Of a DNA stretch of 64,000 bases, positions 1 to 64,000 are shown piece after piece. Numbering within the stretch: position 1 is the stretch's first letter; every line of letters begins with the position of its first letter. The notes below the pieces were generated by a model. It was given only the letters and a program-made list of their open reading frames with translations, did not search any database and was not told the DNA's origin. The stretch is from positions 992,001 to 1,056,000 of the forward strand of contig OZ251241.1 of NCBI GenBank assembly GCA_965240325.2, read 5' to 3'. Made by a program: the position numbers and the translations under genes. Source of the DNA: Rebecca billardiae RCC1528 (taxonomy: Eukaryota > Protista > Haptophyta).

Positions 1-465
1 CCCCATCGGGCGCCTTAAGCCTCACTCCAGGATGGCGCCCTCGCTCGTCTCGGCCGAAAAAAGATGGCGGTGCAGAGCCCCGAGTTGAGCCGCGTGGCAA
101 CGGTCGATCTGGGCGGATATGCTGACCTTTTGGTGCCCCCGCGGCCGCGCCAGCCCGCGCCGCAAAACGGAACCGTTGGTTGCGAGGTCGACGGTTGGTC
201 TGTCCGTTACTCTCGTCGTCCTTAAAAAGTTACCCGCCGTGCGACTTGTGCGGGTACGGTGCCGGTTGAGAGGCCTTGGCCGTGGGGCGGCGGAGGGGCG
301 CGGCTGGGCCAAGCCGAAGGGGGGGACTCCGGCCCTTGGCTGGGCCGCGAGCCCGGGCGGCCGGCCGGTGGAACCCGAACACTGAACACGGAGCGGCCGG
401 TGACCACTTTCTTCTACTCGGCTTTTGAGCAGCAGTGGAACGGCGGAGTCGGGACTCCCAGCACC

Positions 466-2697
466 ATGCTCAGCGCGGTCGCGGTCGCGCTGTGTGTCGC
501 GGGCGCGGGGGCGGCGAGGGGTAGGGGCAACCTGCGTGACTCGAACGTGCCCACATCCGAGCAGTTCGCCACATTCAAGGGCAAGTTCGGTAAGAGCTAC
601 AACTCGCCCGCCGAGGAGGCGCAGGCGTTCGCAAACTGGCAGGTGAACGATGTGCTGATCGCCACGCACAACGAGCAGCCGCTGCCGTTCACGATTGGGC
701 ACAACAAGTTCTCGGACATGTCTCCGATGCAGGTGCGGCCCCCATCTCGCGGCGTGCACGCCGCGAGCGCGCCCACCCCTGCATCGCGGCGCGTGACGGT
801 CTGCGTGCGCGCGCCGCGCTGGTGCGCGCGCAGTTCCGCGAGGCCATGCTCACGCCTGACCTGTGGCGGCGCAAGATGGCGATGGACAAGGCGTCGCGTG
901 CGAAGGTGGCCGTGCACAAGAAGGGCGATTACGGGCTGCACGAGATGCTGCCGCAGTCCGTCGACTGGACAGCGATGAATGCGATCACCCAGATCGAGGA
1001 TCAGGGCATGGTGCGTGCGCGCGGCCGGCAGGTGGCGGGCGGAGGGCCGCGAGAGGCGAGGGCGTGCACAGGCACGCGGGCGAGCCAAGTGACGCGTGCG
1101 CCGCGCGCCGCCCCGTCTCGGCCCCCGCGCGCGCGCGTGCGCGCGCGCGCAGTGCGCTGGGTCTTGGGCCTTCTCTGCAGTGGCGTCGATCGAGAGCGCG
1201 CACTTCATCGCGCAGGGGATGAAGGAGGAGTACCCGGTGACGAAGGTCTCGCGGCAGCAGCTGCTCGACTGCGGCTACGGCCCGGCGGGCGCGACCTACT
1301 CCGACCACGGCTGCAAGGGCGGCCTGCCCGCGCACGGCTTTGGCTGGACCCAGATGCACGGCGGCCTCTGCACGGAGGCAGACTACCCGTTCCTCTCGTC
1401 GATGGGCTACCGGCACGCGTGCCGCGTGCGCTCGTGCCAGCAGGCGGTGACCGTGAGCGGGTTCAAGGACGTGCAGAAGTTCGACGAGGACGCGCTGCAG
1501 GACGCCGTCGCGCAGCAGCCCGTCACCGTCGCGATCGCCGCGTCGATGCCCGTCTTTCAGTTCTACGAGGGCGGCGTGTTTGATGATCCGCTCGGCAAGG
1601 CATCGGTTCTGGACCACACGATGGTGGTGGTCGGGTACGGCTCGACGACGGCGGGCGTGAACTACTGGAAGCTCAAGAACTCGTGGGGCACCACGTGGGG
1701 CATGGATGGGTACATGCTGCTCAAGCGCAACGTGAACATGTGCGGCATCGCCACCATGCCCGCGTATCCGATCGGCGTGAAGGTGGTGGAGCCAGATGCA
1801 GAGGCGCCCGTGCCCGAGCCGGCGACGAACAGGCGCGGGCACAACAAGCCGCTCGACCTGCAGCCCACGACTTACGACGGCGCGTGCGCCGTGCCAGCCG
1901 ACGGTGACGTCAAGCTCACCTCGTACCCCTCGGGCAACGTGCGCCGCCCGCGCCACGCTCCGCCACCACGCGCGCGCTTCGCGCGTGCGCGTGCGCGTGC
2001 GCCTGCGCCTGCGCCTGCGCCTGGCGGCAACTCGGCGCTCAGCCGCTCGGCACTCCGCCCGCGCCGCCCCACAGGTGCTGCTGTGGTACGACGGCGAATG
2101 GCACACGGTCTGCCAGGAGGCCGCGAACCCGATGTTTGCGTCGCAGGTGTGCAAGAGGCTCGGCTTCAAGCGCGTCGACTATCAGGGCGACAAGACGCAG
2201 GAGCGCAGGTTCCCCATGGTCTCGTCACCGCACTGCACCGGCACAGAGTCGTCGCTCAACGACTGCCGCTTCGACCAGGTGTACAAGAACGACAAATGCG
2301 ACACGTTCCGCAACATGCTCGCCATGTTCGTGACGTGCGCAGACGGCGAGATGACGGACTACGCGTTCCATTGCGGCTATCAGGCCAACGGTGCGCGCGA
2401 CGACAGCGAGCGCGTGGTGCGCGCGCATGTGATGGGCCGCGCTGACGCACACGCGCGCGTGCCGACCCTTTCCCGCGCCCTTGCGGAGCAGCTGGCACAG
2501 CTAGCTCGAGCGAGCTTCGGAACAGCGCGGCGGCCGCCACGGCGGGGCCGGTGGCATCAGCTCGGCATGTGGAGCTCACCGCGGTGCTGGCAGTGGCGGG
2601 CGTCCTGGCTGTGGCAGCCGGCGCGGCAATCGGCCGCCTTCTCGCCGCGCGGCGGCGCACGGCAAGTGGGGAGGCGCCTGCGCAGCCGCTCGCTTAG
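466..2697 (+). CDS. Papain-family (C1A, cathepsin L-like) protein with signal peptide, I29 prodomain, catalytic Cys->Ser substitution, SRCR domain and C-terminal TM helix; predicted exons 466-732, 834-1010, 1153-1938, 2075-2390, 2492-2697
   Basis: Spliced ORF reads MLSAVAVALCVAGAGA (signal), GHNKFSDMS (prodomain GNFD-like), LPQSVDW, DQGMCAGSWAFSA, GCKGG, LDHTMVVVGYG, YWKLKNSWGTTWGMDGY. SRCR-like segment GNVLLWYDGEWHTVC...QVCKRLGF...CTGTESSLNDC, then hydrophobic LTAVLAVAGVLAVAAGAAIG followed by RRR. All four introns are GT-AG and keep frame. Confidence 0.9.
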
Positions 2698-3234
2698 CTG
2701 TATTACAAATTGGGGGGTGCAGGCGAGTCGCGTGCCGCAGGGCAATGCCCTGCGTGCGCGGAGCGTGCCTGACCAGGGCAGCTTGGGTGCTCGCTGCTGC
2801 TGTGCTGAGGCACTTTGGCGGCGCCTCGGCTGGGTCTTAGTACTGTATTACAAGTACAACTACAAGGCGGTATGATCAATGATGAAGGTATTCGGTGGTT
2901 GCGCGGCGGCGGCGCTGTCGGAGCCCGGATATTATTGATGCCCGATATAGCGCGCTAGAATTAGTAGCTATAGATGAGTATATCCGTAGCACTAGCCACT
3001 AGCACTACTGACTACTCACTAGCAGTGTCAGAATCCGTAGTCCAATCTTAATCTTTATATCGTCTATTTTTTACAATAATTATGCGGCAATAAATTTATA
3101 ATGCGGGCGGCCGTGTGTTTACTGTGTTTACGTGACGAATTGACGTACACGTGCGTGTGACTGTGTGTGTGTGTGTGGTGTGTGAGTGAGTAAGTGAGTG
3201 ACCAGACTCACTGGGACAAAACGGGAGAGGCCCC

Positions 3235-4080
3235 CCGTTCTGAACGTTCTCCAAACGCGTTTGGGGCCTCGCCGTTCCGAACTGGTTTGCTGAACGGCTG
3301 AGTCAGGATCGCACATGAGTGGTCGGTTGTCATCCGGACTGCTAGCTGTAGACGCGCGACTGGCAGTCGCGGCGGGCTGTGCGCCGGCTGGCGCGCCTCG
3401 GTAGACGACGACGCGAGCGCTGACGGCCAGTCGTGGCGAGGAGGCCCTCAGGCCGACTTCATGGCTATGCTAGTGGCAATCAATGAGCTCAGCAGCGTGC
3501 TCGTCAGCAGCGCCGAGCCCGCGCCCGGCCCGGCGCATACGCCCACCTAGCGGCGAGGGGCTGCGGGCGGCGGCCGGAGCAGCCACGAGGCACGTTAGGC
3601 AGTCATAATAAGTATAGCTAACGCGCGCGATACAACCCGAACCGCCGCGGACTGGGCGGCGCCGCCGGCGCCGCCCGACCCGCCAGTGACCACGTCCGCA
3701 CTGACCGCGGACCGTGGTCCTGCGAGTGGCACGGCTGCACTGTTAGACTACTGAGTTGCCGCTGTTAGAGACCGTGGCTCGGAACTGCGTGTCTGACAAT
3801 CTGTATCACTGAGCGTACAACTCGGACAATTGACGTACGAATGACTTACTGACTAGAGTCGGCACGCCCCGACCGCCGCGGGCCAGGGCCGGGCATCGTC
3901 CGCTCCGGCCCGGCCGCCGCTGGCGGCGCCGGCCAGCCAGCCCGGGCTGCACCGGCCGGCGGCCTGCGGCCGGCACCGGCCGCCCGCCGGCAGTGGCGGC
4001 CGATGGAGGCCTGCCGCCGTTCTGAACGTTCTCAAATAACGCGTTTGGGGCCGCGCCGTTCCGAACGGTTTGCCAAACGC
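3235..4080. repeat. Dispersed ~62-bp direct repeat pair (about 3235-3296 and 4017-4079) in a non-coding spacer
   Basis: ccgttctgaacgttctccaaacgcgtttggggcctcgccgttccgaactggtttgc versus ccgttctgaacgttctcaaataacgcgtttggggccgcgccgttccgaacggtttgc; each has aattgacgtac upstream. Confidence 0.8.
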
Positions 4081-4453
4081 TCCCAGTCCCAGTCTGTGTG
4101 TGACTGATGACGCCTGCTAAGTTTGATTTTGAATAAACTGAAAGCCTTTTTACCCCTGCTTGCATGCGCAGCAGGATTACTCGTGAGCAGGAGTATATAT
4201 ATATTAATAATTATATATATATCCGTCATAATAATGTATTATGTGTCGTAATATTATATATATATAATATTGCGCTTATTATTGCTCGATGGCAATCAAT
4301 AATATGCTGAATATTATATATCATCAGCATCCGAATTATTATTGAAATTTTAATTCGGCGCTGCTGACTTGATCGCACGGGCCGCGCAGTGCCGCGCACG
4401 CAGGCGCTCACCCTTCGCAACTCAGTGCAGCTGCGATGCGCACGGTCCTGGTT

Positions 4454-6282
4454 TCATGTCGAGCCGAACTCCGCAGCCCAGGCCTCGTACTTGCTCGCGT
4501 CGACGGCTGTCGGCCTGGTGCGGCTCAGTGCCCGCGCGATGTCCTCGGCCGTCACCTTGCCGACCGGCGGCGGCGGATCGTGCTGGCCCGACTGCGCGCC
4601 CGCGACGGCCCCTCCGCCACGGCGTGCCGCGGCCCCTGGTGCGGTGGCCGCGCTGGCGGAGGCGTCGGCTTGCCGCGACACCTCGAGCTGAGTGAGTAGC
4701 CGGCGCAGCGGCGCCATGGCCGCCTCCTTGCATACCAAGACGAGGTCCGATCCCGAGTAGCCGTCCGTGCGCTCCGCCACCTCCGCAAGCCTGCATCCGT
4801 CCTCGATGCGCTCGGGCGTGAGCAGCTTGTTCAGGATCCAAAGGCGGCCGGATGGCCCTGGCCTGCAGGCGGCGCGAGGGCGGCGCGGCCGCGCGTGTGA
4901 GCGCGCGCCCAATGCTGGCTTCATCCGCAGCAAGATGAGCCTGCTTTGGCACTTCTCGCGTTGGCGCGCGCGCGCACGGGCACGTGCGCGCGCGCACACC
5001 TCGGCACGAGGATGCGCTTCTCGAGCCGGCGGAGCAGCGCGCCGTCGAGCTCCCACGGCAGGTTGGTCGCGCCGAGCACGAACGTGGGCCTCTGCCCGGG
5101 CGCGCCGGCGCTCGTTTGCAAGCCGTCCATCTGGACGAGGAGCTCCGTCTTCATGCGGCGCGAGCCCTCGTGCTCGCCGCCGTCGCCACGCTGGCTCATC
5201 AGCGAGTCGATCTCGTCGATGAAGACGGTCGACGGCGCGTGGTGCCGCGCGAGCTCGAAGAGCACGCGCACCAGCTTCTCCGAGTCGCCGCGCCACTTGG
5301 AGACGATCGTGGACGCGGACACGTTGAAGAAGGTCGTTTCGCACTCCGACGCGACGGCCTTGGCGAGCATCGTCTTGCCCGTGCCCGGCGGGCCGTAGAG
5401 CAGCACGCCGCGCCAGGGCGCGAGCAGCCCGGTGAAGTAGTCGGGGTATTTGAGCGGCAGCACCAGCGACTCCGAGAGCACGCGCTTCACGCCGTCGAGC
5501 TCGGCGATGTCCGACATGCCCACGTTTGGGTTTGCCTGCACGACATCGCGCATGAGCCAGCCGCCGAGATCGCGCAGCTCCGGGTGCATGTGGAAGTGCG
5601 GCGGGAGCGCCTTCTTGAGGCGGTTCTCCCACGTGCTCGCGCCGGGGCCGTCGGCGTCCTCCGCCGCCGCGTCCACCCCGCCCGCGCCCCCCGCCGCGCC
5701 GCCGGCGCCGCCGCCCGCGCCGCCGGCCGCCGTACCCACCAGCCCGAGACCGTCGACGCCGGCCGGAGCCGACGGGGCCGTGGGGGCCGAGCCGTTCGCC
5801 GCGGTGGCCTGGCGCGGCGGCTTGGCGGCCGCGCTTGGGCGCCCATTCCCGCTCGAGACGCGCCGCGCCGCCGCCGCGCCGCCGCCCGCACTCGCGTCGC
5901 CGGCGCCGGCGGCGCGGCGCTGCTCGATGGAGCCGTTGCTCGGGACGCGCGTCAGCGCCTTCTTGGCGGGAGCAGCGCCCGCGGCGCCGACGTCAACGCC
6001 CTGCCCCACGGCCTTCTTCACGAGCTTTGGCTTCCGGTCGAAGCGCATCTCGAAGTACGCCTCGTACTCCTGCACGATCGTCATCAGGTCGACGTTGTCA
6101 GCAACGACGTAGTCGGCAAGCTGCACGCCCGACTCGCTGGCCAGGGACTCGCACGCGCCGCGGTAGCCGTGGTCGAGGAGGTGGTACATGGTGAGCACGA
6201 TCAAATTCTTCCGACGCTCCGCCACGCGCCGCTCCTCCTGCTGCCGCGCCTCGGACTCAGCGCGGCTGCGCGCGCGCTCCAT
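4454..6282 (-). CDS. KATNAL2: Katanin p60 subunit A-like 2 (LisH + AAA ATPase); exons 6282-5000, 4862-4454
   Basis: N-terminal [19 protein letters not shown] (LisH, KATNAL2 type), Walker A GPPGTGKT, pore loop [10 protein letters not shown], Walker [49 protein letters not shown]-terminal [12 protein letters not shown]. Confidence 0.92.
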
Positions 6283-6456
6283 CGCTCCCGCGGCCGTTGC
6301 TCAACTGCGGACCGCCACGAAATCCGCCGAGCCGCGCCGAGCCGACTCCCACCAGGAGCTTGCACGATGGCTGCCCTGCATCTGACGCCCTTGCCTGTGG
6401 CTGCATCAGCATTTCGATTTTCGTCAGAGCCCGCCGGATAAGTTCGTCAAGGCTCG

Positions 6457-8427
6457 ATGTCCGACGAACACAGGCGGGCCATGCCCGTGCCCGACGAGGA
6501 CATGGCGGGGCCCAAGGCTGGGGGAGACGAGGGCTGCGAGAGCTACTACTTCCCGCTCGCGTATGGCCTCGTGTGCGCGCGCGACACTGCGCGGCGCTAC
6601 CTGCTCAAGCAGATCACCGTCACGACGGCGTGGATGCCCACAATCAGTGCGCGGCGCAAGCGCGTGCTCACGCGCTACTTTGAGCTGTGCTCGTTCTGCG
6701 GCGAGGAGCCATTCTACTTCCTCGCCGTGCCGGTGTACATGTGGTTTTGCGACTCTGGGAACGCGGTCCCCCTCGTCCTGCTCTTCCTCGCCAACATCTA
6801 CCTGGGCAACTGGCTGAAGAATCTATTTGGGCTGCCGAGGCCGCCGCCCGCGATGCGTTCTGCAAAGTGCAGTGACTATGGCTGGCCGTCGACGCACTCG
6901 ATGAACGCGGTGGCGCTCCCATTCTACCTGCTGCGCTGCGCCTTCCCGATCGCCGTGTGGGAGTACGAGCAGCCGTGGCGCATGTGGCTGTGCGGAGGTG
7001 CGAAGGCGGAGCGCGCGCGCGCGCGCTCCGCCCAGTGAGGCGCTCGGCCCTCTCAGCCGCGCCCTGCCGCACACCCGCTCGGCGCGCGCCTCCCGCAGCC
7101 GTGGCCACCACGTGGGCCCTCTCCGTCTCGCTCTCGCGCGTCTACCTCGGCGTGCACTCGCCAGCAGATGTACAGGTGAGAGCAGCTCGAGGTCGCGGCC
7201 TCTCAGCCACCGGCTGCGCCCGAGCCGACGCGCATGCTGCCACGCGTGCCGCCGAGCGCCTGCTGCGACTCACCGCCCGACTCCGCACACCGCGCTCGCC
7301 TGCGCGATCCGTGCGCGTGCCACAGGGCGGCATGATGATCGGTGCCGTCGTCCTCCGGCTCTGGCTCTCGGTGCACCGCTCGCTTCACCTGCTGGTCGTT
7401 GGCGCGGGCGTGGCCGAGGCCAGCGTTGTGGCGCACGGCGCGGCAGCGAGCGCGGCCAGCGCCGATGCGGAGCCGCCGTTCGGTTTTTTCCTCTGGCTCA
7501 CGCTGGGCGCGGTGCTGGCGATCATGGCGCACCCGGTTGTCTCGCCGCGCACGAACAGCTTCGCCGAGTCCGTCTCGACGGTCTCCTTCGGCTACGGCTT
7601 CATCGCGGGCACGCGGCTCGCGCGCGGCAACCTCGCTGTGGCGACCACTGCTGAGCACATGGGCGCGACCAACGTGCTGGCGTGCGTCGTGTCGGGCGGG
7701 CTCATCATCGGCGTGACGAAGATGATGTCGGGCTACATCGCGAGGTGCGCGCCGCGCTGCGGCACGGCTTGGCTGCCCGCTTCACACGCGCGAGAGCAGT
7801 CCCGCGCCTCCACGGCCATTCGCGCGCGCGCCCGGCGCGCGAGGCCTGACCGTGCGCCCCCGCCACGCGCGCCTCGCGTCTGGCGCCCCGCGGTGCTGCG
7901 CGTGCGCGCACGCAGCGCGATGATGCGCTACGGGCCCACGCGCCGGCTCGTGCACGCCCTGCTTGTCGGCCTGCCGCTCTGCGCGCTGCTCCGGTCGTGC
8001 GCGCTGGTGGATATTCCCACGAAGGGGGTACGCGCCGCACGCGCCCTCGAAGCGCGCCGCGGCCCGCTGCGCGAGCGCGATGGCTCACCCCTGCCCCGCG
8101 CCCGCCCCTTGGCCCCCATGCACCGCGCGCGCACACACGCAGGGGGCCTTGTTCACGTGCATGTGTGCAGCTGTCTACTGCTCCGAAGTCGGCGAGGGCA
8201 TGCTCTCGCCGCGCCCGGTGTCTGCGCCGAGCCGCTGGCCGGCGCCACAGCCGCCGAGGGCACTCCTGCGACGGCTCTCCTCCGGGGCCAGCAGCGCCGA
8301 CGCGCGCGAGCAGGCCGGTGGCGACAGCGTGGAGGAGGTGATCGGCCGGTTCATCAACTACGCGAGCTGTGGCCTCGCGCTCACGTTGGGTGTGCCAGCG
8401 GCTTTCAGCGCCCTCGGGCTGCGCTGA
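6457..8427 (+). CDS. PAP2-superfamily lipid phosphate phosphatase, sphingosine-1-phosphate phosphatase-like (about 5 exons)
   Basis: All three PAP2 motifs present: KNLFGLPRP, YGWPSTHS, SRVYLGVHSPAD. Also SFCGEEPFY and multiple TM segments. GT-AG introns at about 6998-7098, 7176-7325, 7745-7915, 8028-8142. Confidence 0.85.
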
Positions 8428-8693
8428 ATACGCGATGAATGCCGTCTGTTGTCGGCATTACGAGTGACTCGTGGCTGCCAGTCAGTAACTGCCGACGCAT
8501 CATCATTAATACCCGCGCGTGGATGACTATACCGGCCGTAGCAGTTACGACTGATTATTGACATGAGTCAGACGTCGTCACTCGTCAGTCACTGACTCAG
8601 ATGCCAGACTGACTAGTGACTGTCCTCAGCTGCGCTGAATCGGATCAACATCAGTGGATGGCTCCGTCGCCCAGAAGAACCGGCGGCCACCGG

Positions 8694-9788
8694 TCACTCG
8701 CCATACCACGCGGTCTCGTCGTCGACATTGCGCGTGGCGAACTCCGTCGCGAAGCACGTCGCGCCCAGCCCCTCGTCCCATCCCTCGAGCGGGGGCGCGC
8801 CGTCTGGTGGGCCGAGGCAGAAGACCGAAGTTCCCGAGCCGCTCATCATCGCAACCTTCCAGCCGCGCGAGCGCAGCTCGGCCTTGATGTCGTCGAGGCG
8901 GGGCAGCAGCGAGAGCGCGGGCGGCTCGAGGTCGTTCACGTACGCCCCCGCGTCGAGCAGCCCGCCCGGCGCGCGCATGCGCGAGAGCAGCTCGGTCGGC
9001 TCGGCGGTCGAAAGCGCGCCCAGGTCAAGGGTCTTATACACCAGGCCGGTCGAGAGGCCCTCGGGCGGCTTCAGGACGGTGATGGGGCACGGGCCGAGCG
9101 GCGGGAGCGACTCGATCTGCTCGCCGCGGCCGGTGCAGTACGCCGTGCCGGAGGAGAAGAAGAAGGAGATGTCCGAGCCCAACTCGCCGCCCCACTCGCG
9201 CAAGTCCGCCATCGAGGCCGGATAGCCAGCAAGCCGGTTGGCCGCAAACAGGGCCGCCGCCGCGTCCGCCGAGCCGCCGCCCATGCCCGCCTGCACGGGG
9301 ATGCGCTTGACGAGCTCGACGTGTACGGGCTGCTTCACGCCCGTCTTCTGCGAGAACAGCTCGAGCGCACGCAGCACGAGGTTCGACGAGTCGACGGGCA
9401 CCTCGGCCGCATCCGCCGCTGGCTCACCCTCGAGCATGATCGACATGGACGAGTGCGGCGCGTCGGCCGCGTCGAGGCGCCACACGCGCAGAGTGTCGCC
9501 GAGCGCGAGCGCCTGAAAGAGCGAGGCGAGCTCGTGGTAGCCGTCCTCCCGACGCCGCAGGATACGCAGGAAGAGGTTCACCTTTGATGGCGCGAGCACC
9601 TCGGCGTCCGGGCGTCGACCTGTCGGCACCGAGCTCGCGCGCACGGCGGCGCCCAGCCGCCCGCTGCGCCCAGCGGCTCGTGCCGAAAGAGCGCTATGCG
9701 TCACGTCGCCGGGCAGTGGCGCGAACGCTCCTGCTTCTGTCACCATCGCCGCCAGCGCCAGTAGCGCGCACATCGACGGCGACATCAT
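8694..9788 (-). CDS. ispE: 4-diphosphocytidyl-2-C-methyl-D-erythritol kinase (MEP pathway), plastid-targeted
   Basis: APSKVNLFLRILRRREDGYHELASLFQ, GHMP kinase motif KRIPVQAGMGGGSADAA, LGSDISFF, NDLEPPA, MMSGSGTSVF. Bipartite presequence (signal peptide then AGAFAP). Confidence 0.95.
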   Translation of the reverse strand: MMSPSMCALLALAAMVTEAGAFAPLPGDVTHSALSARAAGRSGRLGAAVRASSVPTGRRPDAEVLAPSKVNLFLRILRRREDGYHELASLFQALALGDTLRVWRLDAADAPHSSMSIMLEGEPAADAAEVPVDSSNLVLRALELFSQKTGVKQPVHVELVKRIPVQAGMGGGSADAAAALFAANRLAGYPASMADLREWGGELGSDISFFFSSGTAYCTGRGEQIESLPPLGPCPITVLKPPEGLSTGLVYKTLDLGALSTAEPTELLSRMRAPGGLLDAGAYVNDLEPPALSLLPRLDDIKAELRSRGWKVAMMSGSGTSVFCLGPPDGAPPLEGWDEGLGATCFATEFATRNVDDETAWYGE

Positions 9789-9999
9789 GGCCGGCGACGA
9801 CGACGCGATCTGTCGATCGCTAATGAGCGCGCGCACGAAACTCCGAAAATGGAAAATACTGGAAAATGGAATTTGCAGCGGCAAAACAAAATGGCGGTCG
9901 TTCAAAACTCAAAAGCTTGCACTGGCGGATCCTCACCTGCTGCTCGGAGCGCGGGCCGCGCGTTAGAGCTTGCCGGCCGCCGCCTCGCCCGCGGGCACG

Positions 10000-11701
10000 A
10001 TGGCGGCGAATGAGGAGTTGCGGCCGATGTTCTGCGACCGGTTCAGCGATTTGGAGGCGATGTACACCGTCGGGCGCAAGCTCGGCGTGGGCAACTTCGC
10101 CAAGGTCGTGCAGGCGAGCACCAACATGGACATGCCTCAGCACGGCCTGAAGGCGGGCGCGCAGGTGGCGATCAAGATCGTCAAGAAGCCGAGCCGCGCG
10201 TCGGTGGACAAGCTCGAGATGCTGCAGGCGGAAATCGACGTGCTCCGCACCATCGAGCACCCCAACCTCGTCCGGCTGTACGAGGTGCATGAGACGGCCG
10301 CGAAGCTGTATCTCGTGATGGAGCTGTGCACGGGCGGCGAGCTCTTCGACAAGATCGTCACGCTGGGCAAGTACACGGAGGAGGACGCGCGCTACTTCAC
10401 GTTCAAGCTGCTCAACGCCGTGCTGTACCTCCACGACAAGAAGATCTGCCACCGCGACCTCAAGCCCGAGAACATCCTGCTCAGCTCGGCGCGCGCCGAC
10501 GCCGAGCTCAAGATCTCCGACTTTGGGCTCAGCCGGATCACGATGGGCAACGGCATGCGCGAGCAGATGCTGCACACGCGGTGCGGCACGCCGGGGTACG
10601 CGGCGCCCGAGGTGCTCGTCTCCGAGCGCGAGACCGGCTCGGGCGGGCGCAACTACGGCCTCGCGTGCGACATGTGGGCGGTCGGCGTGATCACGTACAT
10701 CTTGCTGTGCGCCTCGCCGCCGTTCCACGGCAAGACGGATGCGGAGATGAACGCCAAGGTGAAGCGCGGCGAGTTCGCGTTCCCCGAGCGGTACTGGGGG
10801 CACATCTCGGACTCGGCGAAGGACTTCATCTCCAAGCTCCTCGCCGTCGACCCCGCGAGGCGGCTCACCGCCATGGAGGCGCTGCAGCACGACTGGACGA
10901 CCTCAATCGGCGTGCACACACTCGACCTGCTCGGCCCCGCGTCGCTCTCGCAGGCGGCGTCGGTGCTCACGGCGGACGGGGGCACGGCGAGCTCGACGTT
11001 CCGCGGGCGCATGGGCGCGCTCGCGCGCGAGCGCCGCGCACACCCGGGCCGCGAGCTGCAGGAGCTCCTCGGCCTCCCAGCCGACGAGGAGGTGAGGCGC
11101 GCGCGGACGCGGGCGCGCGCCCGGCGCCGGCGCGCGCGGCGCGTTGTCGGCCGCCGCCGCGCGATCGCGCGATCGCGCCGCGCGCGCCCGCCGCGGCGCG
11201 CTCGGCACGTGCTCGGCCGCCGCCGCGCGATCGACCGCGCGCGCGTGCTCCGCGCGCGAGCGCGGCCGTGCGCCTGCTCAGCGCGGCACCGTGACCCCCG
11301 TTCGCCCGCGCCGCGGCCGGGCGGCGCAGGAGCTCGATCGCTTCCGCTGCACGCACGCGGAGGTGCACGGCGTGCTCCTGATCACGCAGTCCAACGTCGC
11401 GTTCCTCTCGACGACGGAGACGGAGATGGTCGTCCTGCCCGTGCACGCCGTGGTCGCCGTCCGCACCACGCGGTACCAGAAGTGGAACACGCACTCGGAC
11501 AACTCGCTGATGCTCCGGATGGAGAGCGGCAAGACCGAGCAGTTCGACGGCTTCTGGGAGCGCGACGAGTGCCTCAACCTCATCCTCGCAGCGGGACGCT
11601 TCTGTGGGCACACCATCGCGGTGGAGACAGACGGCGAGGACGCGCCGAGCGCGGGCGCCGGCGCTCGCGCGACGCCCTCCAAATCCACGGCCGCGAGCTA
11701 A
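10000..11701 (+). CDS. CAMK-group Ser/Thr protein kinase with C-terminal GRAM (PH-like) domain; exons 10000-11091, 11330-11701
   Basis: LGVGNFAKV, VAIKIVKK, HPNLVRL, MELCTGGELFDKI, HRDLKPEN, DFG, CGTPGYAAPE. After splicing: LLGLPADEEELDRFRC...HGVLLITQSNVAF...FDGFWERDECLNLI, a GRAM-like pattern. Confidence 0.88.
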
Positions 11702-12045
11702 CACAGTCGTCACATGCTGCCGCGGGCGCGGTTACCGAGACGTAACAGGATAGCCGATGCTCGATAGTCGTCGCGCTCGAGTCCACTGCTCGCGACCGGC
11801 AGCGGTGCCTCTCCAGCTCTAGTGGCTCTAGTGAGTAGTGCGCCCTGCCCGCGCATGCCGCCTGTGCGGCTCATCCGACGAGTCATCTGAGTAGTCACTC
11901 TGACTACAAAGTTCGTCCCGCGCGGGACTCGGGTACGGGGTAGTGTCGGGGACCCCTGCAATTTGGCGCCTGCAATCCTGCATCATAGCCGTAGGCTCCG
12001 TGGAAACGTTGGTCGTTTTTCGGGCGGAGGGCGGGAACGAGCATC

Positions 12046-13885
12046 ATGGCGCACCTTGTTCGCACGTGTCGGTCAATGGCTGGGTGGCGGCGGTCACGCG
12101 GCGGCGGGTTAGCTGAGTCCGTCGTCGGCTGGCGGCGGCGGGATTGACGACGACGAGTCCGACGTGCTCGATCGTTCCGGGGAGCCCGAGGCGGAGAACA
12201 CGTACGTGTCCGGCTACATGGATGCGGACGAGCATCATGATGATCCCGTCGCTCCGCCTTGCGGCTCGCATGACGAACATGCGGCGTCGAGGAGGCGAAC
12301 ATGGCGCGCGCTCAGGGTGATGCGCCAGAAAGTGGCGAGCACATGTTCGTCGACGCTGCCGAGCCTATGGTCGTTGCCGAGGACGCAGAGGAGGACGCCG
12401 ATGGTGGCCTGACTCTGCCGGCTGCAGCACTCGCGGCTGAGTAGCACTCGCGGCCGAGCAGCACTCGCGGCCGAGCCGGCGCGCGTCCCTGTGTCGCGCG
12501 AGGGCGGAACGGTGAAGCCGGACGCGAAGCAGGAGTGTGTGTACTTCTCTCTCCGCGCGATCGGCACCACGGCGCGTGCGGGAGGGAGCGCCGGTGCAGC
12601 CAGGCATCGGCTGGTCGAGCTCCATATCGTCGCCAGCATCAACACACTTCCGGGGCCAGATGAAGATGCTGAGGCCGAGCTGGAGCCGATCAAGGTGGGT
12701 GCGTGGGCGGGCAAGTTCAACACGGCGGGAGTGCCCATCGCACCTGACCCGGAGTGGCATGCGCTCACGGCCGAGGCCGTGGCGACCAAGCCGGACTTCG
12801 CATCGGAGGTGGACGGTCTGCTGGATTGGATGAAGGAGATCATCACGGACACCGGGTCTGATGGCATTCTGTGTGCGCACGGCGGCGACTCGTACGACTT
12901 CCGCCGTCTCGCGCTCGAGCTGGCCGCCGCAGAGCGGCTGCTGCCAGCGAGGGTGCAGATGTGCGCTGACCCCGCGGCGATGGCCCGTCGCTTCAAGGAG
13001 GAGGACTGGCAGGAGTGGACCAAGGGCAAGCCGGTGATGAGCCCGAGATCCATGGTCACGTTCGAGATGCAGAGCCGCTGCGAGGCAGGCTGTGGTGTGT
13101 CGGATTGGGCCGACGCAACGGCGCTTGTCATGCACGGGCCCGCAGTCGCTGCTGCCCTGCACAAGGGCAAGGTCGGTGCGCGCTGGCTTGACGAGCCGAG
13201 CCGAGCGCGCAGCCGACGGCGGCGGCGGCCGCCGCTGCGGCAGGGCAGCAGGTGGCAGCGCAGCGAGCGCCCACCGGCGTGATGCTCTGGGCGCGGCGGA
13301 GCCTGGCAACCTCGGCGCAGCGCGGGCACGAGCCAGTGACAGGTGCCTGGGTCGAGCTCGACATGGGTGAGATGCAGGACGAGCTGCAGCGCGTCGGCGC
13401 TGCGAGTGGCGAGCCCGTGCAGCCAGCGGCTCTCCGCGCGCGCGATCTGAGGCGACAGGACAAGATTGCAGCGGTGAAGAAGAAGAGGGCGCGACAGCGC
13501 GAGGACGGGAGCTGGCACGCGAGCGAGGCGGCCCCATGGCCGAGCCGCGAGCTGTGCGCGCACCTAGCCGGACACGGCTTCGTCACGCGCCGGGGCAAGC
13601 TCGTGGGCGTGGCGCTGGACGGAGTCGGCGCTCTCGGCGTTGCGCTGCTCCGCTTCATACTCACGTTGCCCATTCTGTCGACGGTGGTGGCGGCGACGAA
13701 CTGGCGGGCGACGCAGAAGGTGGTCGAGGTGCGGCGCGCGCGCGCGCGCGGCGTGCGACCACCGGCGAGGCGAGGCGTTGTTTTGATAACGCCACCTGTC
13801 TCCCGCGGCGCGATCGCGGCTGCGCGCGACTGCTGTCTCATCAGGAGAAGCAGGACGGCAAGACGGTCGTCCGCCCGGGTGATCG
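12046..13885 (+). pseudogene. Frameshifted relic: acidic N-terminus, degenerate DEDDh/DnaQ-like exonuclease and start of a piggyBac-type (DDE_Tnp_1_7-like) transposase domain
   Basis: VYFSLRAIG (ExoI position, acidic residues lost), HALTAEAVATKPDFASEV, LCAHGGDSYDFRRL (AHNG..FD-like). LLRFILTLPILSTVVAATNWRATQ at 13645-13716 resembles the piggyBac F.lFft.eil..Iv..TN.ya.q motif. The frame is broken by a 3x17-bp repeat (12426-12476) and a 5-bp gagcc duplication (13193-13202). Confidence 0.55.
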
Positions 13886-14529
13886 ACGACCGGTCGCATC
13901 AATATCAGTGCAACGCGTGTCAGTGCGCTGCATCAGAAGTAGTCACCGGCCGCTTCGTGCGCGTGGCAGCCGCCCGTCAATGCGGCATCGTCCGCTGCTC
14001 CGCCACCGCCACTGGTACACGCTGCGACGATGAGTGACGGTCTGATCGCCGACGCATTCATGACAGTGAGCAGCAGCAGCACGCAAACAATATACGGCCA
14101 AAACGCGTAAAAAGCCCCAAAATAAAACTGCTCCGACGGAATTCTCCCCTGCTTGCTTTTTCACCGGGAGCACCGCCCGGAAAAAAAAGAATCGGTCCAA
14201 AACGATGGCGTCAATGTACCAGGCGCCCCCCCCTCGACCCGCCCCTCGCGCGGCGGCTCTCACTCGCCGCGATGGACGAATCGAGCGACGCCCGGCTGGG
14301 GCTAGGCGGTCCGCTCGGGGGCACGATGTGCACCGCCGCGCATCTCGCCTCCGGCCCTCCGCAGCGTCCGCGGCGAGGCCGCAAAGTGCCTGGAACCACA
14401 TGGAACCACAGGGGGCGTACGGATAGGCGAGCACACCCGGACGTCCCCGTCCGGTGAAGCCAAACACGGGCGCCGGTTGGTCGCTTAGGTGCCGCGCGGC
14501 GCGCTCGGCCCGGTGCGCCCGGCGGCCAC

Positions 14530-16359
14530 ATGGCATTTGTCCAGAAGGCCGTGGCTCGCGCTCGGTCACTCGCCTCGGCGGCCATCGGCCCCGCCACGCT
14601 CTCTGACCTCGTGCGCGCGCTCGAGACGACGCCACGTGATGACGAGGCCATCGTGCGCGCCCTCACGCCGTTCTGCGTTCCGAGGATGGGCCGCAAGCTC
14701 GAAGAGCCCGATGCAATCGAGCGAGGCGGCTCGGTTGCAACCGTTGTGCGCATGCTGGGAGCATCACACGAAGCAAGCGTTCGAGCTGCTGCGGCGGCAG
14801 CTCTCGCGACGGTTGCATCCCAGGTCCCTGGCTGCGTGTCACAGGCTGGCGCGGTGCAGCCCCTCGTGGCCATGCTGCAGACAACCGATGCTGAAGGGAT
14901 GCACAAGGCGGCAGCTCTTGCTCTCTTCTACCTTGCTTACGATCCCCCGCTCCGCGCTCCGATCGCCGAGGCTGGCGCGATCGCACCGCTCGTCGCGCTG
15001 CTGAAGTCCAGCACAGATGCGAAGGCTTGGTGGTATGCAGCGGGTGCTCTCTTCAACCTTGCTTGCGATCCCCCGCTCCGCGCACCGATCGCAGAGGCCG
15101 ACGCGATCTCGCCGCTCGTCGCGCTGCTCACGTCCAGCACAGATGCGTACGCTCTGGGCAATGCAGCGGGTGCTCTCGGCAACCTTGCTTCCGATCCCCC
15201 GCTCCGCGCACCGATCGCCGAGGCTGGCGCGATCACACCGCTCGTCGCGCTGCTGAAGTCCAGCACCGATTCGAGGGCTCTGCGCAATGCAGCGGGTGCT
15301 CTCGGCAACCTCGCCAGGTCAGACTCGCTCTGCGCGCCGATCGTCGAGGCTGGCGCCATCCCTCCGCTCGCTTCAGCGGTGTGCTCATCCTACCGTACCA
15401 CTCGAACACAGGCACAGGGTGTGATCGACGTCCTCGCCAGCTCGGCTGCCGGCCGCGCGGCGGTGGCGAGCAACGAGCAGGCCGTGGGCGCGTTGCTGCG
15501 CCGTGCGCACCAAGACAGCGGGGACGCCTGCATGCAGGCTGCGAAGAAGCTCGTGCGTGACGACGCGTGCTGTGAGCGCGCGCTGGGCTCGGCGGGCGCG
15601 CAGTGCGCTCGGCTGGCGCAGGAAGTCGACGAGCTGCGCGCGTCGCACGAGCAGCTGCTGTCGCAGTCGGCGTTGGTGAGCGAGCCGTCCGCCGCGCGGC
15701 ACAACGTCGTGTTCCGCTGCGCGGACGGCACGCAGCTGGGCGGCAGCCGCGCGCTCCTGATCCACGGCTCGAGCTGCTTTGCGCGGCAGCTGGGCGGCGG
15801 CCTGGCCGAGGGCAGCCGGCGCGAGGTGGACGCCGACCCGGACTTCAGCTCGGCGGCGCACGAGGCGCTGCTGCGCCAGCTGCACGCGGGCGGTCGCGCC
15901 GAGCTGCCCACCGAGCCGGGTCAGGTGCTCGAGCTGCTTCGGCTGGCGTGCAAGCTGCAGCCGCCCGGCGAGGGTGCTGCTGGGAGCGCGCAAGGCACAC
16001 GGCCGTCTGGGCCAGACGCAGCCGATGCGGCCTCTGCGCGCGCTGGCGGTGACCTGCTGGGCCTCGTGGCGGGTCGGTGCGAGGAGGCGGTGCTGGGCGT
16101 GCTGGACGCGGACAACTGCCTGGACATCCTGCGGCACGCGCGCGCGGCGGGAGCTGGCTCTCGAATCAGCGAGGCAGCGCGCGGTGTGGTGAAGGCCAAC
16201 TTGGACGCGATCGTGAGCCAGGAACGTTGGAGTGCGTTCATGCGCGAGGATCTGCTCGAGGCATGCATGCTGATGCAGGCAGTGGCGGTGGACTTCGCTC
16301 ATGCGCATCCACCAGAGGAGCGCGGCGACAGCACGAGCAAGCGGCAGCGCACGTCGTAA
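14530..16359 (+). CDS. Armadillo-repeat + BTB/POZ + BACK-like protein, copy 1 (intronless)
   Basis: Five 42-aa ARM repeats (AGAIxPLVALLKSSTD...AAGALxNLA) starting 14845, 14971, 15097, 15223, 15349. BTB-like HNVVFRCADG...SSCFARQLGGGLAEGSRREV...ALLRQLHAG, BACK-like CEEAVLGVLDADNCLDIL, C-terminal SKRQRT (NLS-like). Confidence 0.88.
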   Translation: MAFVQKAVARARSLASAAIGPATLSDLVRALETTPRDDEAIVRALTPFCVPRMGRKLEEPDAIERGGSVATVVRMLGASHEASVRAAAAAALATVASQVPGCVSQAGAVQPLVAMLQTTDAEGMHKAAALALFYLAYDPPLRAPIAEAGAIAPLVALLKSSTDAKAWWYAAGALFNLACDPPLRAPIAEADAISPLVALLTSSTDAYALGNAAGALGNLASDPPLRAPIAEAGAITPLVALLKSSTDSRALRNAAGALGNLARSDSLCAPIVEAGAIPPLASAVCSSYRTTRTQAQGVIDVLASSAAGRAAVASNEQAVGALLRRAHQDSGDACMQAAKKLVRDDACCERALGSAGAQCARLAQEVDELRASHEQLLSQSALVSEPSAARHNVVFRCADGTQLGGSRALLIHGSSCFARQLGGGLAEGSRREVDADPDFSSAAHEALLRQLHAGGRAELPTEPGQVLELLRLACKLQPPGEGAAGSAQGTRPSGPDAADAASARAGGDLLGLVAGRCEEAVLGVLDADNCLDILRHARAAGAGSRISEAARGVVKANLDAIVSQERWSAFMREDLLEACMLMQAVAVDFAHAHPPEERGDSTSKRQRTS

Positions 16360-17148
16360 GCATCAGAGCGCAGCATCACTGGCGGCGGCGCGGAGCCTCA
16401 TCTGTCATCAGTCAGATCGATGATGTGCGACGATTCTGATTTTAGGTGCGCACTCGTACTATCTTGATGATTCATCTCGTCGCATGATGAGGCTTCCGAT
16501 GCGACGACAATAAATATTGATCGATTATAATATATACGCGTTTCACTGAGGACGATGACCGCGTCGTCGAACGATCACGAGGACGAGGCGGCGTGATGAT
16601 CGTCAGAACGGGCGGTGCCCGGCCCTGGGCGTGCTGACAGTACACCTGACGCAGAGTCGAGAGTGCTCCGCCACCATCAGGCACATCCTGGAGAAAGTTG
16701 TTCACCTAGCTTGGTGCCCACTGCCGCCACACTCCCGTTGTGAACGTCGTCAGTTCCTGTCATCGACCCAGTGCTTCGGCCTTTCGGCTTGTAGCTGCTT
16801 CGGACCTTGATTCGGCTCGGGCACTGACCACCTGCGCGCGGTCCCGGCGGCTGCATCAGCTACTCACTGTCTAGGTAGTGGCATACTGCCAGCGGAAGGG
16901 CTGGGCGGCGAAGGCTTCGCCATGCATCGGTCAGAGAGACGGGCTGCCGTCCTAGAACTCAAGTCCGCCATCGCGCTGCTTCCGTGGAGCGACCGTTCAC
17001 CCATCCGGGCCGGGGAGGGGGTTCCGCCGCCGCCAGGCGACAACGACGACGGTTGGCTGTGCGCCCCATCGTCAGCCCCTCGATCATCGTCGATCGAGAG
17101 CGCTTGTCGTTCGAGCGGCGACGAGCGGCTGCCCACTGCGGCGTCCAC

Positions 17149-18987
17149 ATGACGTGTGTCCAGAAGGCCGTGGTTCGCGCTAGGTCACTCGCCTCGGCGG
17201 CCATCGGCCCCGCCACGCTCTCTGACCTCGTGCGCGCGCTCGAGGCGACGCCACGTGATGACGAGGCCATCGTGAGCGCGCTCACGCCATTCTGCGTTAT
17301 GCCAGGCAGCACAATCGAAGGGCCCGATGCAATCGAGCGAGGCGGCTCGGTCACAACCCTCGCGCGCATGCTGGGAGCATCACGCGAAGCAAGCGTTCGG
17401 GCAGCTGCGGCAGCAGCTCTTGCGATGATTGCGTCCCATATCCCAGGCTGCGTGTCACAGGCTGGCGCGGTGCAGCCCCTCGTGGCCATGCTTCAGACAA
17501 CCGATGCTGAAGGGACGCACACGGAAGCGGTGCGTGCTCTCTACAGCCTTGCTCGCGACCGCTCGCTCCGCGCACCGATCGCCGACGCTGGTGCGATCGC
17601 ACCGCTCGTCGCGCTGCTAAAGTCCAGCACCGATTCGAGGGCTCTGCGCAATGCAGCGAGTGCTCTCTTCAACCTTGCTTGTGATCCCCCGCTCCGCGCA
17701 CCGATCGCCGAGGCTGGCGCGATCACACCGCTCGTCGCGCTGCTCAAGTCCAGCACCGATGCGCGGGCTCTGGGCCATGCAGCGGGTGCTCTCTGCAACC
17801 TTGCTTGCGATCCTTCGCTCCGCGCACCGATCGCCGAGGCTGGCGCGATCGCGCCGCTTGTCGCGCTGCTCGAGTCCAGCACCGATGCGTACACTCTGGG
17901 CAATGCAGCGGGTGCTCTCGCCAACCTCGCCCAGTCAGACTCGCTCCGCGCGCCAATCGTCGAGGCTGGCGCCATCCCTCCGCTCGCTTCAGCGGTGTGC
18001 TCACCCGACCCTACCACTCGAACACGGGCACAGCGTGCGATCGATGCCCTCACCAGCTCGGCCGCCGGCCGCGCGGCGGTGGCGAGCAACGAGCAGGCCG
18101 TGGGCGCGCTGCTGCGTCGTGCGCACCACGACGCCGGCGCGGCGGGCGGGGACGCCTGCATGCAGGCTGCGAAGAAGCTCGTGCGTGACGACGCGTGCTG
18201 TGAGCGCGCGCTGCGCTCGGCGGGCGCGCAGTGCGCCCGGCTGGCGCAGGAGGTGGACGAGCTGCGCGCGTCGCACGAGCAGCTGCTGTCGCAGTCGGCG
18301 TTGGTGAGCGAGCCGTCCGCCGCGCGGCACAACGTCGTGTTCCGCTGCGCGGACGGCACGCAGCTGGGCGGCAGCCGCGCGCTCCTGATCCACGGCTCGA
18401 GCTACTTTGCGCGGCAGCTGGGCGGCGGCCTGGCCGAGGGCAGCCGGCGCGAGGTCGACGCCGACCCTGACTTCAGCTCGGCGGCGCACGAGGCGCTGCT
18501 GCGCCAGCTGCACGCGGGCGGTCGCGCCGAGCTGCCCACCGAGCCGGGTCAGGTGCTCGAGCTGCTTCGGCTGGCGTGCAAGCTGCAGCCGCCCGGCGAG
18601 GGTGCTGCTGGGAGCGCGCAAGGCGCACTGCTTTCTGGGCCAGACGCAGCCGAGGCGGCCTCTGCGCGCGCTGGCGGTGACCTGCTGGGCCTCGTGGCGG
18701 GTCGGTGCGAGGAGGCGGTGCTGGGCGTGCTGGACGCGGACAACTGCCTGGACATCCTGCGGCACGCGCGCGCGGCGGGAGCGGGCTCTCGGATCAGCGA
18801 GGCAGCGCGCGGTGTGGTGAAGGCCAACTTCGAGGCGATTGTGAGCCAGGAACGTTGGAGTGCGTTCATGCGCGAAGATTCGCTCGAGGCGTGCATGCTC
18901 ATGCAAGCTGTGGCCGCGGATTTCGCTCGTGCTCAGTTGTCAGAGCAGCAGCGTGGCGACAGCACGAGCAAGCGGCAGCGCACGTAG
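17149..18987 (+). CDS. Armadillo-repeat + BTB/POZ + BACK-like protein, copy 2 (intronless tandem paralog)
   Basis: Collinear with 14530-16359. ARM repeats start 17461, 17587, 17713, 17839, 17965. BTB/BACK region nearly identical to copy 1. ATG at 17149 aligns with the copy 1 start. Confidence 0.88.
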   Translation: MTCVQKAVVRARSLASAAIGPATLSDLVRALEATPRDDEAIVSALTPFCVMPGSTIEGPDAIERGGSVTTLARMLGASREASVRAAAAAALAMIASHIPGCVSQAGAVQPLVAMLQTTDAEGTHTEAVRALYSLARDRSLRAPIADAGAIAPLVALLKSSTDSRALRNAASALFNLACDPPLRAPIAEAGAITPLVALLKSSTDARALGHAAGALCNLACDPSLRAPIAEAGAIAPLVALLESSTDAYTLGNAAGALANLAQSDSLRAPIVEAGAIPPLASAVCSPDPTTRTRAQRAIDALTSSAAGRAAVASNEQAVGALLRRAHHDAGAAGGDACMQAAKKLVRDDACCERALRSAGAQCARLAQEVDELRASHEQLLSQSALVSEPSAARHNVVFRCADGTQLGGSRALLIHGSSYFARQLGGGLAEGSRREVDADPDFSSAAHEALLRQLHAGGRAELPTEPGQVLELLRLACKLQPPGEGAAGSAQGALLSGPDAAEAASARAGGDLLGLVAGRCEEAVLGVLDADNCLDILRHARAAGAGSRISEAARGVVKANFEAIVSQERWSAFMREDSLEACMLMQAVAADFARAQLSEQQRGDSTSKRQRT

Positions 18988-19031
18988 TCACGTCGCAGTA
19001 GTACCGTGTAGCCCGGTGTAGCAGTAGCCGT

Positions 19032-19140
19032 TATCACGGCATCAGAGCGCCCAGCATACTGAAATAAATTATATAAGTCGTATATATATATATATCACGG
19101 CATCAGAGCGCCCAGCATACTGAAATAAATTATATAAGTC

Positions 19141-19211
<71 letters not shown>
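19032..19211. repeat. Two-copy ~61-bp tandem repeat followed by a (TA)n microsatellite (about 19142-19211)
   Basis: tatcacggcatcagagcgcccagcatactgaaataaattatataagtcgtatatata occurs twice, then about 35 TA units. Confidence 0.95.
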
Positions 19212-19212
<1 letters not shown>

Positions 19213-19334
19213 CACTAGCAGTACGACTATATATCCTGCTGCTCGGATCATCGATGAGTACGTCATAGGTAACGTAGGAGGCAGATGACGGCGGACGAAG
19301 TGCGCGCATGCGCACTGCTAACTCTGATGACGAG

Positions 19335-19976
19335 CTACACGGACGATGAGCCGCCGCCCATCCAGCCAAACAGCCCGCCACCTCTCCGCGCGGGCGGCTG
19401 CTCCGCCTGCTGGGCCCGTGGCGCCTCGGGAGGCGTCTGCGGCGGTGCAGACGGCGGCTGGCTTCGCCCTGGCACGGGTCGTGACGCGCCCGGCTCCGAG
19501 GGCCTGCTCGTCCTCGAAGCTCGGTCCGGCGGCGACTTGGGCGGCGGTGGACCTTGCGGTGCTGTCCGGTGCCGTGGCTCGCTTTCCCGCGCGGGCCGGG
19601 CTCCAGGCACGCTCAAGAGCCCACTCGGCCTTGCCGATCGGGCGGCCGTCGACTCAGCAGGCTGCGGCGACGAGCACGGCTTGCTTTGCCGGACCGGCCG
19701 CCGCGTGCCCGCGGGCTGTGCACCGGCCTGCGGCGCTAGCGGCGCACCCAAGGCGAGCGGGGACATTGCACTCGTCGCGTCCGCAGCCAGCGGGGGCCGC
19801 AGCGGGCTGGAGCGGACTGCGGGCGACCGAGCCTGGGGCGGTGTCGCGGAGGCGCGCGCCGAGCGTAATCGGGGCGGCGTCGACGCGGAAGAGCGCGCGG
19901 TCAGGGGCGACCTGGGCGGTGGCGACGAGTTCGACGGCGGGCCCGAAGCCTGCTGCACCGCAACCACCCCCGTCAT
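19335..19976 (-). CDS. Hypothetical Pro/Ser-rich disordered protein
   Basis: Open frame from ATG 19976 (MTGVVAVQQ) ending GGGLFGWMGGGSSSV; no recognisable domain. Confidence 0.4.
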   Translation of the reverse strand: MTGVVAVQQASGPPSNSSPPPRSPLTARSSASTPPRLRSARASATPPQARSPAVRSSPLRPPLAADATSAMSPLALGAPLAPQAGAQPAGTRRPVRQSKPCSSPQPAESTAARSARPSGLLSVPGARPARESEPRHRTAPQGPPPPKSPPDRASRTSRPSEPGASRPVPGRSQPPSAPPQTPPEAPRAQQAEQPPARRGGGLFGWMGGGSSSV

Positions 19977-20084
19977 TGGCAAGCCGCCTCGCACGGGCAC
20001 GGCTCGGCTGCTGTCGACAATAAGAAGACGACTGCTCCCGTTTGTCAATTGTCATCGATGATGCCTCCGGCTCCGCCGCCACCG

Positions 20085-23000
20085 TCATCGTCGCCGGCAC
20101 AACTCCGAGGGCGACGACAGCGACGATGACGACGACGCTGATGAGTCGTCTTGAGCGGCGCCCTCGTCGACGTCGAAGAGTGCAGGAAGCGCCGAGATCG
20201 GCCAGACCAGCGCTCGTGCTTCAGTCCGGACGGCCGCGTGCGCGCGCATGCCGGGCGCCGCTGGCGACTCGCGCTCAAAGCTCACCGCGGTGTACGCGAC
20301 GACGACGTAGTCGAGGCGCGGAGAGAGCGCGAGGGCGCTGCCGAGCGCGTACGGCGCTTGCAGCGGCAGTGGCGCGGACACGGCGCGCACCCGGTGTGGC
20401 GCGGTGGCGCCGAAGGCATAGAGCCGGTGTTGGCGCGCGCACACGCGCGTGCCTGCCACCACACGCGGCGGCGGGTGCGCAGGCCCGAGCGGCTGGCACG
20501 GTCCGCACAGCAGCCCGATCCTCAGAGCGCGCTGCCGCAGCGCGCGCAGCGTGCCGCCGCACACGGACGACTCCGCGATGGCCACCGACGGTGCGCACAT
20601 GCGCCAGCCAGCAAGCGTGCCGGTTGCTCCGCCCTCGTCCGAGCTTTCGCGCTCGCCCGTGTCGTCGGGGCCGCGTGCGGCCGTGAGCGTGGCCAGAGCG
20701 GGCGAGCGCTCACCTCCGGTCGCGCCAACGAGCTCGAGTGGAGCGGCTGCTCGATCGTCCTGGCTGTCGCGCGGGCAGGCGGTGGCCGCGCACGCTCGCG
20801 CGCGCGGCGTGCGCACGCTCAGCACGTGCTGGCGTGCTTCCACGCCGAGCCTGACAAAGCGCAACTGGTCGCGAGCGTGCCCGCTGCCGCACCGTCCCGC
20901 GCGCGCGTCCGCCTCCGTGCACGCAAATGGCTGCCAGCTGGGCGCGCTCGCCCTCGCGAGGGCGGCGGGCGCAGAGCCCGGCGCCGGAGGGAGCGACCGC
21001 GCCACCTCGTCGCACGCGGAGACTGTGACGCCGAGCGGGCCGCCGGGCGCCCACGGCTGCATGCACAGCTGCACCAGCCGAGGGTGCGCGTGCCGCGCGG
21101 GCTGCGCGCCGTCGCCGCCCGCGCACGCGGCCGCGGCCCCGTCGGCGGCGCAGTCGCACGCTCCGATCCACGCGTGCAGCATAGCACGCTGCGACGGCGG
21201 CTGCGCCCAGGGCGGCTCCGGCGGTGCCAGCGCGGGCTGCTGCCTCGGAGCTGCATCCTGGGCAGCCGCCCGGGCCGCGGCCGAATCGGCGGGCTGCCCC
21301 TCCTCCAGATCGGGGGATGGCTGATCTGCAGATGGCTGATCTGGAGATTGCATCTCGATGACGGCGGGCGCGGGCTCCGGTGCCAGTGGCCGCTGGGGCG
21401 AGCCACCGCCGTCGTCCGGCACGACGGCGCGGGGCGGGGCCCGCGCGCGGTGCCGGCTGAGACCGCCGCGCGCGACCGCCGTCGGCCGAGGCACGATCGG
21501 CTCCGGCGGCGGCCGGCGGCGCAGCTCGCGCCGACGAGGCCGACCCTGGCCGGAGCGCTCGGCGCTGTCGCCCGCCGCGCCGCGCGCCGTCGACGGCATC
21601 GGCGCGCCCAGCTGAACCAGCTGGAGGGCGCCATCGTCGCCTGACGCCGCTCGGAGCAGCGCGCGCCACGCGAGCGGCGCGGCGGCGTCTGCGACGCCCG
21701 AGAGCGCCGGATCCCCCTCCTCCTCCTCCTCCGCTGCGGACGACGCAGCTGCCCTCGACTCCTCACCCAGGGTTGTACCCGTGTCCTCACCCAGATTTGT
21801 TCCACTGTCGCGGCCTCCGCGACCGTCTCGCGCTGGCGGCGCGCCGGCGCACGCGAGCCCAAAGGAGCCGGCGGTGCAGCATGGCTGCCACGCTGCCTCC
21901 TCCTCCTCTGCGCTGCGATTGCCGCTGGCCGACCCGCCAAGGGTCAGCGCGCCTGTGCCCGCGGCTCCGGCTGCCGCCGCGCGGCCGTTGTTGCCGCGCC
22001 GCAGCGGCGCCATTCGGACCGCGCTCGTCAGCTCGTGCGCTGCCAACCGCCCGACCACCCAGCGCGGCAACCCGAGCCCGTCGGGAGCGGCAGCCGCGGC
22101 GTCGGCCGGTGCGCACAGGGCACTCAGTAGCCAGCCGCCCTCCGCCCACACCAGGCTCGGCGCGGCACACGCCGGCGCACCACCGAGCGCCGGCGCCGAC
22201 GCTGCGCCTGCGAGCGCGGCGCGCGGCGCCAGCCTCACGTCTGCCGCGTCGGGCGCGGCGGCGGCGGCGGCGGTGTGCGCGGCGGCGGCAATCGGCGTCC
22301 GCAGAAGCACCACGCGCCCGAGGGCTGCGCGCTCGGGCCGCTCGAGCCCGGGGGCTCCCTCCGACACGGCCGAGTGCCGTGCGCACGGCACAGTGGCAGG
22401 CAGCGCAAGCGCACACAGCAGCAGCAGCACGGCGAGCGGCGCGCGCGCGCCCGCGCGCGCCCACGCCGCGCGCAGCGGCTCTTGCACGGCGGTGACGCCG
22501 AGCGCCGCCGCGGCACAGAGCACCGCACCGGCGTGCACGTCGAAGCGCGCCCAGACCGCGCCCACCGCCGGCTGCAGCAGCAGCTGCAGTAGCCACAGCC
22601 GCCCCAGCGCCGTCAGACGAGCGGGCGCGGCGGCGCCGAGCGCGCGCAGGCACGGATCCGACCCGTGGGCCGCGCCGACGAGCGCGACGCCCGCGAGCGG
22701 CGACAGCGCGCCGAAGCGGACAGCGAGCACGCGCACCCGCGACTGCGGCGGTGGCACGGCGCAGACAAGTGCGCACAGCGCCGCGCACGCCGCGCTCGGC
22801 CCGTAGCAAAGCACGCTGGACAACGCCGCTGGCGGCATCGGGCAGAGCGCGCGCCGGCTGTCCACGCCGACGCTCAGGCGGCGGCCGCCCTGGCCAACCA
22901 GAGCGGCCGCCGCCGCGCCCAGCAAGAACTGCGCGGCGTACGCCGCGCAGTGAGCCCACACGACGGCCGCGTAGCCCCAGCTGCCGTCGACTGCGTCGAT

Positions 23001-26000
23001 GAATGCCGGGTGGAGCGCGGCCGCGGCGGCGTGCGCGCGCGCGGCCGCGGCGGCAGCCACAGCGCACGAGTCGTCTTGCTCGACGCACGCCGCGCCCGGG
23101 CCCAGCCGCGCGCGCCGCCCGGAGGCTGCTGCGGAGGCGAGGGCCGCAGCGCGCGAGCCAGCGGCGCGCGGCCGTGCGATGGCGGCGCTCAGCGCGGCGA
23201 GCGCCCAGGGCACAGCCGCCGCGGCCGCGAGCAGCACCGCGGCGCGCTCGGCGCGCGAGCCCGCGGCGCCCACCTGCGCGAGAGCGCGCGCGCGCAGCAG
23301 CTGCCACAGTGCGCCGCACAGCGGCAGGCAGGCTAGGAACCACGCATGGGCCAGCGCGCCGCGCGCGGCCTCGGACGGGGCGAGGAGAGGAGCGAGCCAG
23401 AGCGCACGCAGGGCGCGCGCCAAGGCCGGCCCCGCCTCGGCGCACGGCGCGACGCAGGCCGCCACGCCCGTGGCGAGTGCGTAGGTGCACCAGCTGTTGG
23501 CGAGCGCGCCCGCTGCGGCGCCGGGCGCGCCCACCGCGGCACTGGCTGCGCGCAGCGCTTCTCGAGCCCAGGGCAGCGGCGCTGCCCAGGCAGCAGAGCG
23601 AGGGGACTGCGGCGAGGCACGCGAGCGCGAGGCGGCGCCACCGCTGGCGTGCATCACCGGCGTGAGCTCCTGGAGACCCTCCTCCTCCTCCTCCTCCTCC
23701 TCCTCCTCCTCCTCCCCCTCGCCATCATCATCATCACCCGGCGACTGCTGCTGCTGCGGCTGCCGTGGCCGCGGCTGCTGTGGCTGCGGCGGCGCCTCGT
23801 CCGCCTGCTTCCGTGCGCCCTCCTCCGCCGCGGCCTCCGCGCCCACCACCTCCGCATCCAACGCCCCAGCGCCCCTCGGCTCAAGCTCAAGCTCCACAGC
23901 TCGCGCCTCGAGCGCCCCGACGCCGCCGCCGGCCGCAAGCTCGCGCCGCGCGCTCAAGGCAGGCCGAGAGGCATCAGCCAAGGGCCTGGCGGCGTGCTGC
24001 TGCTTCGTGGCAGCCGCGGGCGTGAGGCCAGCCACTGCCGAGCGCCAAGCCACGCTGAAGCCCGCGGAGAGGAAAAGAATAGGCACCCACAGCCCGCCCC
24101 ACGCGCTCGCCCGATCAGTGAGGCCGCGCAGCCAGCCACCGCCCTCGCCGCCAGCCAGGATCGGCGCGGGGCCAGCCGTGCCGCCAAGGCCGAGGCCAAA
24201 CGCCAGGTGCGAGCTCGCCGCGAAGCGCAGGAGCGACAGCGCCACCAAAGCCGGCGTGGCGGCCGCGGCGCCAGCCGAGGACGACAGCGAGGGCGTGCCT
24301 TCCGCGTCGCCTCGCGCCGCGCCGGCCGCGCGCTGCCCGGTCGCCCACAGGGCACAGCCCAGCCAGCACGCCGCCGAGAGAAGATTCCGGAAGTTTCCGC
24401 TGGCCTCGTACCACTTCGGCGGCGGCGGCGGCGGCGGCGGCGCGGGCGGCGCGGGCGGCGCGCCGTGCGCGCGGCGCGCCTCCTCGAGGAGCGCATCCGC
24501 GAGTGCCTCCTCGCCCACCAGCTCGCGCAGCGCCTCAGGCGCCCCCGGTGCCGAGACATATCTCGCCGCGGCGAGGAGCTCCGCCAGCTGTGGGTCATCT
24601 GGCGGCGCGCGCGCTGACGACAGCGGCAGCGTGAGCTGGACGTCGACTTCACACCGCGCGGCCACGACGCGCTGCCACGGGCACGGCGGCGGCCTGCGCG
24701 GGCTGGTGGCCGCGGCGGCCGCCGAGGCCGGCGCGCCGGCGCCGCTCGCGCCGCCGCCGCGCGCGCCGCTCGCCGCCGCGCACGCGTGCCTCCGGAAGCA
24801 GAGCGGAGCGAACCGAGCAGTCTCTGCGCACTCCGCTGTGGCCGCGACCGCCGAGGCGGCGGCTCCGAGCAGCTCGCTCCCAGCGCTGCCGGCATCGGCG
24901 GCAGAAGCGTCGGCGCCAAAGGCCGCGTGGACGCCCGTCGGCGCAGGGCTGGCGGCAGCGCCGGAGCCAGCAGCGTCACCAATCGCTGCAAGGCCCCCCA
25001 GACTGCGCTCGGTCGTGGCCGCGGCCGCGGCGCGCCGAACAGTGGAGCGAGCGCACACCGGCGCAAGGAGAAGCTGCGCGCGCCACGTGGACACCAGCGC
25101 CGACCAGTACGGCCCGATCGCCTCGTCCCGGCCCTCCGTAGACGCGAGCATCGCGTCCGTCAGCCCTCGGCCGTTGAGCGCCTCCAGGCTCGGAGGCGGC
25201 GGCGGCGCCACTGTCCCCTCTGCCTCATCGTCCGCTGGCGCCTCGCCGCTTCGCGTGCCGTTGGGCAGCGCGCGCGCCGCGACGAGCCAGAGCGCGCGGC
25301 GGATCGCGGCGGCGGGGTCGGGCGCGACGGAGGGCTCGTGCCCGACGAGGCAGTGCGCGCCCGCCACCTCGCACTCGCGCCGCAGCGCCCGGAAGAGCGG
25401 CGGAAGCGCAGAGCCGAACGCCTTGGCCATGGGCGATGCCATCGCGCGCGCGTCCGCGCCCGTGCGCCGCCGCATGCGCGAGAGCTCGGCGCTCCGGCAC
25501 TCGCGCACGTCGAGGGCGCACGCCGCATACGCGTGCGCGCCCAGCTCCACGTACGCCACCCTCCGCGCCGCGCCCGCCTGGCGCTCGGCGCCGTCCGCGC
25601 CGCCGGCCAGCCCGGAGCGTTGTGATCTGTCCCCCAGCGCGACTCCCGTTTGCAGGAGCTGCTGCGCGTCGCCCGGGAAGGGCGCGGCGAGGTAGCTGAC
25701 GCGTGCGACGGCGTGCGAGACGACGGGTGCGCCGAGCAGCTCGCGCATCCTCGCCACCGTCTCCCCGGCAAGGGCTCCCGTCTCGTGCTCGCGCCTGAGC
25801 AGCCCTTTCGGAAGCACCGCCGCGCGGCTCAGCTCAGCGCGCATGGCGCGCGGCGAGACCACAAAGTCCGCGGCCGAGGCGGACAGCTGGGTGGAGATAC
25901 GCGCGTGCTCGCCGGCCGAGCCGCTCATCGCCTGCACCAGCGCGAGCGTCATGTGCAGCGCGGGCTCGGCGCCGACGACCACGAGATGCACGCCCGCAAG

Positions 26001-26246
26001 GCAGTCGAGAATCTCCGGCCGAGAGAAGATGTGGTAGTGGCACTCGGCGCCCGCCGGCGAGACGGCCGCTGTCCCCGGCGCGTACGTGAGGGAGCCGTTG
26101 CTCGCAGAGCAGCGCGGCGTGCACGCCGCGCCGGGCGCATGACCGGCACCGGCCACAAGTGCAGCGACGACAATGGCGCACGGCACCGCCGCCATCGTGG
26201 CGTTCTGAGTTGCGAGTTTCTTTTTCGACCGCTGCGCCCTTTTCAT
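20085..26246 (-). CDS. Giant (~2050 aa) secretory-pathway membrane protein: degenerate SGNH/PC-esterase-like domain, acyltransferase-3-like TM domain, C-terminal luminal domain
   Basis: Single long ORF with a signal-like MAAVPCAIVVAALVAGAG (alternative ATG at 26195). CHYHIFSRPEILDCLAGVHLVVVGAE resembles C..f....cL.gk.i.fvGDS. LSLLRFAASSH, WGGLWVPILFLSAGF and HAWFLAC resemble AT3 motifs. Contains a poly-E tract. Confidence 0.6.
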   Translation of the reverse strand: MKRAQRSKKKLATQNATMAAVPCAIVVAALVAGAGHAPGAACTPRCSASNGSLTYAPGTAAVSPAGAECHYHIFSRPEILDCLAGVHLVVVGAEPALHMTLALVQAMSGSAGEHARISTQLSASAADFVVSPRAMRAELSRAAVLPKGLLRREHETGALAGETVARMRELLGAPVVSHAVARVSYLAAPFPGDAQQLLQTGVALGDRSQRSGLAGGADGAERQAGAARRVAYVELGAHAYAACALDVRECRSAELSRMRRRTGADARAMASPMAKAFGSALPPLFRALRRECEVAGAHCLVGHEPSVAPDPAAAIRRALWLVAARALPNGTRSGEAPADDEAEGTVAPPPPPSLEALNGRGLTDAMLASTEGRDEAIGPYWSALVSTWRAQLLLAPVCARSTVRRAAAAATTERSLGGLAAIGDAAGSGAAASPAPTGVHAAFGADASAADAGSAGSELLGAAASAVAATAECAETARFAPLCFRRHACAAASGARGGGASGAGAPASAAAAATSPRRPPPCPWQRVVAARCEVDVQLTLPLSSARAPPDDPQLAELLAAARYVSAPGAPEALRELVGEEALADALLEEARRAHGAPPAPPAPPPPPPPPKWYEASGNFRNLLSAACWLGCALWATGQRAAGAARGDAEGTPSLSSSAGAAAATPALVALSLLRFAASSHLAFGLGLGGTAGPAPILAGGEGGGWLRGLTDRASAWGGLWVPILFLSAGFSVAWRSAVAGLTPAAATKQQHAARPLADASRPALSARRELAAGGGVGALEARAVELELEPRGAGALDAEVVGAEAAAEEGARKQADEAPPQPQQPRPRQPQQQQSPGDDDDGEGEEEEEEEEEEEEGLQELTPVMHASGGAASRSRASPQSPRSAAWAAPLPWAREALRAASAAVGAPGAAAGALANSWCTYALATGVAACVAPCAEAGPALARALRALWLAPLLAPSEAARGALAHAWFLACLPLCGALWQLLRARALAQVGAAGSRAERAAVLLAAAAAVPWALAALSAAIARPRAAGSRAAALASAAASGRRARLGPGAACVEQDDSCAVAAAAAARAHAAAAALHPAFIDAVDGSWGYAAVVWAHCAAYAAQFLLGAAAAALVGQGGRRLSVGVDSRRALCPMPPAALSSVLCYGPSAACAALCALVCAVPPPQSRVRVLAVRFGALSPLAGVALVGAAHGSDPCLRALGAAAPARLTALGRLWLLQLLLQPAVGAVWARFDVHAGAVLCAAAALGVTAVQEPLRAAWARAGARAPLAVLLLLCALALPATVPCARHSAVSEGAPGLERPERAALGRVVLLRTPIAAAAHTAAAAAAPDAADVRLAPRAALAGAASAPALGGAPACAAPSLVWAEGGWLLSALCAPADAAAAAPDGLGLPRWVVGRLAAHELTSAVRMAPLRRGNNGRAAAAGAAGTGALTLGGSASGNRSAEEEEAAWQPCCTAGSFGLACAGAPPARDGRGGRDSGTNLGEDTGTTLGEESRAAASSAAEEEEEGDPALSGVADAAAPLAWRALLRAASGDDGALQLVQLGAPMPSTARGAAGDSAERSGQGRPRRRELRRRPPPEPIVPRPTAVARGGLSRHRARAPPRAVVPDDGGGSPQRPLAPEPAPAVIEMQSPDQPSADQPSPDLEEGQPADSAAARAAAQDAAPRQQPALAPPEPPWAQPPSQRAMLHAWIGACDCAADGAAAACAGGDGAQPARHAHPRLVQLCMQPWAPGGPLGVTVSACDEVARSLPPAPGSAPAALARASAPSWQPFACTEADARAGRCGSGHARDQLRFVRLGVEARQHVLSVRTPRARACAATACPRDSQDDRAAAPLELVGATGGERSPALATLTAARGPDDTGERESSDEGGATGTLAGWRMCAPSVAIAESSVCGGTLRALRQRALRIGLLCGPCQPLGPAHPPPRVVAGTRVCARQHRLYAFGATAPHRVRAVSAPLPLQAPYALGSALALSPRLDYVVVAYTAVSFERESPAAPGMRAHAAVRTEARALVWPISALPALFDVDEGAAQDDSSASSSSSLSSPSELCRRR

Positions 26247-26378
26247 GGCGGCCTTCCGGTCGCCCCAGTTTGCCTGTTACACGCGCGCGCTCCGCCACTG
26301 ATAACGATATCGCGCGCGGCATCGATGGCATCCGAGCACTGACCGGCGCAAGGAGGCGACCCGGCGTGCTCAGCAGGC

Positions 26379-28385
26379 ATGTCTGCTCGGGTCGAACGCC
26401 GCCCGAGTGGCCTGACCAACCGGTCACAGGCCGCCCAGCAGCAGCAGCAGCAGCAGCAGCATCAGCCGACGCCACCGCAGTCGGCCCCAGCCCAGCATCC
26501 GTCGCAACCCGGCTCGGCGCGGCAAGGCAGCCGCCCGCCGTCACACCGCGCGCCGCCCACGGGTGGCGGTAGCGCCGCACCGCCCCCGGGCACGCGCGAG
26601 GGTCAGCGCAGGGGCTTGAATACGACGTCGGGCAGCAACCTCTTCGCGAAGATGCGCCAGCGCTTCACGCCGGAGGAGCGCTCGCGCCAGCGCCAGCTGA
26701 TGAGCGAGATCCGCGACCGCATGGCGGTGCGCCACTTCAAGATGCAGGAGGCGTTCCGCGAGCTGGACGAGGACAAGTCGGGCTCCGTAGACGTGATGGA
26801 GTTCGTCAACGTGCTGCGCAAGGCGCACATCGACCTCCCCGACAAGGACCAGAAGCTCCTCTTCGCGTTTGCCGATGATGATTCGAACGGGCGGATCAAG
26901 TATGATGAGTTTGTCGCAGCGCTCGAGCGCACCGGGCCGTGGGGCTCGCGGTACTACGGGCTGCCGCCGGAGGAGATGAATGAGCAGGTGCTCGGGCTGA
27001 TGAACAAGTACGCCAAGTCGGTGCGTGCTCGCCGCGTGCACACCCGTGCGCGCGCGATGCCGGTGCGTGCCCCGCTGCGGCGATCGGCGCGCTGAGCGCC
27101 GCCCGGCGCGCGCGCGCCTGCCCGGCGCGCACCGCAGGAGTTCGCGTCGGAGATGGGCCAGCGCATCGAGCGTGGCTCGGCGGGGCGGATGCGCTACTAT
27201 CACATGCTCGATCGGGACTCGGACGGCTATGTCTCGAAGGAGGACTTTTTGGAGGGCGCCCGGTGCGCGCCACGCGCTGTGCCGCGCGCTGCGCCGCGCG
27301 CTGCTGCGCCGCACGCTGCGCTGGTGGCCGCAGTGCCCTGACGGCTCACGCGTGCCACGGCCGCCGCCGCCGCTGCCGCCGCTGCCGCTGCGCAGCGCGC
27401 TCAACATGCCGCGCGAGTACGAGCCCGAGGTGCACCACATGTTCGACGAGCTCACCGACGCGCAGGGCGGCGACGGCCGCCTCAACTTCCCCCTCTTTGG
27501 CGAGCTGCTCACGCCGCTGCCCGACCTCACCGGCACGGGGCCGTTCGGCGGCGACTATCGGCTGAAGGAGATCTCGGCGATCAACAACAGGATCGCGACG
27601 CTCGACCAGCAGATGGGGCAGCACCCCGTGGCGAAGCGGTATGAGACCGGGATGAAGACGCTCGCCGAGACCTGGCGCTATGAGGCGGGCGCGCCCAATG
27701 GCGAGGGCCCGGTTGCGCCGCCGCGGCCGAGCCTCGGCTCGACCGACACGCTCCGGTTCGCGCGATCGCACACGGGCCTCGCGGCGAAGGGGCACGCCGA
27801 GCGGACGCTCGAGCCCGGCTCGTACGTCGTGGACGCCGAGCTGAAGCAGCGCGCGGCGACGGCCGCGCGGCTCGGGACTGACCTGACACTGAGCAAGCGC
27901 AAGGTGGTCCCCAGGCGGACCGTGCGCGGCGTGTTCAACAAAGGCACGCACGCCAACCTGATCCAGCCCGTGCCCGAGGCGGCCATGTTCCTGCCGGAGT
28001 CGGAGCGGCTGCAGCGGATCGAGCACTTCGCCGACAAGTGGGACTGGAAGGCGGACGCGCGCAAGAAGGAGGCCACGCTCCGCGCGCGCGCTGAGCGGCG
28101 CGCGGACAATGAGATGCGCGTCGCCGACATGGTTCGGGTGCGTGCGCTAGGCGCTCCTCCTCCCCCTTGCCCGCGCGCGCGGCTTTGGCGCGAGGCATTC
28201 GCCTTGCCGCCCACCCTGGCACCACGAGGCCACTCACACGCCCCCTCGCGCCGCGCGCCGCGCGCGCCGCGACAACCGCTGCGCAGACGAGGCAGGAGAT
28301 GGTCGACTTCACCGAGCTTGCACGCTCGCGCGCGCTTGGCATGCAGGGCCTGTGGATGATGGAGCGCACGCGAGGGCAGCTCTGA
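26379..28385 (+). CDS. EF-hand Ca2+-binding protein with polyQ N-terminus (4 exons)
   Basis: EF loops DEDKSGSVDVME, DDDSNGRIKYDE, DRDSDGYVSKED and a degenerate fourth (DAQGGDGRLNF). GT-AG introns at about 27021-27137, 27263-27395, 28138-28286. Confidence 0.82.
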
Positions 28386-28835
28386 CGCTCGGCTCGCTGC
28401 TGCCCTCGCCGGCTTGCGGCGCTTGGGCTCGATCGGTCGGCGGCGGCCGTCAGGCCCGTAGCCTACGCACTGAGTCAGGCGGCGCCCACACGGCACGCCG
28501 CCAGGATGATCCGCCCAAGTACTGTCACGGTCCGATTTAGGCCACTGGCAGTACTCGGGACCGTAACTTGGCTGAGACTGTCAGGTTGCTCGGCAGGTCT
28601 GCGGAGTGCGGCCGGTCCCAGTCGTCAGCGGTCAGCGGGCTCAGCTGTGGACTCCGCGGAGTCCGGTGTAGTGGAGAAGGATGCTCGGGCTGATAACAGT
28701 GCTGGTGGTGAGCGCCAGCAGCGTGGCCGCATGCCCGCGAAATGCGCATGGGCTGCGAGTGCATATGCCTACAGTACCCCCGCGCTCGCCTGTACTGCGA
28801 CTGGTCAACTGAGTCTGAGTCTGAGATGAGGACGC

Positions 28836-30153
28836 TTAGCGGCACAGCCACAAGCCCGCGTATGAGGCGTAGAAGAGCCCCCAGCACTTCATGTAGAAGG
28901 CGTACACGGCCTTCGGGTCGGCCACGTCCACTTTGCCCGCGAGTGTGCGCACGATACCCGCGAAGGCTGCGGCGATGCCAGCCCCCAGGATGCGCCATCC
29001 GGCGAGCGCGGGCCACACGGCCGGGTCAGCCGCGCTGCTGAGCACGACTGCGCCGAGCAGCGCGAGCGCGACCGCGCCGAACGCCGCCTGCAGCGCGCCC
29101 GTCGCCAGGTTGAAGATGCGCTGCCGGCCGAACTGGATCGAGAACGTCGAGATCCCCACCGCGCGGTCGCCCGCCACGTCCGGCACGTCCTTGAGCAGCG
29201 CGATCACGACACCAAACAGCATGTAGAATGCCGTGGCCGCGACGCAGCGCGGGTTCAGCGCGGCGTCGGCGACGCCGTACACCACGCGCGAGGCGTGCGT
29301 GAAGAAGCCCCAGTTGACCAGCGCGCCGCGCACCGACGTGATGCACAGCCCGGCGAAGAGCGGGAATCGCTTCAGCCGCAGCGGCGGCAGCGAGTACGCC
29401 GTGCCGAGGGCGACAGAGCCGAGCAGCACACCGCGCAGCGCGGGCGAGCTGAGCGCGCTCGGCAGCAGGCAGCCGAGCCCGAGCCCGCCGACCAGGCACG
29501 CGACGGAGATCGCGATCCCCTGCACCACCGTGAAGTCGCCCTTGGCCAGCGGCAGGTAGGGCTTGTTGATCCGGTCCGCCTCGACGTCCAGCACCTGAGC
29601 GGGCCGGTGCCGCCCGCACGGAGCAGCACCAGGGGGCGCAGCACAGGGCGGCAGTGGGCGCACGGGCGCGGGCGGTCGGCGGTCGGCGCGAGTGGTCGGG
29701 TCGCGAACGGATGAGGGCGTGCGTGGCGCACGTGCCCTCCTGGCTGCCCACCTGGTTCAGCCCGACGATGTATACGTTGATCAGCAGCGACGGGAGGAGA
29801 ACGAACGCGATCGATTCGAGGAGCGGGCGCAGGGGGAGCGCGACGCCGACGGGCGCGGCGAACATGTGGAGAGCGGGGATGCATATGGCCGAGCCGACCA
29901 GCGTGTGCGGCCGCGTGAAATTCCACAGCGCACCCAGCGTGTGCGCGATGCCGTGTGCGCTCACCGAAGCCACTGCCAGATCGTCGGCAAGAGATTCGTC
30001 GCCCGCCACCGTCCTCGCCGCCGTCGAGTGGATAAGGGCCGCGTGGCGGCCGAGGCGCGCCGCGCGGACGACCGGTCGGCCGCCATGCAGCACCTGCGAG
30101 CCAAGCGGCCCCGCGGCGAGGCCGAGGGCTAGCGTGACGAGCGACGCAACCAT
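28836..30153 (-). CDS. Homogentisate prenyltransferase (UbiA family, solanesyltransferase HST-like), plastid-targeted; intron 29751-29595
   Basis: [75 protein letters not shown]; N-terminal signal/transit peptide. Confidence 0.92.
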
Positions 30154-30296
30154 CACGTGCACACTGCGCGCGCACGCACTTTGATGCGGCGAGCCGTGAC
30201 GAAGCAGCGCGAGACGCCGGTGCGCGACAGCCCGCCTGTTTGCCCGTTGACAGTGGCTGTCCGGGAGCTCCCGGAATCAGAGTCTGAAGCGCGGAT

Positions 30297-33200
30297 TCAT
30301 TGCCGCGACACCGATGGCGGCTGCTGCAGGCGCACGAGCCGCTCGAGGAGCTGTTCGTTCTCGCGCCGAATCAGGTCCTGCACGTCAGCATAGATGGTCG
30401 AGCGCATTGCGCCGAGCTCTTTGCGCAGCTCCTGCTTCACGGACGCCATCTCGTGCTGCGTCCATGGGGAGGGGTGCGCCGCGCGTGTCAGCGCCGACCG
30501 GCGCGGCGCGCCGCGCGAGCGCACGCGCGCGCAGCGCACACCCGCATGAGGTTCAGCTGGCCCGTCCACTCGACTCCGTTGGCGCCATCCGCGTCCGAGT
30601 CGGTCACTACTTCGAGCACGTGCGTCCACGCCAGGCTCTGCTCGCGATGCGCCGCGAATCGGCCGGACGAGTTGTAGTACTCTGCATCGCGCGCGCGCAG
30701 CGCACCGGCGCCATGGTCCGCATGGGGCGTGGGCGACGGTGGGTGCGACGAGCCGCGGCGGCGCGCGCCGCGCGGGCGGAGCGCGGGGAGCGGGCCGCAC
30801 CGACGATGAGGAGCGCGTGCAGCCGCAGCGTCTGCTCCGCCTGCTGCTCCTGCACCTGCGCGTACGAGTCGCCGAGCAGCGCGATCAGCGCGTTGAGCGC
30901 CACCACGCCGACCACGAGCATGAACGCGAAGAAGAGCACCTTGGCGAGGCTGGGCTCGGCCGCCTCCTCGAAGACGGCGAGGTCAAAGTCGGCGAACATC
31001 CCCATCTTCGCCGTGGAGATGAGCGCGGCCTTGAGCGTCTCGAAGCCGGTGGGCACGCTCGCGTCGCCGCCCGGCCAGCCGGCGTGCGCGCCGGCGGCGC
31101 TCGTCGGCATCGAGCTCGGCATCTCGGCCGCCGGCGCGCGGTGCGCGCTCTCGACGCCGCCGGGCTCGAGCGAGAGCTCGAGCGCGGCCAGGTTGCCGCC
31201 GAAGAGCATCACGAACGCGACGGCGAAGAAGAGCGTGAGCAGCAGCAGGATAAGCAGGAAGCCGGTCATGTCCTTAAAGTTTTGAATCAGCACCATCACC
31301 CGCCAGCCCGTCACGCGGAAGCCGCGCAGCACCTGCACGCAGCGCACGAGCAGGAGGACGGAGGCGAGCGCGATCAGCATGCGCACGCCGAGCATGCTCA
31401 GCCCGTTCACCGCCTCGAGGCACACCGCCGCCGCGGGCACCGCGATGCCGAAGACGTCGAGCACGTTCCACGCGGACATGGCGTACTGCGCAACCCCCGG
31501 CAAGAGCCCGTGCTGCAGCACGATGCCGTGGAACTGGAGCACCTCGTTGCGCAGCATCACGCCGGCGAAGGCGAGGAGGAGGAGGGCCGCGACGCTCATG
31601 TACACGCCGTTCGCGCCCACCGCGTCGGTGCTCGCCACCGCGCGCTCGAGCTGCCCCAGCGTGCGGTACCCGTCGGCGACGCGCGTCGCATAGAAGACGA
31701 AAACGACCGCGTGCGCGAGCAGCGTGCACGTTTTCTGCACGTGCAGCGCGTAGAAGTGGCGGCTCCAGAGCGCGCCGATGGTGGCGTGCATGCACGGGTT
31801 GTCGAAGGTGCCGCTGTGCGGCACCTGGCCCAGCGCCTGCAGCGCCGCGCGCGAGGAGAGGTACGGCACGGGCACGCGCTTCGGGAGCACCTCGACGCCG
31901 ACGCGACGCTTGGCCGCGGCGCTGCCGCGATCGCCGCCGACGCCGCCGACGCCGCCGCCCTCGGTCGCGCTCAGCGCGACGGCCGCGAGCGCGCTGGCGC
32001 CGAGCGCTCGCCAGAGCGCGCGCGCCGCGCGCGCTGCACTGAGCGCGAGCGCCAGGCTCGCGGGCGGCACGACCGACGCGATCCGCGCCTGCCAGCCCTC
32101 GGCGTCCGTGGCGGGCGCTCCGCCCGCGCCGAGCGCGCGGCCGGTGCTCGCGCCGCGCGCGAGCAAGCCGGCGGCGGCCTCGCGCGCCTTCCGAGGGTCG
32201 TGGTCGAGCTCGAGCCAGATGCGCGTGCCGGCGCCGCCCCAGGTCGGGTGCAGAGCCGAGGTCATGCGCTCGAGAGGGTCGCCGGCCGCGTTGCACGCGT
32301 ACTTGATCGGCGAGGCCGAGGGCTCGAGCTGCATCTGCTTGAGGAAGGCACACACGGCCGAGCCCATCTTGAGGCGGACGATCCGCGGGATGAGATTGGT
32401 GGCGATGGCCGAGCGCCGGGGCAGCGGGCCGCGGGCCGCGGCGATGAGCAGCAGCCGCAGCGTGCGCACGTCGCGCAGCCGGATCGCCACCTCGAACGAC
32501 GGCGACTCGAGCCCCGCGGCGGGCAGGGTGGCGAGCGAGGGCAGCGCAGCCAGGATCCGCTCGACCGCGCCGCGCTCTGCGCGAGAGACAAGAACATCCA
32601 TTAGCCGCGCACGCCCGTGCGCCTCGCCCACGCCGAGCGGCTGGAGGGACTCGTCGTGCTCGGGCATGCAGTTGATGGCGACTGCCGGGTGCTGCCGGAG
32701 CAGCTCGGTGACCGTGCGCGCGCGCTCGCCCGCGAACGCGCTGCGCGCCGCCGGGTCGCGCACACGCAGCAGCAGCGCGGGGTCGACCGGCGTGCTGAGC
32801 GACATGGGCGCCGCACTGCACCGGTACGCGCACAGCGCCTGGTTGCCGTCGGCGAGGGTGAGGCCGTCCGCCGAGAAGCACAGGTGCACGGGCCAGTACG
32901 AGCGCTCCCCGCAGCGGTGGATCACCAGGCCCGACTCGACGTGGAGCACGCTCACCGTCTTGTCGTGCGCGCCGATCGCGAGCGTCGCGTCGTCGGGCGA
33001 GAAGCGCAGGCCCATCACCCAGCCGACAGTCGAGTGCGTGTGCGTGGCCTCGAGGGTGGGCGCGTCGAAGATCGCGAGCACGCCGTTCCCGCCGGCCGCA
33101 AGGTGGCGCCCGCTGTGCGAGGCGGCGAGCGCCTGCACGCGCTTGCCGCCGACCTCGATGATCGCGCGGGTGAGCTCGCTCCGCGCGCGCGGCTCGTCAC

Positions 33201-34899
33201 AAAACGCCGCCTCTCCTCCGAAAAGCGCTGCGGGCGCGCCGAGGGCGGGGAGGTGGTACAACCAACTGTCCGAGGGCAGGGCGAGCTCGTGCGTGAGCGC
33301 GAGGGTGGCGGCGTGGTGCAGGGTGACGCCCGCACTGCCGAGCGCCGCGATCGCCGTGCCGCACGGGGACCAGCGCAGCGCCGTCGCCGAGCGCAGGGCC
33401 GTCGGCGTCGTCGCGCTCGCGAGGCGCCGGAGGGCAGAGACATGGGCCGATGGCAGCGGTGCGCCCGCCACGCCGTCGGCACCGTCGGCGGTCGGTTCGG
33501 CCGCGTCGTCAGCGCAGTACAGCTCGAGGCCGCTGTCGCGGAATGCGGCGACAAACGTGAGCTCGTCCGACGGGTGGAAGGCGATGGCGAGCGCGGAGCG
33601 CGCGTGCCCTCCCTTGCGCCTGATCTCGTGCCGCCGCCGCTGGCTGCTCGCGCCGTGCGCGCTCGGCGCCCCCGCCGCTGCCGGTGCGTGCTTGGCTCCG
33701 CGCTCGCCGAGGGTAAGCACCATCAGGCTCGCAGACGACGCCGCGCCGAGGGCGAGGTACGTGCCACGCGCCGAGAGCGCGATGCACGCCACTTTGGAGC
33801 ATTTGGTCTCGCGCAGCACGCGATCGTTCGAGCTGCGCGTGTCGTACACGCTCACGCGTTGCGCGCCGGTCACGACGAGCGAGCCGTCGGCGCCAAAGCA
33901 CGCGCGCGGCCGCTCGTGGCCGGCGGCGTCGCACAGCTCGGCCATGACCTCGCGCGTCTCGCTCGAGATGAGCGAGACGGTGCCGGCGGAGGTGGCGACG
34001 AGCGTGCGCTTGTCCGCCGCCCAGGCGCAGTGGAAGACGTCCTTCGACTGGCGCAGCTCGTCGGTGACCGTCCACGCGCTCGTGTCGACGATGCTCAGGA
34101 GGAAGTCGCCCGACGAGCCGAGCGCGAGCTGCGCGTCGTCGAGGGAGAAGTCGAGGCAGTTCACGTAGCCGCCTCTGCCGATCACGGCCACGGGCTCGGC
34201 GCTGCGCGCGGGCAGATCCCACACGCAGCACTTGCGCAGGTCGCCGCCAAAGGCGAGCCAGCGCATCGAGTGCGAGAAGGCCACCACCACCGGAAATGCA
34301 AACACAAACTCGCGCACGTCGTACGAGGCGACGCGCTCACCGGAGCGCGCGGCGCAGACGGTGATGCGTCGGTCTCGCGTACCCAAGGCGAGCAGCTCGC
34401 CCGTGCTCGACACGTCCAGGCACGTGATCGCGTGGCCGCGTGCGGGCGTGATTGTGAGCAGATGCATCGGCGGGACCGCGGCGTCGTGCGTGTCGTACAC
34501 GTGGAGGGTGTCGCTCGTTCGGCGCGCGTCCACGATGGCCGTAACGCTCGCGTCGGCGGTGGTCTTGGGCAGCACCGGCTGCTGCGCATCGGCGAGCTCG
34601 ACGACGTGCACTTCGTGCGAGGCCAGGTCAACACGAGCCCACTTGCCCGTCCCGCCCACGACGAGCGTGGACGAATCGCGCGAGAGGTCGAGCGTCTCGA
34701 TCGCGCCAATTTTCGAGGCCAGCTCGATCTCGCAGAGTAGGTGGCTATCGTCGCGCACGATGCGGTCCGGCCGTCTCGCCGTCGCTCCCGCTACGCAGTG
34801 CGCGCCCGCGCGGTCGGAGACGGGGTGCACGCGCGCATGCTCTGGTCCCATCGCGCCAATCAGCGAGTTCGGTTGCCGAGCAAACGGCGTCGAAGGCAT
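30297..34899 (-). CDS. WD40-repeat + TRP-like 6TM ion channel with C-terminal coiled coil (3 exons: 34899-30801, 30681-~30542, ~30455-30297)
   Basis: Many WD40-like units (ITCLDVSSTGELLALGTRDRRI, VNCLDFSLDDAQLALG, VMGLRFSPDDATLAIGAHDKTVSV). Channel motifs SAWNVLD, LRGFRVTGWRVMVLIQNFKDMTGFLLIL, pore FETLKAAL...MGMFADFD, S6 LNALIALLGDSYAQV. Confidence 0.85.
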
Positions 34900-35082
34900 G
34901 TGAAAGACCAGGACGCGTCCAAACGTTTTCCGACGCGCGCACCTTCCAAGGAATGTTGTTTGGTCCGGGCGCGCGCGCGGGCGCTTCAGTGCTCACCAGC
35001 AGGACAGGAAGCCACTCATTCGGCACCGGACGCACGCTGCGCACGCCTCGCACACCAGTTTGAGCGGCTCACTCGCGCAGCG

Positions 35083-36351
35083 ATGCCCGACGCGTTCGAC
35101 GTGGGCGAGCCCGTGTTGTGCAGCCACGGCGTCGCGCTATACGACGCGAAGGTCGTCGGGGTGGGCCAGCAGGCCGCCGGTCCGCCGTCCGGCGAAACGC
35201 TGTACGTTGTGCACTACCTCGGCTGGAAGAAGACGTGGGATGAGACGGTGCCGGCGTCGCGACTCAAGAAGCGCACCGAAGCGAACCTCAAGCTGAAGGA
35301 GGAGCTGTCCGGCCAGATGGCCGCGGCGATGCGCAAGGATAGCAAGAAGAGCGCGCGCACCTCCGAGAGCGACGCCTCCGCGCGCGCGAGCGCCGCGCGG
35401 CGGAAGCTCGGCTCGGACGCTCCGACCTCGGAGGGCAAGCGGCCGCGCGTGACCGCGTCGGCCGACGCGAGTGGGGCGGAGGAGGGCGCCGAGGCTCCGG
35501 CGAGCGAGCCGGCCGGCGCCGCGCCGCAGAGCGCCGCGGGCCAGCCCGCCAGCGAGCCCGTCAAGATCCAGCTCGTCATCTCGCAGCAGCTCAAGATCAA
35601 GCTCGTGAGCGACTGGGAGTCGGTCACTCGCGAGCGCAAGCTGGTGCCGCTGCCTCGCTCGCCGTCCGTGGCGCGCATCCTCGACGACTTCTGCGCGTCG
35701 AAGGCGAGGCGCTCGTCGCACGAGCGGCTGTACACGGAGGTTCGGGCGGGCGTGTCGTCGTACTTCAGACAGGTGCGCGACGCGCGCTCCGATCCGCACG
35801 CGGCACCGCTGTGCAGCTCCGCGCGCGCCCGTCGCTCACGCGCGCGTGTGCGCGCGATCGCGCGCGCGCGCCTCCGCGCGCGCCAGGCGCTTGGGCAGGT
35901 GCTGCTGTACGGCTTCGAGCGCAAGCAATTCGACGACCTCGCGTCCTCCTCCGAGCTCGCCGCCCGGCCGGTGGACGAGGTGTACGGCGCGGAGCACCTG
36001 CTGCGGCTGCTCGTCAAGCTGCCCAACTTCCTCGAGGCGACGCGGATGGGCGAGGACCAGAGGCTGGTGCTACAGGCCAAGCTGCAGGAGCTGCTCAAGT
36101 TCATCCAGAAGAACCACGCGTCGCTGTTCGTCGAGAGCTACGTGCCCGCGCCGAAGGAGTACCAGGAGTGGTGGGAGGCGAAGGAGCGCGACGCCGCCGC
36201 AGCCGCGCCGCCGAGGCGGACGAGCGGGAGTCGGCCACCGAAGAAGCCTGCCGGGCCGCCAGCCGAGGCGGCGCCGCTCGAAGCGCAGGCTGCGGTTGCC
36301 GCGGAGGCGCCGGCAGAGGCGAACTCGTCAGCACCCGACGACGCCTCATAG
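35083..36351 (+). CDS. EAF3: MRG15/EAF3-family chromo-barrel + MRG domain protein; in-frame 114-nt intron 35773-35886
   Basis: FDVGEPVLCSHGVALYDAKV, YVVHYLGWKKTWDETV (Tudor-knot); LVSDWESVT, LPRSPSV, LLYGFERKQ, VYGAEHLLRLLVKLP (MRG domain). Confidence 0.93.
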   Translation: MPDAFDVGEPVLCSHGVALYDAKVVGVGQQAAGPPSGETLYVVHYLGWKKTWDETVPASRLKKRTEANLKLKEELSGQMAAAMRKDSKKSARTSESDASARASAARRKLGSDAPTSEGKRPRVTASADASGAEEGAEAPASEPAGAAPQSAAGQPASEPVKIQLVISQQLKIKLVSDWESVTRERKLVPLPRSPSVARILDDFCASKARRSSHERLYTEVRAGVSSYFRQVRDARSDPHAAPLCSSARARRSRARVRAIARARLRARQALGQVLLYGFERKQFDDLASSSELAARPVDEVYGAEHLLRLLVKLPNFLEATRMGEDQRLVLQAKLQELLKFIQKNHASLFVESYVPAPKEYQEWWEAKERDAAAAAPPRRTSGSRPPKKPAGPPAEAAPLEAQAAVAAEAPAEANSSAPDDAS

Positions 36352-36615
36352 CGCATGTAGATGCACATCCTCACTAGGAATAGCGCTGATGGCATATGGC
36401 ATATATATAGCGCAACACTGAGCGCACTTTATAAGAAATCAAAGTAGCTCTACCGCTGCCACTTGGCAGGCTCTACAGGCAGTCAGCGACTCAGCGGGCA
36501 CCGGGGCCCCGCGGGCGGCCGCGGCCGCGGCCGCCACGCGGCCACGGGAGTGACGGGCACGGCGCCTGCCGCGGCCCGTGCGCCGTACTGCGCATGGTCG
36601 TCGTTCCAGTCAGAG

Positions 36616-39600
36616 TCACCACATCGCCCGCGAGCTCGGACGAGCGCCGGAGCTGCTACCACTCCGGTTCGCCGGCGCCGTGCTCGCAAGGTCCCCAGGT
36701 CGGCATGGCTGCTGCTGCCTGCTGCAAGACTCGCCGCGCGCGAGCGCGGCGTGACTCGACACGGCTGTCGCGGCGGCAGTCGCGCGCTGCGCCGCTGCGG
36801 AACAGCCGCCGCGGCTGCCTGCGCCGTCGCACGCGACGCCGAGCTCGGCGGCGCCGCCCCCCTCCTCCGCAGCGACTGCGCTGTCGGCCCATGCGTCGTG
36901 GAAGCGCTGCGAGCCGCCGCCGTCGTGCTCGTCCTCGTCGGAACTGCGCTCAGCCGTGTCCGGCGGCGTGGCGGGCTCGGTGCAAATCGGGCTGCTCCCG
37001 TGGCGGGCTGCGGCGGGCCGCGGCGCGCGCGCTGCTGAGAGCTGCTCGAGCTGCGCCTCGAGCTCGCCGATCCGGCGGAGCAGCAGCGCGCGCTCGGACT
37101 CGATCCGATCGCGCAGCAGCCCGCGCACGTGCCGCGCCCACAGGAAGGACCACCGCTCGAAGCGCGCCGCCTGCCGCCGCAGTTGCTCGTCGCGCGCGCT
37201 ACCGCTCAGCTCGGCGGCGGCGCGCGGTCCGAGCCAGTCGTCGAAACCGCCGAGCGAGACCGAAGCCGAGCTGGGCGGCGGCGGCGGCGGCGGCGCGAGC
37301 TCGAGCGCGCCGTACCCCAGCACCAGCATGTCCACGAACGTGAGCAGCCGCTCCGCGTACGCGGTTGGCTCGAGCGCGGTCACGCCGTGGTAGCGCCGGG
37401 GCTCACAGCTAAGCCACGCGAGGGCGCGCAGCGCGAGCCCTTGCAGCCGCCACCCTCTGCCCCAGTGGGAGAGGCAGTCGATCATGCCGAAGAAGTACAC
37501 GCGCTGGCCGAAGCGGCCGGGGCGGCCGCCCATGCGCACGAGCCTCGCCAGCTCGCGCGCCTTCGCCTCGCCGCGCAGGCCCGGCGGGAGGCTCACGATG
37601 GCGACGAGCAGCGAGTAATCAAGCATCCGGCAGCCATTGCCCAGCAGCTGGACGTCGGCTGCGACGGTCGCGCGCAGCTCGTCGCGCTCGGCGGGGCCGA
37701 GGTCGACGGCCTGCGCGGTGTCGATCCACTCCCAGTCGCGGAGCGTGCCGTACCGCCGCGCCGCGTACGAGACGGATGGGCGCGCCGCGGACGCGCCCGA
37801 CGACGGCTGCCGCCCGCTCGGCGTGCGCCGCCGGCCGAAGCTGTACTCTGCCAGGAGAGCCTTGATGGAAGCTGTTGAGATGCCAAGCAGAAGGGATGAG
37901 GAACCGCCGCCGGGCGAGCACGCCGCCGTGCCCGGAGAGGGCGGCGGCGCGGCGGCGGCGCCGTCGACGGAGCGCTGCGCGCTCGCGTCGGACAGCGGCC
38001 CCTCCGTGCTCGCCACCGAGATCTCGATGCGCTCCGAAGCTTCTGCGGAAGCTTCTGCGGAAGCTTCTGCGTGCGAGTGCGTGCGCGCGCACGTGTGCGC
38101 GCGCGGGTGGCGCGAGGCCTGCCGCGCGCCGCCGAGCCCGCGGCCGTGCAGCACGCTGTCCGTGAGCACGCGCCGGTTCACCGTCGCCCCTTTCAAGTCG
38201 AACACGTCCGACGCCTCGCTGGGCACGTGGTTCCGCATCACCACGAAGTAGATGCGCCGCGAGAACCGCCACGGAAGCCGGACCGAGTGAACGCCGTAAT
38301 AATGCACGAGCGTGCGCGCGCGGAACCGCCGCGCGTGCGGCGCGTAGCGCGAGAGCAGGTAGGCCAGCAGCGCGTCCTTCTCCGCGCGCGAGACCTGCTT
38401 GATCAGGTACCCCAGCCCGTGGGGCGCGCCCGCGCCGCAGCCCGACGAGCGCCGAGCGCTCGCGTCGGCGCCGCCGCGCGCGCTCGCGCCCGCGCCGCCG
38501 TCGGCGTCGACCGAGTCCGCGCCCGCGCCGCACGGCGGCAGCCGATAGAAAAAGGAGCCGCTCGCGCCCTCGGAGACCGACTCCATCAGCCGCTCGCGCC
38601 AGCGCGAGGCGAGCGCGGGCGGCGCGCCCGCCGGCCCCGCGCCGCCGCCGCCGCCCTCCTCCTCGTCGCCGCGCGCCGCCGCGCCGCCGCGCTCGCGCGC
38701 CGCAGCCTCCGCGAATGCAGTTGCCGGCGGGAACGTACGCGCGTACTCGGAGGGGTCAATGCCGAGGTCGGCGCGGATCTGCTCGAAGAGGCCGCGCGCG
38801 TAGTGGCGCGTGCCGTCCGGGCTCGTCTCGGTGAACATCGACGCGCGCAGCCGCGTCGACCAGCGCCGGAGCGAGACGGGCGGCAGCCGCGCCCCGGACT
38901 TTTCCGTCCGCCCGGACTTTCCCGAGGCAGAGGCTGTGAGCGCGGACGGCGCGCGGTCGCCGCGGCGGAACTCGCCGTGCGCGTCGAGCGCGTCTGCCGA
39001 GGCGCGCGGCAGGCTCGGCGCCGCCGCCGGCGCGGAGGGCGCGCAGCCCAGCCCCTCCGCCGTGTCGAGCTCGAGCCGCGCGCCGTCGGCGCGCGGGTCG
39101 CGGATTGCCAGCTGCGCCGCTTCGCCGATACTCACCAGCACCTGATACGCGAGCTCATACCGCAGCTGCTGGACGAAGGCGCGCGAGGGCACGGTGGTCG
39201 GCGCGTGCGCGGGCGCGCCGAACGGGGCGCCGTCCGCGTCCGCGCCGCCCTCGGCCGCGCCGCAGCAGAAGTTGATCAGCACCCAGCCCACGAATGCGAG
39301 CGCCGAGCGCAGCGACGTGAAGCAGACGAGCGCGAGCCGCGCGCGCGTGCACGCGGCCGCGGTCGCGCCGTCCGCGTCGGCGCCGGGCTCGTCGAGGCCG
39401 AGCGCGGCGCGAGCGGCGGCGCCGTCGGCCGCGCGCATCCCCACGTAGATCGCCGAGCACTCCTCGCTCGCCACGTCCTTCCGGATCGCGACCCACAGCG
39501 CAACGAGCGCGCCTTGCAGAGACGCATAGAGCAGCAGGTAGAGGCCTGCGTGCGTGACCGCGCGCTGGCGCGAGAGCTGCGAGATGTGCGCGAACGGGCG

Positions 39601-40200
39601 GCTGGCGTGCTTCTCGAGCAGCAGCAGCAGCAGCAAGAAGTACAGCGCGCAGCCCACGCTGATGAACGCCAAAGCGGGCAGGTACACGAGCTCGTTCGCA
39701 AAAGTGCTCCACGTGCTGGACGCACTCGTCGCCGAGTCGCCCCACCGGTACGCGCCGGCGAAGGCGGCGGCGGTGAGCAGGTTGTACATGCCCAGGTGCG
39801 AGGTGGAGGAGAACGGGTCGTGGTAGCACACGACCAGGTCGACGTACATCCAGATCCGCCAGAGCACCGTGCACGCGTCGCACGCGATGACGAGCTTCCA
39901 CAGCGTCGAGTACTTGCTGCGCAGCGGCAGCGGCTCGGGGAAGCCCTGCGCGATGCTGACGTACGCGCACGAGGCGACGAGCTCGAAGAAGACGGAGCGC
40001 GAGAGCTGCCAGCCGGGCGCAGCGCGCACGCGCGGGAACAGGGCGTACAGCACGTAGAAGGCGATGCAGGCCGCGACCGAGCACAGCGCGCATGCCATGA
40101 TGGCCATGCTGCCGGCATGCTCGACCTCCATCTCCGACTCCATGCTCGGCGTGCGCGTGACGTTGATGAGGTCTCGCCCACCGTCCGTCACCGCGTCCAT
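36616..40200 (-). CDS. GPCR-PIPK: 7TM-like N-terminal domain fused to a phosphatidylinositol phosphate kinase domain
   Basis: About 7 hydrophobic segments, then PIPK motifs SEGASGSFFY, YLIKQVS, HYYGVHSV, FVVMRN, FDLKGATVNR, MLDYSLLV, YFFGMIDCL, VTALEPTAYAERL. Confidence 0.85.
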   Translation of the reverse strand: MDAVTDGGRDLINVTRTPSMESEMEVEHAGSMAIMACALCSVAACIAFYVLYALFPRVRAAPGWQLSRSVFFELVASCAYVSIAQGFPEPLPLRSKYSTLWKLVIACDACTVLWRIWMYVDLVVCYHDPFSSTSHLGMYNLLTAAAFAGAYRWGDSATSASSTWSTFANELVYLPALAFISVGCALYFLLLLLLLEKHASRPFAHISQLSRQRAVTHAGLYLLLYASLQGALVALWVAIRKDVASEECSAIYVGMRAADGAAARAALGLDEPGADADGATAAACTRARLALVCFTSLRSALAFVGWVLINFCCGAAEGGADADGAPFGAPAHAPTTVPSRAFVQQLRYELAYQVLVSIGEAAQLAIRDPRADGARLELDTAEGLGCAPSAPAAAPSLPRASADALDAHGEFRRGDRAPSALTASASGKSGRTEKSGARLPPVSLRRWSTRLRASMFTETSPDGTRHYARGLFEQIRADLGIDPSEYARTFPPATAFAEAAARERGGAAARGDEEEGGGGGAGPAGAPPALASRWRERLMESVSEGASGSFFYRLPPCGAGADSVDADGGAGASARGGADASARRSSGCGAGAPHGLGYLIKQVSRAEKDALLAYLLSRYAPHARRFRARTLVHYYGVHSVRLPWRFSRRIYFVVMRNHVPSEASDVFDLKGATVNRRVLTDSVLHGRGLGGARQASRHPRAHTCARTHSHAEASAEASAEASERIEISVASTEGPLSDASAQRSVDGAAAAPPPSPGTAACSPGGGSSSLLLGISTASIKALLAEYSFGRRRTPSGRQPSSGASAARPSVSYAARRYGTLRDWEWIDTAQAVDLGPAERDELRATVAADVQLLGNGCRMLDYSLLVAIVSLPPGLRGEAKARELARLVRMGGRPGRFGQRVYFFGMIDCLSHWGRGWRLQGLALRALAWLSCEPRRYHGVTALEPTAYAERLLTFVDMLVLGYGALELAPPPPPPPSSASVSLGGFDDWLGPRAAAELSGSARDEQLRRQAARFERWSFLWARHVRGLLRDRIESERALLLRRIGELEAQLEQLSAARAPRPAAARHGSSPICTEPATPPDTAERSSDEDEHDGGGSQRFHDAWADSAVAAEEGGGAAELGVACDGAGSRGGCSAAAQRATAAATAVSSHAALARGESCSRQQQPCRPGDLASTAPANRSGSSSGARPSSRAMW

Positions 40201-40326
40201 CCCCACCCAGCGGCGCCGCGGCGCGCGCGCGACTCCGGCGCGGACGAGGACGCGATCCACGACCGCGCACGGTCGCAGTCGCTGCGCGTCGTCAGGAAAT
40301 GATCGTCGTCAGACGGAAGCCAAATA

Positions 40327-40337
40327 TAGCCAATCAG
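40327..40337 (+). promoter_or_regulatory. CCAAT box (AGCCAATCAG) in the bidirectional promoter between the GPCR-PIPK and the clathrin-box gene
   Basis: Matches the extended NF-Y consensus, roughly midway between two divergent ATGs (40200 and 40444). Confidence 0.4.
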
Positions 40338-40443
40338 AAATCATCATCAGCAGAAAATCCGATCACGGCCACCTGGCGCAGCCGAACTGCATACGTGCTC
40401 CACCGCTGCGCGGTACCTGTTCTCGTAGCCCGGCATCTCAAGA

Positions 40444-41269
40444 ATGGCGGAGCAAGATCCAGGGAGCCGGCACGCGCTCCAGTACAAGGGGCAGGTGAAG
40501 TCGTTCTCGTCCAAAGACATCCTCGCGCAGCTCGCCGCCGCTCAAACCCAGAGCGCCACCCACTCGGAGGCGCGCACAGCCGCACCACCGTCGCAGAGCG
40601 CTGCGCCTCCGGTGCCGGTCTCGGTGGCGACGCCGCCGAAAGGAGACGCCAAAGCGACGAACTTCCACGCGCTGCAGTACACAGGGCAGGTGAAGAAGTT
40701 CACATCGTCATCGGTATGCGCATGCGAACGCTCGCGCCGCGCCGTGTGCGCGCGGACGCGCGTGCGCGCGCGTGAGCAGGCGCCGACCAGACGCCTTGCG
40801 CACACGACCCGCCTGGCTGCACACGCTGCGCGCGCAGGTGCTGCAGCAGTTCACGCACGCGACGGCGGGGGGCATCAACTTGCCAGCGGACGAGCCCAGC
40901 CCCAGCGACCGCGAGAGGCACGCCGCGGCCTCGTCCTCGGAACCGCCAGTCCCGCAGGTGGACTCTCTCATCGACCTGGACACCCCTGGCGTCGAGCCGC
41001 CACCGCCGCCGCCGACCGCGACGACAGACCCGTGGGGAGAATTCCTGGCGTCGACGAGCGGGCAGGCTGCGTCGGCGAACGGTGGCGGGAGCGCCCCGCC
41101 CACGGCTGCGCCACCGCCGCCGCAGCCAGTGCTGGATAACTTTGACTTGCTCGGCGGTCCCGGTCCGCCGCCGGTCGCGCCCCCGCCGCCACCGCCGGGC
41201 GCTGCGCTTGGTGCTCCGCCGCCGCCGTCGCAGGCGCCACCCCCACCGCCGGCGCAGGGCCCTCGCTAG
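40444..41269 (+). CDS. Small Pro-rich protein with a duplicated HALQYxGQVKxF motif and endocytic-type motifs; exons 40444-40713, 40838-41269
   Basis: HALQYKGQVKSFSSKDILAQL and HALQYTGQVKKFTSSSVLQQF (the latter spans the intron); LIDLD (clathrin box-like), DPWGEF, DNFDLL, polyproline. Confidence 0.7.
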
Positions 41270-41461
41270 CGAGCACGCTGCTCCGCGAGCTGAGAACCCG
41301 GCGCTGCACCTGTGACTCTTCGTCGCAGTACCGGGACACGTAGCGCTCAGTCTTATGTTGGCGGTCGGAAGCTGGACGCTGGTAGTAGCTGCAAAAACGG
41401 AAAACTCAGCAGAAAGAAAAACGGGGCGGCGACGCGCCGGCCGTCCGTCTCTAGATTGACG

Positions 41462-42292
41462 ATGGCGATGTCTCCCTCGGCTGTCATCATCGTCAGCGCA
41501 GCCCTCGCCCTGTGCCTGCCCGGGGCCTGGGCGTGGAGCCGCGGTGAGCGGCCACCGCTGCGCCATCCACACAGAAGCGCGAGTCCCCGCGCGCAGCCGC
41601 TCGCCCTCGCCCACCCGGAGTGCGATGGGGAAGATCTGGATGATGAGCTCTGCCTCGCGTTTGGCTCCGAGCTGGCAAAGCGGATCACCTCGGGCTTCCA
41701 CGCCGAGGTGCTCCGCCGCCAGTCGGAGGAGGATGGCGCCGGTGTGGACCTGCGATACCTTCACGAGGGCCCGTCGCCGCTCCTCCCGCCCACCACCGTC
41801 GTCCAGCGCGTGCTGATGGCGCTGATGCAAAACGACTACCCACAGCCTGGCAACGGCGAGCAGCAGGCGTTCCGCTTCACGACGCCGGAGCCCAGGTGCG
41901 AGCGCGGCGCGGCGTGGGTCGCGCGGCCTGGTACGCGCGGCGAGATCATCCACGAGGTGGAGGACCTCTCGCAGCGCGTGGCGTGGACGGCGGGTGCTGA
42001 CGCGGGTACCTCGCTCGAGGCCTTCCGTGAGATGTTGCGCTCGCGCTTCACCCCGCTGTACTCGATGACCGACTTTGAGTTCGCGGGCGCGCCGCGTTTC
42101 TCGAGCAACGACCGCGAGTGCGCGTGCACGATCATCGCGCAGCTTGAGGGGGGGCGATCCGCTGAGCTCGTCTTCCAGCTGCAGCGGCACGGCGGCGAGG
42201 ACACGCGCGGTGGTCCGCAGCCACATCCACACAAGGACTGTTGGCTGATCGCAGGCCTATCCTTCTTCCCGTCGACATCCGACAAGTGGTAA
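41462..42292 (+). CDS. Signal-peptide protein with an NTF2/DUF4864-like domain, possibly plastid-targeted
   Basis: Hydrophobic N-terminus; PTTVVQRVLMALMQNDYPQPGNGEQQAFRF, FREMLRSRFTPL, FQLQR...DCWLIAGL pattern. Confidence 0.6.
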   Translation: MAMSPSAVIIVSAALALCLPGAWAWSRGERPPLRHPHRSASPRAQPLALAHPECDGEDLDDELCLAFGSELAKRITSGFHAEVLRRQSEEDGAGVDLRYLHEGPSPLLPPTTVVQRVLMALMQNDYPQPGNGEQQAFRFTTPEPRCERGAAWVARPGTRGEIIHEVEDLSQRVAWTAGADAGTSLEAFREMLRSRFTPLYSMTDFEFAGAPRFSSNDRECACTIIAQLEGGRSAELVFQLQRHGGEDTRGGPQPHPHKDCWLIAGLSFFPSTSDKW

Positions 42293-42760
42293 TCGGGACA
42301 TTGGCGACGTCCGCAGGTTGGCGGCGCGCCCGAGTGGGCGAGTGTCACCGCGTGCATGCTGCGCGCCGCAGCCGCGATGACGCCGACGGATGTCAGTAGC
42401 AGACAGTACTTGCTACGCTAGAGACGACGCCGGCGCGATCGATCGTCGTGGGCTCGTGCTCTCCGATATGATCGCTAATAACAGTCATCACACTCATCAC
42501 TATACTCATCATCAGTACTTGATTATGTAGTCTGATGACAATAATGTAAACTCGCCTCTCGCGAAAGACTTATTCCGGACGAAACAGAAGCAGATGCTGA
42601 TGCTGCCGCGGCCGAGACCGTCGCGTCCGTCGCCGATCGCGGACTCAGTTATAATTATAATACAGATCGATCGGTCGTCGTCATCGTCGCAAACATCACG
42701 ACAGTGCGCGTCTGATGCTGCTGCTGCTGGCGCACACAGGTCCCGCGCTGTCGGGCCGGG

Positions 42761-44488
42761 CTACGCGGCGCCACCCGGTAGTGGCCCCAGCCCGGCGCGC
42801 AGCCACTCCGCCTCGGGCGGCACGCGCCTCCGGTCGAGCCTGCGCGCGGCCGCCTTGCGCGCCGCCTCGCGCCAGTCCTCCGCATCGATCAGCTCCTCTC
42901 CCAGGATGCGGAGCACGTCGGGCACGTCGACGTTGAACGAGCGGCGCGTCATCGCGAGCGTGCACGGCTCCTCGTCGTGCTCCCGCCTGCGGAACGCCGC
43001 GTTCGCCTCGAACCCCGCCAGCCCGTCGGTGAGCCCGCCGGTCGGCGGCAGCCAGGTGCGGTGGCGCAGCAGCGCGGCATTCGCCATGGCGCCATAAAAT
43101 GCGCCGAGCCGGCCGCACATGAAGGGCAGAAGCTCGAGGACGAGCGCGCCGGGGCGCATCCACAGCACGTTGGTCAGCCCCGCGCCGTGCGGCGCCACCA
43201 GCGCCGCCGTCTCGGACAGCAGCCGCACCGTCGACGCGAGCGGCTGGCCGAAGTCGTACACGCGCGCCGGCACGCGCGCGCCATGCGCCGCGCGCATCGC
43301 GGCCAGCAGCTCGCGGTCGTTGATCACGCGGCGGTGGGCGGGGCGGTTGGCGAGGAGGATCCAGCCGGAGGAGGGCGGCGCGGGCGGCGCCGAGGCGGGG
43401 AGCAGCGCGCCGCCCGGCGCCGCGTACGCCCGGCGCACCGCCGCCGCCCAGCGCAGCGCGTTCGCCGAGAGCTCGGCGCCGCCGCGCGCCGGGTGGCGCT
43501 GCCAGCGCGCGGGGTGCCAGTTGTATGCTTCGTTAAAATGTAACGTCCAGCCGGAGCCGCCGACGACGACGGGCGGCAGGCTGAGCGGCGCGCGCGCGCG
43601 CGTCGCCGCGGCGTGCAGCGCGCGGAGCGGCACGCGCGGCCGCGTGCTCAGCACCGCGCTCAGCGCCTCGAACGCGGCATCGGTCGATTGACGAAACTCG
43701 GCCGGCCGCAGCAGCAGCAGCACGACGCGCGACGGGTCGACGCGCGCCGAGCCCTGCGCGCGCGAGATGAGCGCGTAGAGCGGCAGGAACCAGTCGTTCA
43801 TCGCGTGGCAGAAGTTGGGGTGCCACGGGCCTACCGCGTACACGTGCGTGCCCGCCGCCGCCGCCGCCTCGCCCCCGCCGCCGCCGCCGCCGCCGCGCGC
43901 GGTCGGCGGTGGCACAGCCCACGGCGTCGGCGCGCCGCCGAGCTCGCGCACGACGCGCATGGGCACGCGGTGCTCCGGGTTGGTCTCCTGCGGGCCCGCC
44001 ATCTCGGGGAGCTCGTGCGCCTCCGCGCTGAGGAACGCGAACGCCTCCGACGCCGCGTCGTAGTACAGACTCCGAATCAGGCACGCGCGGCCGAGCGCGC
44101 CCGCGGACGAGTCGTGCACCGTGTCCTCGCAGACGAGCGAGGAGGCGCCGGCGAGTCCGGGCGTGGCGTTGACGAAGGTGAGCGAAGGCACGCTCTCGAT
44201 CGGCGAGCGCGCGCCCGGCGCACCGCCGTATGACGCCGCCGTCGCCGCGGCCGCCAGTCTCGCCGCGGCCGCCACGGCTGCGGCGGCGCGCGCGCGCGCC
44301 AGGCTGTCAGTCTGCCCGGGGCGCGCACCCTTGCGCGGGCGCTCAGAGGCGGCGCGACCGGTGGGCGCCGGTGCGACGAGGAGCGCCGGCGCCATGAGCA
44401 GCAGCGCCACCGCGCACGCGCCCGCGAACGCCGCGCGCGGCTGCCGAGGCCAGCGGGTGCAGGCGAGCGGCGCGCCCGTGGCAGCCAT
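42761..44488 (-). CDS. Glycosyltransferase family 61 (type II membrane protein)
   Basis: N-terminal TM anchor, CLIRSLYY, HPNFCHAMNDWFLPLY, NRPAHRRVIN, and the GT61 signature LVAPHGAGLTNVLWMRPGALVLELLP. Confidence 0.88.
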   Translation of the reverse strand: MAATGAPLACTRWPRQPRAAFAGACAVALLLMAPALLVAPAPTGRAASERPRKGARPGQTDSLARARAAAAVAAAARLAAAATAASYGGAPGARSPIESVPSLTFVNATPGLAGASSLVCEDTVHDSSAGALGRACLIRSLYYDAASEAFAFLSAEAHELPEMAGPQETNPEHRVPMRVVRELGGAPTPWAVPPPTARGGGGGGGGEAAAAAGTHVYAVGPWHPNFCHAMNDWFLPLYALISRAQGSARVDPSRVVLLLLRPAEFRQSTDAAFEALSAVLSTRPRVPLRALHAAATRARAPLSLPPVVVGGSGWTLHFNEAYNWHPARWQRHPARGGAELSANALRWAAAVRRAYAAPGGALLPASAPPAPPSSGWILLANRPAHRRVINDRELLAAMRAAHGARVPARVYDFGQPLASTVRLLSETAALVAPHGAGLTNVLWMRPGALVLELLPFMCGRLGAFYGAMANAALLRHRTWLPPTGGLTDGLAGFEANAAFRRREHDEEPCTLAMTRRSFNVDVPDVLRILGEELIDAEDWREAARKAAARRLDRRRVPPEAEWLRAGLGPLPGGAA

Positions 44489-44596
44489 CGCAGCGTGCTC
44501 GCCGCCCGGCCGCGGGCCGCCCTGCAGCTTGAGCGAGTTCGAACGCGACGGATCGAGTCTCGTGGGCGCGGCTTGCGGACGGGCAGCTCGGCGAGC

Positions 44597-47452
44597 ATGC
44601 GGGGCGTCTGGTGGGCTTGCGTCGCGCTCACGTCGGCGTGGTCCGCTCGCTCGAGCACGCCGCCCGACTCGACGCTCATCGACGACATCGTCGCGCGCAT
44701 GACCGTTGCCGAGCTCGCGCGCAGCGCGCAGGTGTACGCCCCGGCCATCTCTCGCGCCGGCCTGCACCTCCCGGCGTACTCGTTCGCGCAGGAGTGCCTC
44801 GCGGGCGTGGGCGGGGTGGCCGAGAGCACCGCCTTCCCCCACGCCGTCACGCTCGGCGCCTCCTTCGACGCCGAGCTCGTGCGCGACGTCGCGCGCGCCA
44901 TCGGCACAGAGCTGCAGCTGTTGTTTGCGCTCGGTCGGACGCGCTCGCTCTCCTGCCTCGCGCCCAACCTGAACATCGCGCGCGATCCGCGATGGGGGCG
45001 GAGCTACGAGTCGTTCTCAGAGGACCCGGCCGTCGTCGCCGCGCTCGGCAGCGCGTACGTGCGCGGGCTGCAGCAGCTGCCGCCGTCGCGCGCGAGCGCG
45101 GGCGCGGGCAAGGGCACGCGCCCGAACACCGATGGCGCGGGCGCGCGCGCTGCCGAGGAGGAGAAGGACGGAGACGATGAGGAGGCGGGCGACGACGACG
45201 CGCCTCTGCGCGTCGCGTCGCTGCCCAAGCACCTCGGCGCGTACTCGGTCGAGTGCTACGACCCCTCCGGCGCGCCCACCGCCTACCCGGCCTGCCCAGT
45301 GTATCGGACTCGGTTCGATGCGAAACTGCATGCGTCCGAGCTGCATGAGACGTACTTGCCCGCGTGGGTCGCCGCGGTGCGCGGCGCGCGCGCGGCAGGC
45401 GCGATGTGCGCGTACAACGCAGTGAACGGCGTGCCCTCGTGCGCGCACGAGCCCCTCCTGCGCGGTGCGCTGCGCGAGCGCTGGCGCCTCCCCGGCCCTG
45501 TCGTCTCAGACGCCGGCGCCGTCCAAAAGATTTTTTGGTCCGAGGCAGACGGCGGCCACAAGTACGCGCGCGATCCGACCGCCGCGGCCGCGGCGGCGCT
45601 GCGCGCGGGCGTCGACTTGGACTTTGGCGGGTGCTACGCGGCGAGGCTCGCGAACGCGAGCGCGCTCGGCCTCGTCGACGTGCGCCAGCTCCGCGCCGCG
45701 GTCCGGCGCGCGCTGCACACGCGCTGGCGCCTTGGGCTGCTTCCGAGCCGCGCGCACGCGCTTACCGCCGCGCCCGCGCCGCCGGCACCGCCGCCGCCGA
45801 CGGCGGCCGTGGCGGTCGCGCGCGAGCAGGCGGCGACGGCGCTGCGCGCTGCGCTGGATGGCGCACACGCGCGCCTCGCCGAGCGCGCCGCGCTGGCTGG
45901 GCTTGTGCTCGCCAAGCACGACGGGCGCACGCTGCCGCTGCCTCGGCACGCGCGCGCGGCGCGCGCGGCCGCGCCCGCTGCTGACGCGAGCGCTGCGGGC
46001 GCCGCAAGCGGAGCCGACGCGGGCGAGGCGGCTCCAGCGGCCGCGGGGCCGTTCCTGCTTGTCGTCGGCCCCGCGGCGAACGACACCTCCTTCGCCCTCC
46101 GCCGTTACACCGGCTCGCCGAGCGAGGTCCGGCTCGAAACTGCATGGGCCGCCCTTGACGCTGAGGCGCGCGCGGCCGGCTGGGCGGGTGCGCGGCTGGC
46201 CGTGGGCGCGCGCGCTGACCCCGCGCCTCCGGATGCGGAGCTGCGCGCGGCGGCGGTCCGCGCCGCGCGCGGCGCGGGCGCGATCGTGCTCTGCGCCACG
46301 GCCGCGCTGGAGTCTGAGTCTCACGACCGTTTCACGCTCGGCCTGCCGAGCGCGCAAGCGTCGCTTCTCAGCGCGCTCGCGGCCGACGCGCCGTCCTCCG
46401 TCCCCCTCGTGCTCGTCGTGAGCTCAGGCGGGGCCGTCGCCGTGGACGCGGCGCACGCGGCGGAGCGGGTGGGCGCCATCGTGCTGAGCGGCGCGGGCGG
46501 GCAGGCGGCGGGCGTCGCGCTCGCGCGCGCGCTCTTCGCCACCGATGGCGCCGGCTTTGACGGACAGCTCGCCGCCACCGTCTACACAGAGGCCTTCGGC
46601 GCCGCGAGCAACTTTTTGGAAATGTCCGCGCGCGCGCCGCCCGGCCGCGGGCACCGCTTCGTCGAGCGGCAGCTGGTGCTCTACCCGCTCGGCCACGGGC
46701 TGGGGTACACGTCGTTCGAGGCGGCGGCGCGCTGGCGCGCGCACCCTCGCTCTGCGCTGCTCGTCGTCCAGCTCGCCGCCGCCGAGTCAGACGACCACAC
46801 GAAGTTTCGCGGAAACTTCCGCCGGGCGGTGCGGCCGCGCGGACGAGATGCGAGTGGGAGTGCGTGGGAGGCGTCCTCTACGCTGGCGGAGCTCGACGTG
46901 ACCGTGCGCAACGCGGGTGCGGCCCCCGGCTCTCGCGCTGCGATTGCGCTTCTCTCAGCCGCGCCGCCGCCGCACGGGGCCGCCGCGGCGCACGCCTGGC
47001 CGAGGCAGTGGGTGGGGGCGTTCGCGCGCACGCACAGGCTGCCGCCAGGCGGCACGGCACGGGTGCGGGTGCGGCTGCCCTGGAGCGCGATCGCTGCGTA
47101 CGACCCGGATCTCGGCTCAAGCACGGTGCGTCCGGGGGCATACGTCGTGCGGCTGGCCACGGACTGCAAGGGCGGGGAGGAGGCGGCGGCGGTCGCTGCG
47201 GCCGCGTGCGAGCGCGCGCGCAATAATGGCACAACGTCAACGGCCGCAGCCGCTGCGCGCCGCCTCGATGCGCAGGCAATGGGCGCGCACGGCCGTGGCG
47301 ATGCTGCTGGTGCCAGCGGCGCTGTGTCATCGGACGAGGGGCGAAAGGGAGCGTCGGGTGAGGCCGCCAGCGGTAGCGCGCGCACGGACGGTGATGGGTT
47401 CTGCGTGCTGCAGCTGTGTGTGCTGGCGGCAGCACCAGTCAGTCAGCCGTGA
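44597..47452 (+). CDS. Glycoside hydrolase family 3, beta-xylosidase/alpha-L-arabinofuranosidase-like, secreted
   Basis: Signal peptide, STAFPHAVTLGASFD, PNLNIARDPRWGRSYESFSEDP, PKHLGAY, MCAYNAVNGVPSCA, nucleophile VVSDAGAV, LESESHDR, YPLGHGLGYTSF, Fn3-like C-terminus. Confidence 0.92.
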   Translation: MRGVWWACVALTSAWSARSSTPPDSTLIDDIVARMTVAELARSAQVYAPAISRAGLHLPAYSFAQECLAGVGGVAESTAFPHAVTLGASFDAELVRDVARAIGTELQLLFALGRTRSLSCLAPNLNIARDPRWGRSYESFSEDPAVVAALGSAYVRGLQQLPPSRASAGAGKGTRPNTDGAGARAAEEEKDGDDEEAGDDDAPLRVASLPKHLGAYSVECYDPSGAPTAYPACPVYRTRFDAKLHASELHETYLPAWVAAVRGARAAGAMCAYNAVNGVPSCAHEPLLRGALRERWRLPGPVVSDAGAVQKIFWSEADGGHKYARDPTAAAAAALRAGVDLDFGGCYAARLANASALGLVDVRQLRAAVRRALHTRWRLGLLPSRAHALTAAPAPPAPPPPTAAVAVAREQAATALRAALDGAHARLAERAALAGLVLAKHDGRTLPLPRHARAARAAAPAADASAAGAASGADAGEAAPAAAGPFLLVVGPAANDTSFALRRYTGSPSEVRLETAWAALDAEARAAGWAGARLAVGARADPAPPDAELRAAAVRAARGAGAIVLCATAALESESHDRFTLGLPSAQASLLSALAADAPSSVPLVLVVSSGGAVAVDAAHAAERVGAIVLSGAGGQAAGVALARALFATDGAGFDGQLAATVYTEAFGAASNFLEMSARAPPGRGHRFVERQLVLYPLGHGLGYTSFEAAARWRAHPRSALLVVQLAAAESDDHTKFRGNFRRAVRPRGRDASGSAWEASSTLAELDVTVRNAGAAPGSRAAIALLSAAPPPHGAAAAHAWPRQWVGAFARTHRLPPGGTARVRVRLPWSAIAAYDPDLGSSTVRPGAYVVRLATDCKGGEEAAAVAAAACERARNNGTTSTAAAAARRLDAQAMGAHGRGDAAGASGAVSSDEGRKGASGEAASGSARTDGDGFCVLQLCVLAAAPVSQP

Positions 47453-48011
47453 CTCACCGTCCACAGCCACCAGCTGATCTGATTCCGAGTGATCACTGCG
47501 ACACGTCGGTGGTCGTCGGTCTCACCTCGATGGTCGTCTACGCATATAAGCATTGTCAGTGTCATCGTCTAGCATCATCAAATCCAGCAGGCGTGACGAC
47601 GAAATAATATAATATTACCCGACGAGCCTCCGACGGCCGTCGACCGGCCGGCGGCGGCGGCGGCGCTGCGCGGGCCGCCAGGAACCGGGCACTAAGTCAG
47701 CACTTAGTGATGCCACGATCGGACGATCGTTGCCTTGAACCCGCGCGGCTCCGGCTGTGTGCGGAACCGTGCCGGGCGCCACTTGCGACGCCATGTTGCG
47801 GGTGATCATGGTGCCACACTATCTAGTTGGATGTCCGAGATGACGAGCACTGACACCATTCACCATTGGCGCCCTGGGCGGGCCAAGGTGAAGGCCAGAG
47901 GGCATCCGTGAGAACTGCCGCCAGGGCAAAGGATGTGTGAAACGAGCGCAGCTCGAGGCCGAAGGCGGCCGGGCTGGGCACACAGCCGTGCGCGCGCTTG
48001 AGCCGTGCGCG

Positions 48012-49058
48012 CTAGTCCACGCGCACTTTGCGCTTCGGCGCCAGCCGCGCCGCCACCGTGCGCCACGCGCCGAGGTTGGGTGGGTACTTCCACGTCCAGA
48101 CGCCGGCCGAGCAGAGCGCCGCGCCGAGCGCAAACGAGGGCGTGAGGTGGAACTTGTCGGACTTGGAGGCGATGCCGACGAGGGCGAGCGCGACGACCGC
48201 GCCCTGCGAGATGAACTGCTTGCCCACCGCGCCGGCGTACACGACGAGCATCGTGTTGGCCGTCCCGTTGAACACGTGGCCGACGACCGCGCCGACGGTG
48301 ACTGCGTTGAACGATCGCAGATTGCCCAGCAGCCCCGCCTCCGTCTGCGTGGCGAGCGAGCCGTGCAGCAGCATCGAGGCGCAGTAGAAGGCGAGGTTGC
48401 ACACGTGCACGCTCAGCCCCGGCTTGCACACCAGCTTCTCGTACAGCACGAGGTTGAAGCCCGAGCACAGGATGAGGCCAATCGTCGCGAGCAACCGGAG
48501 CGTGCTCACCCACATGACCGAGAAGCGCAGCAGGCACGAGCCGACGACGAGGAGCAGCATGGCCTGGTACTGGTGCGGCTTGAAGCGCGTGCCGAGGATG
48601 AGCCACGAGAACAGCGCGGCGGCGAGCACCTTCAGGTTGCCGAACGTCTGGAAGACCGGCGCCTGCACCTCCTCGAGCACGTAGAACTGCAGGTTCTCCA
48701 TCACCGTGTACACGAGCGCGACGAGCACGAGCTGGGCGAGCTCGGCGGGGGTGAGCCGCATGCGCGGGCGCGGCTGGGGGGTGCGAGCCTCGCGCACCAC
48801 CGCGATCGCCTGGAACGTGAGCAGCAGCGAGTAGCTCGCGAACCACACCGACGGGCTCGCCGCGATCGTGTCGGTCGCGCTCGCGCGCACGCGCGACATG
48901 CGGTTGAGCATCGAGGTGGCGCTCTTGACGGCGCAGCCCATGATGATGGCACCGAGGTAGACCAGCCGGCTGCGCGCCGCATCGGCCGCCGCGCCTGGCT
49001 TCGCCGAGCTCGCCGGCGTCGCCGGCTTCGCCGCCGGCACGCACACGGGCTGGCACAT
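48012..49058 (-). CDS. Nucleotide-sugar transporter (SLC35A / DMT-like)
   Basis: Multi-TM protein with ALVYTVMENLQFY, APVFQTFGNLKVLAAALFSWLILG, CSGFNLVLYEKLVCK, VYAGAVGKQF. Confidence 0.8.
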   Translation of the reverse strand: MCQPVCVPAAKPATPASSAKPGAAADAARSRLVYLGAIIMGCAVKSATSMLNRMSRVRASATDTIAASPSVWFASYSLLLTFQAIAVVREARTPQPRPRMRLTPAELAQLVLVALVYTVMENLQFYVLEEVQAPVFQTFGNLKVLAAALFSWLILGTRFKPHQYQAMLLLVVGSCLLRFSVMWVSTLRLLATIGLILCSGFNLVLYEKLVCKPGLSVHVCNLAFYCASMLLHGSLATQTEAGLLGNLRSFNAVTVGAVVGHVFNGTANTMLVVYAGAVGKQFISQGAVVALALVGIASKSDKFHLTPSFALGAALCSAGVWTWKYPPNLGAWRTVAARLAPKRKVRVD

Positions 49059-49488
49059 GCTTTCCGAGTTCGCGGCGGCTTTTTCACGGCCGGCCGCGAG
49101 CCGATGACGACGGGGTTGCCTCGTGCCTTTCAGCTTGCTGCACGTGAAACGTTCCGTTACAAGCCGTTATTCGAGCGCCGAAACCTCAACCTATCAATCA
49201 TCAATTGTGTGTCCGCCGTGCCGCTCGGAAACTTCCTACGACTTGCCGTCAATCTGTCGTACCACTCCTACAAAGACGGGCTCGCCCTAGTCACGTTCAA
49301 GAATCTCAATTGCGAGGGAATCTCTGGCTAATAGGTGGGCGCCCGCGCCTGTGATGAGGCACCCTGATGAACAGCGCACGTCAACCAGGCGTTGGAAGGC
49401 GTCATCGTCGCTCGCCCGCTGGAGTTGTGCGCGGTTGCCCCCACACGCCCACACGGTGCGCTCGCCAACGCCCGAGTTCGTCGCCGAG

Positions 49489-50928
49489 ATGACGACCACG
49501 ACGAGCCGTGTGGCGCCCAACGGGCTGCCGTACCCCGAGCACAGCGAGGGCCGGACGGTGGCGGCGGGCGACACGAACACGTGGTCCCGCCGCTCGCCCT
49601 TCCTCGCGCGCCTCCCGCTCGACCCGGTGCGCTCGACGCATCCGTTCGTCGTCGCGCAGCCGCGCGACGGCATCGGCGGCGGCATGGGCCTGTTCGTGTA
49701 CATGGGCATCCGCAAGGGCGAGATCGTGTGGGCGGAGCGCGCCAACGCCGGCGGCCTGACCACCGCGCACCCGCGCTCGCGCCAGTGGATCGACGCGCTC
49801 CCGCCCGCGGCGCGCAAGGCTTACCTCCACTTCATGTACAAGACGGGCGAGGACGAGTTCCAGTCGCTCGCCGAGTTCAACGACGTGCCGCCCGAGCGCT
49901 TCCCGGAGGTGCGCACGGTGGACATCTCCAACTACATGAACCACTCGTGCGAGCCCACCTGCTGGTTCGTCGACGGCGGCGAGGGCTTCGAGGCGATGAT
50001 GGTGGCGACGCGCGATCTGATCCCCGGCGACGAGCTGACGTACGACTACTGCACCTCGGAGGACTGCGAGCTGGCGGGCTCGTGGAAGTGCGCGTGCGGC
50101 GCGGCCGGGTGCCGCGGCGAGGTCACCCCCGAGGACTGGCGCCGCCCCGAGCTGCAGGCGCGCTATCACGGCCACTTCCAGCCGCACATTGCCGAGCGCA
50201 TCGCGCACGAGGCCGCGGCGGGCGGCGAGGGCGGCGGCGCCGCCGCCCAGCCCCTCGAGCCGCTCGGCGGCGGCGTGAGCAAAGAGGCGACGTGGTGGCT
50301 GCGCCTGCAGGACGAGCCCCCGGTGGGGCTCTCGCCCGCGCAGCAGCCCCAAAATCTCAAGGCGCTCCCGGCCGACCGCCAGCAGCTGATCGCGCGTGGC
50401 GCGACCGGGAGCGCCCTTGAGCTGATCAACCGCCAGGCGGCCGCGCTCATCTCGCACAACCGGCTGCGCGTGCTCACCAACGAGCGCGTCGGCCGGTTCA
50501 TCGAGGCGGGGCAGGACATCCCGGCGGGTGAGCTCGTGATGCTCCTCCCGCCCAACCTGCTGCTCTGGGACGAGGAGGTCACCGACTACAACAAGGTCGT
50601 CCAGATCGCCACGACCAAGGGCGGCGGCCGCCTCTTCTCGTCGTCGCTGCACGAGCACGACCTCGACAACTTCATCTGCCACTCGTGCGAGCCCAACTGC
50701 GCGGTGCACGTGGGCGAGGACCTGGGCGCGGCGCTCGTGGCGATCAAGACCATCCGCGCCGGCGAGTCGGTCTGCTTCGACTACGACTCCACCGAGGACG
50801 ACCTCCGAGACCACAAGGGCGGCTTCGAGTGCGAGTGCGGCACGGCGCGCTGCCGCAAGAAGGTGCTGGGCCGACACCACTCGCCCGCGCCGGAGCTGTT
50901 GCCCGCGCCCGCGGCGCTCGCCGCGTGA
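49489..50928 (+). CDS. Protein with two tandem SET + post-SET methyltransferase domains (bacterial-type small SET)
   Basis: Domain 1: GMGLF, YMNHSCEPT, GDELTYDY, WKCACGAAGCRG. Domain 2: FICHSCEPN, GESVCFDY, FECECGTARCRK. Confidence 0.88.
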   Translation: MTTTTSRVAPNGLPYPEHSEGRTVAAGDTNTWSRRSPFLARLPLDPVRSTHPFVVAQPRDGIGGGMGLFVYMGIRKGEIVWAERANAGGLTTAHPRSRQWIDALPPAARKAYLHFMYKTGEDEFQSLAEFNDVPPERFPEVRTVDISNYMNHSCEPTCWFVDGGEGFEAMMVATRDLIPGDELTYDYCTSEDCELAGSWKCACGAAGCRGEVTPEDWRRPELQARYHGHFQPHIAERIAHEAAAGGEGGGAAAQPLEPLGGGVSKEATWWLRLQDEPPVGLSPAQQPQNLKALPADRQQLIARGATGSALELINRQAAALISHNRLRVLTNERVGRFIEAGQDIPAGELVMLLPPNLLLWDEEVTDYNKVVQIATTKGGGRLFSSSLHEHDLDNFICHSCEPNCAVHVGEDLGAALVAIKTIRAGESVCFDYDSTEDDLRDHKGGFECECGTARCRKKVLGRHHSPAPELLPAPAALAA

Positions 50929-51867
50929 GCAGGCGCGCGCGTACGGCGCGGGAAGTGTGCCGCGTGGGCGGCACCCGTGCGTGCTCGAGGCCGCGCACGA
51001 CCGGCTGAGCAGCCGAGCGCCGCTCGACCGCTCCGAGCACCGCGCATCTTGGCTCGAGCAAGCGCTCCAGGGCGGGCGGCGGCGCGCAAGCTGCGAGCCG
51101 CGACGCGCACCGTCAACCGTCACAGTGACCGGCAATGCTTGCTTGCCTTCGCACTGGGACCGCTCGCCGCGGCGGCAGTCGCAGCCCACCATACTGCGTC
51201 AGCGCGTTCCCAGCCGCGTCTCCGCGCTCCCCTCGTCCAGTGGCAGCGGCTGGCGGGTCGCTGTCCAAACCGGGCAGAGCCCGTGGATGAGTTGCGGTCT
51301 GATCACGCGCCTGTCACGAGTGAGCGACGCTGCGACGCGGCGACCGGCCGACAGCGCGCGCCTCTGGTACGACTGAACTCTTCAGTCTGAAGTGACGCTC
51401 CGACGACCGATCGACATCAGTCTCGTGGCACTGCCACTGGCAGCAGCTTGCTGCTTCTGACGGCGGCGTCACGTCGTCATCCGGACTCCCGTCCCGAGGC
51501 CGAGTCCCGGGACCGGGTCACTCCGGAGACCGGACGTCCGGACTCACTCCGGTCCGAAGTCGGAAGACACTAGACAGTCTGACAGACGGACTCGGAGTCG
51601 GAAGTGACTCTGACGACTCTGTTCCGAAGTCGAAGACGGCAGACGCAAGCGCTAGACGACTTCGATCAGTACCGGAAGGATGCTGGCTGGCTGGAAGTGG
51701 CAGGGGCACTAGTTCAAGTTGATGAGTCGCGTGCATCACTGACTCTGGACTCTGAGACCGTGCGACATTCAGACTGCGAGAGGTCGTCGCTGGCTGGCGG
51801 CGGAGGCTCAGATCTAGCTCGTGCGCCTAGTTGCCGCGCCAGCGCCAGGGCTGCTCCCTCGTGCTGC

Positions 51868-54800
51868 CTAGTGGTGGCCGTACAGCATCTCGGCGTACGT
51901 CGGGAACGGGTAGAGCGCCTTCTCGATCAAGCCCTCGCACACGTCCGCCACCTTGCGCACCGCCACCAGCTGCGGCACGATCTTGTCGCGGCAGAAGTGC
52001 GCCTCCTCGGCCTCGCTCGCGCCGTGCGGCATGCCGGCGCAGATGTCGGCGAGCTTCGACGACTCCGCCTGCAGCGACATGTACACGGCTTCGCGGTCGC
52101 CGGCGAGCTTGGTGCCCTCGTACGTCTTGAGGTCGCGTGCGCACGCGGGGACGAGGGCGGTGTTCACCATCTCGATCAGCGTCGTCGCCTCGATCTTGAT
52201 CTCGATCGAGTAGATCTCAAACATCACGGCCTGCCGCGCCTCCACCTCCTGCCGAGCCGAGCCAGCCAACAAAATGGCGGGTGCGCGCGCGCGCGCGAGC
52301 AAGGGCGTGGCGAAGGCGAGGGCGTGGGGTGAGCGGCGGTGGCGAGCGGCCCGGCAGGATGCGCGCACTTCACCCGCGCGCCGACATCGCGCACGCACGC
52401 ACGCGCGCCGCGCGCGCACCTCGGGCAGATACACGCCGTGCTTCTCAAACAGGGTCTTGTTCTTGTCGGACGCGAACGTGTCGAGGGCGAGCACCGTCGA
52501 GCTGAGGTTCTTGAGGCCGCGCTTCTCGACGGCCTCGACGGGCCAGGCGGGGTCGTAGCCGTTGCCGGTGAAGACCGCGGGGAGCGACTCCTTGAGCATC
52601 TGCGCCGTCGCGTCGCGCGCCGACATGCCGCCCTCGACCAGGTCCGACCACACGCAGAACGCGTCGGCGAGCGCGGTGTTGATGATCACGTTGGCGTGCG
52701 CCACGTTAGCCGAGCCGCCGACCGCGCGGAACTCGAAGCGGTTGCCGCAGTGCGGGAAGGGCGCGGTGCGGTTGCGGTCCTCCGCGGCGACCATGATCTC
52801 CTGGCAGTTGTTGCACCCGTACTTGAGCCCCTTCGAGTCCCCGGCGTAGCCCTCGAGCGGGCCGCCCTCCGCGACCGCCTTCATGTGCGCCTCCATGCCC
52901 ACGCCCGGGAAGAGAGACATGATGGCAGGCGGCGCCTCCTGCGCGCCGAGCCGGTGGTCGTTGCCCGCGCCGATGCACGCGCAGCGCACGACGTCGCCGT
53001 GCTTCATCATCGCCCACGCGAGGCACGACGTCGAGACGGTGTAGCGCCGCTGGTCCTCCGGCTTCGAGCCCGGCTTCATCAGGTTGACCGAGCCGCCGCC
53101 CGGCGACGAGAGGAGCCCCTGCACCGACCAGTTGTTGTGCTTGCCGTTGCCATTGATGCCGGCGAACGGCTTCTCGTGGAAGAGCACGCAGAGGCCGTGC
53201 TTGTCCGCGAGCTCGTGCATGATCTCCATGCACAGCATGTTCTGGTCGGTCGCCACGTTCGACACCTGGAAGATCGGCGAGAGCTCGTGCTGCCCCGGCG
53301 CCACCTCGTTGTGATAGACGACCATCGGCACGCCAACAAGCCAGAGCTCCTTCTGCACGGCGCGCATGTACGCGTCGACGGAGTTGGGGATCTGGCCGAA
53401 GTAGTGGGCGTCGGCCTGCTGCCCGCGCGCGGGCGGCGCGCCGATGAGCGTGCGCTTGCAGTGCAGCAGGTCCGGCCGCTCGAGGTACGCCTTCTTCGAC
53501 ACCACGAAGAACTCCTGCTCCCAGCCGACGTACGTAACGACCTGCGCAATGTTCTTCTCGCCGAGGTTGGCGAGCAGCCGCTTGCCCTGCACGTCCATCG
53601 CCGCCATCGAGCGGAGCAGCGGCGTCTTCTCGTCGAGGGCCATGCCGTTCCACGCGACGAAGCACGACGGGATGTACATCGTCTCGCCGCTGCGGCCGGG
53701 CAGGCGGGCGCACGCCGCGGGCACGCGCACGCGGCTGAGCGCTGTGCGCTGGCAACACGCGCGCATGCACGACTCGCGCGGCGCGCGGACGGCGCGCCGC
53801 GCGCGCACCGGACGAAAGGCGGCGACTTCATGTCCCACGAGTTGAAGGCGGCCGCCGTGTGCGTCTGCCGCAGCCCGCCGTTGGGGAACGACGAGCCGTC
53901 CGTCTCGGCCATGAAGAGCTTGCCGCCGTCGAAGTCCTGTCCACGGCGCGCGCGCAAGTCACGAGCGAGTCACGGGGTCGACGGATAGCGCGGACGGGCG
54001 GAGGGGCGAGGGGCGCCCGGAGGGGTTGGGAGGCGGCATGGTGAGCGGCGCGCCGAGCCGGCGCGTGCGCACGCGCGCGCGTGCACGCACGCCCCACGCC
54101 CCCCGACGGCACCGCACAGCGCCACGCCGAGCCGCTCACGAGGCCGCGGCCCGCGCGTCGCCCGAGCGGGCGCCGAGCCCTTGGGTGAGGTGCACGCTGC
54201 GCGCGAGGACCCGCACCTTCTTCATCGGGCGGACGAGCGAGGGCGTGGTGAAGTCGAGGTCGATGAAGCCTGCGCGCGAGGGAGGGCGACGCGCGCGCCG
54301 GTCGTCAGCCGGGGGGTCACACCCACCACGTCCGTGCCGCACGGCGCATCACAGGGGCGCGCGCCGCGCGCGCGCCAGCCGCGCGCGCTCGCTCGCAACG
54401 GCCGCGCGTGTTCCGAGGCGCGCACCGTCGTGCTTCTGAGCGCAGGTGCCACGCATCGGCGCGAACCAGTGCGCGAAGTTAACCGCGCCGCGCTTGACCG
54501 CCCAGTCCATCATCGCCTTGGCGATCTGGTCCTTCGTCTCCTTCTTCAGCGGGGCGCCGGTGAGGCGCGCCTGTGCGGGGGCGGGCGTGCGCCATGGGAG
54601 CGCAGGGGTGGGCGCGCGCACGGTCAGCGAGGGCAGGCCTCAAACGGTGGCGATCCGGAGCAGCGCGCGAAGTGGCAAGCGTGGCGCAAAGATTTTGACG
54701 CGTGCGCGCAGCCAGCACGCTGGTGCGCGGATCGTGCCATGCCACCGCGCGTTGCAAACACGACGCGAGCACGCGTGCTGCGTGTGCGCATGGGCTCGCG

Positions 54801-55018
54801 CGCGCGTGCGCGCTCGCGGGGGCGCGCACCTGCTCGAGGGCCGAGAAGGCCGCCGGCGCCGCCTGGCGCAGCTTGTCATCGGTGTACACGTTCGCGCCAA
54901 GGAACGAGGGCGACAGCGCGTAGCCAACCTCCTTCGTCGCCTCGATCTCGGCGGTCGACTTGGGCGTCGCCGGCGGCGGCGCAGGCTTCTCGGGGGCCTT
55001 AGTCTTGAACAGGGTCAT
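51868..55018 (-). CDS. glnN: Glutamine synthetase type III (6 exons: 55018-54830, 54570-54426, 54269-54217, 53936-53809, 53689-52420, 52248-51868)
   Basis: AMMDWAVKRGAVNFAHWFAPMRG..AQKHDGF, ETDGSSFPNGGLR, GWEQEFF, HNEVAPGQHE, HEKPFAGINGNGKHNNWS, NDHRLGAQEAPPAI, DRNRTAPF..GNRFEFRAVG, YPFPTYAEML. No obvious targeting peptide. Confidence 0.95.
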
Positions 55019-55368
55019 GAGGAACGGCGCCGTGGCTGGGGCGGCTGCAGGGCGACGGGTACGCGTGGTGCGGGCGGCAGATGAGCCCGTTGGGACGCGC
55101 ACGCGCGCGGCTCATGGACGCGTGCGGCGGGTGTCGGGCGCGCACAGGACGAATGCGCAGGGCAGGGCCGACGATTTTACGCCGCCGAAACTGCGATGCG
55201 AAGTCACCGCGTGTTGTTCGCGGCCACGGGATTCTGGTCAGACCGCGAACGGTCACGGCCCTTGGCATCGTGGCCCTTCGCGAGCTTCGTGGACTGAAAT
55301 ACCTCAAATAAAAAGAGTCGGCGACCTATGCAAAGTGTTTAGAGCGCAGTTTGAAGCGTGATCTGCAC

Positions 55369-55379
55369 GCTGATTGGCC
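55369..55379 (-). promoter_or_regulatory. CCAAT box (GGCCAATCAGC) upstream of GSIII
   Basis: NF-Y-like consensus in sense orientation about 355 bp upstream of the GSIII ATG. Confidence 0.3.
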
Positions 55380-56559
55380 CGTTGGAGACTTGGAGTCTGA
55401 TTCATTAAACACCTCCCACTCCCCAAATAAAAAAGTGATCACCAACAATTCAACAGCCACTGCCACCGTGTCGAGTTCTCCCTTGCCCAGCAGACAATGG
55501 ACACGCGGGCGCGCGGCCCACATCCCTCCACGATGCAACGCATGGGTCGCCGCCCTCATCCGGCAAAGGATGTCTCACTTGGTTGTAGCTGAGGGTGCTG
55601 TCCCACACGCAGCACGTAGCCTACACCTCGCAGTACCTCCCCACTGCCGCCCCGCGCAGCCCGTCGTTGCCAGCCGGCCCGCATGCAGCATAGGCGCAGC
55701 TTGATGCCGCATGTTCGCGTCTCCGTGACGCGCTACCGGCGAGCAGACTGATGCTACCTGCGCCGGTAGCATGCGGCAGCCAATGTCAGCTCTGCGCCGC
55801 CTTGGCTGCCAACGTCACGAGTCACGAGTTGAGGCCTTGTGGCGCCAGGCGGGCCCGTGCCACTGAGACCGAGCAGCGAACGTTTTAGCTTGCAAACGAA
55901 GTGTTCTGCTATATTTATGCGTTGAAAGACTTCAGTATTGTAGTAACGCCGTCAGATGCGTCCGCAGTCTACATATCAGTCATGGAGTAACATCCACTGA
56001 ACAGCTCAGCAAACGGCTGCGAGCCATGGGGCCCGCTGCGACACAGTCGCAGAGAGTGCTGTGAAGTGTGAGACTTCACATCCGCGTGGCCAGGAAGTCT
56101 TGGTCAACTCTTCCGTAACCGGCACTGAGTCGTGACTGTAAGCAGGGTACACTTATCTTGTTGAGACCCGGAATATTAGACTCTCAGAATCGCGATGCCC
56201 GCCTGGCCAGGCGCGGCGTCTCTCGTGGTGTAACGGACGGTTGGCCGAGATGTACTCAGTCTCAGATAACAGCAGACGATCGTGCTGTCTTCTCTGCTAC
56301 AGCGGTCCGTGGAGAGGGCCGGAGAGTGGCATGGCCGGAGGGCCGCGCCCAGCGCAAGGCTCCCCCTCATGCTGCTGCAGCGGCCCTCCAGCTGCCAACC
56401 GGACTTTCCGCGCTGGGGGAACTTGGGGGCCGGAATCTTCCGAGTTCCGATCTCTGATGAGCGCGAATCTGCGATTCTAGTATTCTACTAGTGAGTTTGG
56501 CACACAAAGCCGCGAACTCGACGCCAGCCATCGCCTCGGCTTGCAACTACGCGGCGGTC

Positions 56560-57330
56560 ATGAGCAGCAGGTCTGCGCTGCTCGTGATCGGCGGGAACGG
56601 CTTTGTCGGAAGTGCTGTCTGCGCCGCCGCGATCGCCCGAGGCGTGGCTGTCACCTCGATCTCGCGGTCGGGGCAGCGGCCGAGCCATTTGGCCGGTGCA
56701 GCGTGGAGTGACAGCGTGCAGTGGGAGCAGGGCGACGCGCTGGAGCCGAGCAGCTTCGCGCAGGCACTGCGCGAAGCTCGAGCGGTGGTCGTCTCCGTGG
56801 GCTCGCCCCCGCTACCCTTCGTCGATTACGACTACCAGGTGCGCGCCAACGGAGAGACGAACGCGAAGGTGGCGCAGGCGGCGCGTGACGCGGGCGTCGA
56901 GCGGCTCGTGATCGTGAACGCCGCGATGCCGGCGTGGCTTGACCGGGTTGCGCCGGGCTACGCCGAGGGCAAGCGCCGCGCCGCCGCTGCCGCCGCCGAC
57001 TTCGCCAGCGCCCCGCCGCATGCCGCTGCGGTGATCAAGCCATCGGCCATCTACGGCACGCGGCATGAGTCGACGCCGCTGGGCACGATGCCGATCCCAC
57101 TCGGGCTGTTCCTCGGGCCCGCGTCGTTTGTGCTGCAGCGAGCGCCGCTGCAGACGATCACGCGCCTCGCGCCGTACGCGTTCGACGGCGCCCTCCTGCC
57201 GCCGGTCCCCGTGCAGTCAGTCGCGGCCGCGGCCGTGCGCTGTGCGCTGGACGATGGCGCGCTGAGAGCGGGCTCGGTCCAGACTGTCGACGTGGACGAG
57301 ATCCTGCGCGCAGGGGAAGCGGGAGCTTGA
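56560..57330 (+). CDS. Atypical SDR / NAD(P)-binding Rossmann protein, COQ11-like
   Basis: LLVIGGNGFVGSAVC, SISRSG, VQWEQGDAL, RANGETN, GYAEGKRRA (YxxxK), KPSAIYGTR, LLPPVPVQSVAAAAV. Confidence 0.8.
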   Translation: MSSRSALLVIGGNGFVGSAVCAAAIARGVAVTSISRSGQRPSHLAGAAWSDSVQWEQGDALEPSSFAQALREARAVVVSVGSPPLPFVDYDYQVRANGETNAKVAQAARDAGVERLVIVNAAMPAWLDRVAPGYAEGKRRAAAAAADFASAPPHAAAVIKPSAIYGTRHESTPLGTMPIPLGLFLGPASFVLQRAPLQTITRLAPYAFDGALLPPVPVQSVAAAAVRCALDDGALRAGSVQTVDVDEILRAGEAGA

Positions 57331-57943
57331 TCTGCGAGCAGCCGAGCCAATCGTCCTGCGACGTGAACGACCGCGCTTTCACAGGGACACTCTGCTCCCC
57401 GCGTGGCCTGGCATCGTGATGGAGCACAGAGTCCCGACGACGGACGAGTACTGGCGGCGCGCAGCTCCGGCTCATCGGGACTACTCGTCGGAGTCGTGAG
57501 TATATAGTCGGGTTTGCGGCCCGGCGGCCGAAGCCCTCGGGCCAGCGACTGACGCCTGTGACTGACACCCGGCGGAGTATAAGCAGCTCGTCACGGCTTT
57601 GTCTAATCATAATCAGTCTGTCGGCAGGGCAGATCGGATCACGACTGCGGACACGGACGACATTGCAGATTGCTGGTAGTGGTAACTACTAACTGACTGC
57701 GGTGCCCATCCCATGATCCGAGCGGCCGGCTGATAATGATAATAATAATGGCTTGATGCCAGGCGTCGTCACGTCCGGTCGTATTCAGCGCGTGTTATCG
57801 TTATATTATAAAATTATTATTGCCGCGACTACAGGCTGAGAGCTCGTCGGACCATATGATGGCCCGCGGTGCAGGGCGGAGCGCGCAGCGTGGAGCCCGC
57901 ACCAGCGGGCCCGAACCACGTTTCAAAAAGATCTTTGATCAAG

Positions 57944-57988
57944 AAAAAAGGGACGGGGGGCGCAGCGGAAAAAAAGGGACGGGGGGCG
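57944..57988. repeat. Two-copy aaaaaagggacggggggcg direct repeat, possible subterminal repeat of a DNA transposon
   Basis: Repeat seen directly; an A-tract-rich segment follows and ends ...gattccc|ttaa at 58081. Confidence 0.6.
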
Positions 57989-58746
57989 ATTTTTAGGGCT
58001 GGCGGAGACCGAGTTTCGAGTTTTTGAGATCGCATTGAGAGGTCTATCAGGCCAAAAAAAACCGCGCCCAGCTGATTCCCTTAAGTAAAGTGCGATCTGG
58101 ACGTCAGCTGGACGTGACATTAGTGTAACGGTTCGTTACGAGCGAATCGTACTCGTCTTCCCGGATCGCGTGACGTCCGGACTGGGCCACATCCGGATCG
58201 TCGGAGGTGACGTGCCCCGGCACGATGGGCGATGGCGGATATGCGGGACGGCGCCTGCACGTGCCTCCGGACCCGCCTCCCGCTTGCTGCTCACGCAGTC
58301 AGCTGCGACCGTGGCGCATGATCGCAGAAGCAGTGCCGGCAGTACGGCCTGCATCAGCTAGTGCCGCGCCGTCGTGGCGCGCGCGGTACGGTTGCGCGTT
58401 TGCAGCGCTCGCCCGGCTCGGCGACGGCACGCGCGTGCGGCTCAGGTGTGTCAAATGCGGTCTCGTCGGCGCGCTTTCGCCTGCCACCTCGTGCACCCGT
58501 GTCGCCAGTTTCATCGTCTTCATGAGGACTGCTGCTGCTGTCGCCATCCGCTCTCCATCACCCCGAGTCGCCGGTCGCGCGGCGCGCGCGGTAGGCACTA
58601 GGCAGGGCGTACGGTCACTCACCCGTGCAACGGGTCAAGTGGCCAGAGTACGTCTGGTCGTTGGCTGGCACGGGCCGCAGCGCTAAAGCACCCTGCTGTC
58701 ACACCCGACTCCTTCAGTACTCCGAGCTCCGCGGCACGACTCACTC

Positions 58747-58900
58747 GGCACGATCGCGGACGGGTCGGATCCGAGCTGATCAGCCAGAGTTGGACACAGT
58801 TTGGCATCAGCTACTAGTAGTAATTCCGATGCCGATGGCACGATCGCGGACGGGTCGGATCCGAGCTGATCAGCCAGTTGGACATTTGGCAGCTAGTTGT
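58747..58900. repeat. Two-copy direct repeat with 90-bp spacing
   Basis: ggcacgatcgcggacgggtcggatccgagctgatcagccag at 58747 and 58837. Confidence 0.92.
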
Positions 58901-61529
58901 CAGACGGACGTCCGATTTGACGACCGGTGCCGGGTGCGGTCTCAGGTCCGCTGCTGTGATTGTGTGAAGTGTGAATGAGTCTCGCGGTCGCGCAGGCAGG
59001 GCGACGGTCGGACTAATATAGCTTCAGTCATCTCAGAACCGACTTCAACTGGCGAACTGCCACTACGGCGGAGAGCCGCGATTGCACGGCCACCGCGGGC
59101 CCCCAACTGCGTTGATTCTATGCAGAAAAGGACCGCGGAACGCGGTCATATATATATATATATATACACACATCAGCTATACATGTATATATATATCTAC
59201 ATGTATATCGCGCATAGTCCGGCGTAGGCAGAGTAGTACATGCAGCAGGTGGATATTCCCTGATGGGTTGTCTCGGGACAGTGGCCGGCCCAACTCACGC
59301 GGAGGCCTCTTTGTGAGTGATATATATACGCGATTGCGTGAGCATCATTGGGGTCGAAGGTAGGTGGGCCCACAGCCATTTAATAATGAAAACAAAATCT
59401 CTCTAGCTTTTTCGGGCCGCTGCCGTGCTCTTTTTCTCGCGCTGAAGTCCCTTTTCCAGGCCGCCAAACTCCCTGTCCGGGAAGCCGGTCGATCGCGAAA
59501 GCGATGACCGGGATCGACCTTGTGCGCGTCGTCAGCACGTTGTCCGCCGCGCTTGCCCGTCTGCCATGCGAGGCACGCTGCGCCGCACGCCCGTGGCGTG
59601 CTGCGTAGCCCTCTGGAACGAGCCATGCGAACGGTTCATCCTTGGGCCATCTTCCCGGTCCGCCATCTCTCGCCGACAGTCGCGCGTTCAAACACGGGAA
59701 CAGCTTTGAGGATTGTAATGCGAGCACAACGCGAGCTTGGGACACCCTTGAACGAACTGGTACACTCCGGAGCGTTACTGGTACAGCATCTACATGGTAT
59801 CCTGGCAAGGCCCAGCTACTTCTGCGGCCCTGCAGAGACCCGCCTCGTCGGTCAGGTCCCCGGAAGTCTGTGCGGTGTGACCGAACGCTATGGCTGTTCA
59901 CATGATCGTGGGCGTCTTGGGGAAGGATCTGATGGTCAAACAGCGGTCAAAGTGGATGCGTGTGCCGTCTGTTACCTCCCCGGCCTCGACTCAACTCTCA
60001 GTGCCGACGCACCTCAGGTGTTTGGAAGCTACGAGCCCCTTGGAGGGCCTCGAGCCACACGATTGCACGAGGTCGGGCTGCGCGTCAAGCCGGGTAGATC
60101 GCAGCTGATGCGCTTGTTGAGCCCTGTCGTGGCTCTACGCGTACCTCAAGAGCCCAGCTACTCCCCCGCGCGGCCGCACAGCAGTCGCCCCGCCTCTGCT
60201 TGGTCATCCGCTGTGCGCCGTGCTCGCTGCGGACAGTACAGTTTATGCGTTCACCAGCGATTTGAGCCCTTCGTGAGCCTGCCCGAGCACGTTGGTGGCG
60301 CCGCCGACGCCGGTGCACGGTCAGCAGGCGTACCAGCTTGCCTGCGAGCCATGTCTCGCCCTGCTGCCACGCAGGAAGCGGTGATGAGTGCACATCGCTA
60401 CGCGCGCGCGTGCACCACGGCGAGCCAGCTCGGCGCTGCGACGAAGCGGCCGTTGCGCACAGTTAGGCAGAGGACGGTCCAGCTGAGGACAGCTCGGACA
60501 CAGCTTGGTCGCAGTGTAGAGCAACGGTTAGGTCGGGGCACGAGAAAAGGCGTTCGATGCATAGCAGTGCCTGCCTTGAACGCCACAGATGAGCTCTCGA
60601 CGAACCTTGTCCGCCGTGTTTACGCTGCGGGCTGCTGGATGTGCCCGGCGCCGCGTGCCCCACTCCTGCTTGCCTTGACCACGGCCGGCGGGCTGGCGCC
60701 GCGACTCGGTTAGGCTCAATCTTTGCCCACGGCTCCTTAAGACTCATCCTTCGAGGGTAGAAGGGTTGGAAAAATTCTTAGGTGTCACATGCACGCCGTA
60801 CGGCTGCTACGAGAGCAGTCTGAAACAGTCTGAAATACTATGGCAGCCATGCTGATCAGCATGGCGGTGTATATGTAACGCACGGGTGTAACGGCCGTTA
60901 TCCCGTATTCTCACAGTGCCCGTATATACGCCGTATATGTGACAATGGGTGTGCATGCTGCTGAAGACCTATGATTAGGGGGTCCATGACAGCAGCCCAC
61001 TGATTTGTGATTTTCGACAACCATGCGATTTAGGTGTCTGACGAGCGAGGCGCTTGCGAAGGCACCCACAAATATGTCCCGGAACCCAGCCCAGCCGTCA
61101 GAAGCACGCAAAACCGACTCCGCGTGCCGTCGCGCGGTCATGCGCGCGCGCCAGCTGCGCCACTGTGTCACATACAGATTCAGCCAAACGTCAACGACTT
61201 GTTATGGCGGCTAAATGACGGTATATCGCCGAACTTACTTATTCATAACCGTTGCAACCCGCCCAAATAAAATTACGGCGGAATTGCTGATTTTTAGAAG
61301 GCACGATGAGTGCGCGTAGAGGGCGAGGAAAAACTACTCCAAGATCGAGCATGTTACCCATTTAATTAGAGACACGTACCCGTATATATGCGCATATCTA
61401 CCCGCTTATTATATAATGCGGGTGTGTTTTAAATATATATTCAGGGTGCTGTCAATATGAGGGTACCTTGTTCACTATTCGTGCTGGGTCATCCGAATAG
61501 GCCGCGCCGCCGCGCGGAGACGGCGGGCT

Positions 61530-63110
61530 CATGCCACTCGAACCGTGCCGCAGCAGGCCCGGACGGACCTGATGCGGGCGGCGGGCTGCGTGCCGAAGCA
61601 CACTACCAAGCCCACCTCTGAGCATGCCACCATCCCCATAGTCGTGAGAGAGTCCTCCGCCATCGAGGCTTGCGTGCGCAGACTAGCAGTCGCCGCCGCC
61701 GAGCTTGCCGCGGTCCGTTCGGCGACTTCCGTGCCCGTGCTCTGTGTCACCGGCGTCGTCGCCGTTCGTCGTACCCTAGCCCACGCGAGGGCGTCACCGG
61801 TCCACCAGTACTGCGGCGGACTGCGCGCGCTTCGCCGCGCGCTCGCCCTCGAGCTCCGCCGCTCTCCTCTCGCGCTCGAACTCGGCGCAGTCGGCAGCCA
61901 TGGCAGCCCGCTCGGCCGCAGCTCGATCTGTGCCCCCGCTCGGTTGCGTTGGCGCGCAAGCTGGCGCGCGCAGCGTCGGCGACGGCGCGCGCGATCGCCT
62001 TGCGCGACGAGTTCAGCTCCACCTGCTGCTCCGTCAGGCGCACCTGCTGCTCCAAGATGATCGCGTGCTCAGCAGGAGTCACGCGCTGCTCGTGCAGCTG
62101 CACCTGCACGCGGCCTGCTGCGGACGCGCGCGGCGCGCTGGCGTCGGGGGGCGAGTAGAGGTCGCGGAAGGGGCAGCTGTCGTCGCCGGCGCCCAGCGAC
62201 GTGTCGTCGACATCCAGCTCCGCCTTCCTCTCCGCCGCCGACGCGCCCTGCTTCCGGCTCAGGATGCGCTCCATGTCCTCGTGCTTGCCCTTCCACCACC
62301 TGTGCACGGTCATCAGCCAGATGCCGATCACCTCGAGCCGCGGCGAGTCGTGGCGCAACGAGATGCCGAGCGCATCCACGCAGACGAGCGTGAGCGCCTT
62401 GGGCTTCTTCGTCCGACCGTCGCGCGCGGTCTGGGCGCACGCAGGGGTGAACACTCTGACCAACGGCTTGTGCTTCTTCGAGTTCTCAAGCATGAGCTCC
62501 ACGAGACCACGAGCGTGCGGAGGAGGTCGAGGAGCATGAAGTCGAGCACCGATGCGTACCGCGGGCGAGTGCCGGCCACGCGCCAGCTGGTCGAGGGCTG
62601 TAGCACGTGGATGGCGCGCGCCGCCACCGCCGTCTCCTCGAGCTGCTGCGCGCTGACGTTGACGTCAGGCCGTAGCTCGGGCCTGCACGGTTGCTCACAG
62701 TCGAGGCCGTCCGCGGAGGAGGCGAGCCCCTCGGCGGTGCCGGCAGGCACCTCGGGCGGGTCGCACACACCCATGGGCACGCGTGCATCATCATCTGCCG
62801 CGCCCTGGACCTCGTCATGCCCGGCACAGCGGTCCGCAAGTTGGTCGGCGGCAGCTGGCCCTTGCGGCAGAGGCGTCGCGGGCACGTCCGAGGGCGAGAT
62901 GGCAGCGACGGGTGGGGAAGGAGACAGTGTCCAGTCGTTGTCGATGCCCATTTCACCATATTGCGCATGTTCGTCTCCGTATTGCTCTCCTGCACGTGCT
63001 CCTAGGACGCGCTCCTTGGTCGCGAGCAGCACACGTCGAGCACGCAGATTCAAATGATGAAGCACGAGCGTCGTTTGGCCAGCGACTCCCAGCGAGAGCC
63101 CGGTCCACAT
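61530..63110 (-). pseudogene. Frameshifted unknown gene or TE-associated ORF with a coiled-coil segment
   Basis: Coding-like frames 63110-62500 and 62502-61935 abut with a frame change. A further shift gives AERAAMAADCAEFERERRAAELEGERAAKRAQ, then stops. No domain recognised. Confidence 0.4.
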
Positions 63111-64000
63111 GAACCGTGGCTACGTGTCCGTGTCCACCGAGTCGCTCGGCGAGGCGCCTGCGCCGATGTGGGCGCGCCCAATGGCGAGCGGACGGCCGTC
63201 GACGAGGGCCATCAGCCTTGCCGACCCCGTTCAGAGCTCCGCTCCCGCGCCGGGCCGAGCCGAGCGCGGATTTGGAATCTGCCGATCGCGAAAACACGCC
63301 GAACAAGTTCTGAAAAGGAAAAGAAAAGAAATCAAAACTCGATTTAATCAGATGGACCCCCTACTATGATCAGCTCACCAAAGTGCTATATCAAAGTGAC
63401 GTCTGTTGACCCTATATATCACGTTTAAGACGCCCGTTACATGGCCGTTACATTGGCCACAGACCATTTCCAATAAGTAAATAGGACCACCGTTACTCCC
63501 TATATTTACAGCATGTACCACTGGTTTTTTAACCAGGCAGGCCAGGGGCCATCTCCTGGGGCTGGAATCCAGCTCGAGACGAAAGTAAACATCGCGCTAT
63601 GAGCTCGCGGAGGCCACTTCACCGAAATCCAGGTTGGGGAGGATCTCCGCTGCACTGGTGGGGAGGATGTCATCCTCCCCGCTCGCCACGGCTGGGGAGG
63701 ATGTCCGCCGCGCTGTCCGGTCTTTCGCCGCTGACAAAACTTTCGAAAACGAAAGTCGCGCCATGGCGGACCCGGTGTTCCCGCCCGGCGGCGAAAGGGG
63801 CGCGGGGCCGGTGGCTCGCGATCCGAAGGGCAGTAGCTCGCGACCTCGCTTGGGCGGTGGCAGCGGCGCTGTGGCACGGCGTGTACCATCCGCGCGGCTG
63901 TGCGCGATCGCGCGGTCCCGTTCGTCGCCACGCCGCGCGCGACCGTTCACGCCACAGTCTTTCCGCACTGGCATGCACCCGTTGCAAGCGCATGACGGCG

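Follow-up and report, generated by a model that had tools for sequence, protein, structure and literature searches.

To our knowledge, natural homologues of papain in which serine replaces the nucleophilic cysteine are few, comprising the silicateins, the Ser-type SERA proteins and a few animal proteins. Laboratory Cys-to-Ser mutants of papain-fold proteins are inactive and serve as substrate traps. The PDB entry 7Q8G describes cathepsin V C25S crystallised with a bound peptide. Plasmodium SERA5, which carries Ser596, has no detectable protease activity, but gains it when this Ser is changed to Cys; the Ser-to-Ala change gives no phenotype, and the question of the SERA5 Ser has been settled only genetically (PMC4671257). 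Within what the two sources describe, the Ser form of SERA lacks detectable protease activity yet can bind peptides (PMC4671257; PMC7132891). In silicateins the active-site motif is A-S-Y, and whether its Ser is catalytic is still argued (PMC6233156).

We analysed a 64,000-nt stretch of the Rebecca billardiae RCC1528 genome (hereafter the window). Sequence reading and exon translation revealed an intact five-exon gene at 466-2697 on the plus strand, whose product is predicted to be a type I membrane protein of a pavlovophyte haptophyte related to Diacronema lutheri. Its parts follow the order signal peptide, I29 propeptide, C1A domain, linker, SRCR domain and transmembrane (TM) anchor. Queries taken from the window were single exons or the stop-free ORF 1096-2442, whereas P0001-P0003 served for comparisons over the full length. 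The features are as follows.

466-732, plus strand: exon 1, with the start codon, a signal-like N-terminus (about 466-519) and the bulk of the I29 propeptide, in which a GxNxFxD-like motif and a helix of ERFNIN type are recognisable (translation; Pfam Inhibitor_I29)
733-833, plus strand: intron 1, 101 nt, GTGCGG...CAG, its join confirmed because the exons tile P0002 and P0003, both derived from transcripts, without a gap
834-1010, plus strand: exon 2, with the propeptide end, the mature N-terminus LPQSVDW, the oxyanion Gln (1002-1004) and a terminal Q-G-M
912-935, plus strand: VHKKGDYG, a dibasic motif at the propeptide/mature junction and a candidate site of processing in trans
1011-1152, plus strand: intron 2, 142 nt, phase 0, between the Met and the Cys of C-A-G-S
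1153-1773, plus strand: C1A domain, residues 1-207 of exon 3 (1153-1938), with Ser replacing the nucleophile Cys (Pfam, phmmer on PDB, AF2, Foldseek)
1162-1164, plus strand: TCT, encoding Ser in place of the catalytic Cys, next to an Ala (1156) and a Gly (1159) that are fixed in the clade
1252-1254, plus strand: Arg, invariant in the Ser clade, replacing a Glu found in 99% of 169 Cys-type relatives
1615-1617, plus strand: CAC, His at the catalytic position, followed by Thr (phmmer against actinidin and dionain)
1678-1680, plus strand: AAC, Asn at the catalytic position, within K-N-S-W-G (phmmer against actinidin and dionain)
1774-1938, plus strand: low-confidence linker (pLDDT 35-61), then C-x-x-P-x-D-G-D-V-K-L, the first SRCR strand, at the end of exon 3
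1939-2074, plus strand: intron 3, 136 nt, with a GCGCGT/GCGCCT microsatellite
2075-2390, plus strand: exon 4 (phase 1), with the SRCR domain and a conserved Cys-containing extension, C-A-D-G-E-M...H-C-G-Y (Pfam; ortholog alignment)
2391-2491, plus strand: intron 4, 101 nt, its acceptor chosen by us, the ortholog tails being too divergent to confirm it
2492-2697, plus strand: exon 5, with a Ser/Ala-rich stalk, TM segment (about 2575-2649), RRR stop-transfer (2650-2658), a tail ending P-L-A, and the stop codon

All four introns begin with GTGCG and end with AG, the splice sites are canonical, and translation of the exons gave no in-frame stop. The exons tile the orthologs with neither gap nor overlap, exon 1 as far as residue 61 of P0001; the intron 4 acceptor and exon 5 stand without direct ortholog support. 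The position of intron 2 is common to the window, Diacronema (L031), the environmental contig L120 and a retained intron of P0004, and intron 3 is missing from Diacronema, where its two exons are contiguous. At the propeptide junction VHKKGDY is identical in the window, P0001-P0003 and L120, with the final Gly turned into Asp in L120, and P0004 reads MHKKGDYG. Residues 1-15 are signal-peptide-like (hydropathy 2.13), and exon 4 is 60-72% identical to the orthologs. Exon 5 encodes a 19-residue stretch with a mean hydropathy of 2.4, followed by RRR; a C-terminal hydrophobic stretch followed by basic residues occurs in every full-length ortholog. Exon 5 and its TM segment are thus putative, resting on a chosen splice site and on analogy with the orthologs.

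Pfam searches with single exons identified Inhibitor_I29 (PF08246) of the cathepsin-L type in exon 1 (47.8 bits, E 1.8e-12), Peptidase_C1 (PF00112) in exon 3 (180 bits against a cut-off of 20.7, E 8.5e-53) and SRCR (PF00530) in exon 4 (45.8 bits against a cut-off of 26.1, E 8.3e-12), together with weaker exon 4 matches to SRCR_2 (5.9e-7) and Hepsin-SRCR (0.0025, weak). The SRCR cysteine pattern is present, with seven Cys in exon 4 and one upstream in exon 3. The catalytic domain is that of PF00112, and the window exons gave no Pfam match to the trypsin family (S1, chymotrypsin fold). Consistently, phmmer on PDB matched the C1A domain to actinidin at 1e-42, its AF2 model has a mean pLDDT of 86 (exceeding 90 across most of its length), and Foldseek superposed it on papain-like proteases with TM scores of 0.81-0.84 and rmsd of 1.5-1.7 A. 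The papain fold is intact in the predicted model, and by fold and sequence the window protein is a C1A homologue, not a cysteine peptidase.

The motif Q-G-M followed by C-A-G-S-W-A-F-S straddles the exon 2/exon 3 join, with the Ser codon itself within exon 3, and phmmer aligned this Ser on the catalytic Cys of actinidin and dionain. The oxyanion Gln, the His, the Asn and the Trp after the Asn are all retained. The nucleophile motif is G-S-C in the 169 aligned Cys-type relatives, every one of which has the catalytic Cys, versus a fixed A-G-S in the Ser clade; the residue after the catalytic His is Thr in the window versus Gly in 88% of relatives. These substitutions, namely G to A, S to G, Glu to Arg and the one that follows the His, are fixed in the clade and concentrate around the active site. 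Of the three disulfides typical of papain, two remain. The third, which adjoins the catalytic His, is lost: its Cys at exon-3 residue 148 (nt 1594), 100% conserved in the 169 relatives, gives way to Gly in the window and to Ala, Ser or Gly in orthologs, and the partner Cys (residue 197, nt 1741) survives within the Ser clade in the window alone. A sequence-only reading of this DNA had noted Ser for Cys at an exon-internal TCT, the retained Gln, His and Asn, a prodomain, and an SRCR domain followed by a C-terminal TM helix with a basic stop-transfer, all of which the translation, the phmmer alignments and the Pfam matches bear out; it had also taken the disulfide cysteines to be retained, which the Gly at nt 1594 contradicts.

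Ser occupies the nucleophile position in six lineages, namely the window, D. lutheri KAG8463282.1, two transcript-derived proteins and two environmental contigs. The Diacronema ortholog is in the database only as an unnamed 'SRCR domain-containing protein', and the whole architecture is carried by two intronless sequences, transcript contigs or MMETSP transcript. The codons listed (TCT, TCG, TCG, TCC and TCG) include three different ones across lineages, and a crude dN/dS over the exon 3 region (C1 domain plus linker) was about 0.36-0.38. Because Ser is found in six lineages with three codons, it is real and under selection. That the codon is a sequencing error, the gene model mis-joined or the gene a decaying pseudogene is extremely improbable: independent assemblies and transcripts of five other lineages have Ser, the tiling, open frame and splice sites are in order, dN/dS is below 1 and the predicted fold is confident, while nothing was found in its favour beyond the lack of direct ortholog support for the intron 4 acceptor and exon 5. 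An error at the codon or wrong exons 1-4 are refuted by the orthologs, the tiling and dN/dS.

The 185 closest database relatives all have the catalytic His and Asn; Cys is the nucleophile in 176 of them, and Ser was found only in the four orthologs and one beetle protein. Among 80 environmental relatives, 79 have Cys and one Gly. Since Ser is so rare in both censuses, its chance occurrence is not an issue. The metagenome scan with the family profile that supplied these 80 environmental loci, all of them ordinary cathepsin-L-like genes, revealed no additional C1A-SRCR gene, and a profile word search scored 8000 candidates and found no new member of the architecture. The best 150 matches of a HMMER search with the SRCR subtype were mostly multi-SRCR proteins with summed scores, the only single-domain match among them being the P0003 cluster (232 bits); this supports a rare SRCR subtype and is silent on distant Cys-type C1A-SRCR proteins.

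The R. billardiae genome has five C1A-SRCR paralogs, of which two are Cys-type, two Ser-type and one Gly-type, a family that was not part of the sequence-only reading. We define pavlovophyte C1A-SRCR genes by a C1A domain, then C-x-x-P-x-[DE]-G-D-[VI]-[KQ]-L, then SRCR, all in one gene; besides the window gene, this mark is found in L120, in four orthologs from databases and at another four loci in the R. billardiae genome. Judged from these sequences, the family is lineage-restricted. The Cys-type paralogs lie at:

G000:C20:1588170-1589617, minus strand: Cys-type paralog C20
G000:C10:1814388-1815604, plus strand: Cys-type paralog C10

Both have the same order as the window gene (I29, C1A, C-x-x-P motif, SRCR) and fall in the same tree region, and C20, like the window, has a TM-like segment downstream. 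Unlike the window gene, they retain G-S-C-W together with the full Cys pair of the third disulfide, and VHKKGDYG is not in C10a, the only Cys-type paralog with the junction recovered. They are presumably true cysteine proteases, and the S2-type residues of the Ser clade resemble theirs. A common Cys-rich insertion and a common intron position suggest that the paralogs C17 and C10b are sisters, a relation that the tree, in which different single-exon fragments were entered, does not show. The Gly paralog retains both His and Asn, so the retention of these residues is no proof of catalysis.

The strictly kept Ser (6/6), with its synonymous turnover and the invariant Ala, Gly and Arg beside it, looks like selection on the hydroxyl itself at the level of sequence. 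This pattern counts against a pseudoprotease and bears on its main rival, a working Ser-His-Asn hydrolase whose nucleophile loop has been re-tuned on the papain scaffold for a hydroxyl nucleophile, acting as a slow protease, an esterase/amidase or another acyl- or heteroatom-transfer enzyme. Such an enzyme would fit a Ser that is invariant across six lineages despite codon changes, substitutions in the loop, at the Glu and after the His that are fixed rather than drifting, the retained Gln, His, Asn and Trp, S2-type residues like those of the Cys paralogs, and purifying selection on the domain. However, papain-fold Cys-to-Ser proteins are generally inactive and used as substrate traps, cathepsin V in entry 7Q8G being one so described. 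SERA5 moreover shows the same conservation pattern without enzymatic need (PMC4671257), the His and Asn persist in a sister-type paralog with Gly, and the disulfide adjoining the His is lost. We regard the hydrolase as a possible but clearly less probable explanation. More speculative still is the bolder proposal that a papain fold became, for a second time and separately from the sponge silicateins, a genuine Ser-His-Asn catalyst displayed at the algal cell surface; the fixed A-G-S loop, the Glu-to-Arg switch and the Ser-Tyr pair in two lineages would be its marks, and a non-peptide or activated substrate its target, a combination that we consider doubtful as a whole.

The window protein is most likely a pseudoprotease rather than a Ser-nucleophile hydrolase. 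Specifically, with a probability of roughly 0.55, we propose a peptide-binding pseudoprotease of the cell surface or the endomembranes, comparable by analogy to Plasmodium SERA5, because of the SERA5 and C25S precedents and because the Gly paralog keeps His and Asn. With a pure binding role, however, Ala or Gly should be tolerable at the Ser position, and the retention of Gln, His, Asn and the Trp after the Asn also speaks against it. In the proposed mechanism, cleavage in trans at the conserved HKK|GDYG junction would release the propeptide, and the ectodomain would keep its peptide-binding cleft while cutting peptides very slowly or not at all. It may thus serve as a binding or recognition module at the cell surface or in an endomembrane compartment, with the SRCR domain as a membrane-proximal stalk, and might partner with or regulate the Cys-type paralogs.

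The tree placed the window clade (96/84) beside the algal C1A-SRCR paralogs, and the sponge cathepsins L P0018, P0091 and P0100, which stood in for silicateins, inside the starred metazoan clade. A word search with the Ser-Tyr active-site region of P0003 returned only orthologs and no silicatein. Since the clade sits with algal paralogs and away from the sponge cathepsins L, this indirectly indicates, by way of those stand-ins, that the Ser clade arose independently of silicateins. We know of no silicification and no silica or mineral scales in pavlovophytes, which weighs against a silicatein-like mineral or scale-forming enzyme, as do the tree, a membrane anchor and SRCR stalk unlike the filament-forming silicateins, and a Diacronema genome paper without anything of the kind. 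The residue after the Ser is Trp in the window, Diacronema, P0002 and L120, and this too argues against such an enzyme. The Ser-His-Asn triad is as in silicateins, and P0003 and P0004 have Tyr after the Ser, giving a C-A-G-S-Y close to the silicatein A-S-Y, but the catalytic-triad mechanism is disputed for silicatein itself (PMC6233156). We therefore hold a mineral function to be highly unlikely. Among the three functions that the sequence-only reading had offered, the pseudoprotease is thus favoured and the hydrolase keeps a place, while the mineral or scale-related enzyme is not supported, given the tree and the Trp. Its remark that the architecture was not known as described is matched by the literature searched on silicatein in haptophytes, on papain-like domains with SRCR and on the Diacronema genome, in which we found nothing on a protein of the window type and no paper on the I29/C1A/SRCR/TM build.

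The locus would add an independent Cys-to-Ser case in a free-living alga, and it provides an example of a papain-type fold carried on a membrane-anchored SRCR stalk, in parallel to the hepsin/TMPRSS design. With Cys, Ser and Gly paralogs of the same build side by side in one genome, and with six Ser orthologs, it has built-in controls, so that Ser chemistry in a papain active site can be tested by simple swaps. The practical stakes are modest.

Compared with known systems, sponge silicateins resemble the window clade as cathepsin-L-like C1A proteins with a Cys-to-Ser change and small residues before the Ser, and their Tyr after the Ser is matched in two orthologs (P0003 and P0004); however, they read G-A-S-Y where the window reads A-G-S-W, and the window protein is membrane-anchored with an SRCR domain. 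The type II transmembrane serine proteases hepsin and TMPRSS2 likewise hold a protease fold on a membrane SRCR stalk, but theirs is a chymotrypsin (S1) fold in type II orientation and that of the window a papain (C1A) fold in type I, so the likeness is one of analogy only. In SERA5-type proteins, as in the window protein, Ser occurs naturally at the position of the papain nucleophile and the His and Asn are retained, and the SERAs, like the window family, form a multigene set of mixed Cys (SERA6) and Ser members. They belong to an unrelated lineage and are soluble vacuolar proteins without SRCR or TM anchor; none is among the 185 closest relatives, and the resemblance is a functional analogy only. 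Engineered C25S cathepsins, although laboratory mutants without the clade-fixed active-site changes, SRCR domain or TM segment, have the same fold and the same substitution as the window protein, a likeness of fold and sequence to proteins that, as entry 7Q8G describes for cathepsin V, bind peptides without cleaving them.

Reading of positions 1-3600 and their translation defined a five-exon gene at 466-2697 in the window, whose DNA is eukaryotic and about 70% G+C.

466-732, plus strand: exon 1, with a hydrophobic signal-like segment at its start and the cathepsin-L-type propeptide (Inhibitor_I29, Pfam on the single exon, 1.8e-12)
834-1010, plus strand: exon 2, ending in Q-G-M
1153-1938, plus strand: exon 3, opening with C-A-G-S-W-A-F-S and carrying the papain-family domain (Peptidase_C1, Pfam, 8.5e-53)
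2075-2390, plus strand, phase 1: exon 4, SRCR (Pfam, 8.3e-12), with weaker SRCR_2 and Hepsin-SRCR matches
2492-2697, plus strand: exon 5, 19 hydrophobic residues (mean hydropathy 2.4), then RRR and a short tail

The introns measure 101, 142, 136 and 101 nt, and all four read GTGCG...AG. Database queries were individual exons or the stop-free ORF 1096-2442, and full-length comparisons were made via database orthologs. The product is a type I membrane protein with the SRCR domain placed between the papain fold and the membrane. AlphaFold2 modelled the exon 3 product with a mean pLDDT of 86 over the C1 domain (most blocks above 90) and a disordered linker; the model superposed on papain-like proteases with TM scores of 0.81-0.84 and an rmsd of 1.5-1.7 A; as modelled, the papain fold is intact. 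Intron 3, which the Diacronema gene lacks, holds a short GCGCGT/GCGCCT hexamer microsatellite (1975-2030). Right after the stop codon, 2850-3190 is A+T-rich by this genome's standard, probably representing 3' UTR or intergenic DNA; a (TG)n run comes next (about 3150-3185).

Comparison with actinidin and dionain (phmmer) aligned the Ser codon TCT at 1162-1164 with the catalytic Cys, and His 1615-1617 and Asn 1678-1680 with the catalytic His and Asn; the oxyanion Gln lies at 1002-1004. Word searching from the C1 region, with the long ORF as query so that longer proteins could enter, recovered four proteins of the I29, C1 and SRCR build with 57-65% identity to the window protein: P0001 from Diacronema lutheri (KAG8463282.1), a member of the Pavlovophyceae, named in the database only 'hypothetical protein / SRCR domain-containing protein'; P0002, an uninterrupted 1800-nt CDS on two JGI contigs taken for transcripts; P0003, an MMETSP transcript; and P0004, a Logan contig retaining the intron before the nucleophile-loop Cys. 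A fifth relative, on the contig encoding P0017 (L120), was read by hand. All carry Ser at the nucleophile position, encoded by TCT in the window, TCG in Diacronema, P0002 and L120, and TCC in P0004, and followed by Tyr in P0003 and P0004 and by Trp in the others, including the window. Such synonymous turnover at a conserved residue, seen in assemblies and transcripts of independent origin, rules out sequencing error and, at the level of codon comparison, shows that the Ser is kept under selection. The sequence-only reading had proposed looking for this Ser in orthologs, and every one has it, with differing codons.

The window exons tile the orthologs with zero gap or overlap (for instance P0001 residues 1-61, 62-120, 121-381 and 382-485), which supports the first three exon joins and places the SRCR domain in the same transcript, as its proposed fusion to the C1A gene implied. 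Exon 5 is too divergent for such tiling; all full-length orthologs end in a hydrophobic segment and then basic residues. Crude Nei-Gojobori dN/dS, at a GC3 of about 0.9, came to 0.36-0.38 over the C1 domain and linker (exon 3 region) and to 0.27-0.57 over the exon encoding SRCR. The motif VHKKGDY is identical in the window, P0001-P0003 and L120, with Met for Val in P0004; L120 has Asp in place of the final Gly of VHKKGDYG. A 249-residue minus-strand ORF without a Pfam match (L119:9221-9970; G000:C24:991221-991970) lies immediately upstream of the window and has a counterpart adjoining the Diacronema ortholog (L031 1258-2070; best tblastx segment 44% identity over 138 aa), microsynteny supporting the orthology of the two genes. 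The downstream neighbours, identified by ORF and Pfam, have no obvious functional link to the Ser-type cathepsin gene.

4921-6279, minus strand: AAA ATPase (2.7e-40)
8694-9902, minus strand: GHMP kinase (8.5e-15)
9970-11742, plus strand: protein kinase (3.8e-68)

The window gene and its Ser-bearing orthologs (the Ser clade) were compared with 169 relatives that keep the catalytic Cys. The coordinates given by the sequence-only reading proved exact, but the disulfide cysteines it took as retained do not include the third papain disulfide: the Cys just before the His, present in 169/169 Cys-type relatives, has given way to Gly in the window protein and to Ala, Ser or Gly among the orthologs, and its partner Cys is kept within the clade by the window alone. 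Of 73 alignment columns with at least 85% conservation among the Cys-type relatives, the clade retains 44, and the departures invariant within it concentrate at the active site. The nucleophile loop G-S-C is fixed as A-G-S, a Glu 99%-conserved in the Cys-type relatives is Arg (nt 1252), and the Gly after the His is Thr, Val or Ala; loss of the third disulfide, close to these changes, belongs to the same cluster. Since new states are fixed within the clade, the alignment pattern is not that of neutral decay; the window active site is remodelled yet conserved and Ser-bearing. The strictly retained Ser and the fixed changes around it sustain the main rival reading, a true Ser-His-Asn hydrolase, which we hold possible though doubtful. 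Among the 185 closest database relatives, all of which keep His and Asn, the nucleophile is Cys in 176 and Ser in 5 (four of them the orthologs, the fifth from a beetle); 80 environmental cathepsin-L-like loci gave 79 Cys and one Gly. The beetle Molorchus minor protein P0121 (681 aa) has a natural Ser in C-I-A-S-W-A-F, and metagenome contig L112 (Ga0194128_10176574) reads Q-C-N-S-G-W-A-F, with a Gly nucleophile and an in-frame stop slightly downstream.

Scanning the 72-Mb genome (41 contigs; window at C24:992001-1056000), with PF00112 and PF00530 and next with an ortholog, revealed five genes in which C1A is followed by C-x-x-P-x-[DE]-G-D-[VI]-[KQ]-L and then SRCR.

C24, plus strand: window gene, C-A-G-S-W, Ser
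C17, about 500.4-503.8 kb (L035, G000:C17:496000-505999, ~4100-7820), plus strand: second Ser-type gene, C-A-S-S-W, Ser (TCG)
C10, about 1566 kb (L038, G000:C10:1563500-1569500, ~2190-3765), minus strand: C-A-S-G-W, within K-C-A-S-G-W-A-F, Gly (GGC)
C20, about 1588-1590 kb (L036, G000:C20:1585500-1592500), minus strand: C-G-S-C-W, Cys
C10, about 1814-1816 kb (L037, G000:C10:1811500-1818500), plus strand: C-G-S-C-W, Cys

The C17 copy has a signal-like start, an I29-like region, the active site Q-G-A-C-A-S-S-W-A-F, a Cys-rich insertion (C-L-C-C-G-G-T-F-G-L) and an SRCR-like module; the Gly copy has this insertion too, and in both genes an intron falls at the same place, ahead of the Gly of Q-G. 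Both Cys copies, presumably active membrane-anchored cysteine proteases, retain the third disulfide, and TM-like segments follow SRCR in the C20 and Gly copies. In L037 an intron interrupts the active-site motif directly after Trp; VHKKGDYG is absent from this gene, the sole Cys paralog whose propeptide junction was recovered (that of C20 was not). The Gly copy keeps His and Asn, so within this family the presence of those two residues cannot, on sequence grounds, be taken as a sign of catalysis. Pro-Leu-Ala closes the cytosolic tails of the window protein (2680-2697), P0001 and the C17 paralog (L035 ~7800-7818), perhaps as a sorting signal, perhaps by coincidence; P0002 and P0003 have other endings.

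An IQ-TREE phylogeny (LG+C20; 43 rows, 220 columns) was built from window exon 3, the C1 regions of database proteins and paralog pieces of one exon each, leaving out silicateins (sponge silica enzymes with a Ser nucleophile), the intron-split L120, L009 and paralog fragments below 100 residues, except a 64-residue C17 piece. The window and four orthologs formed a starred clade (96/84) with the Gly copy as sister (91/82); the remaining C1A-SRCR paralogs lay close by, in a part of the tree that was poorly resolved. A separate group (90/84) united plant, protist and animal cathepsins L, with sponge cathepsins L inside its starred metazoan clade. Since silicateins derive from sponge cathepsin L (PMC6233156), the algal Ser is, on this topology with sponge cathepsins L standing in for silicateins, an event independent of silicateins.

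No further Ser-clade members emerged from a profile word search (8000 candidates scored), an active-site word search, a metagenome scan or the matches listed by an exhaustive HMMER search with an SRCR-subtype profile, among which the P0003 cluster was the only single-domain match. Because multi-SRCR proteins dominated that list and the word search scored 8000 candidates, we regard restriction of the clade to Pavlovales-like algae only as likely. A literature search found no paper on these C1A-SRCR proteins, which sit unnamed in public databases, in agreement with the impression that the architecture was undescribed. A natural Cys-to-Ser papain homologue is already known as a kind; new here are the lineage, the C1A-SRCR-TM build and its Cys/Ser/Gly series.

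The mineral or scale enzyme that the sequence-only reading had also entertained is very improbable: Trp follows the Ser in the window, the protein is membrane-anchored and the host class of Rebecca billardiae is not known to silicify. Even for silicatein, the triad mechanism is under dispute (PMC6233156). We favour, at a probability of roughly 55%, a window protein whose cleft binds peptides but cleaves them very slowly or not at all. This peptide-binding reading draws on the Gly paralog that keeps His and Asn and on two precedents. According to its title, PDB entry 7Q8G is a crystal structure of cathepsin V C25S with a peptide bound. For SERA5, a Plasmodium pseudoprotease with a natural Ser, protease activity was not detectable in parasite-derived or recombinant protein, Ser-to-Cys made it active, and the parasite tolerated Ser-to-Ala (PMC4671257). 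The ectodomain cleft would then hold peptides, with cleavage absent or very slow, and the conserved dibasic VHKKGDYG junction suggests that the propeptide could be removed in trans. The presence in one genome of Cys paralogs built identically further suggests that the Ser form may act as their partner or regulator, in the manner of the enzyme and pseudoenzyme pairs of other families, to which we liken the Cys and Ser paralogs here.

What the first reader, a model, noticed from the sequence alone, without database searches (positions are those of the whole stretch)
14530..18987. Tandem ARM-BTB genes with hypervariable, shuffled 126-bp repeats: candidate diversifying recognition / Cullin3-adaptor system
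Seen: two intronless paralogs with near-identical BTB/BACK halves, while differences concentrate in the ARM array. Each 42-aa repeat has a fixed scaffold (AGAIxPLVALLxSSTD...AAxALxNLA.D..LRAPIAE) with variable positions: AKAWWY, AYALGN, SRALRN, ARALGH, AYTLGN; FY/FN/GN/YS/CN/AN; AY/AC/AS/AR/AQ. Modules have changed position between copies. A 39-nt block (KSSTDSRALRNAA) is identical in copy-1 repeat 4 (15256-15294) and copy-2 repeat 2 (17620-17658). The DAY(A/T)LGNAAGAL block is copy-1 repeat 3 and copy-2 repeat 4 (1 mismatch in 36 nt). AITP is repeat 4 versus repeat 3. Established: ARM helix 3 lines the peptide-binding groove, BTB-BACK proteins are CUL3 substrate adaptors, and fungal HET/NLR and Ectocarpus LRR/TPR receptors diversify by repeat shuffling. 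Inference: repeat exchange generates new substrate specificities for a nuclear (SKRQRT) ubiquitin-ligase adaptor, possibly targeting viral or other foreign proteins in an alga.
Basis: partly seen in the sequence, partly recalled or inferred. Interest (0 to 1): 0.85.

Follow-up and report, generated by a model that had tools for sequence, protein, structure and literature searches.

The report
Tandem ARM-BTB ubiquitin-adaptor paralogs
Two neighbouring genes in a haptophyte alga encode armadillo-repeat proteins with a BTB-BACK tail, the build of a Cullin-3 substrate adaptor. They differ mainly at the residues that line the ligand groove, which fits ordinary paralog divergence with gene conversion and gives no evidence of an immune-like diversifying system.

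Summary
Two intact same-strand ORFs (14530-16359 and 17149-18987) are 86% identical in protein and 91% in DNA. Each has four consensus-like 126-bp ARM units plus a degenerate fifth. The 39-nt identical block, the 36-nt block with one mismatch and the AITP swap are all real.

The C-terminal half is a divergent BTB plus 3-box/BACK module. A family profile hits SPOP at 1.7e-9, and Foldseek's top hits are all CUL3 adaptors.

DNA homology stops exactly at the CDS ends. Synonymous divergence is uneven along the gene (0.157, 0.054, 0.393). So the near-identical BTB half partly reflects recent gene conversion, not only constraint.

Within the array, 18 of 28 helix-3 groove positions differ between the copies, against 16 of 140 elsewhere (P=1.4e-8). 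Groove omega is about 1.6-2.3, which this small sample cannot separate cleanly from 1.

Short H2 and H3 patches have moved between repeat positions (permutation P=0.0004). Positional orthology and repeat number are otherwise conserved.

I found only two copies. I found no viral link, no strain data and no close relatives.

Verdict: a lineage-specific member of the known ARM-BTB adaptor kind, with paralog divergence in specificity. The claim of a diversifying defence system is unsupported.

The parts
14530..16359 (+). Copy 1 CDS, 609 aa: N-terminal ARM/HEAT-like helices, ARM R1-R5, coiled coil, BTB, low-complexity insert, 3-box/BACK, basic tail
   Evidence: ORF; Pfam Arm E=2.4e-32 and ARM_ARMC5 84 bits; AF2 helices
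17149..18987 (+). Copy 2 CDS, 612 aa from the ATG homologous to the copy 1 start. The listed ORF runs upstream to a GTG at 16984, but homology begins at 17139
   Evidence: both ATGs are preceded by CCAC
14845..15348 (+). Copy 1 ARM units R1-R4 (4 x 126 bp; R2-R4 are 79-87% identical to each other)
15349..15474 (+). Copy 1 degenerate fifth ARM unit (capping repeat), 92% identical to its copy 2 counterpart
17461..17964 (+). Copy 2 ARM units R1-R4
17965..18090 (+). Copy 2 degenerate fifth ARM unit
15256..15294 (+). 39-nt patch (end of H2 plus H3 N-terminus, KSSTDSRALRNAA) in copy 1 R4, identical to copy 2 R2 at 17620-17658
17620..17658 (+). Partner of the 39-nt patch, in copy 2 R2. The rest of this unit is closest to copy 1 R2
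15142..15177 (+). 36-nt patch DAYALGNAAGAL in copy 1 R3; 1 mismatch to copy 2 R4 at 17884-17919
17884..17919 (+). Partner patch DAYTLGNAAGAL in copy 2 R4
15568..15666 (+). Copy 1 long helix (aa 347-379), a probable coiled coil preceding the BTB
   Evidence: AF2 secondary structure
15682..16305 (+). Copy 1 BTB, about 40-aa low-complexity insert, then 3-box/BACK-like helices (aa about 385-592)
   Evidence: profile A1 versus PDB: SPOP 1.7e-9; AF2 pLDDT 81.6; Foldseek SPOP/KBTBD2/KLHL11
18310..18933 (+). Copy 2 BTB / insert / 3-box-BACK (aligned to the copy 1 region)
   Evidence: Pfam BTB E=0.013
16360..17148 (.). Intergenic spacer with no detectable similarity to the sequence upstream of copy 1 or downstream of copy 2
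   Evidence: local alignment z from -0.04 to 2.1, against z=261 for the CDS

Best explanation
These are two tandem paralogs of a small ARM / coiled-coil / BTB / 3-box-BACK family whose named relatives are haptophyte. They most likely act as Cullin-3-type substrate adaptors.

**Proposed mechanism**
- The BTB-BACK tail dimerises and docks on the cullin (inferred).
- The ARM superhelix binds an extended peptide in the groove lined by helix 3 (inferred from homology).

**Proposed evolution**
- The pair is old, because the flanks are unalignable and the last 49 codons have pS of about 0.39.
- The coding sequence is kept similar by interlocus gene conversion, most recently across codons about 256-560 (inferred from the dS pattern).
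- Within the array the scaffold is homogenised among R2-R4 of both genes.
- The pocket residues on the Asn-ladder face of H3 stay different.
- Short conversion tracts of 21-45 nt have carried H2 and H3 patches between repeat positions (shown as a mosaic; the mechanism is inferred).

**Net effect:** two adaptors with a common ligase-docking half and different substrate-binding grooves.
For: **Architecture**
- Pfam Arm E=1e-32 and 1e-36.
- The ARM region hits consensus and designed ARM proteins and Vac8, E=1e-39 to 1e-26.
- The C-terminal half has 26 relatives at E<=1e-3, 29-46% identical; of the 10 longer ones scanned, 7 carry N-terminal ARM repeats.
- A 601-aa relative is colinear over 513 aa.
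- Family profile against PDB: SPOP 1.7e-9, then KBTBD2, KLHL11, KLHL3.
- 13 of 20 family members match Pfam BTB, best E=5e-7.
- The AF2 model (pLDDT 81.6) gives Foldseek top hits that are all CUL3 adaptors, probability 1.00.
- L-A-E aligns with the L-K-E of KLHL22 and the M-E-E of SPOP.

**Conversion**
- Homology is confined to 14520-16354 versus 17139-18985; flanks give z of about 0-2.
- pS is 0.157, 0.054 and 0.393 in three segments (Fisher P=5.5e-4 and 7.8e-7).

**Groove divergence**
- 18/28 versus 16/140 amino-acid differences (P=1.4e-8).
- Groove dN 0.57 and dS 0.26, against dN 0.063 and dS 0.156 elsewhere.
- Minimum changes are 13 nonsynonymous: 2 synonymous in the groove, against 13:13 elsewhere.

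**Mosaic**
- 46 incompatible site pairs.
- At nt 46-66, c2R2 equals c1R4 and c1R3 is close to c2R4, while nt 88-126 groups by repeat position.
- The shared AGG Arg codon and a shared synonymous G at site 15 favour common descent over convergence.

**Groove assignment**
- The Asn ladder binds the peptide backbone (PMC6838082).
- Pocket residues are 29, 30 and 33 of designed ARM repeats (PMC11228518).
- These were mapped onto the units through the alignment.
Against: - CUL3 binding and any substrate are untested, and some BTB proteins do not bind cullins.
- Alone, the window proteins miss Pfam's BTB gathering score (16.1 and 13.9 bits, against 20.5).
- The most common residue at the hydrophobic position of the family's phi-x-E motif is Thr, which is not hydrophobic.
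- Groove omega above 1 rests on very few synonymous sites, and patch transfers make the differences non-independent. Relaxed constraint is therefore not excluded.
- dS in a genome with about 70% G+C (GC3 78% in these genes) may understate neutral divergence. That weakens the argument from flank divergence, though it does not explain the threefold to sevenfold dS heterogeneity.
- No transcript evidence exists for either gene.
Confidence: 0.6

Rival explanations
1. One reading: a dedicated diversifying recognition system. Repeat shuffling continually generates new specificities for an adaptor aimed at viral or other foreign proteins, as in fungal HET/NLR repeat receptors.
For: - R2-R4 units are 76-90% identical in DNA, while groove codons differ.
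- Patch exchange is statistically supported.
- Groove omega is 1.6-2.3.
Against: - Only two copies in 64 kb.
- Both have the same repeat number, and positional orthology dominates.
- No close relatives in 5.8 billion proteins, in metagenome contigs or in viral contigs.
- The closest named relative is a single-copy gene without ARM.
- No strain data.
- The ARM-region omega is 0.73.
Confidence: 0.1
2. Neutral decay or relaxed constraint. After duplication one copy is redundant. The solvent-exposed groove residues drift, and ectopic conversion between similar repeats scrambles them without functional consequence.
For: - Groove omega is not clearly above 1.
- Exposed positions are the least constrained in any repeat protein.
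- Overall omega is 0.54.
Against: - Both ORFs are intact over more than 609 codons.
- Non-groove ARM positions have omega 0.40, and the C-terminal part 0.30.
- Exposed H1 and H2 positions are almost invariant, while one face of H3 changes.
- The Asn ladder is kept in R2-R4 of both copies.
- Groove differences persist although conversion homogenises the rest.
Confidence: 0.17
3. The BTB-BACK half serves only for oligomerisation or for another partner. The proteins are then ARM scaffolds, not ubiquitin-ligase adaptors.
For: - The BTB is divergent and below Pfam's cutoff when scored alone.
- The hydrophobic position of the cullin-contact motif is poorly conserved across the family.
- The nearest relative lacks a substrate-binding domain.
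Against: - The best sequence and fold matches are BTB-3-box-BACK proteins, nearly all of them known CUL3 adaptors, rather than BTB-ZF or T1 domains.
- 3-box/BACK helices are present.
- The Glu of the motif is present in 15 of the 19 aligned members.
Confidence: 0.1
4. The swapped patches are assembly chimeras between 85-91% identical repeats and gene copies.
For: Repeats and paralogs of this similarity are prone to mis-assembly. No reads are available to check.
Against: - Unique, unrelated flanks and 146 mismatches spread along the whole CDS argue for two real loci.
- Each patch carries private differences at its borders.
Confidence: 0.03

Closest known systems
ARMC5 (animal ARM-BTB substrate adaptor of CUL3; targets RPB1 and SREBF; PMC9226510, PMC9462479)
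   Same: - N-terminal ARM array plus C-terminal BTB.
- Pfam ARM_ARMC5 is matched above its gathering score (84 and 85.4 bits, against 79.9).
- The expected role is the same: ARM binds the substrate and BTB binds CUL3.
   Different: - No orthology is shown. In the precomputed Pfam annotations, ARM_ARMC5 is also listed for all 120 hits shown, most of which carry no BTB.
- The BTB-BACK half belongs to a separate small family whose named relatives are haptophyte.
- The repeats here are consensus-like and near-identical.
- The gene is tandemly duplicated.
Plant ARIA / ABAP1 (Armadillo-BTB Arabidopsis proteins; PMC7903899)
   Same: ARM-BTB domain order.
   Different: The BTB of P0003, an ARM protein with a canonical Pfam BTB match, relates only weakly to this family's profile (hhalign probability 26%, E=7e-4). 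Common descent of the fusion is therefore unproven.
SPOP / KLHL / KBTBD BTB-3-box-BACK adaptors
   Same: - Best profile and fold matches.
- Both a phi-x-E-like motif and a helical extension after the BTB are present.
   Different: - The substrate domain is ARM, not MATH or Kelch, and lies N-terminal to the BTB.
- A low-complexity insert of about 40 aa sits between the BTB and the BACK helices.
- The BACK part is short.
Designed consensus armadillo repeat proteins (dArmRP; PMC11228518, PMC6838082)
   Same: - The best PDB sequence hit is an engineered consensus ARM protein (E=9.6e-40).
- The scaffold is near-identical from unit to unit, with differences at the H3 pocket positions (dArmRP 26, 29, 30, 33, 36, 40) around a fixed Asn ladder.
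   Different: - This is a natural protein with only three near-identical units plus divergent end units.
- The ligand is unknown.
Repeat receptors with hypervariable sites in near-identical repeats (fungal HET/NLR WD40/ANK/TPR arrays; from my own knowledge)
   Same: - High DNA identity between repeats.
- Variation focused on the binding face.
- Exchange between repeats.
   Different: - No repeat-number variation.
- No large paralog family was seen.
- There is no NLR or death-domain context.
- Only sub-repeat patches have moved.

Membership tests
Armadillo repeat proteins (Pfam PF00514) | Tandem units of about 42 aa, each with three helices, matching the Arm profile | tested here: met
   Arm E=2.4e-32 and 1.2e-36 with 4-5 stretches. 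The AF2 model shows a regular H1-H2-H3 pattern with block-mean pLDDT of 82-98 over aa 131-280. PDB hits are ARM proteins.
Armadillo repeat proteins (peptide-binding type) | Conserved Asn on helix 3 (Asn ladder) facing the groove | tested here: met
   N at unit position 29 in R2-R4 of both copies aligns with the ladder Asn of consensus ARM proteins (PMC6838082). In R1 it is replaced by Y or S.
BTB/POZ domain | Sequence match to the Pfam BTB profile above its gathering score | tested here: not met
   16.1 bits (copy 2) and 13.9 bits (copy 1 C-terminal half), against a cutoff of 20.5.
BTB/POZ domain | BTB fold and profile-level homology | tested here: met
   Family profile against PDB: SPOP 1.7e-9, KBTBD2 1.9e-8, KLHL11 5.7e-7. 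13 of 20 relatives match Pfam BTB, best E=5e-7. Foldseek probability is 1.00 to SPOP, KBTBD2, KLHL11, A55 and KEAP1.
CUL3 substrate adaptors (BTB-3-box-BACK) | Helical 3-box/BACK extension after the BTB | tested here: met
   Profile positions 163-249 align to SPOP 275-360. The model has helices at residues 180-263 of the 280-aa query with pLDDT of about 90. Fold matches cover the BTB-BACK of KLHL11.
CUL3 substrate adaptors (BTB-3-box-BACK) | phi-x-E cullin-contact motif in the BTB (definition from my own knowledge of KLHL11/SPOP-CUL3 structures) | tested here: inconclusive
   The window proteins have L-A-E aligned to L-K-E of KLHL22 and M-E-E of SPOP. Across the family the first position is most often T, while the E is present in 15 of 19 aligned members.
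CUL3 substrate adaptors (BTB-3-box-BACK) | Physical binding to CUL3 and substrate ubiquitylation | not testable with these tools
   Needs co-IP or in vitro assays. No cullin gene was identified among the ten largest ORFs scanned; the rest of the window was not searched.
ARMC5 orthologs | Specific ARMC5-type ARM region plus BTB, with orthology to animal ARMC5 | tested here: inconclusive
   ARM_ARMC5 scores 84 and 85.4 bits, against a cutoff of 79.9. The same model is listed for all 120 hits shown, most without a BTB. No ARMC5 sequence was available for a direct comparison.
Hypervariable-repeat recognition families (HET/NLR-like diversifying repeats) | Near-identical repeats at DNA level with variation confined to binding positions | tested here: met
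   R2-R4 units are 76-90% identical. Groove pN is 0.45 against 0.09 elsewhere.
Hypervariable-repeat recognition families (HET/NLR-like diversifying repeats) | Repeat-number variation and whole-repeat reshuffling between paralogs or alleles | tested here: not met
   Both copies have the same five units in the same order, and on-diagonal identity is the highest or tied highest for every unit. Only 21-45-nt patches differ in position.
Hypervariable-repeat recognition families (HET/NLR-like diversifying repeats) | Positive selection (omega significantly above 1) at binding positions | tested here: inconclusive
   Groove omega is about 2.2 pairwise and about 1.6-2.0 by minimum-change counts. Fisher against the pooled synonymous rate gives P=0.02 for six units, but the events are not independent.
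Hypervariable-repeat recognition families (HET/NLR-like diversifying repeats) | Large paralog family and/or strain polymorphism | not testable with these tools
   Only 64 kb of this genome is available. It holds two copies, and no close relatives were found in any collection.

The most novel reading that the evidence does not exclude
The two genes are the visible tip of a genome-wide, fast-evolving set of ARM-BTB adaptors in this haptophyte. Near-identical ARM modules would carry interchangeable pocket residues, a natural counterpart of designed modular peptide binders. Gene conversion would re-assort those pockets to create new degron specificities, perhaps against viral proteins.
Probability: 0.08. 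Interest if true: 0.7.

Novelty: new member of a known kind. Interest (0 to 1): 0.3.

Why it matters
If the reading is right, this is a clean natural example of how a cullin adaptor pair can keep a shared ligase-docking half by gene conversion while the substrate groove diverges.

The ARM modules are so consensus-like that pocket residues can be read off directly. That makes the pair a convenient test case for ARM peptide-recognition rules, and it gives an entry point into haptophyte ubiquitin biology, which is hardly studied.

It does not currently open a new kind of system. ARM-BTB adaptors, tandem paralog divergence and concerted evolution of repeats are all well known.

Tried and rejected
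- **Close relatives or other copies.** The word-indexed protein search gave only ARM hits at 29-54% identity. With the C-terminal region alone it found nothing. Exact look-ups of both proteins found nothing on record. Metagenome contigs gave nothing by peptide pattern or by repeat DNA pattern. Viral contigs gave nothing. tblastn of the window found only the two copies. A family-level dN/dS or per-repeat tree across strains was therefore impossible.
- **Structure of full-length copy 1.** A single-sequence AF2 run modelled the ARM array well but left the C-terminal half below pLDDT 50. It was redone with the family alignment.
- **Solvent accessibility.** Model coordinates are not exposed to scripts, so accessibility of the variable residues could not be computed. 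I used helical periodicity and alignment to designed ARM proteins instead.
- **False duplication or haplotig.** Rejected, because the flanks are unrelated.
- **Retrocopy.** Rejected, because homology stops at the start and stop codons, with no UTR or poly-A trace.
- **Convergent evolution of the SRALRN patch.** Judged less likely than conversion, because all 39 nt are identical, including the AGG codon where another unit uses CGG for Arg.
- **Literature numbering.** A search for explicit dArmRP residue numbers (N37, W33, E30) in PMC10684580 found nothing. The numbering offset therefore rests partly on my own knowledge.

Full report
**Observation**

The window is eukaryotic nuclear DNA of about 70% G+C. 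Two long ORFs lie on the + strand, at 14530-16359 (609 aa) and 16984-18987. The second aligns with the first from its ATG at 17149, giving 612 aa.

The proteins are 86% identical. The DNA is 91% identical over 14520-16354 versus 17139-18985. Tandem Repeats Finder reports a 126-bp period with 3.6 copies in each gene.

Cutting the arrays at AGAI gives five 42-aa units per gene. R1 is divergent, R2-R4 are 76-90% identical to one another in DNA, and R5 is a degenerate cap.

- The 39-nt block at 15256-15294 equals 17620-17658.
- The 36-nt DAY(A/T)LGNAAGAL block has one mismatch.
- AGAITP is in R4 of one copy and R3 of the other.
- The variable residues and the SKRQRT tail are as listed.

**What the proteins are**

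The N-terminal 330 residues are armadillo repeats. Pfam Arm scores E=2.4e-32 and 1.2e-36. The best PDB hit is an engineered consensus ARM protein at 9.6e-40, followed by Vac8. The AF2 model shows regular three-helix units with block-mean pLDDT of 82-98 for aa 131-280.

The C-terminal half alone is only marginal for BTB. Pfam gives E=0.013 and 0.06, below the gathering score. The word-indexed search found nothing for it.

The exhaustive representative search found 26 relatives at E<=1e-3, 29-46% identical. The best cluster includes Diacronema lutheri KAG8461085. Of the ten longer relatives scanned, seven carry N-terminal ARM repeats. One of 601 aa is colinear with copy 1 over 513 residues.

A profile of 20 family members (A1) hits SPOP at 1.7e-9. 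It then hits KBTBD2, KLHL11 and KLHL3, covering both the BTB core and the helices after it.

AF2 with this alignment gives pLDDT 81.6. Its Foldseek matches are SPOP, KBTBD2, KLHL11, KBTBD4, vaccinia A55 and KEAP1, all at probability 1.00.

The window proteins carry L-A-E where KLHL22 has L-K-E and SPOP has M-E-E. This is the cullin-contact motif as I know it from published BTB-CUL3 structures.

The architecture is therefore ARM, coiled coil, BTB, a low-complexity insert, then 3-box/BACK. The reading as a CUL3-type adaptor is well founded as homology but untested as function.

**Organism and neighbourhood**

Neighbouring ORFs encode a CaMK-like kinase, a WD40-ion-channel fusion, PIP5K, GH3, GT61 and GSIII.

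The kinase is 79-80% identical to MMETSP/JGI transcripts. It is 63% identical to Prymnesium parvum and 54% to Diacronema lutheri. The source is therefore a haptophyte whose own proteins are not in the collections.

That explains why no near-identical proteins or contigs were found. It also means that the question of paralog number in the genome cannot be answered here. In D. lutheri the closest relative is a single-copy coiled-coil-BTB-BACK gene without ARM.

**How the pair evolves**

Homology begins about 10 nt before the ATG and ends at the stop codon. Sequence upstream, downstream and in the spacer gives alignment scores no better than shuffles (z from -0.04 to 2.1, against z=261 for the CDS). 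This rules out a haplotig artefact and a retrocopy.

Synonymous divergence is strongly uneven:

| Codons | pS |
|---|---|
| 1-255 | 0.157 |
| 256-560 | 0.054 |
| 561-609 | 0.393 |

Fisher tests against the middle segment give P=5.5e-4 and 7.8e-7.

Taken together, an old duplication whose coding sequence is repeatedly homogenised by interlocus gene conversion is the most economical account (inference). It follows that the near-identical BTB/BACK half is not purely a sign of stronger constraint. It has also been converted more recently.

**The ARM array**

Between the copies the array has dS 0.167, dN 0.122 and omega 0.73. The C-terminal part has dS 0.10, dN 0.03 and omega 0.30.

The amino-acid differences are not spread evenly. 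I fixed the groove positions from designed ARM proteins: Asn ladder at 37, pocket residues 26, 29, 30, 33, 36 and 40. The ladder and positions 29, 30 and 33 come from PMC6838082 and PMC11228518. The remaining positions and the offset of 8 come from my own knowledge plus the alignment.

With that set, 18 of 28 groove positions differ between the copies, against 16 of 140 elsewhere (P=1.4e-8).

Pairwise estimates are dN 0.57 and dS 0.26 at groove codons, against dN 0.063 and dS 0.156 elsewhere. Minimum-change counts over the six central units are 13 nonsynonymous to 2 synonymous in the groove, against 13 to 13 elsewhere (P=0.023).

Exposed H1 and H2 positions hardly vary, and the ladder Asn is kept in R2-R4.

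However, omega above 1 rests on about 4-16 synonymous sites and on non-independent events. Positive selection is suggested, not demonstrated.

**Shuffling**

Whole units keep their positions, with on-diagonal identity of 85-92%. Segments within a unit have conflicting nearest neighbours:
- At nt 46-66, c2R2 equals c1R4 (0 differences) and c1R3 is close to c2R4 (1 difference).
- At nt 1-45, c1R4 is close to c2R3 (1 difference).
- nt 88-126 groups strictly by repeat position.

Of 231 informative-site pairs, 46 fail the four-gamete test. The c2R2/c1R4 run has permutation P=0.0004, and the PHI-type statistic was reached by none of 5000 permutations.

Identical codon choice, such as AGG for Arg where c2R3 uses CGG, and a shared synonymous state favour transfer over convergence.

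This is short-tract ectopic conversion among similar repeats. It is real, but it is the normal behaviour of such arrays. I found no change in repeat number and no relocation of whole modules.

**Comparison with known systems**

ARM-BTB adaptors are known: ARMC5 in animals (PMC9226510, PMC9462479) and ARIA/ABAP1 in plants (PMC7903899).

The ARM_ARMC5 model is passed, but it is unspecific, since all 120 hits listed carry it and most have no BTB. The family's BTB profile relates only weakly to the BTB of P0003, an ARM protein with a canonical Pfam BTB match (hhalign probability 26%). Common origin of the fusion is therefore open.

The pair shares two features with hypervariable-repeat receptors: near-identical repeats with binding-site variation, and patch exchange. 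It lacks repeat-number variation, a visible paralog family and any defence context. No relative was found in viral contigs.

**Verdict**

The biochemical reading as an ARM-BTB cullin adaptor is well supported as homology. The groove-focused divergence and patch exchange are real.

The step to a diversifying, possibly antiviral recognition system has no support in the available data. The best account is an ordinary but neat case of paralog specialisation under concerted evolution, in a lineage-specific branch of a known adaptor type.

Interest is modest (0.3). It would rise if a genome-wide or strain-level census showed many variable copies.

Noticed in passing
window 20085-26246 (-): A single 2053-aa ATG ORF in 76-79% G+C DNA with no Pfam match. 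It is Ala/Pro-rich with hydrophobic stretches. By my estimate of stop-codon frequency at this G+C it is far too long to be a chance ORF, so it is probably a real lineage-specific gene.
   Followed up: no
window 19032-19211: An exact 61-bp direct duplication (19032-19156) runs into a (TA)35 microsatellite (19142-19211) about 45 nt downstream of the copy 2 stop codon.
   Followed up: no
window 30610-34899 (-): One 1430-aa ORF joins WD40 beta-propellers (aa about 140-690) to an Ion_trans channel domain (aa 1107-1353). This is an unusual fusion if it is a single gene.
   Followed up: no
window 9970-11742 (+): A CaMK-like kinase ORF. It is 79-80% identical to MMETSP/JGI transcripts, 63% to Prymnesium parvum and 54% to Diacronema lutheri. 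This places the window in a haptophyte that is absent from the protein collections.
   Followed up: partly
L001 8001-8900 (Diacronema lutheri JAGTXO010000028.1): The closest named relative of the C-terminal half is a 299-aa coiled-coil plus BTB-BACK protein without ARM repeats. It is single-copy, lies between RPL13 and ODAD1-like genes, and keeps the same context in three assemblies.
   Followed up: partly
alignment A1, last columns; window 16339-16356 and 18970-18984: A basic tail at or near the C-terminus, K/R-R-x-R/K-x-S, recurs in about half of the family (KRQRTS, KRPRAS, KRGRIS, RRARLA, KRARES and others). This suggests a conserved signal such as an NLS. Copy 2 ends one codon earlier, with TAG where copy 1 has TCG.
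   Followed up: no
P0033 (Chrysochromulina tobinii) and P0130: Other haptophyte-type ARM proteins show the same pattern of near-identical 42-aa units that differ at the same helix-3 positions. P0033 is an ARM-U-box protein and P0130 an ARM-BTB protein. The pattern may therefore be a general property of ARM expansions in these algae and not special to this locus.
   Followed up: no
window 58000-62000: G+C drops to 60-61% from a window average of about 70%.
   Followed up: no
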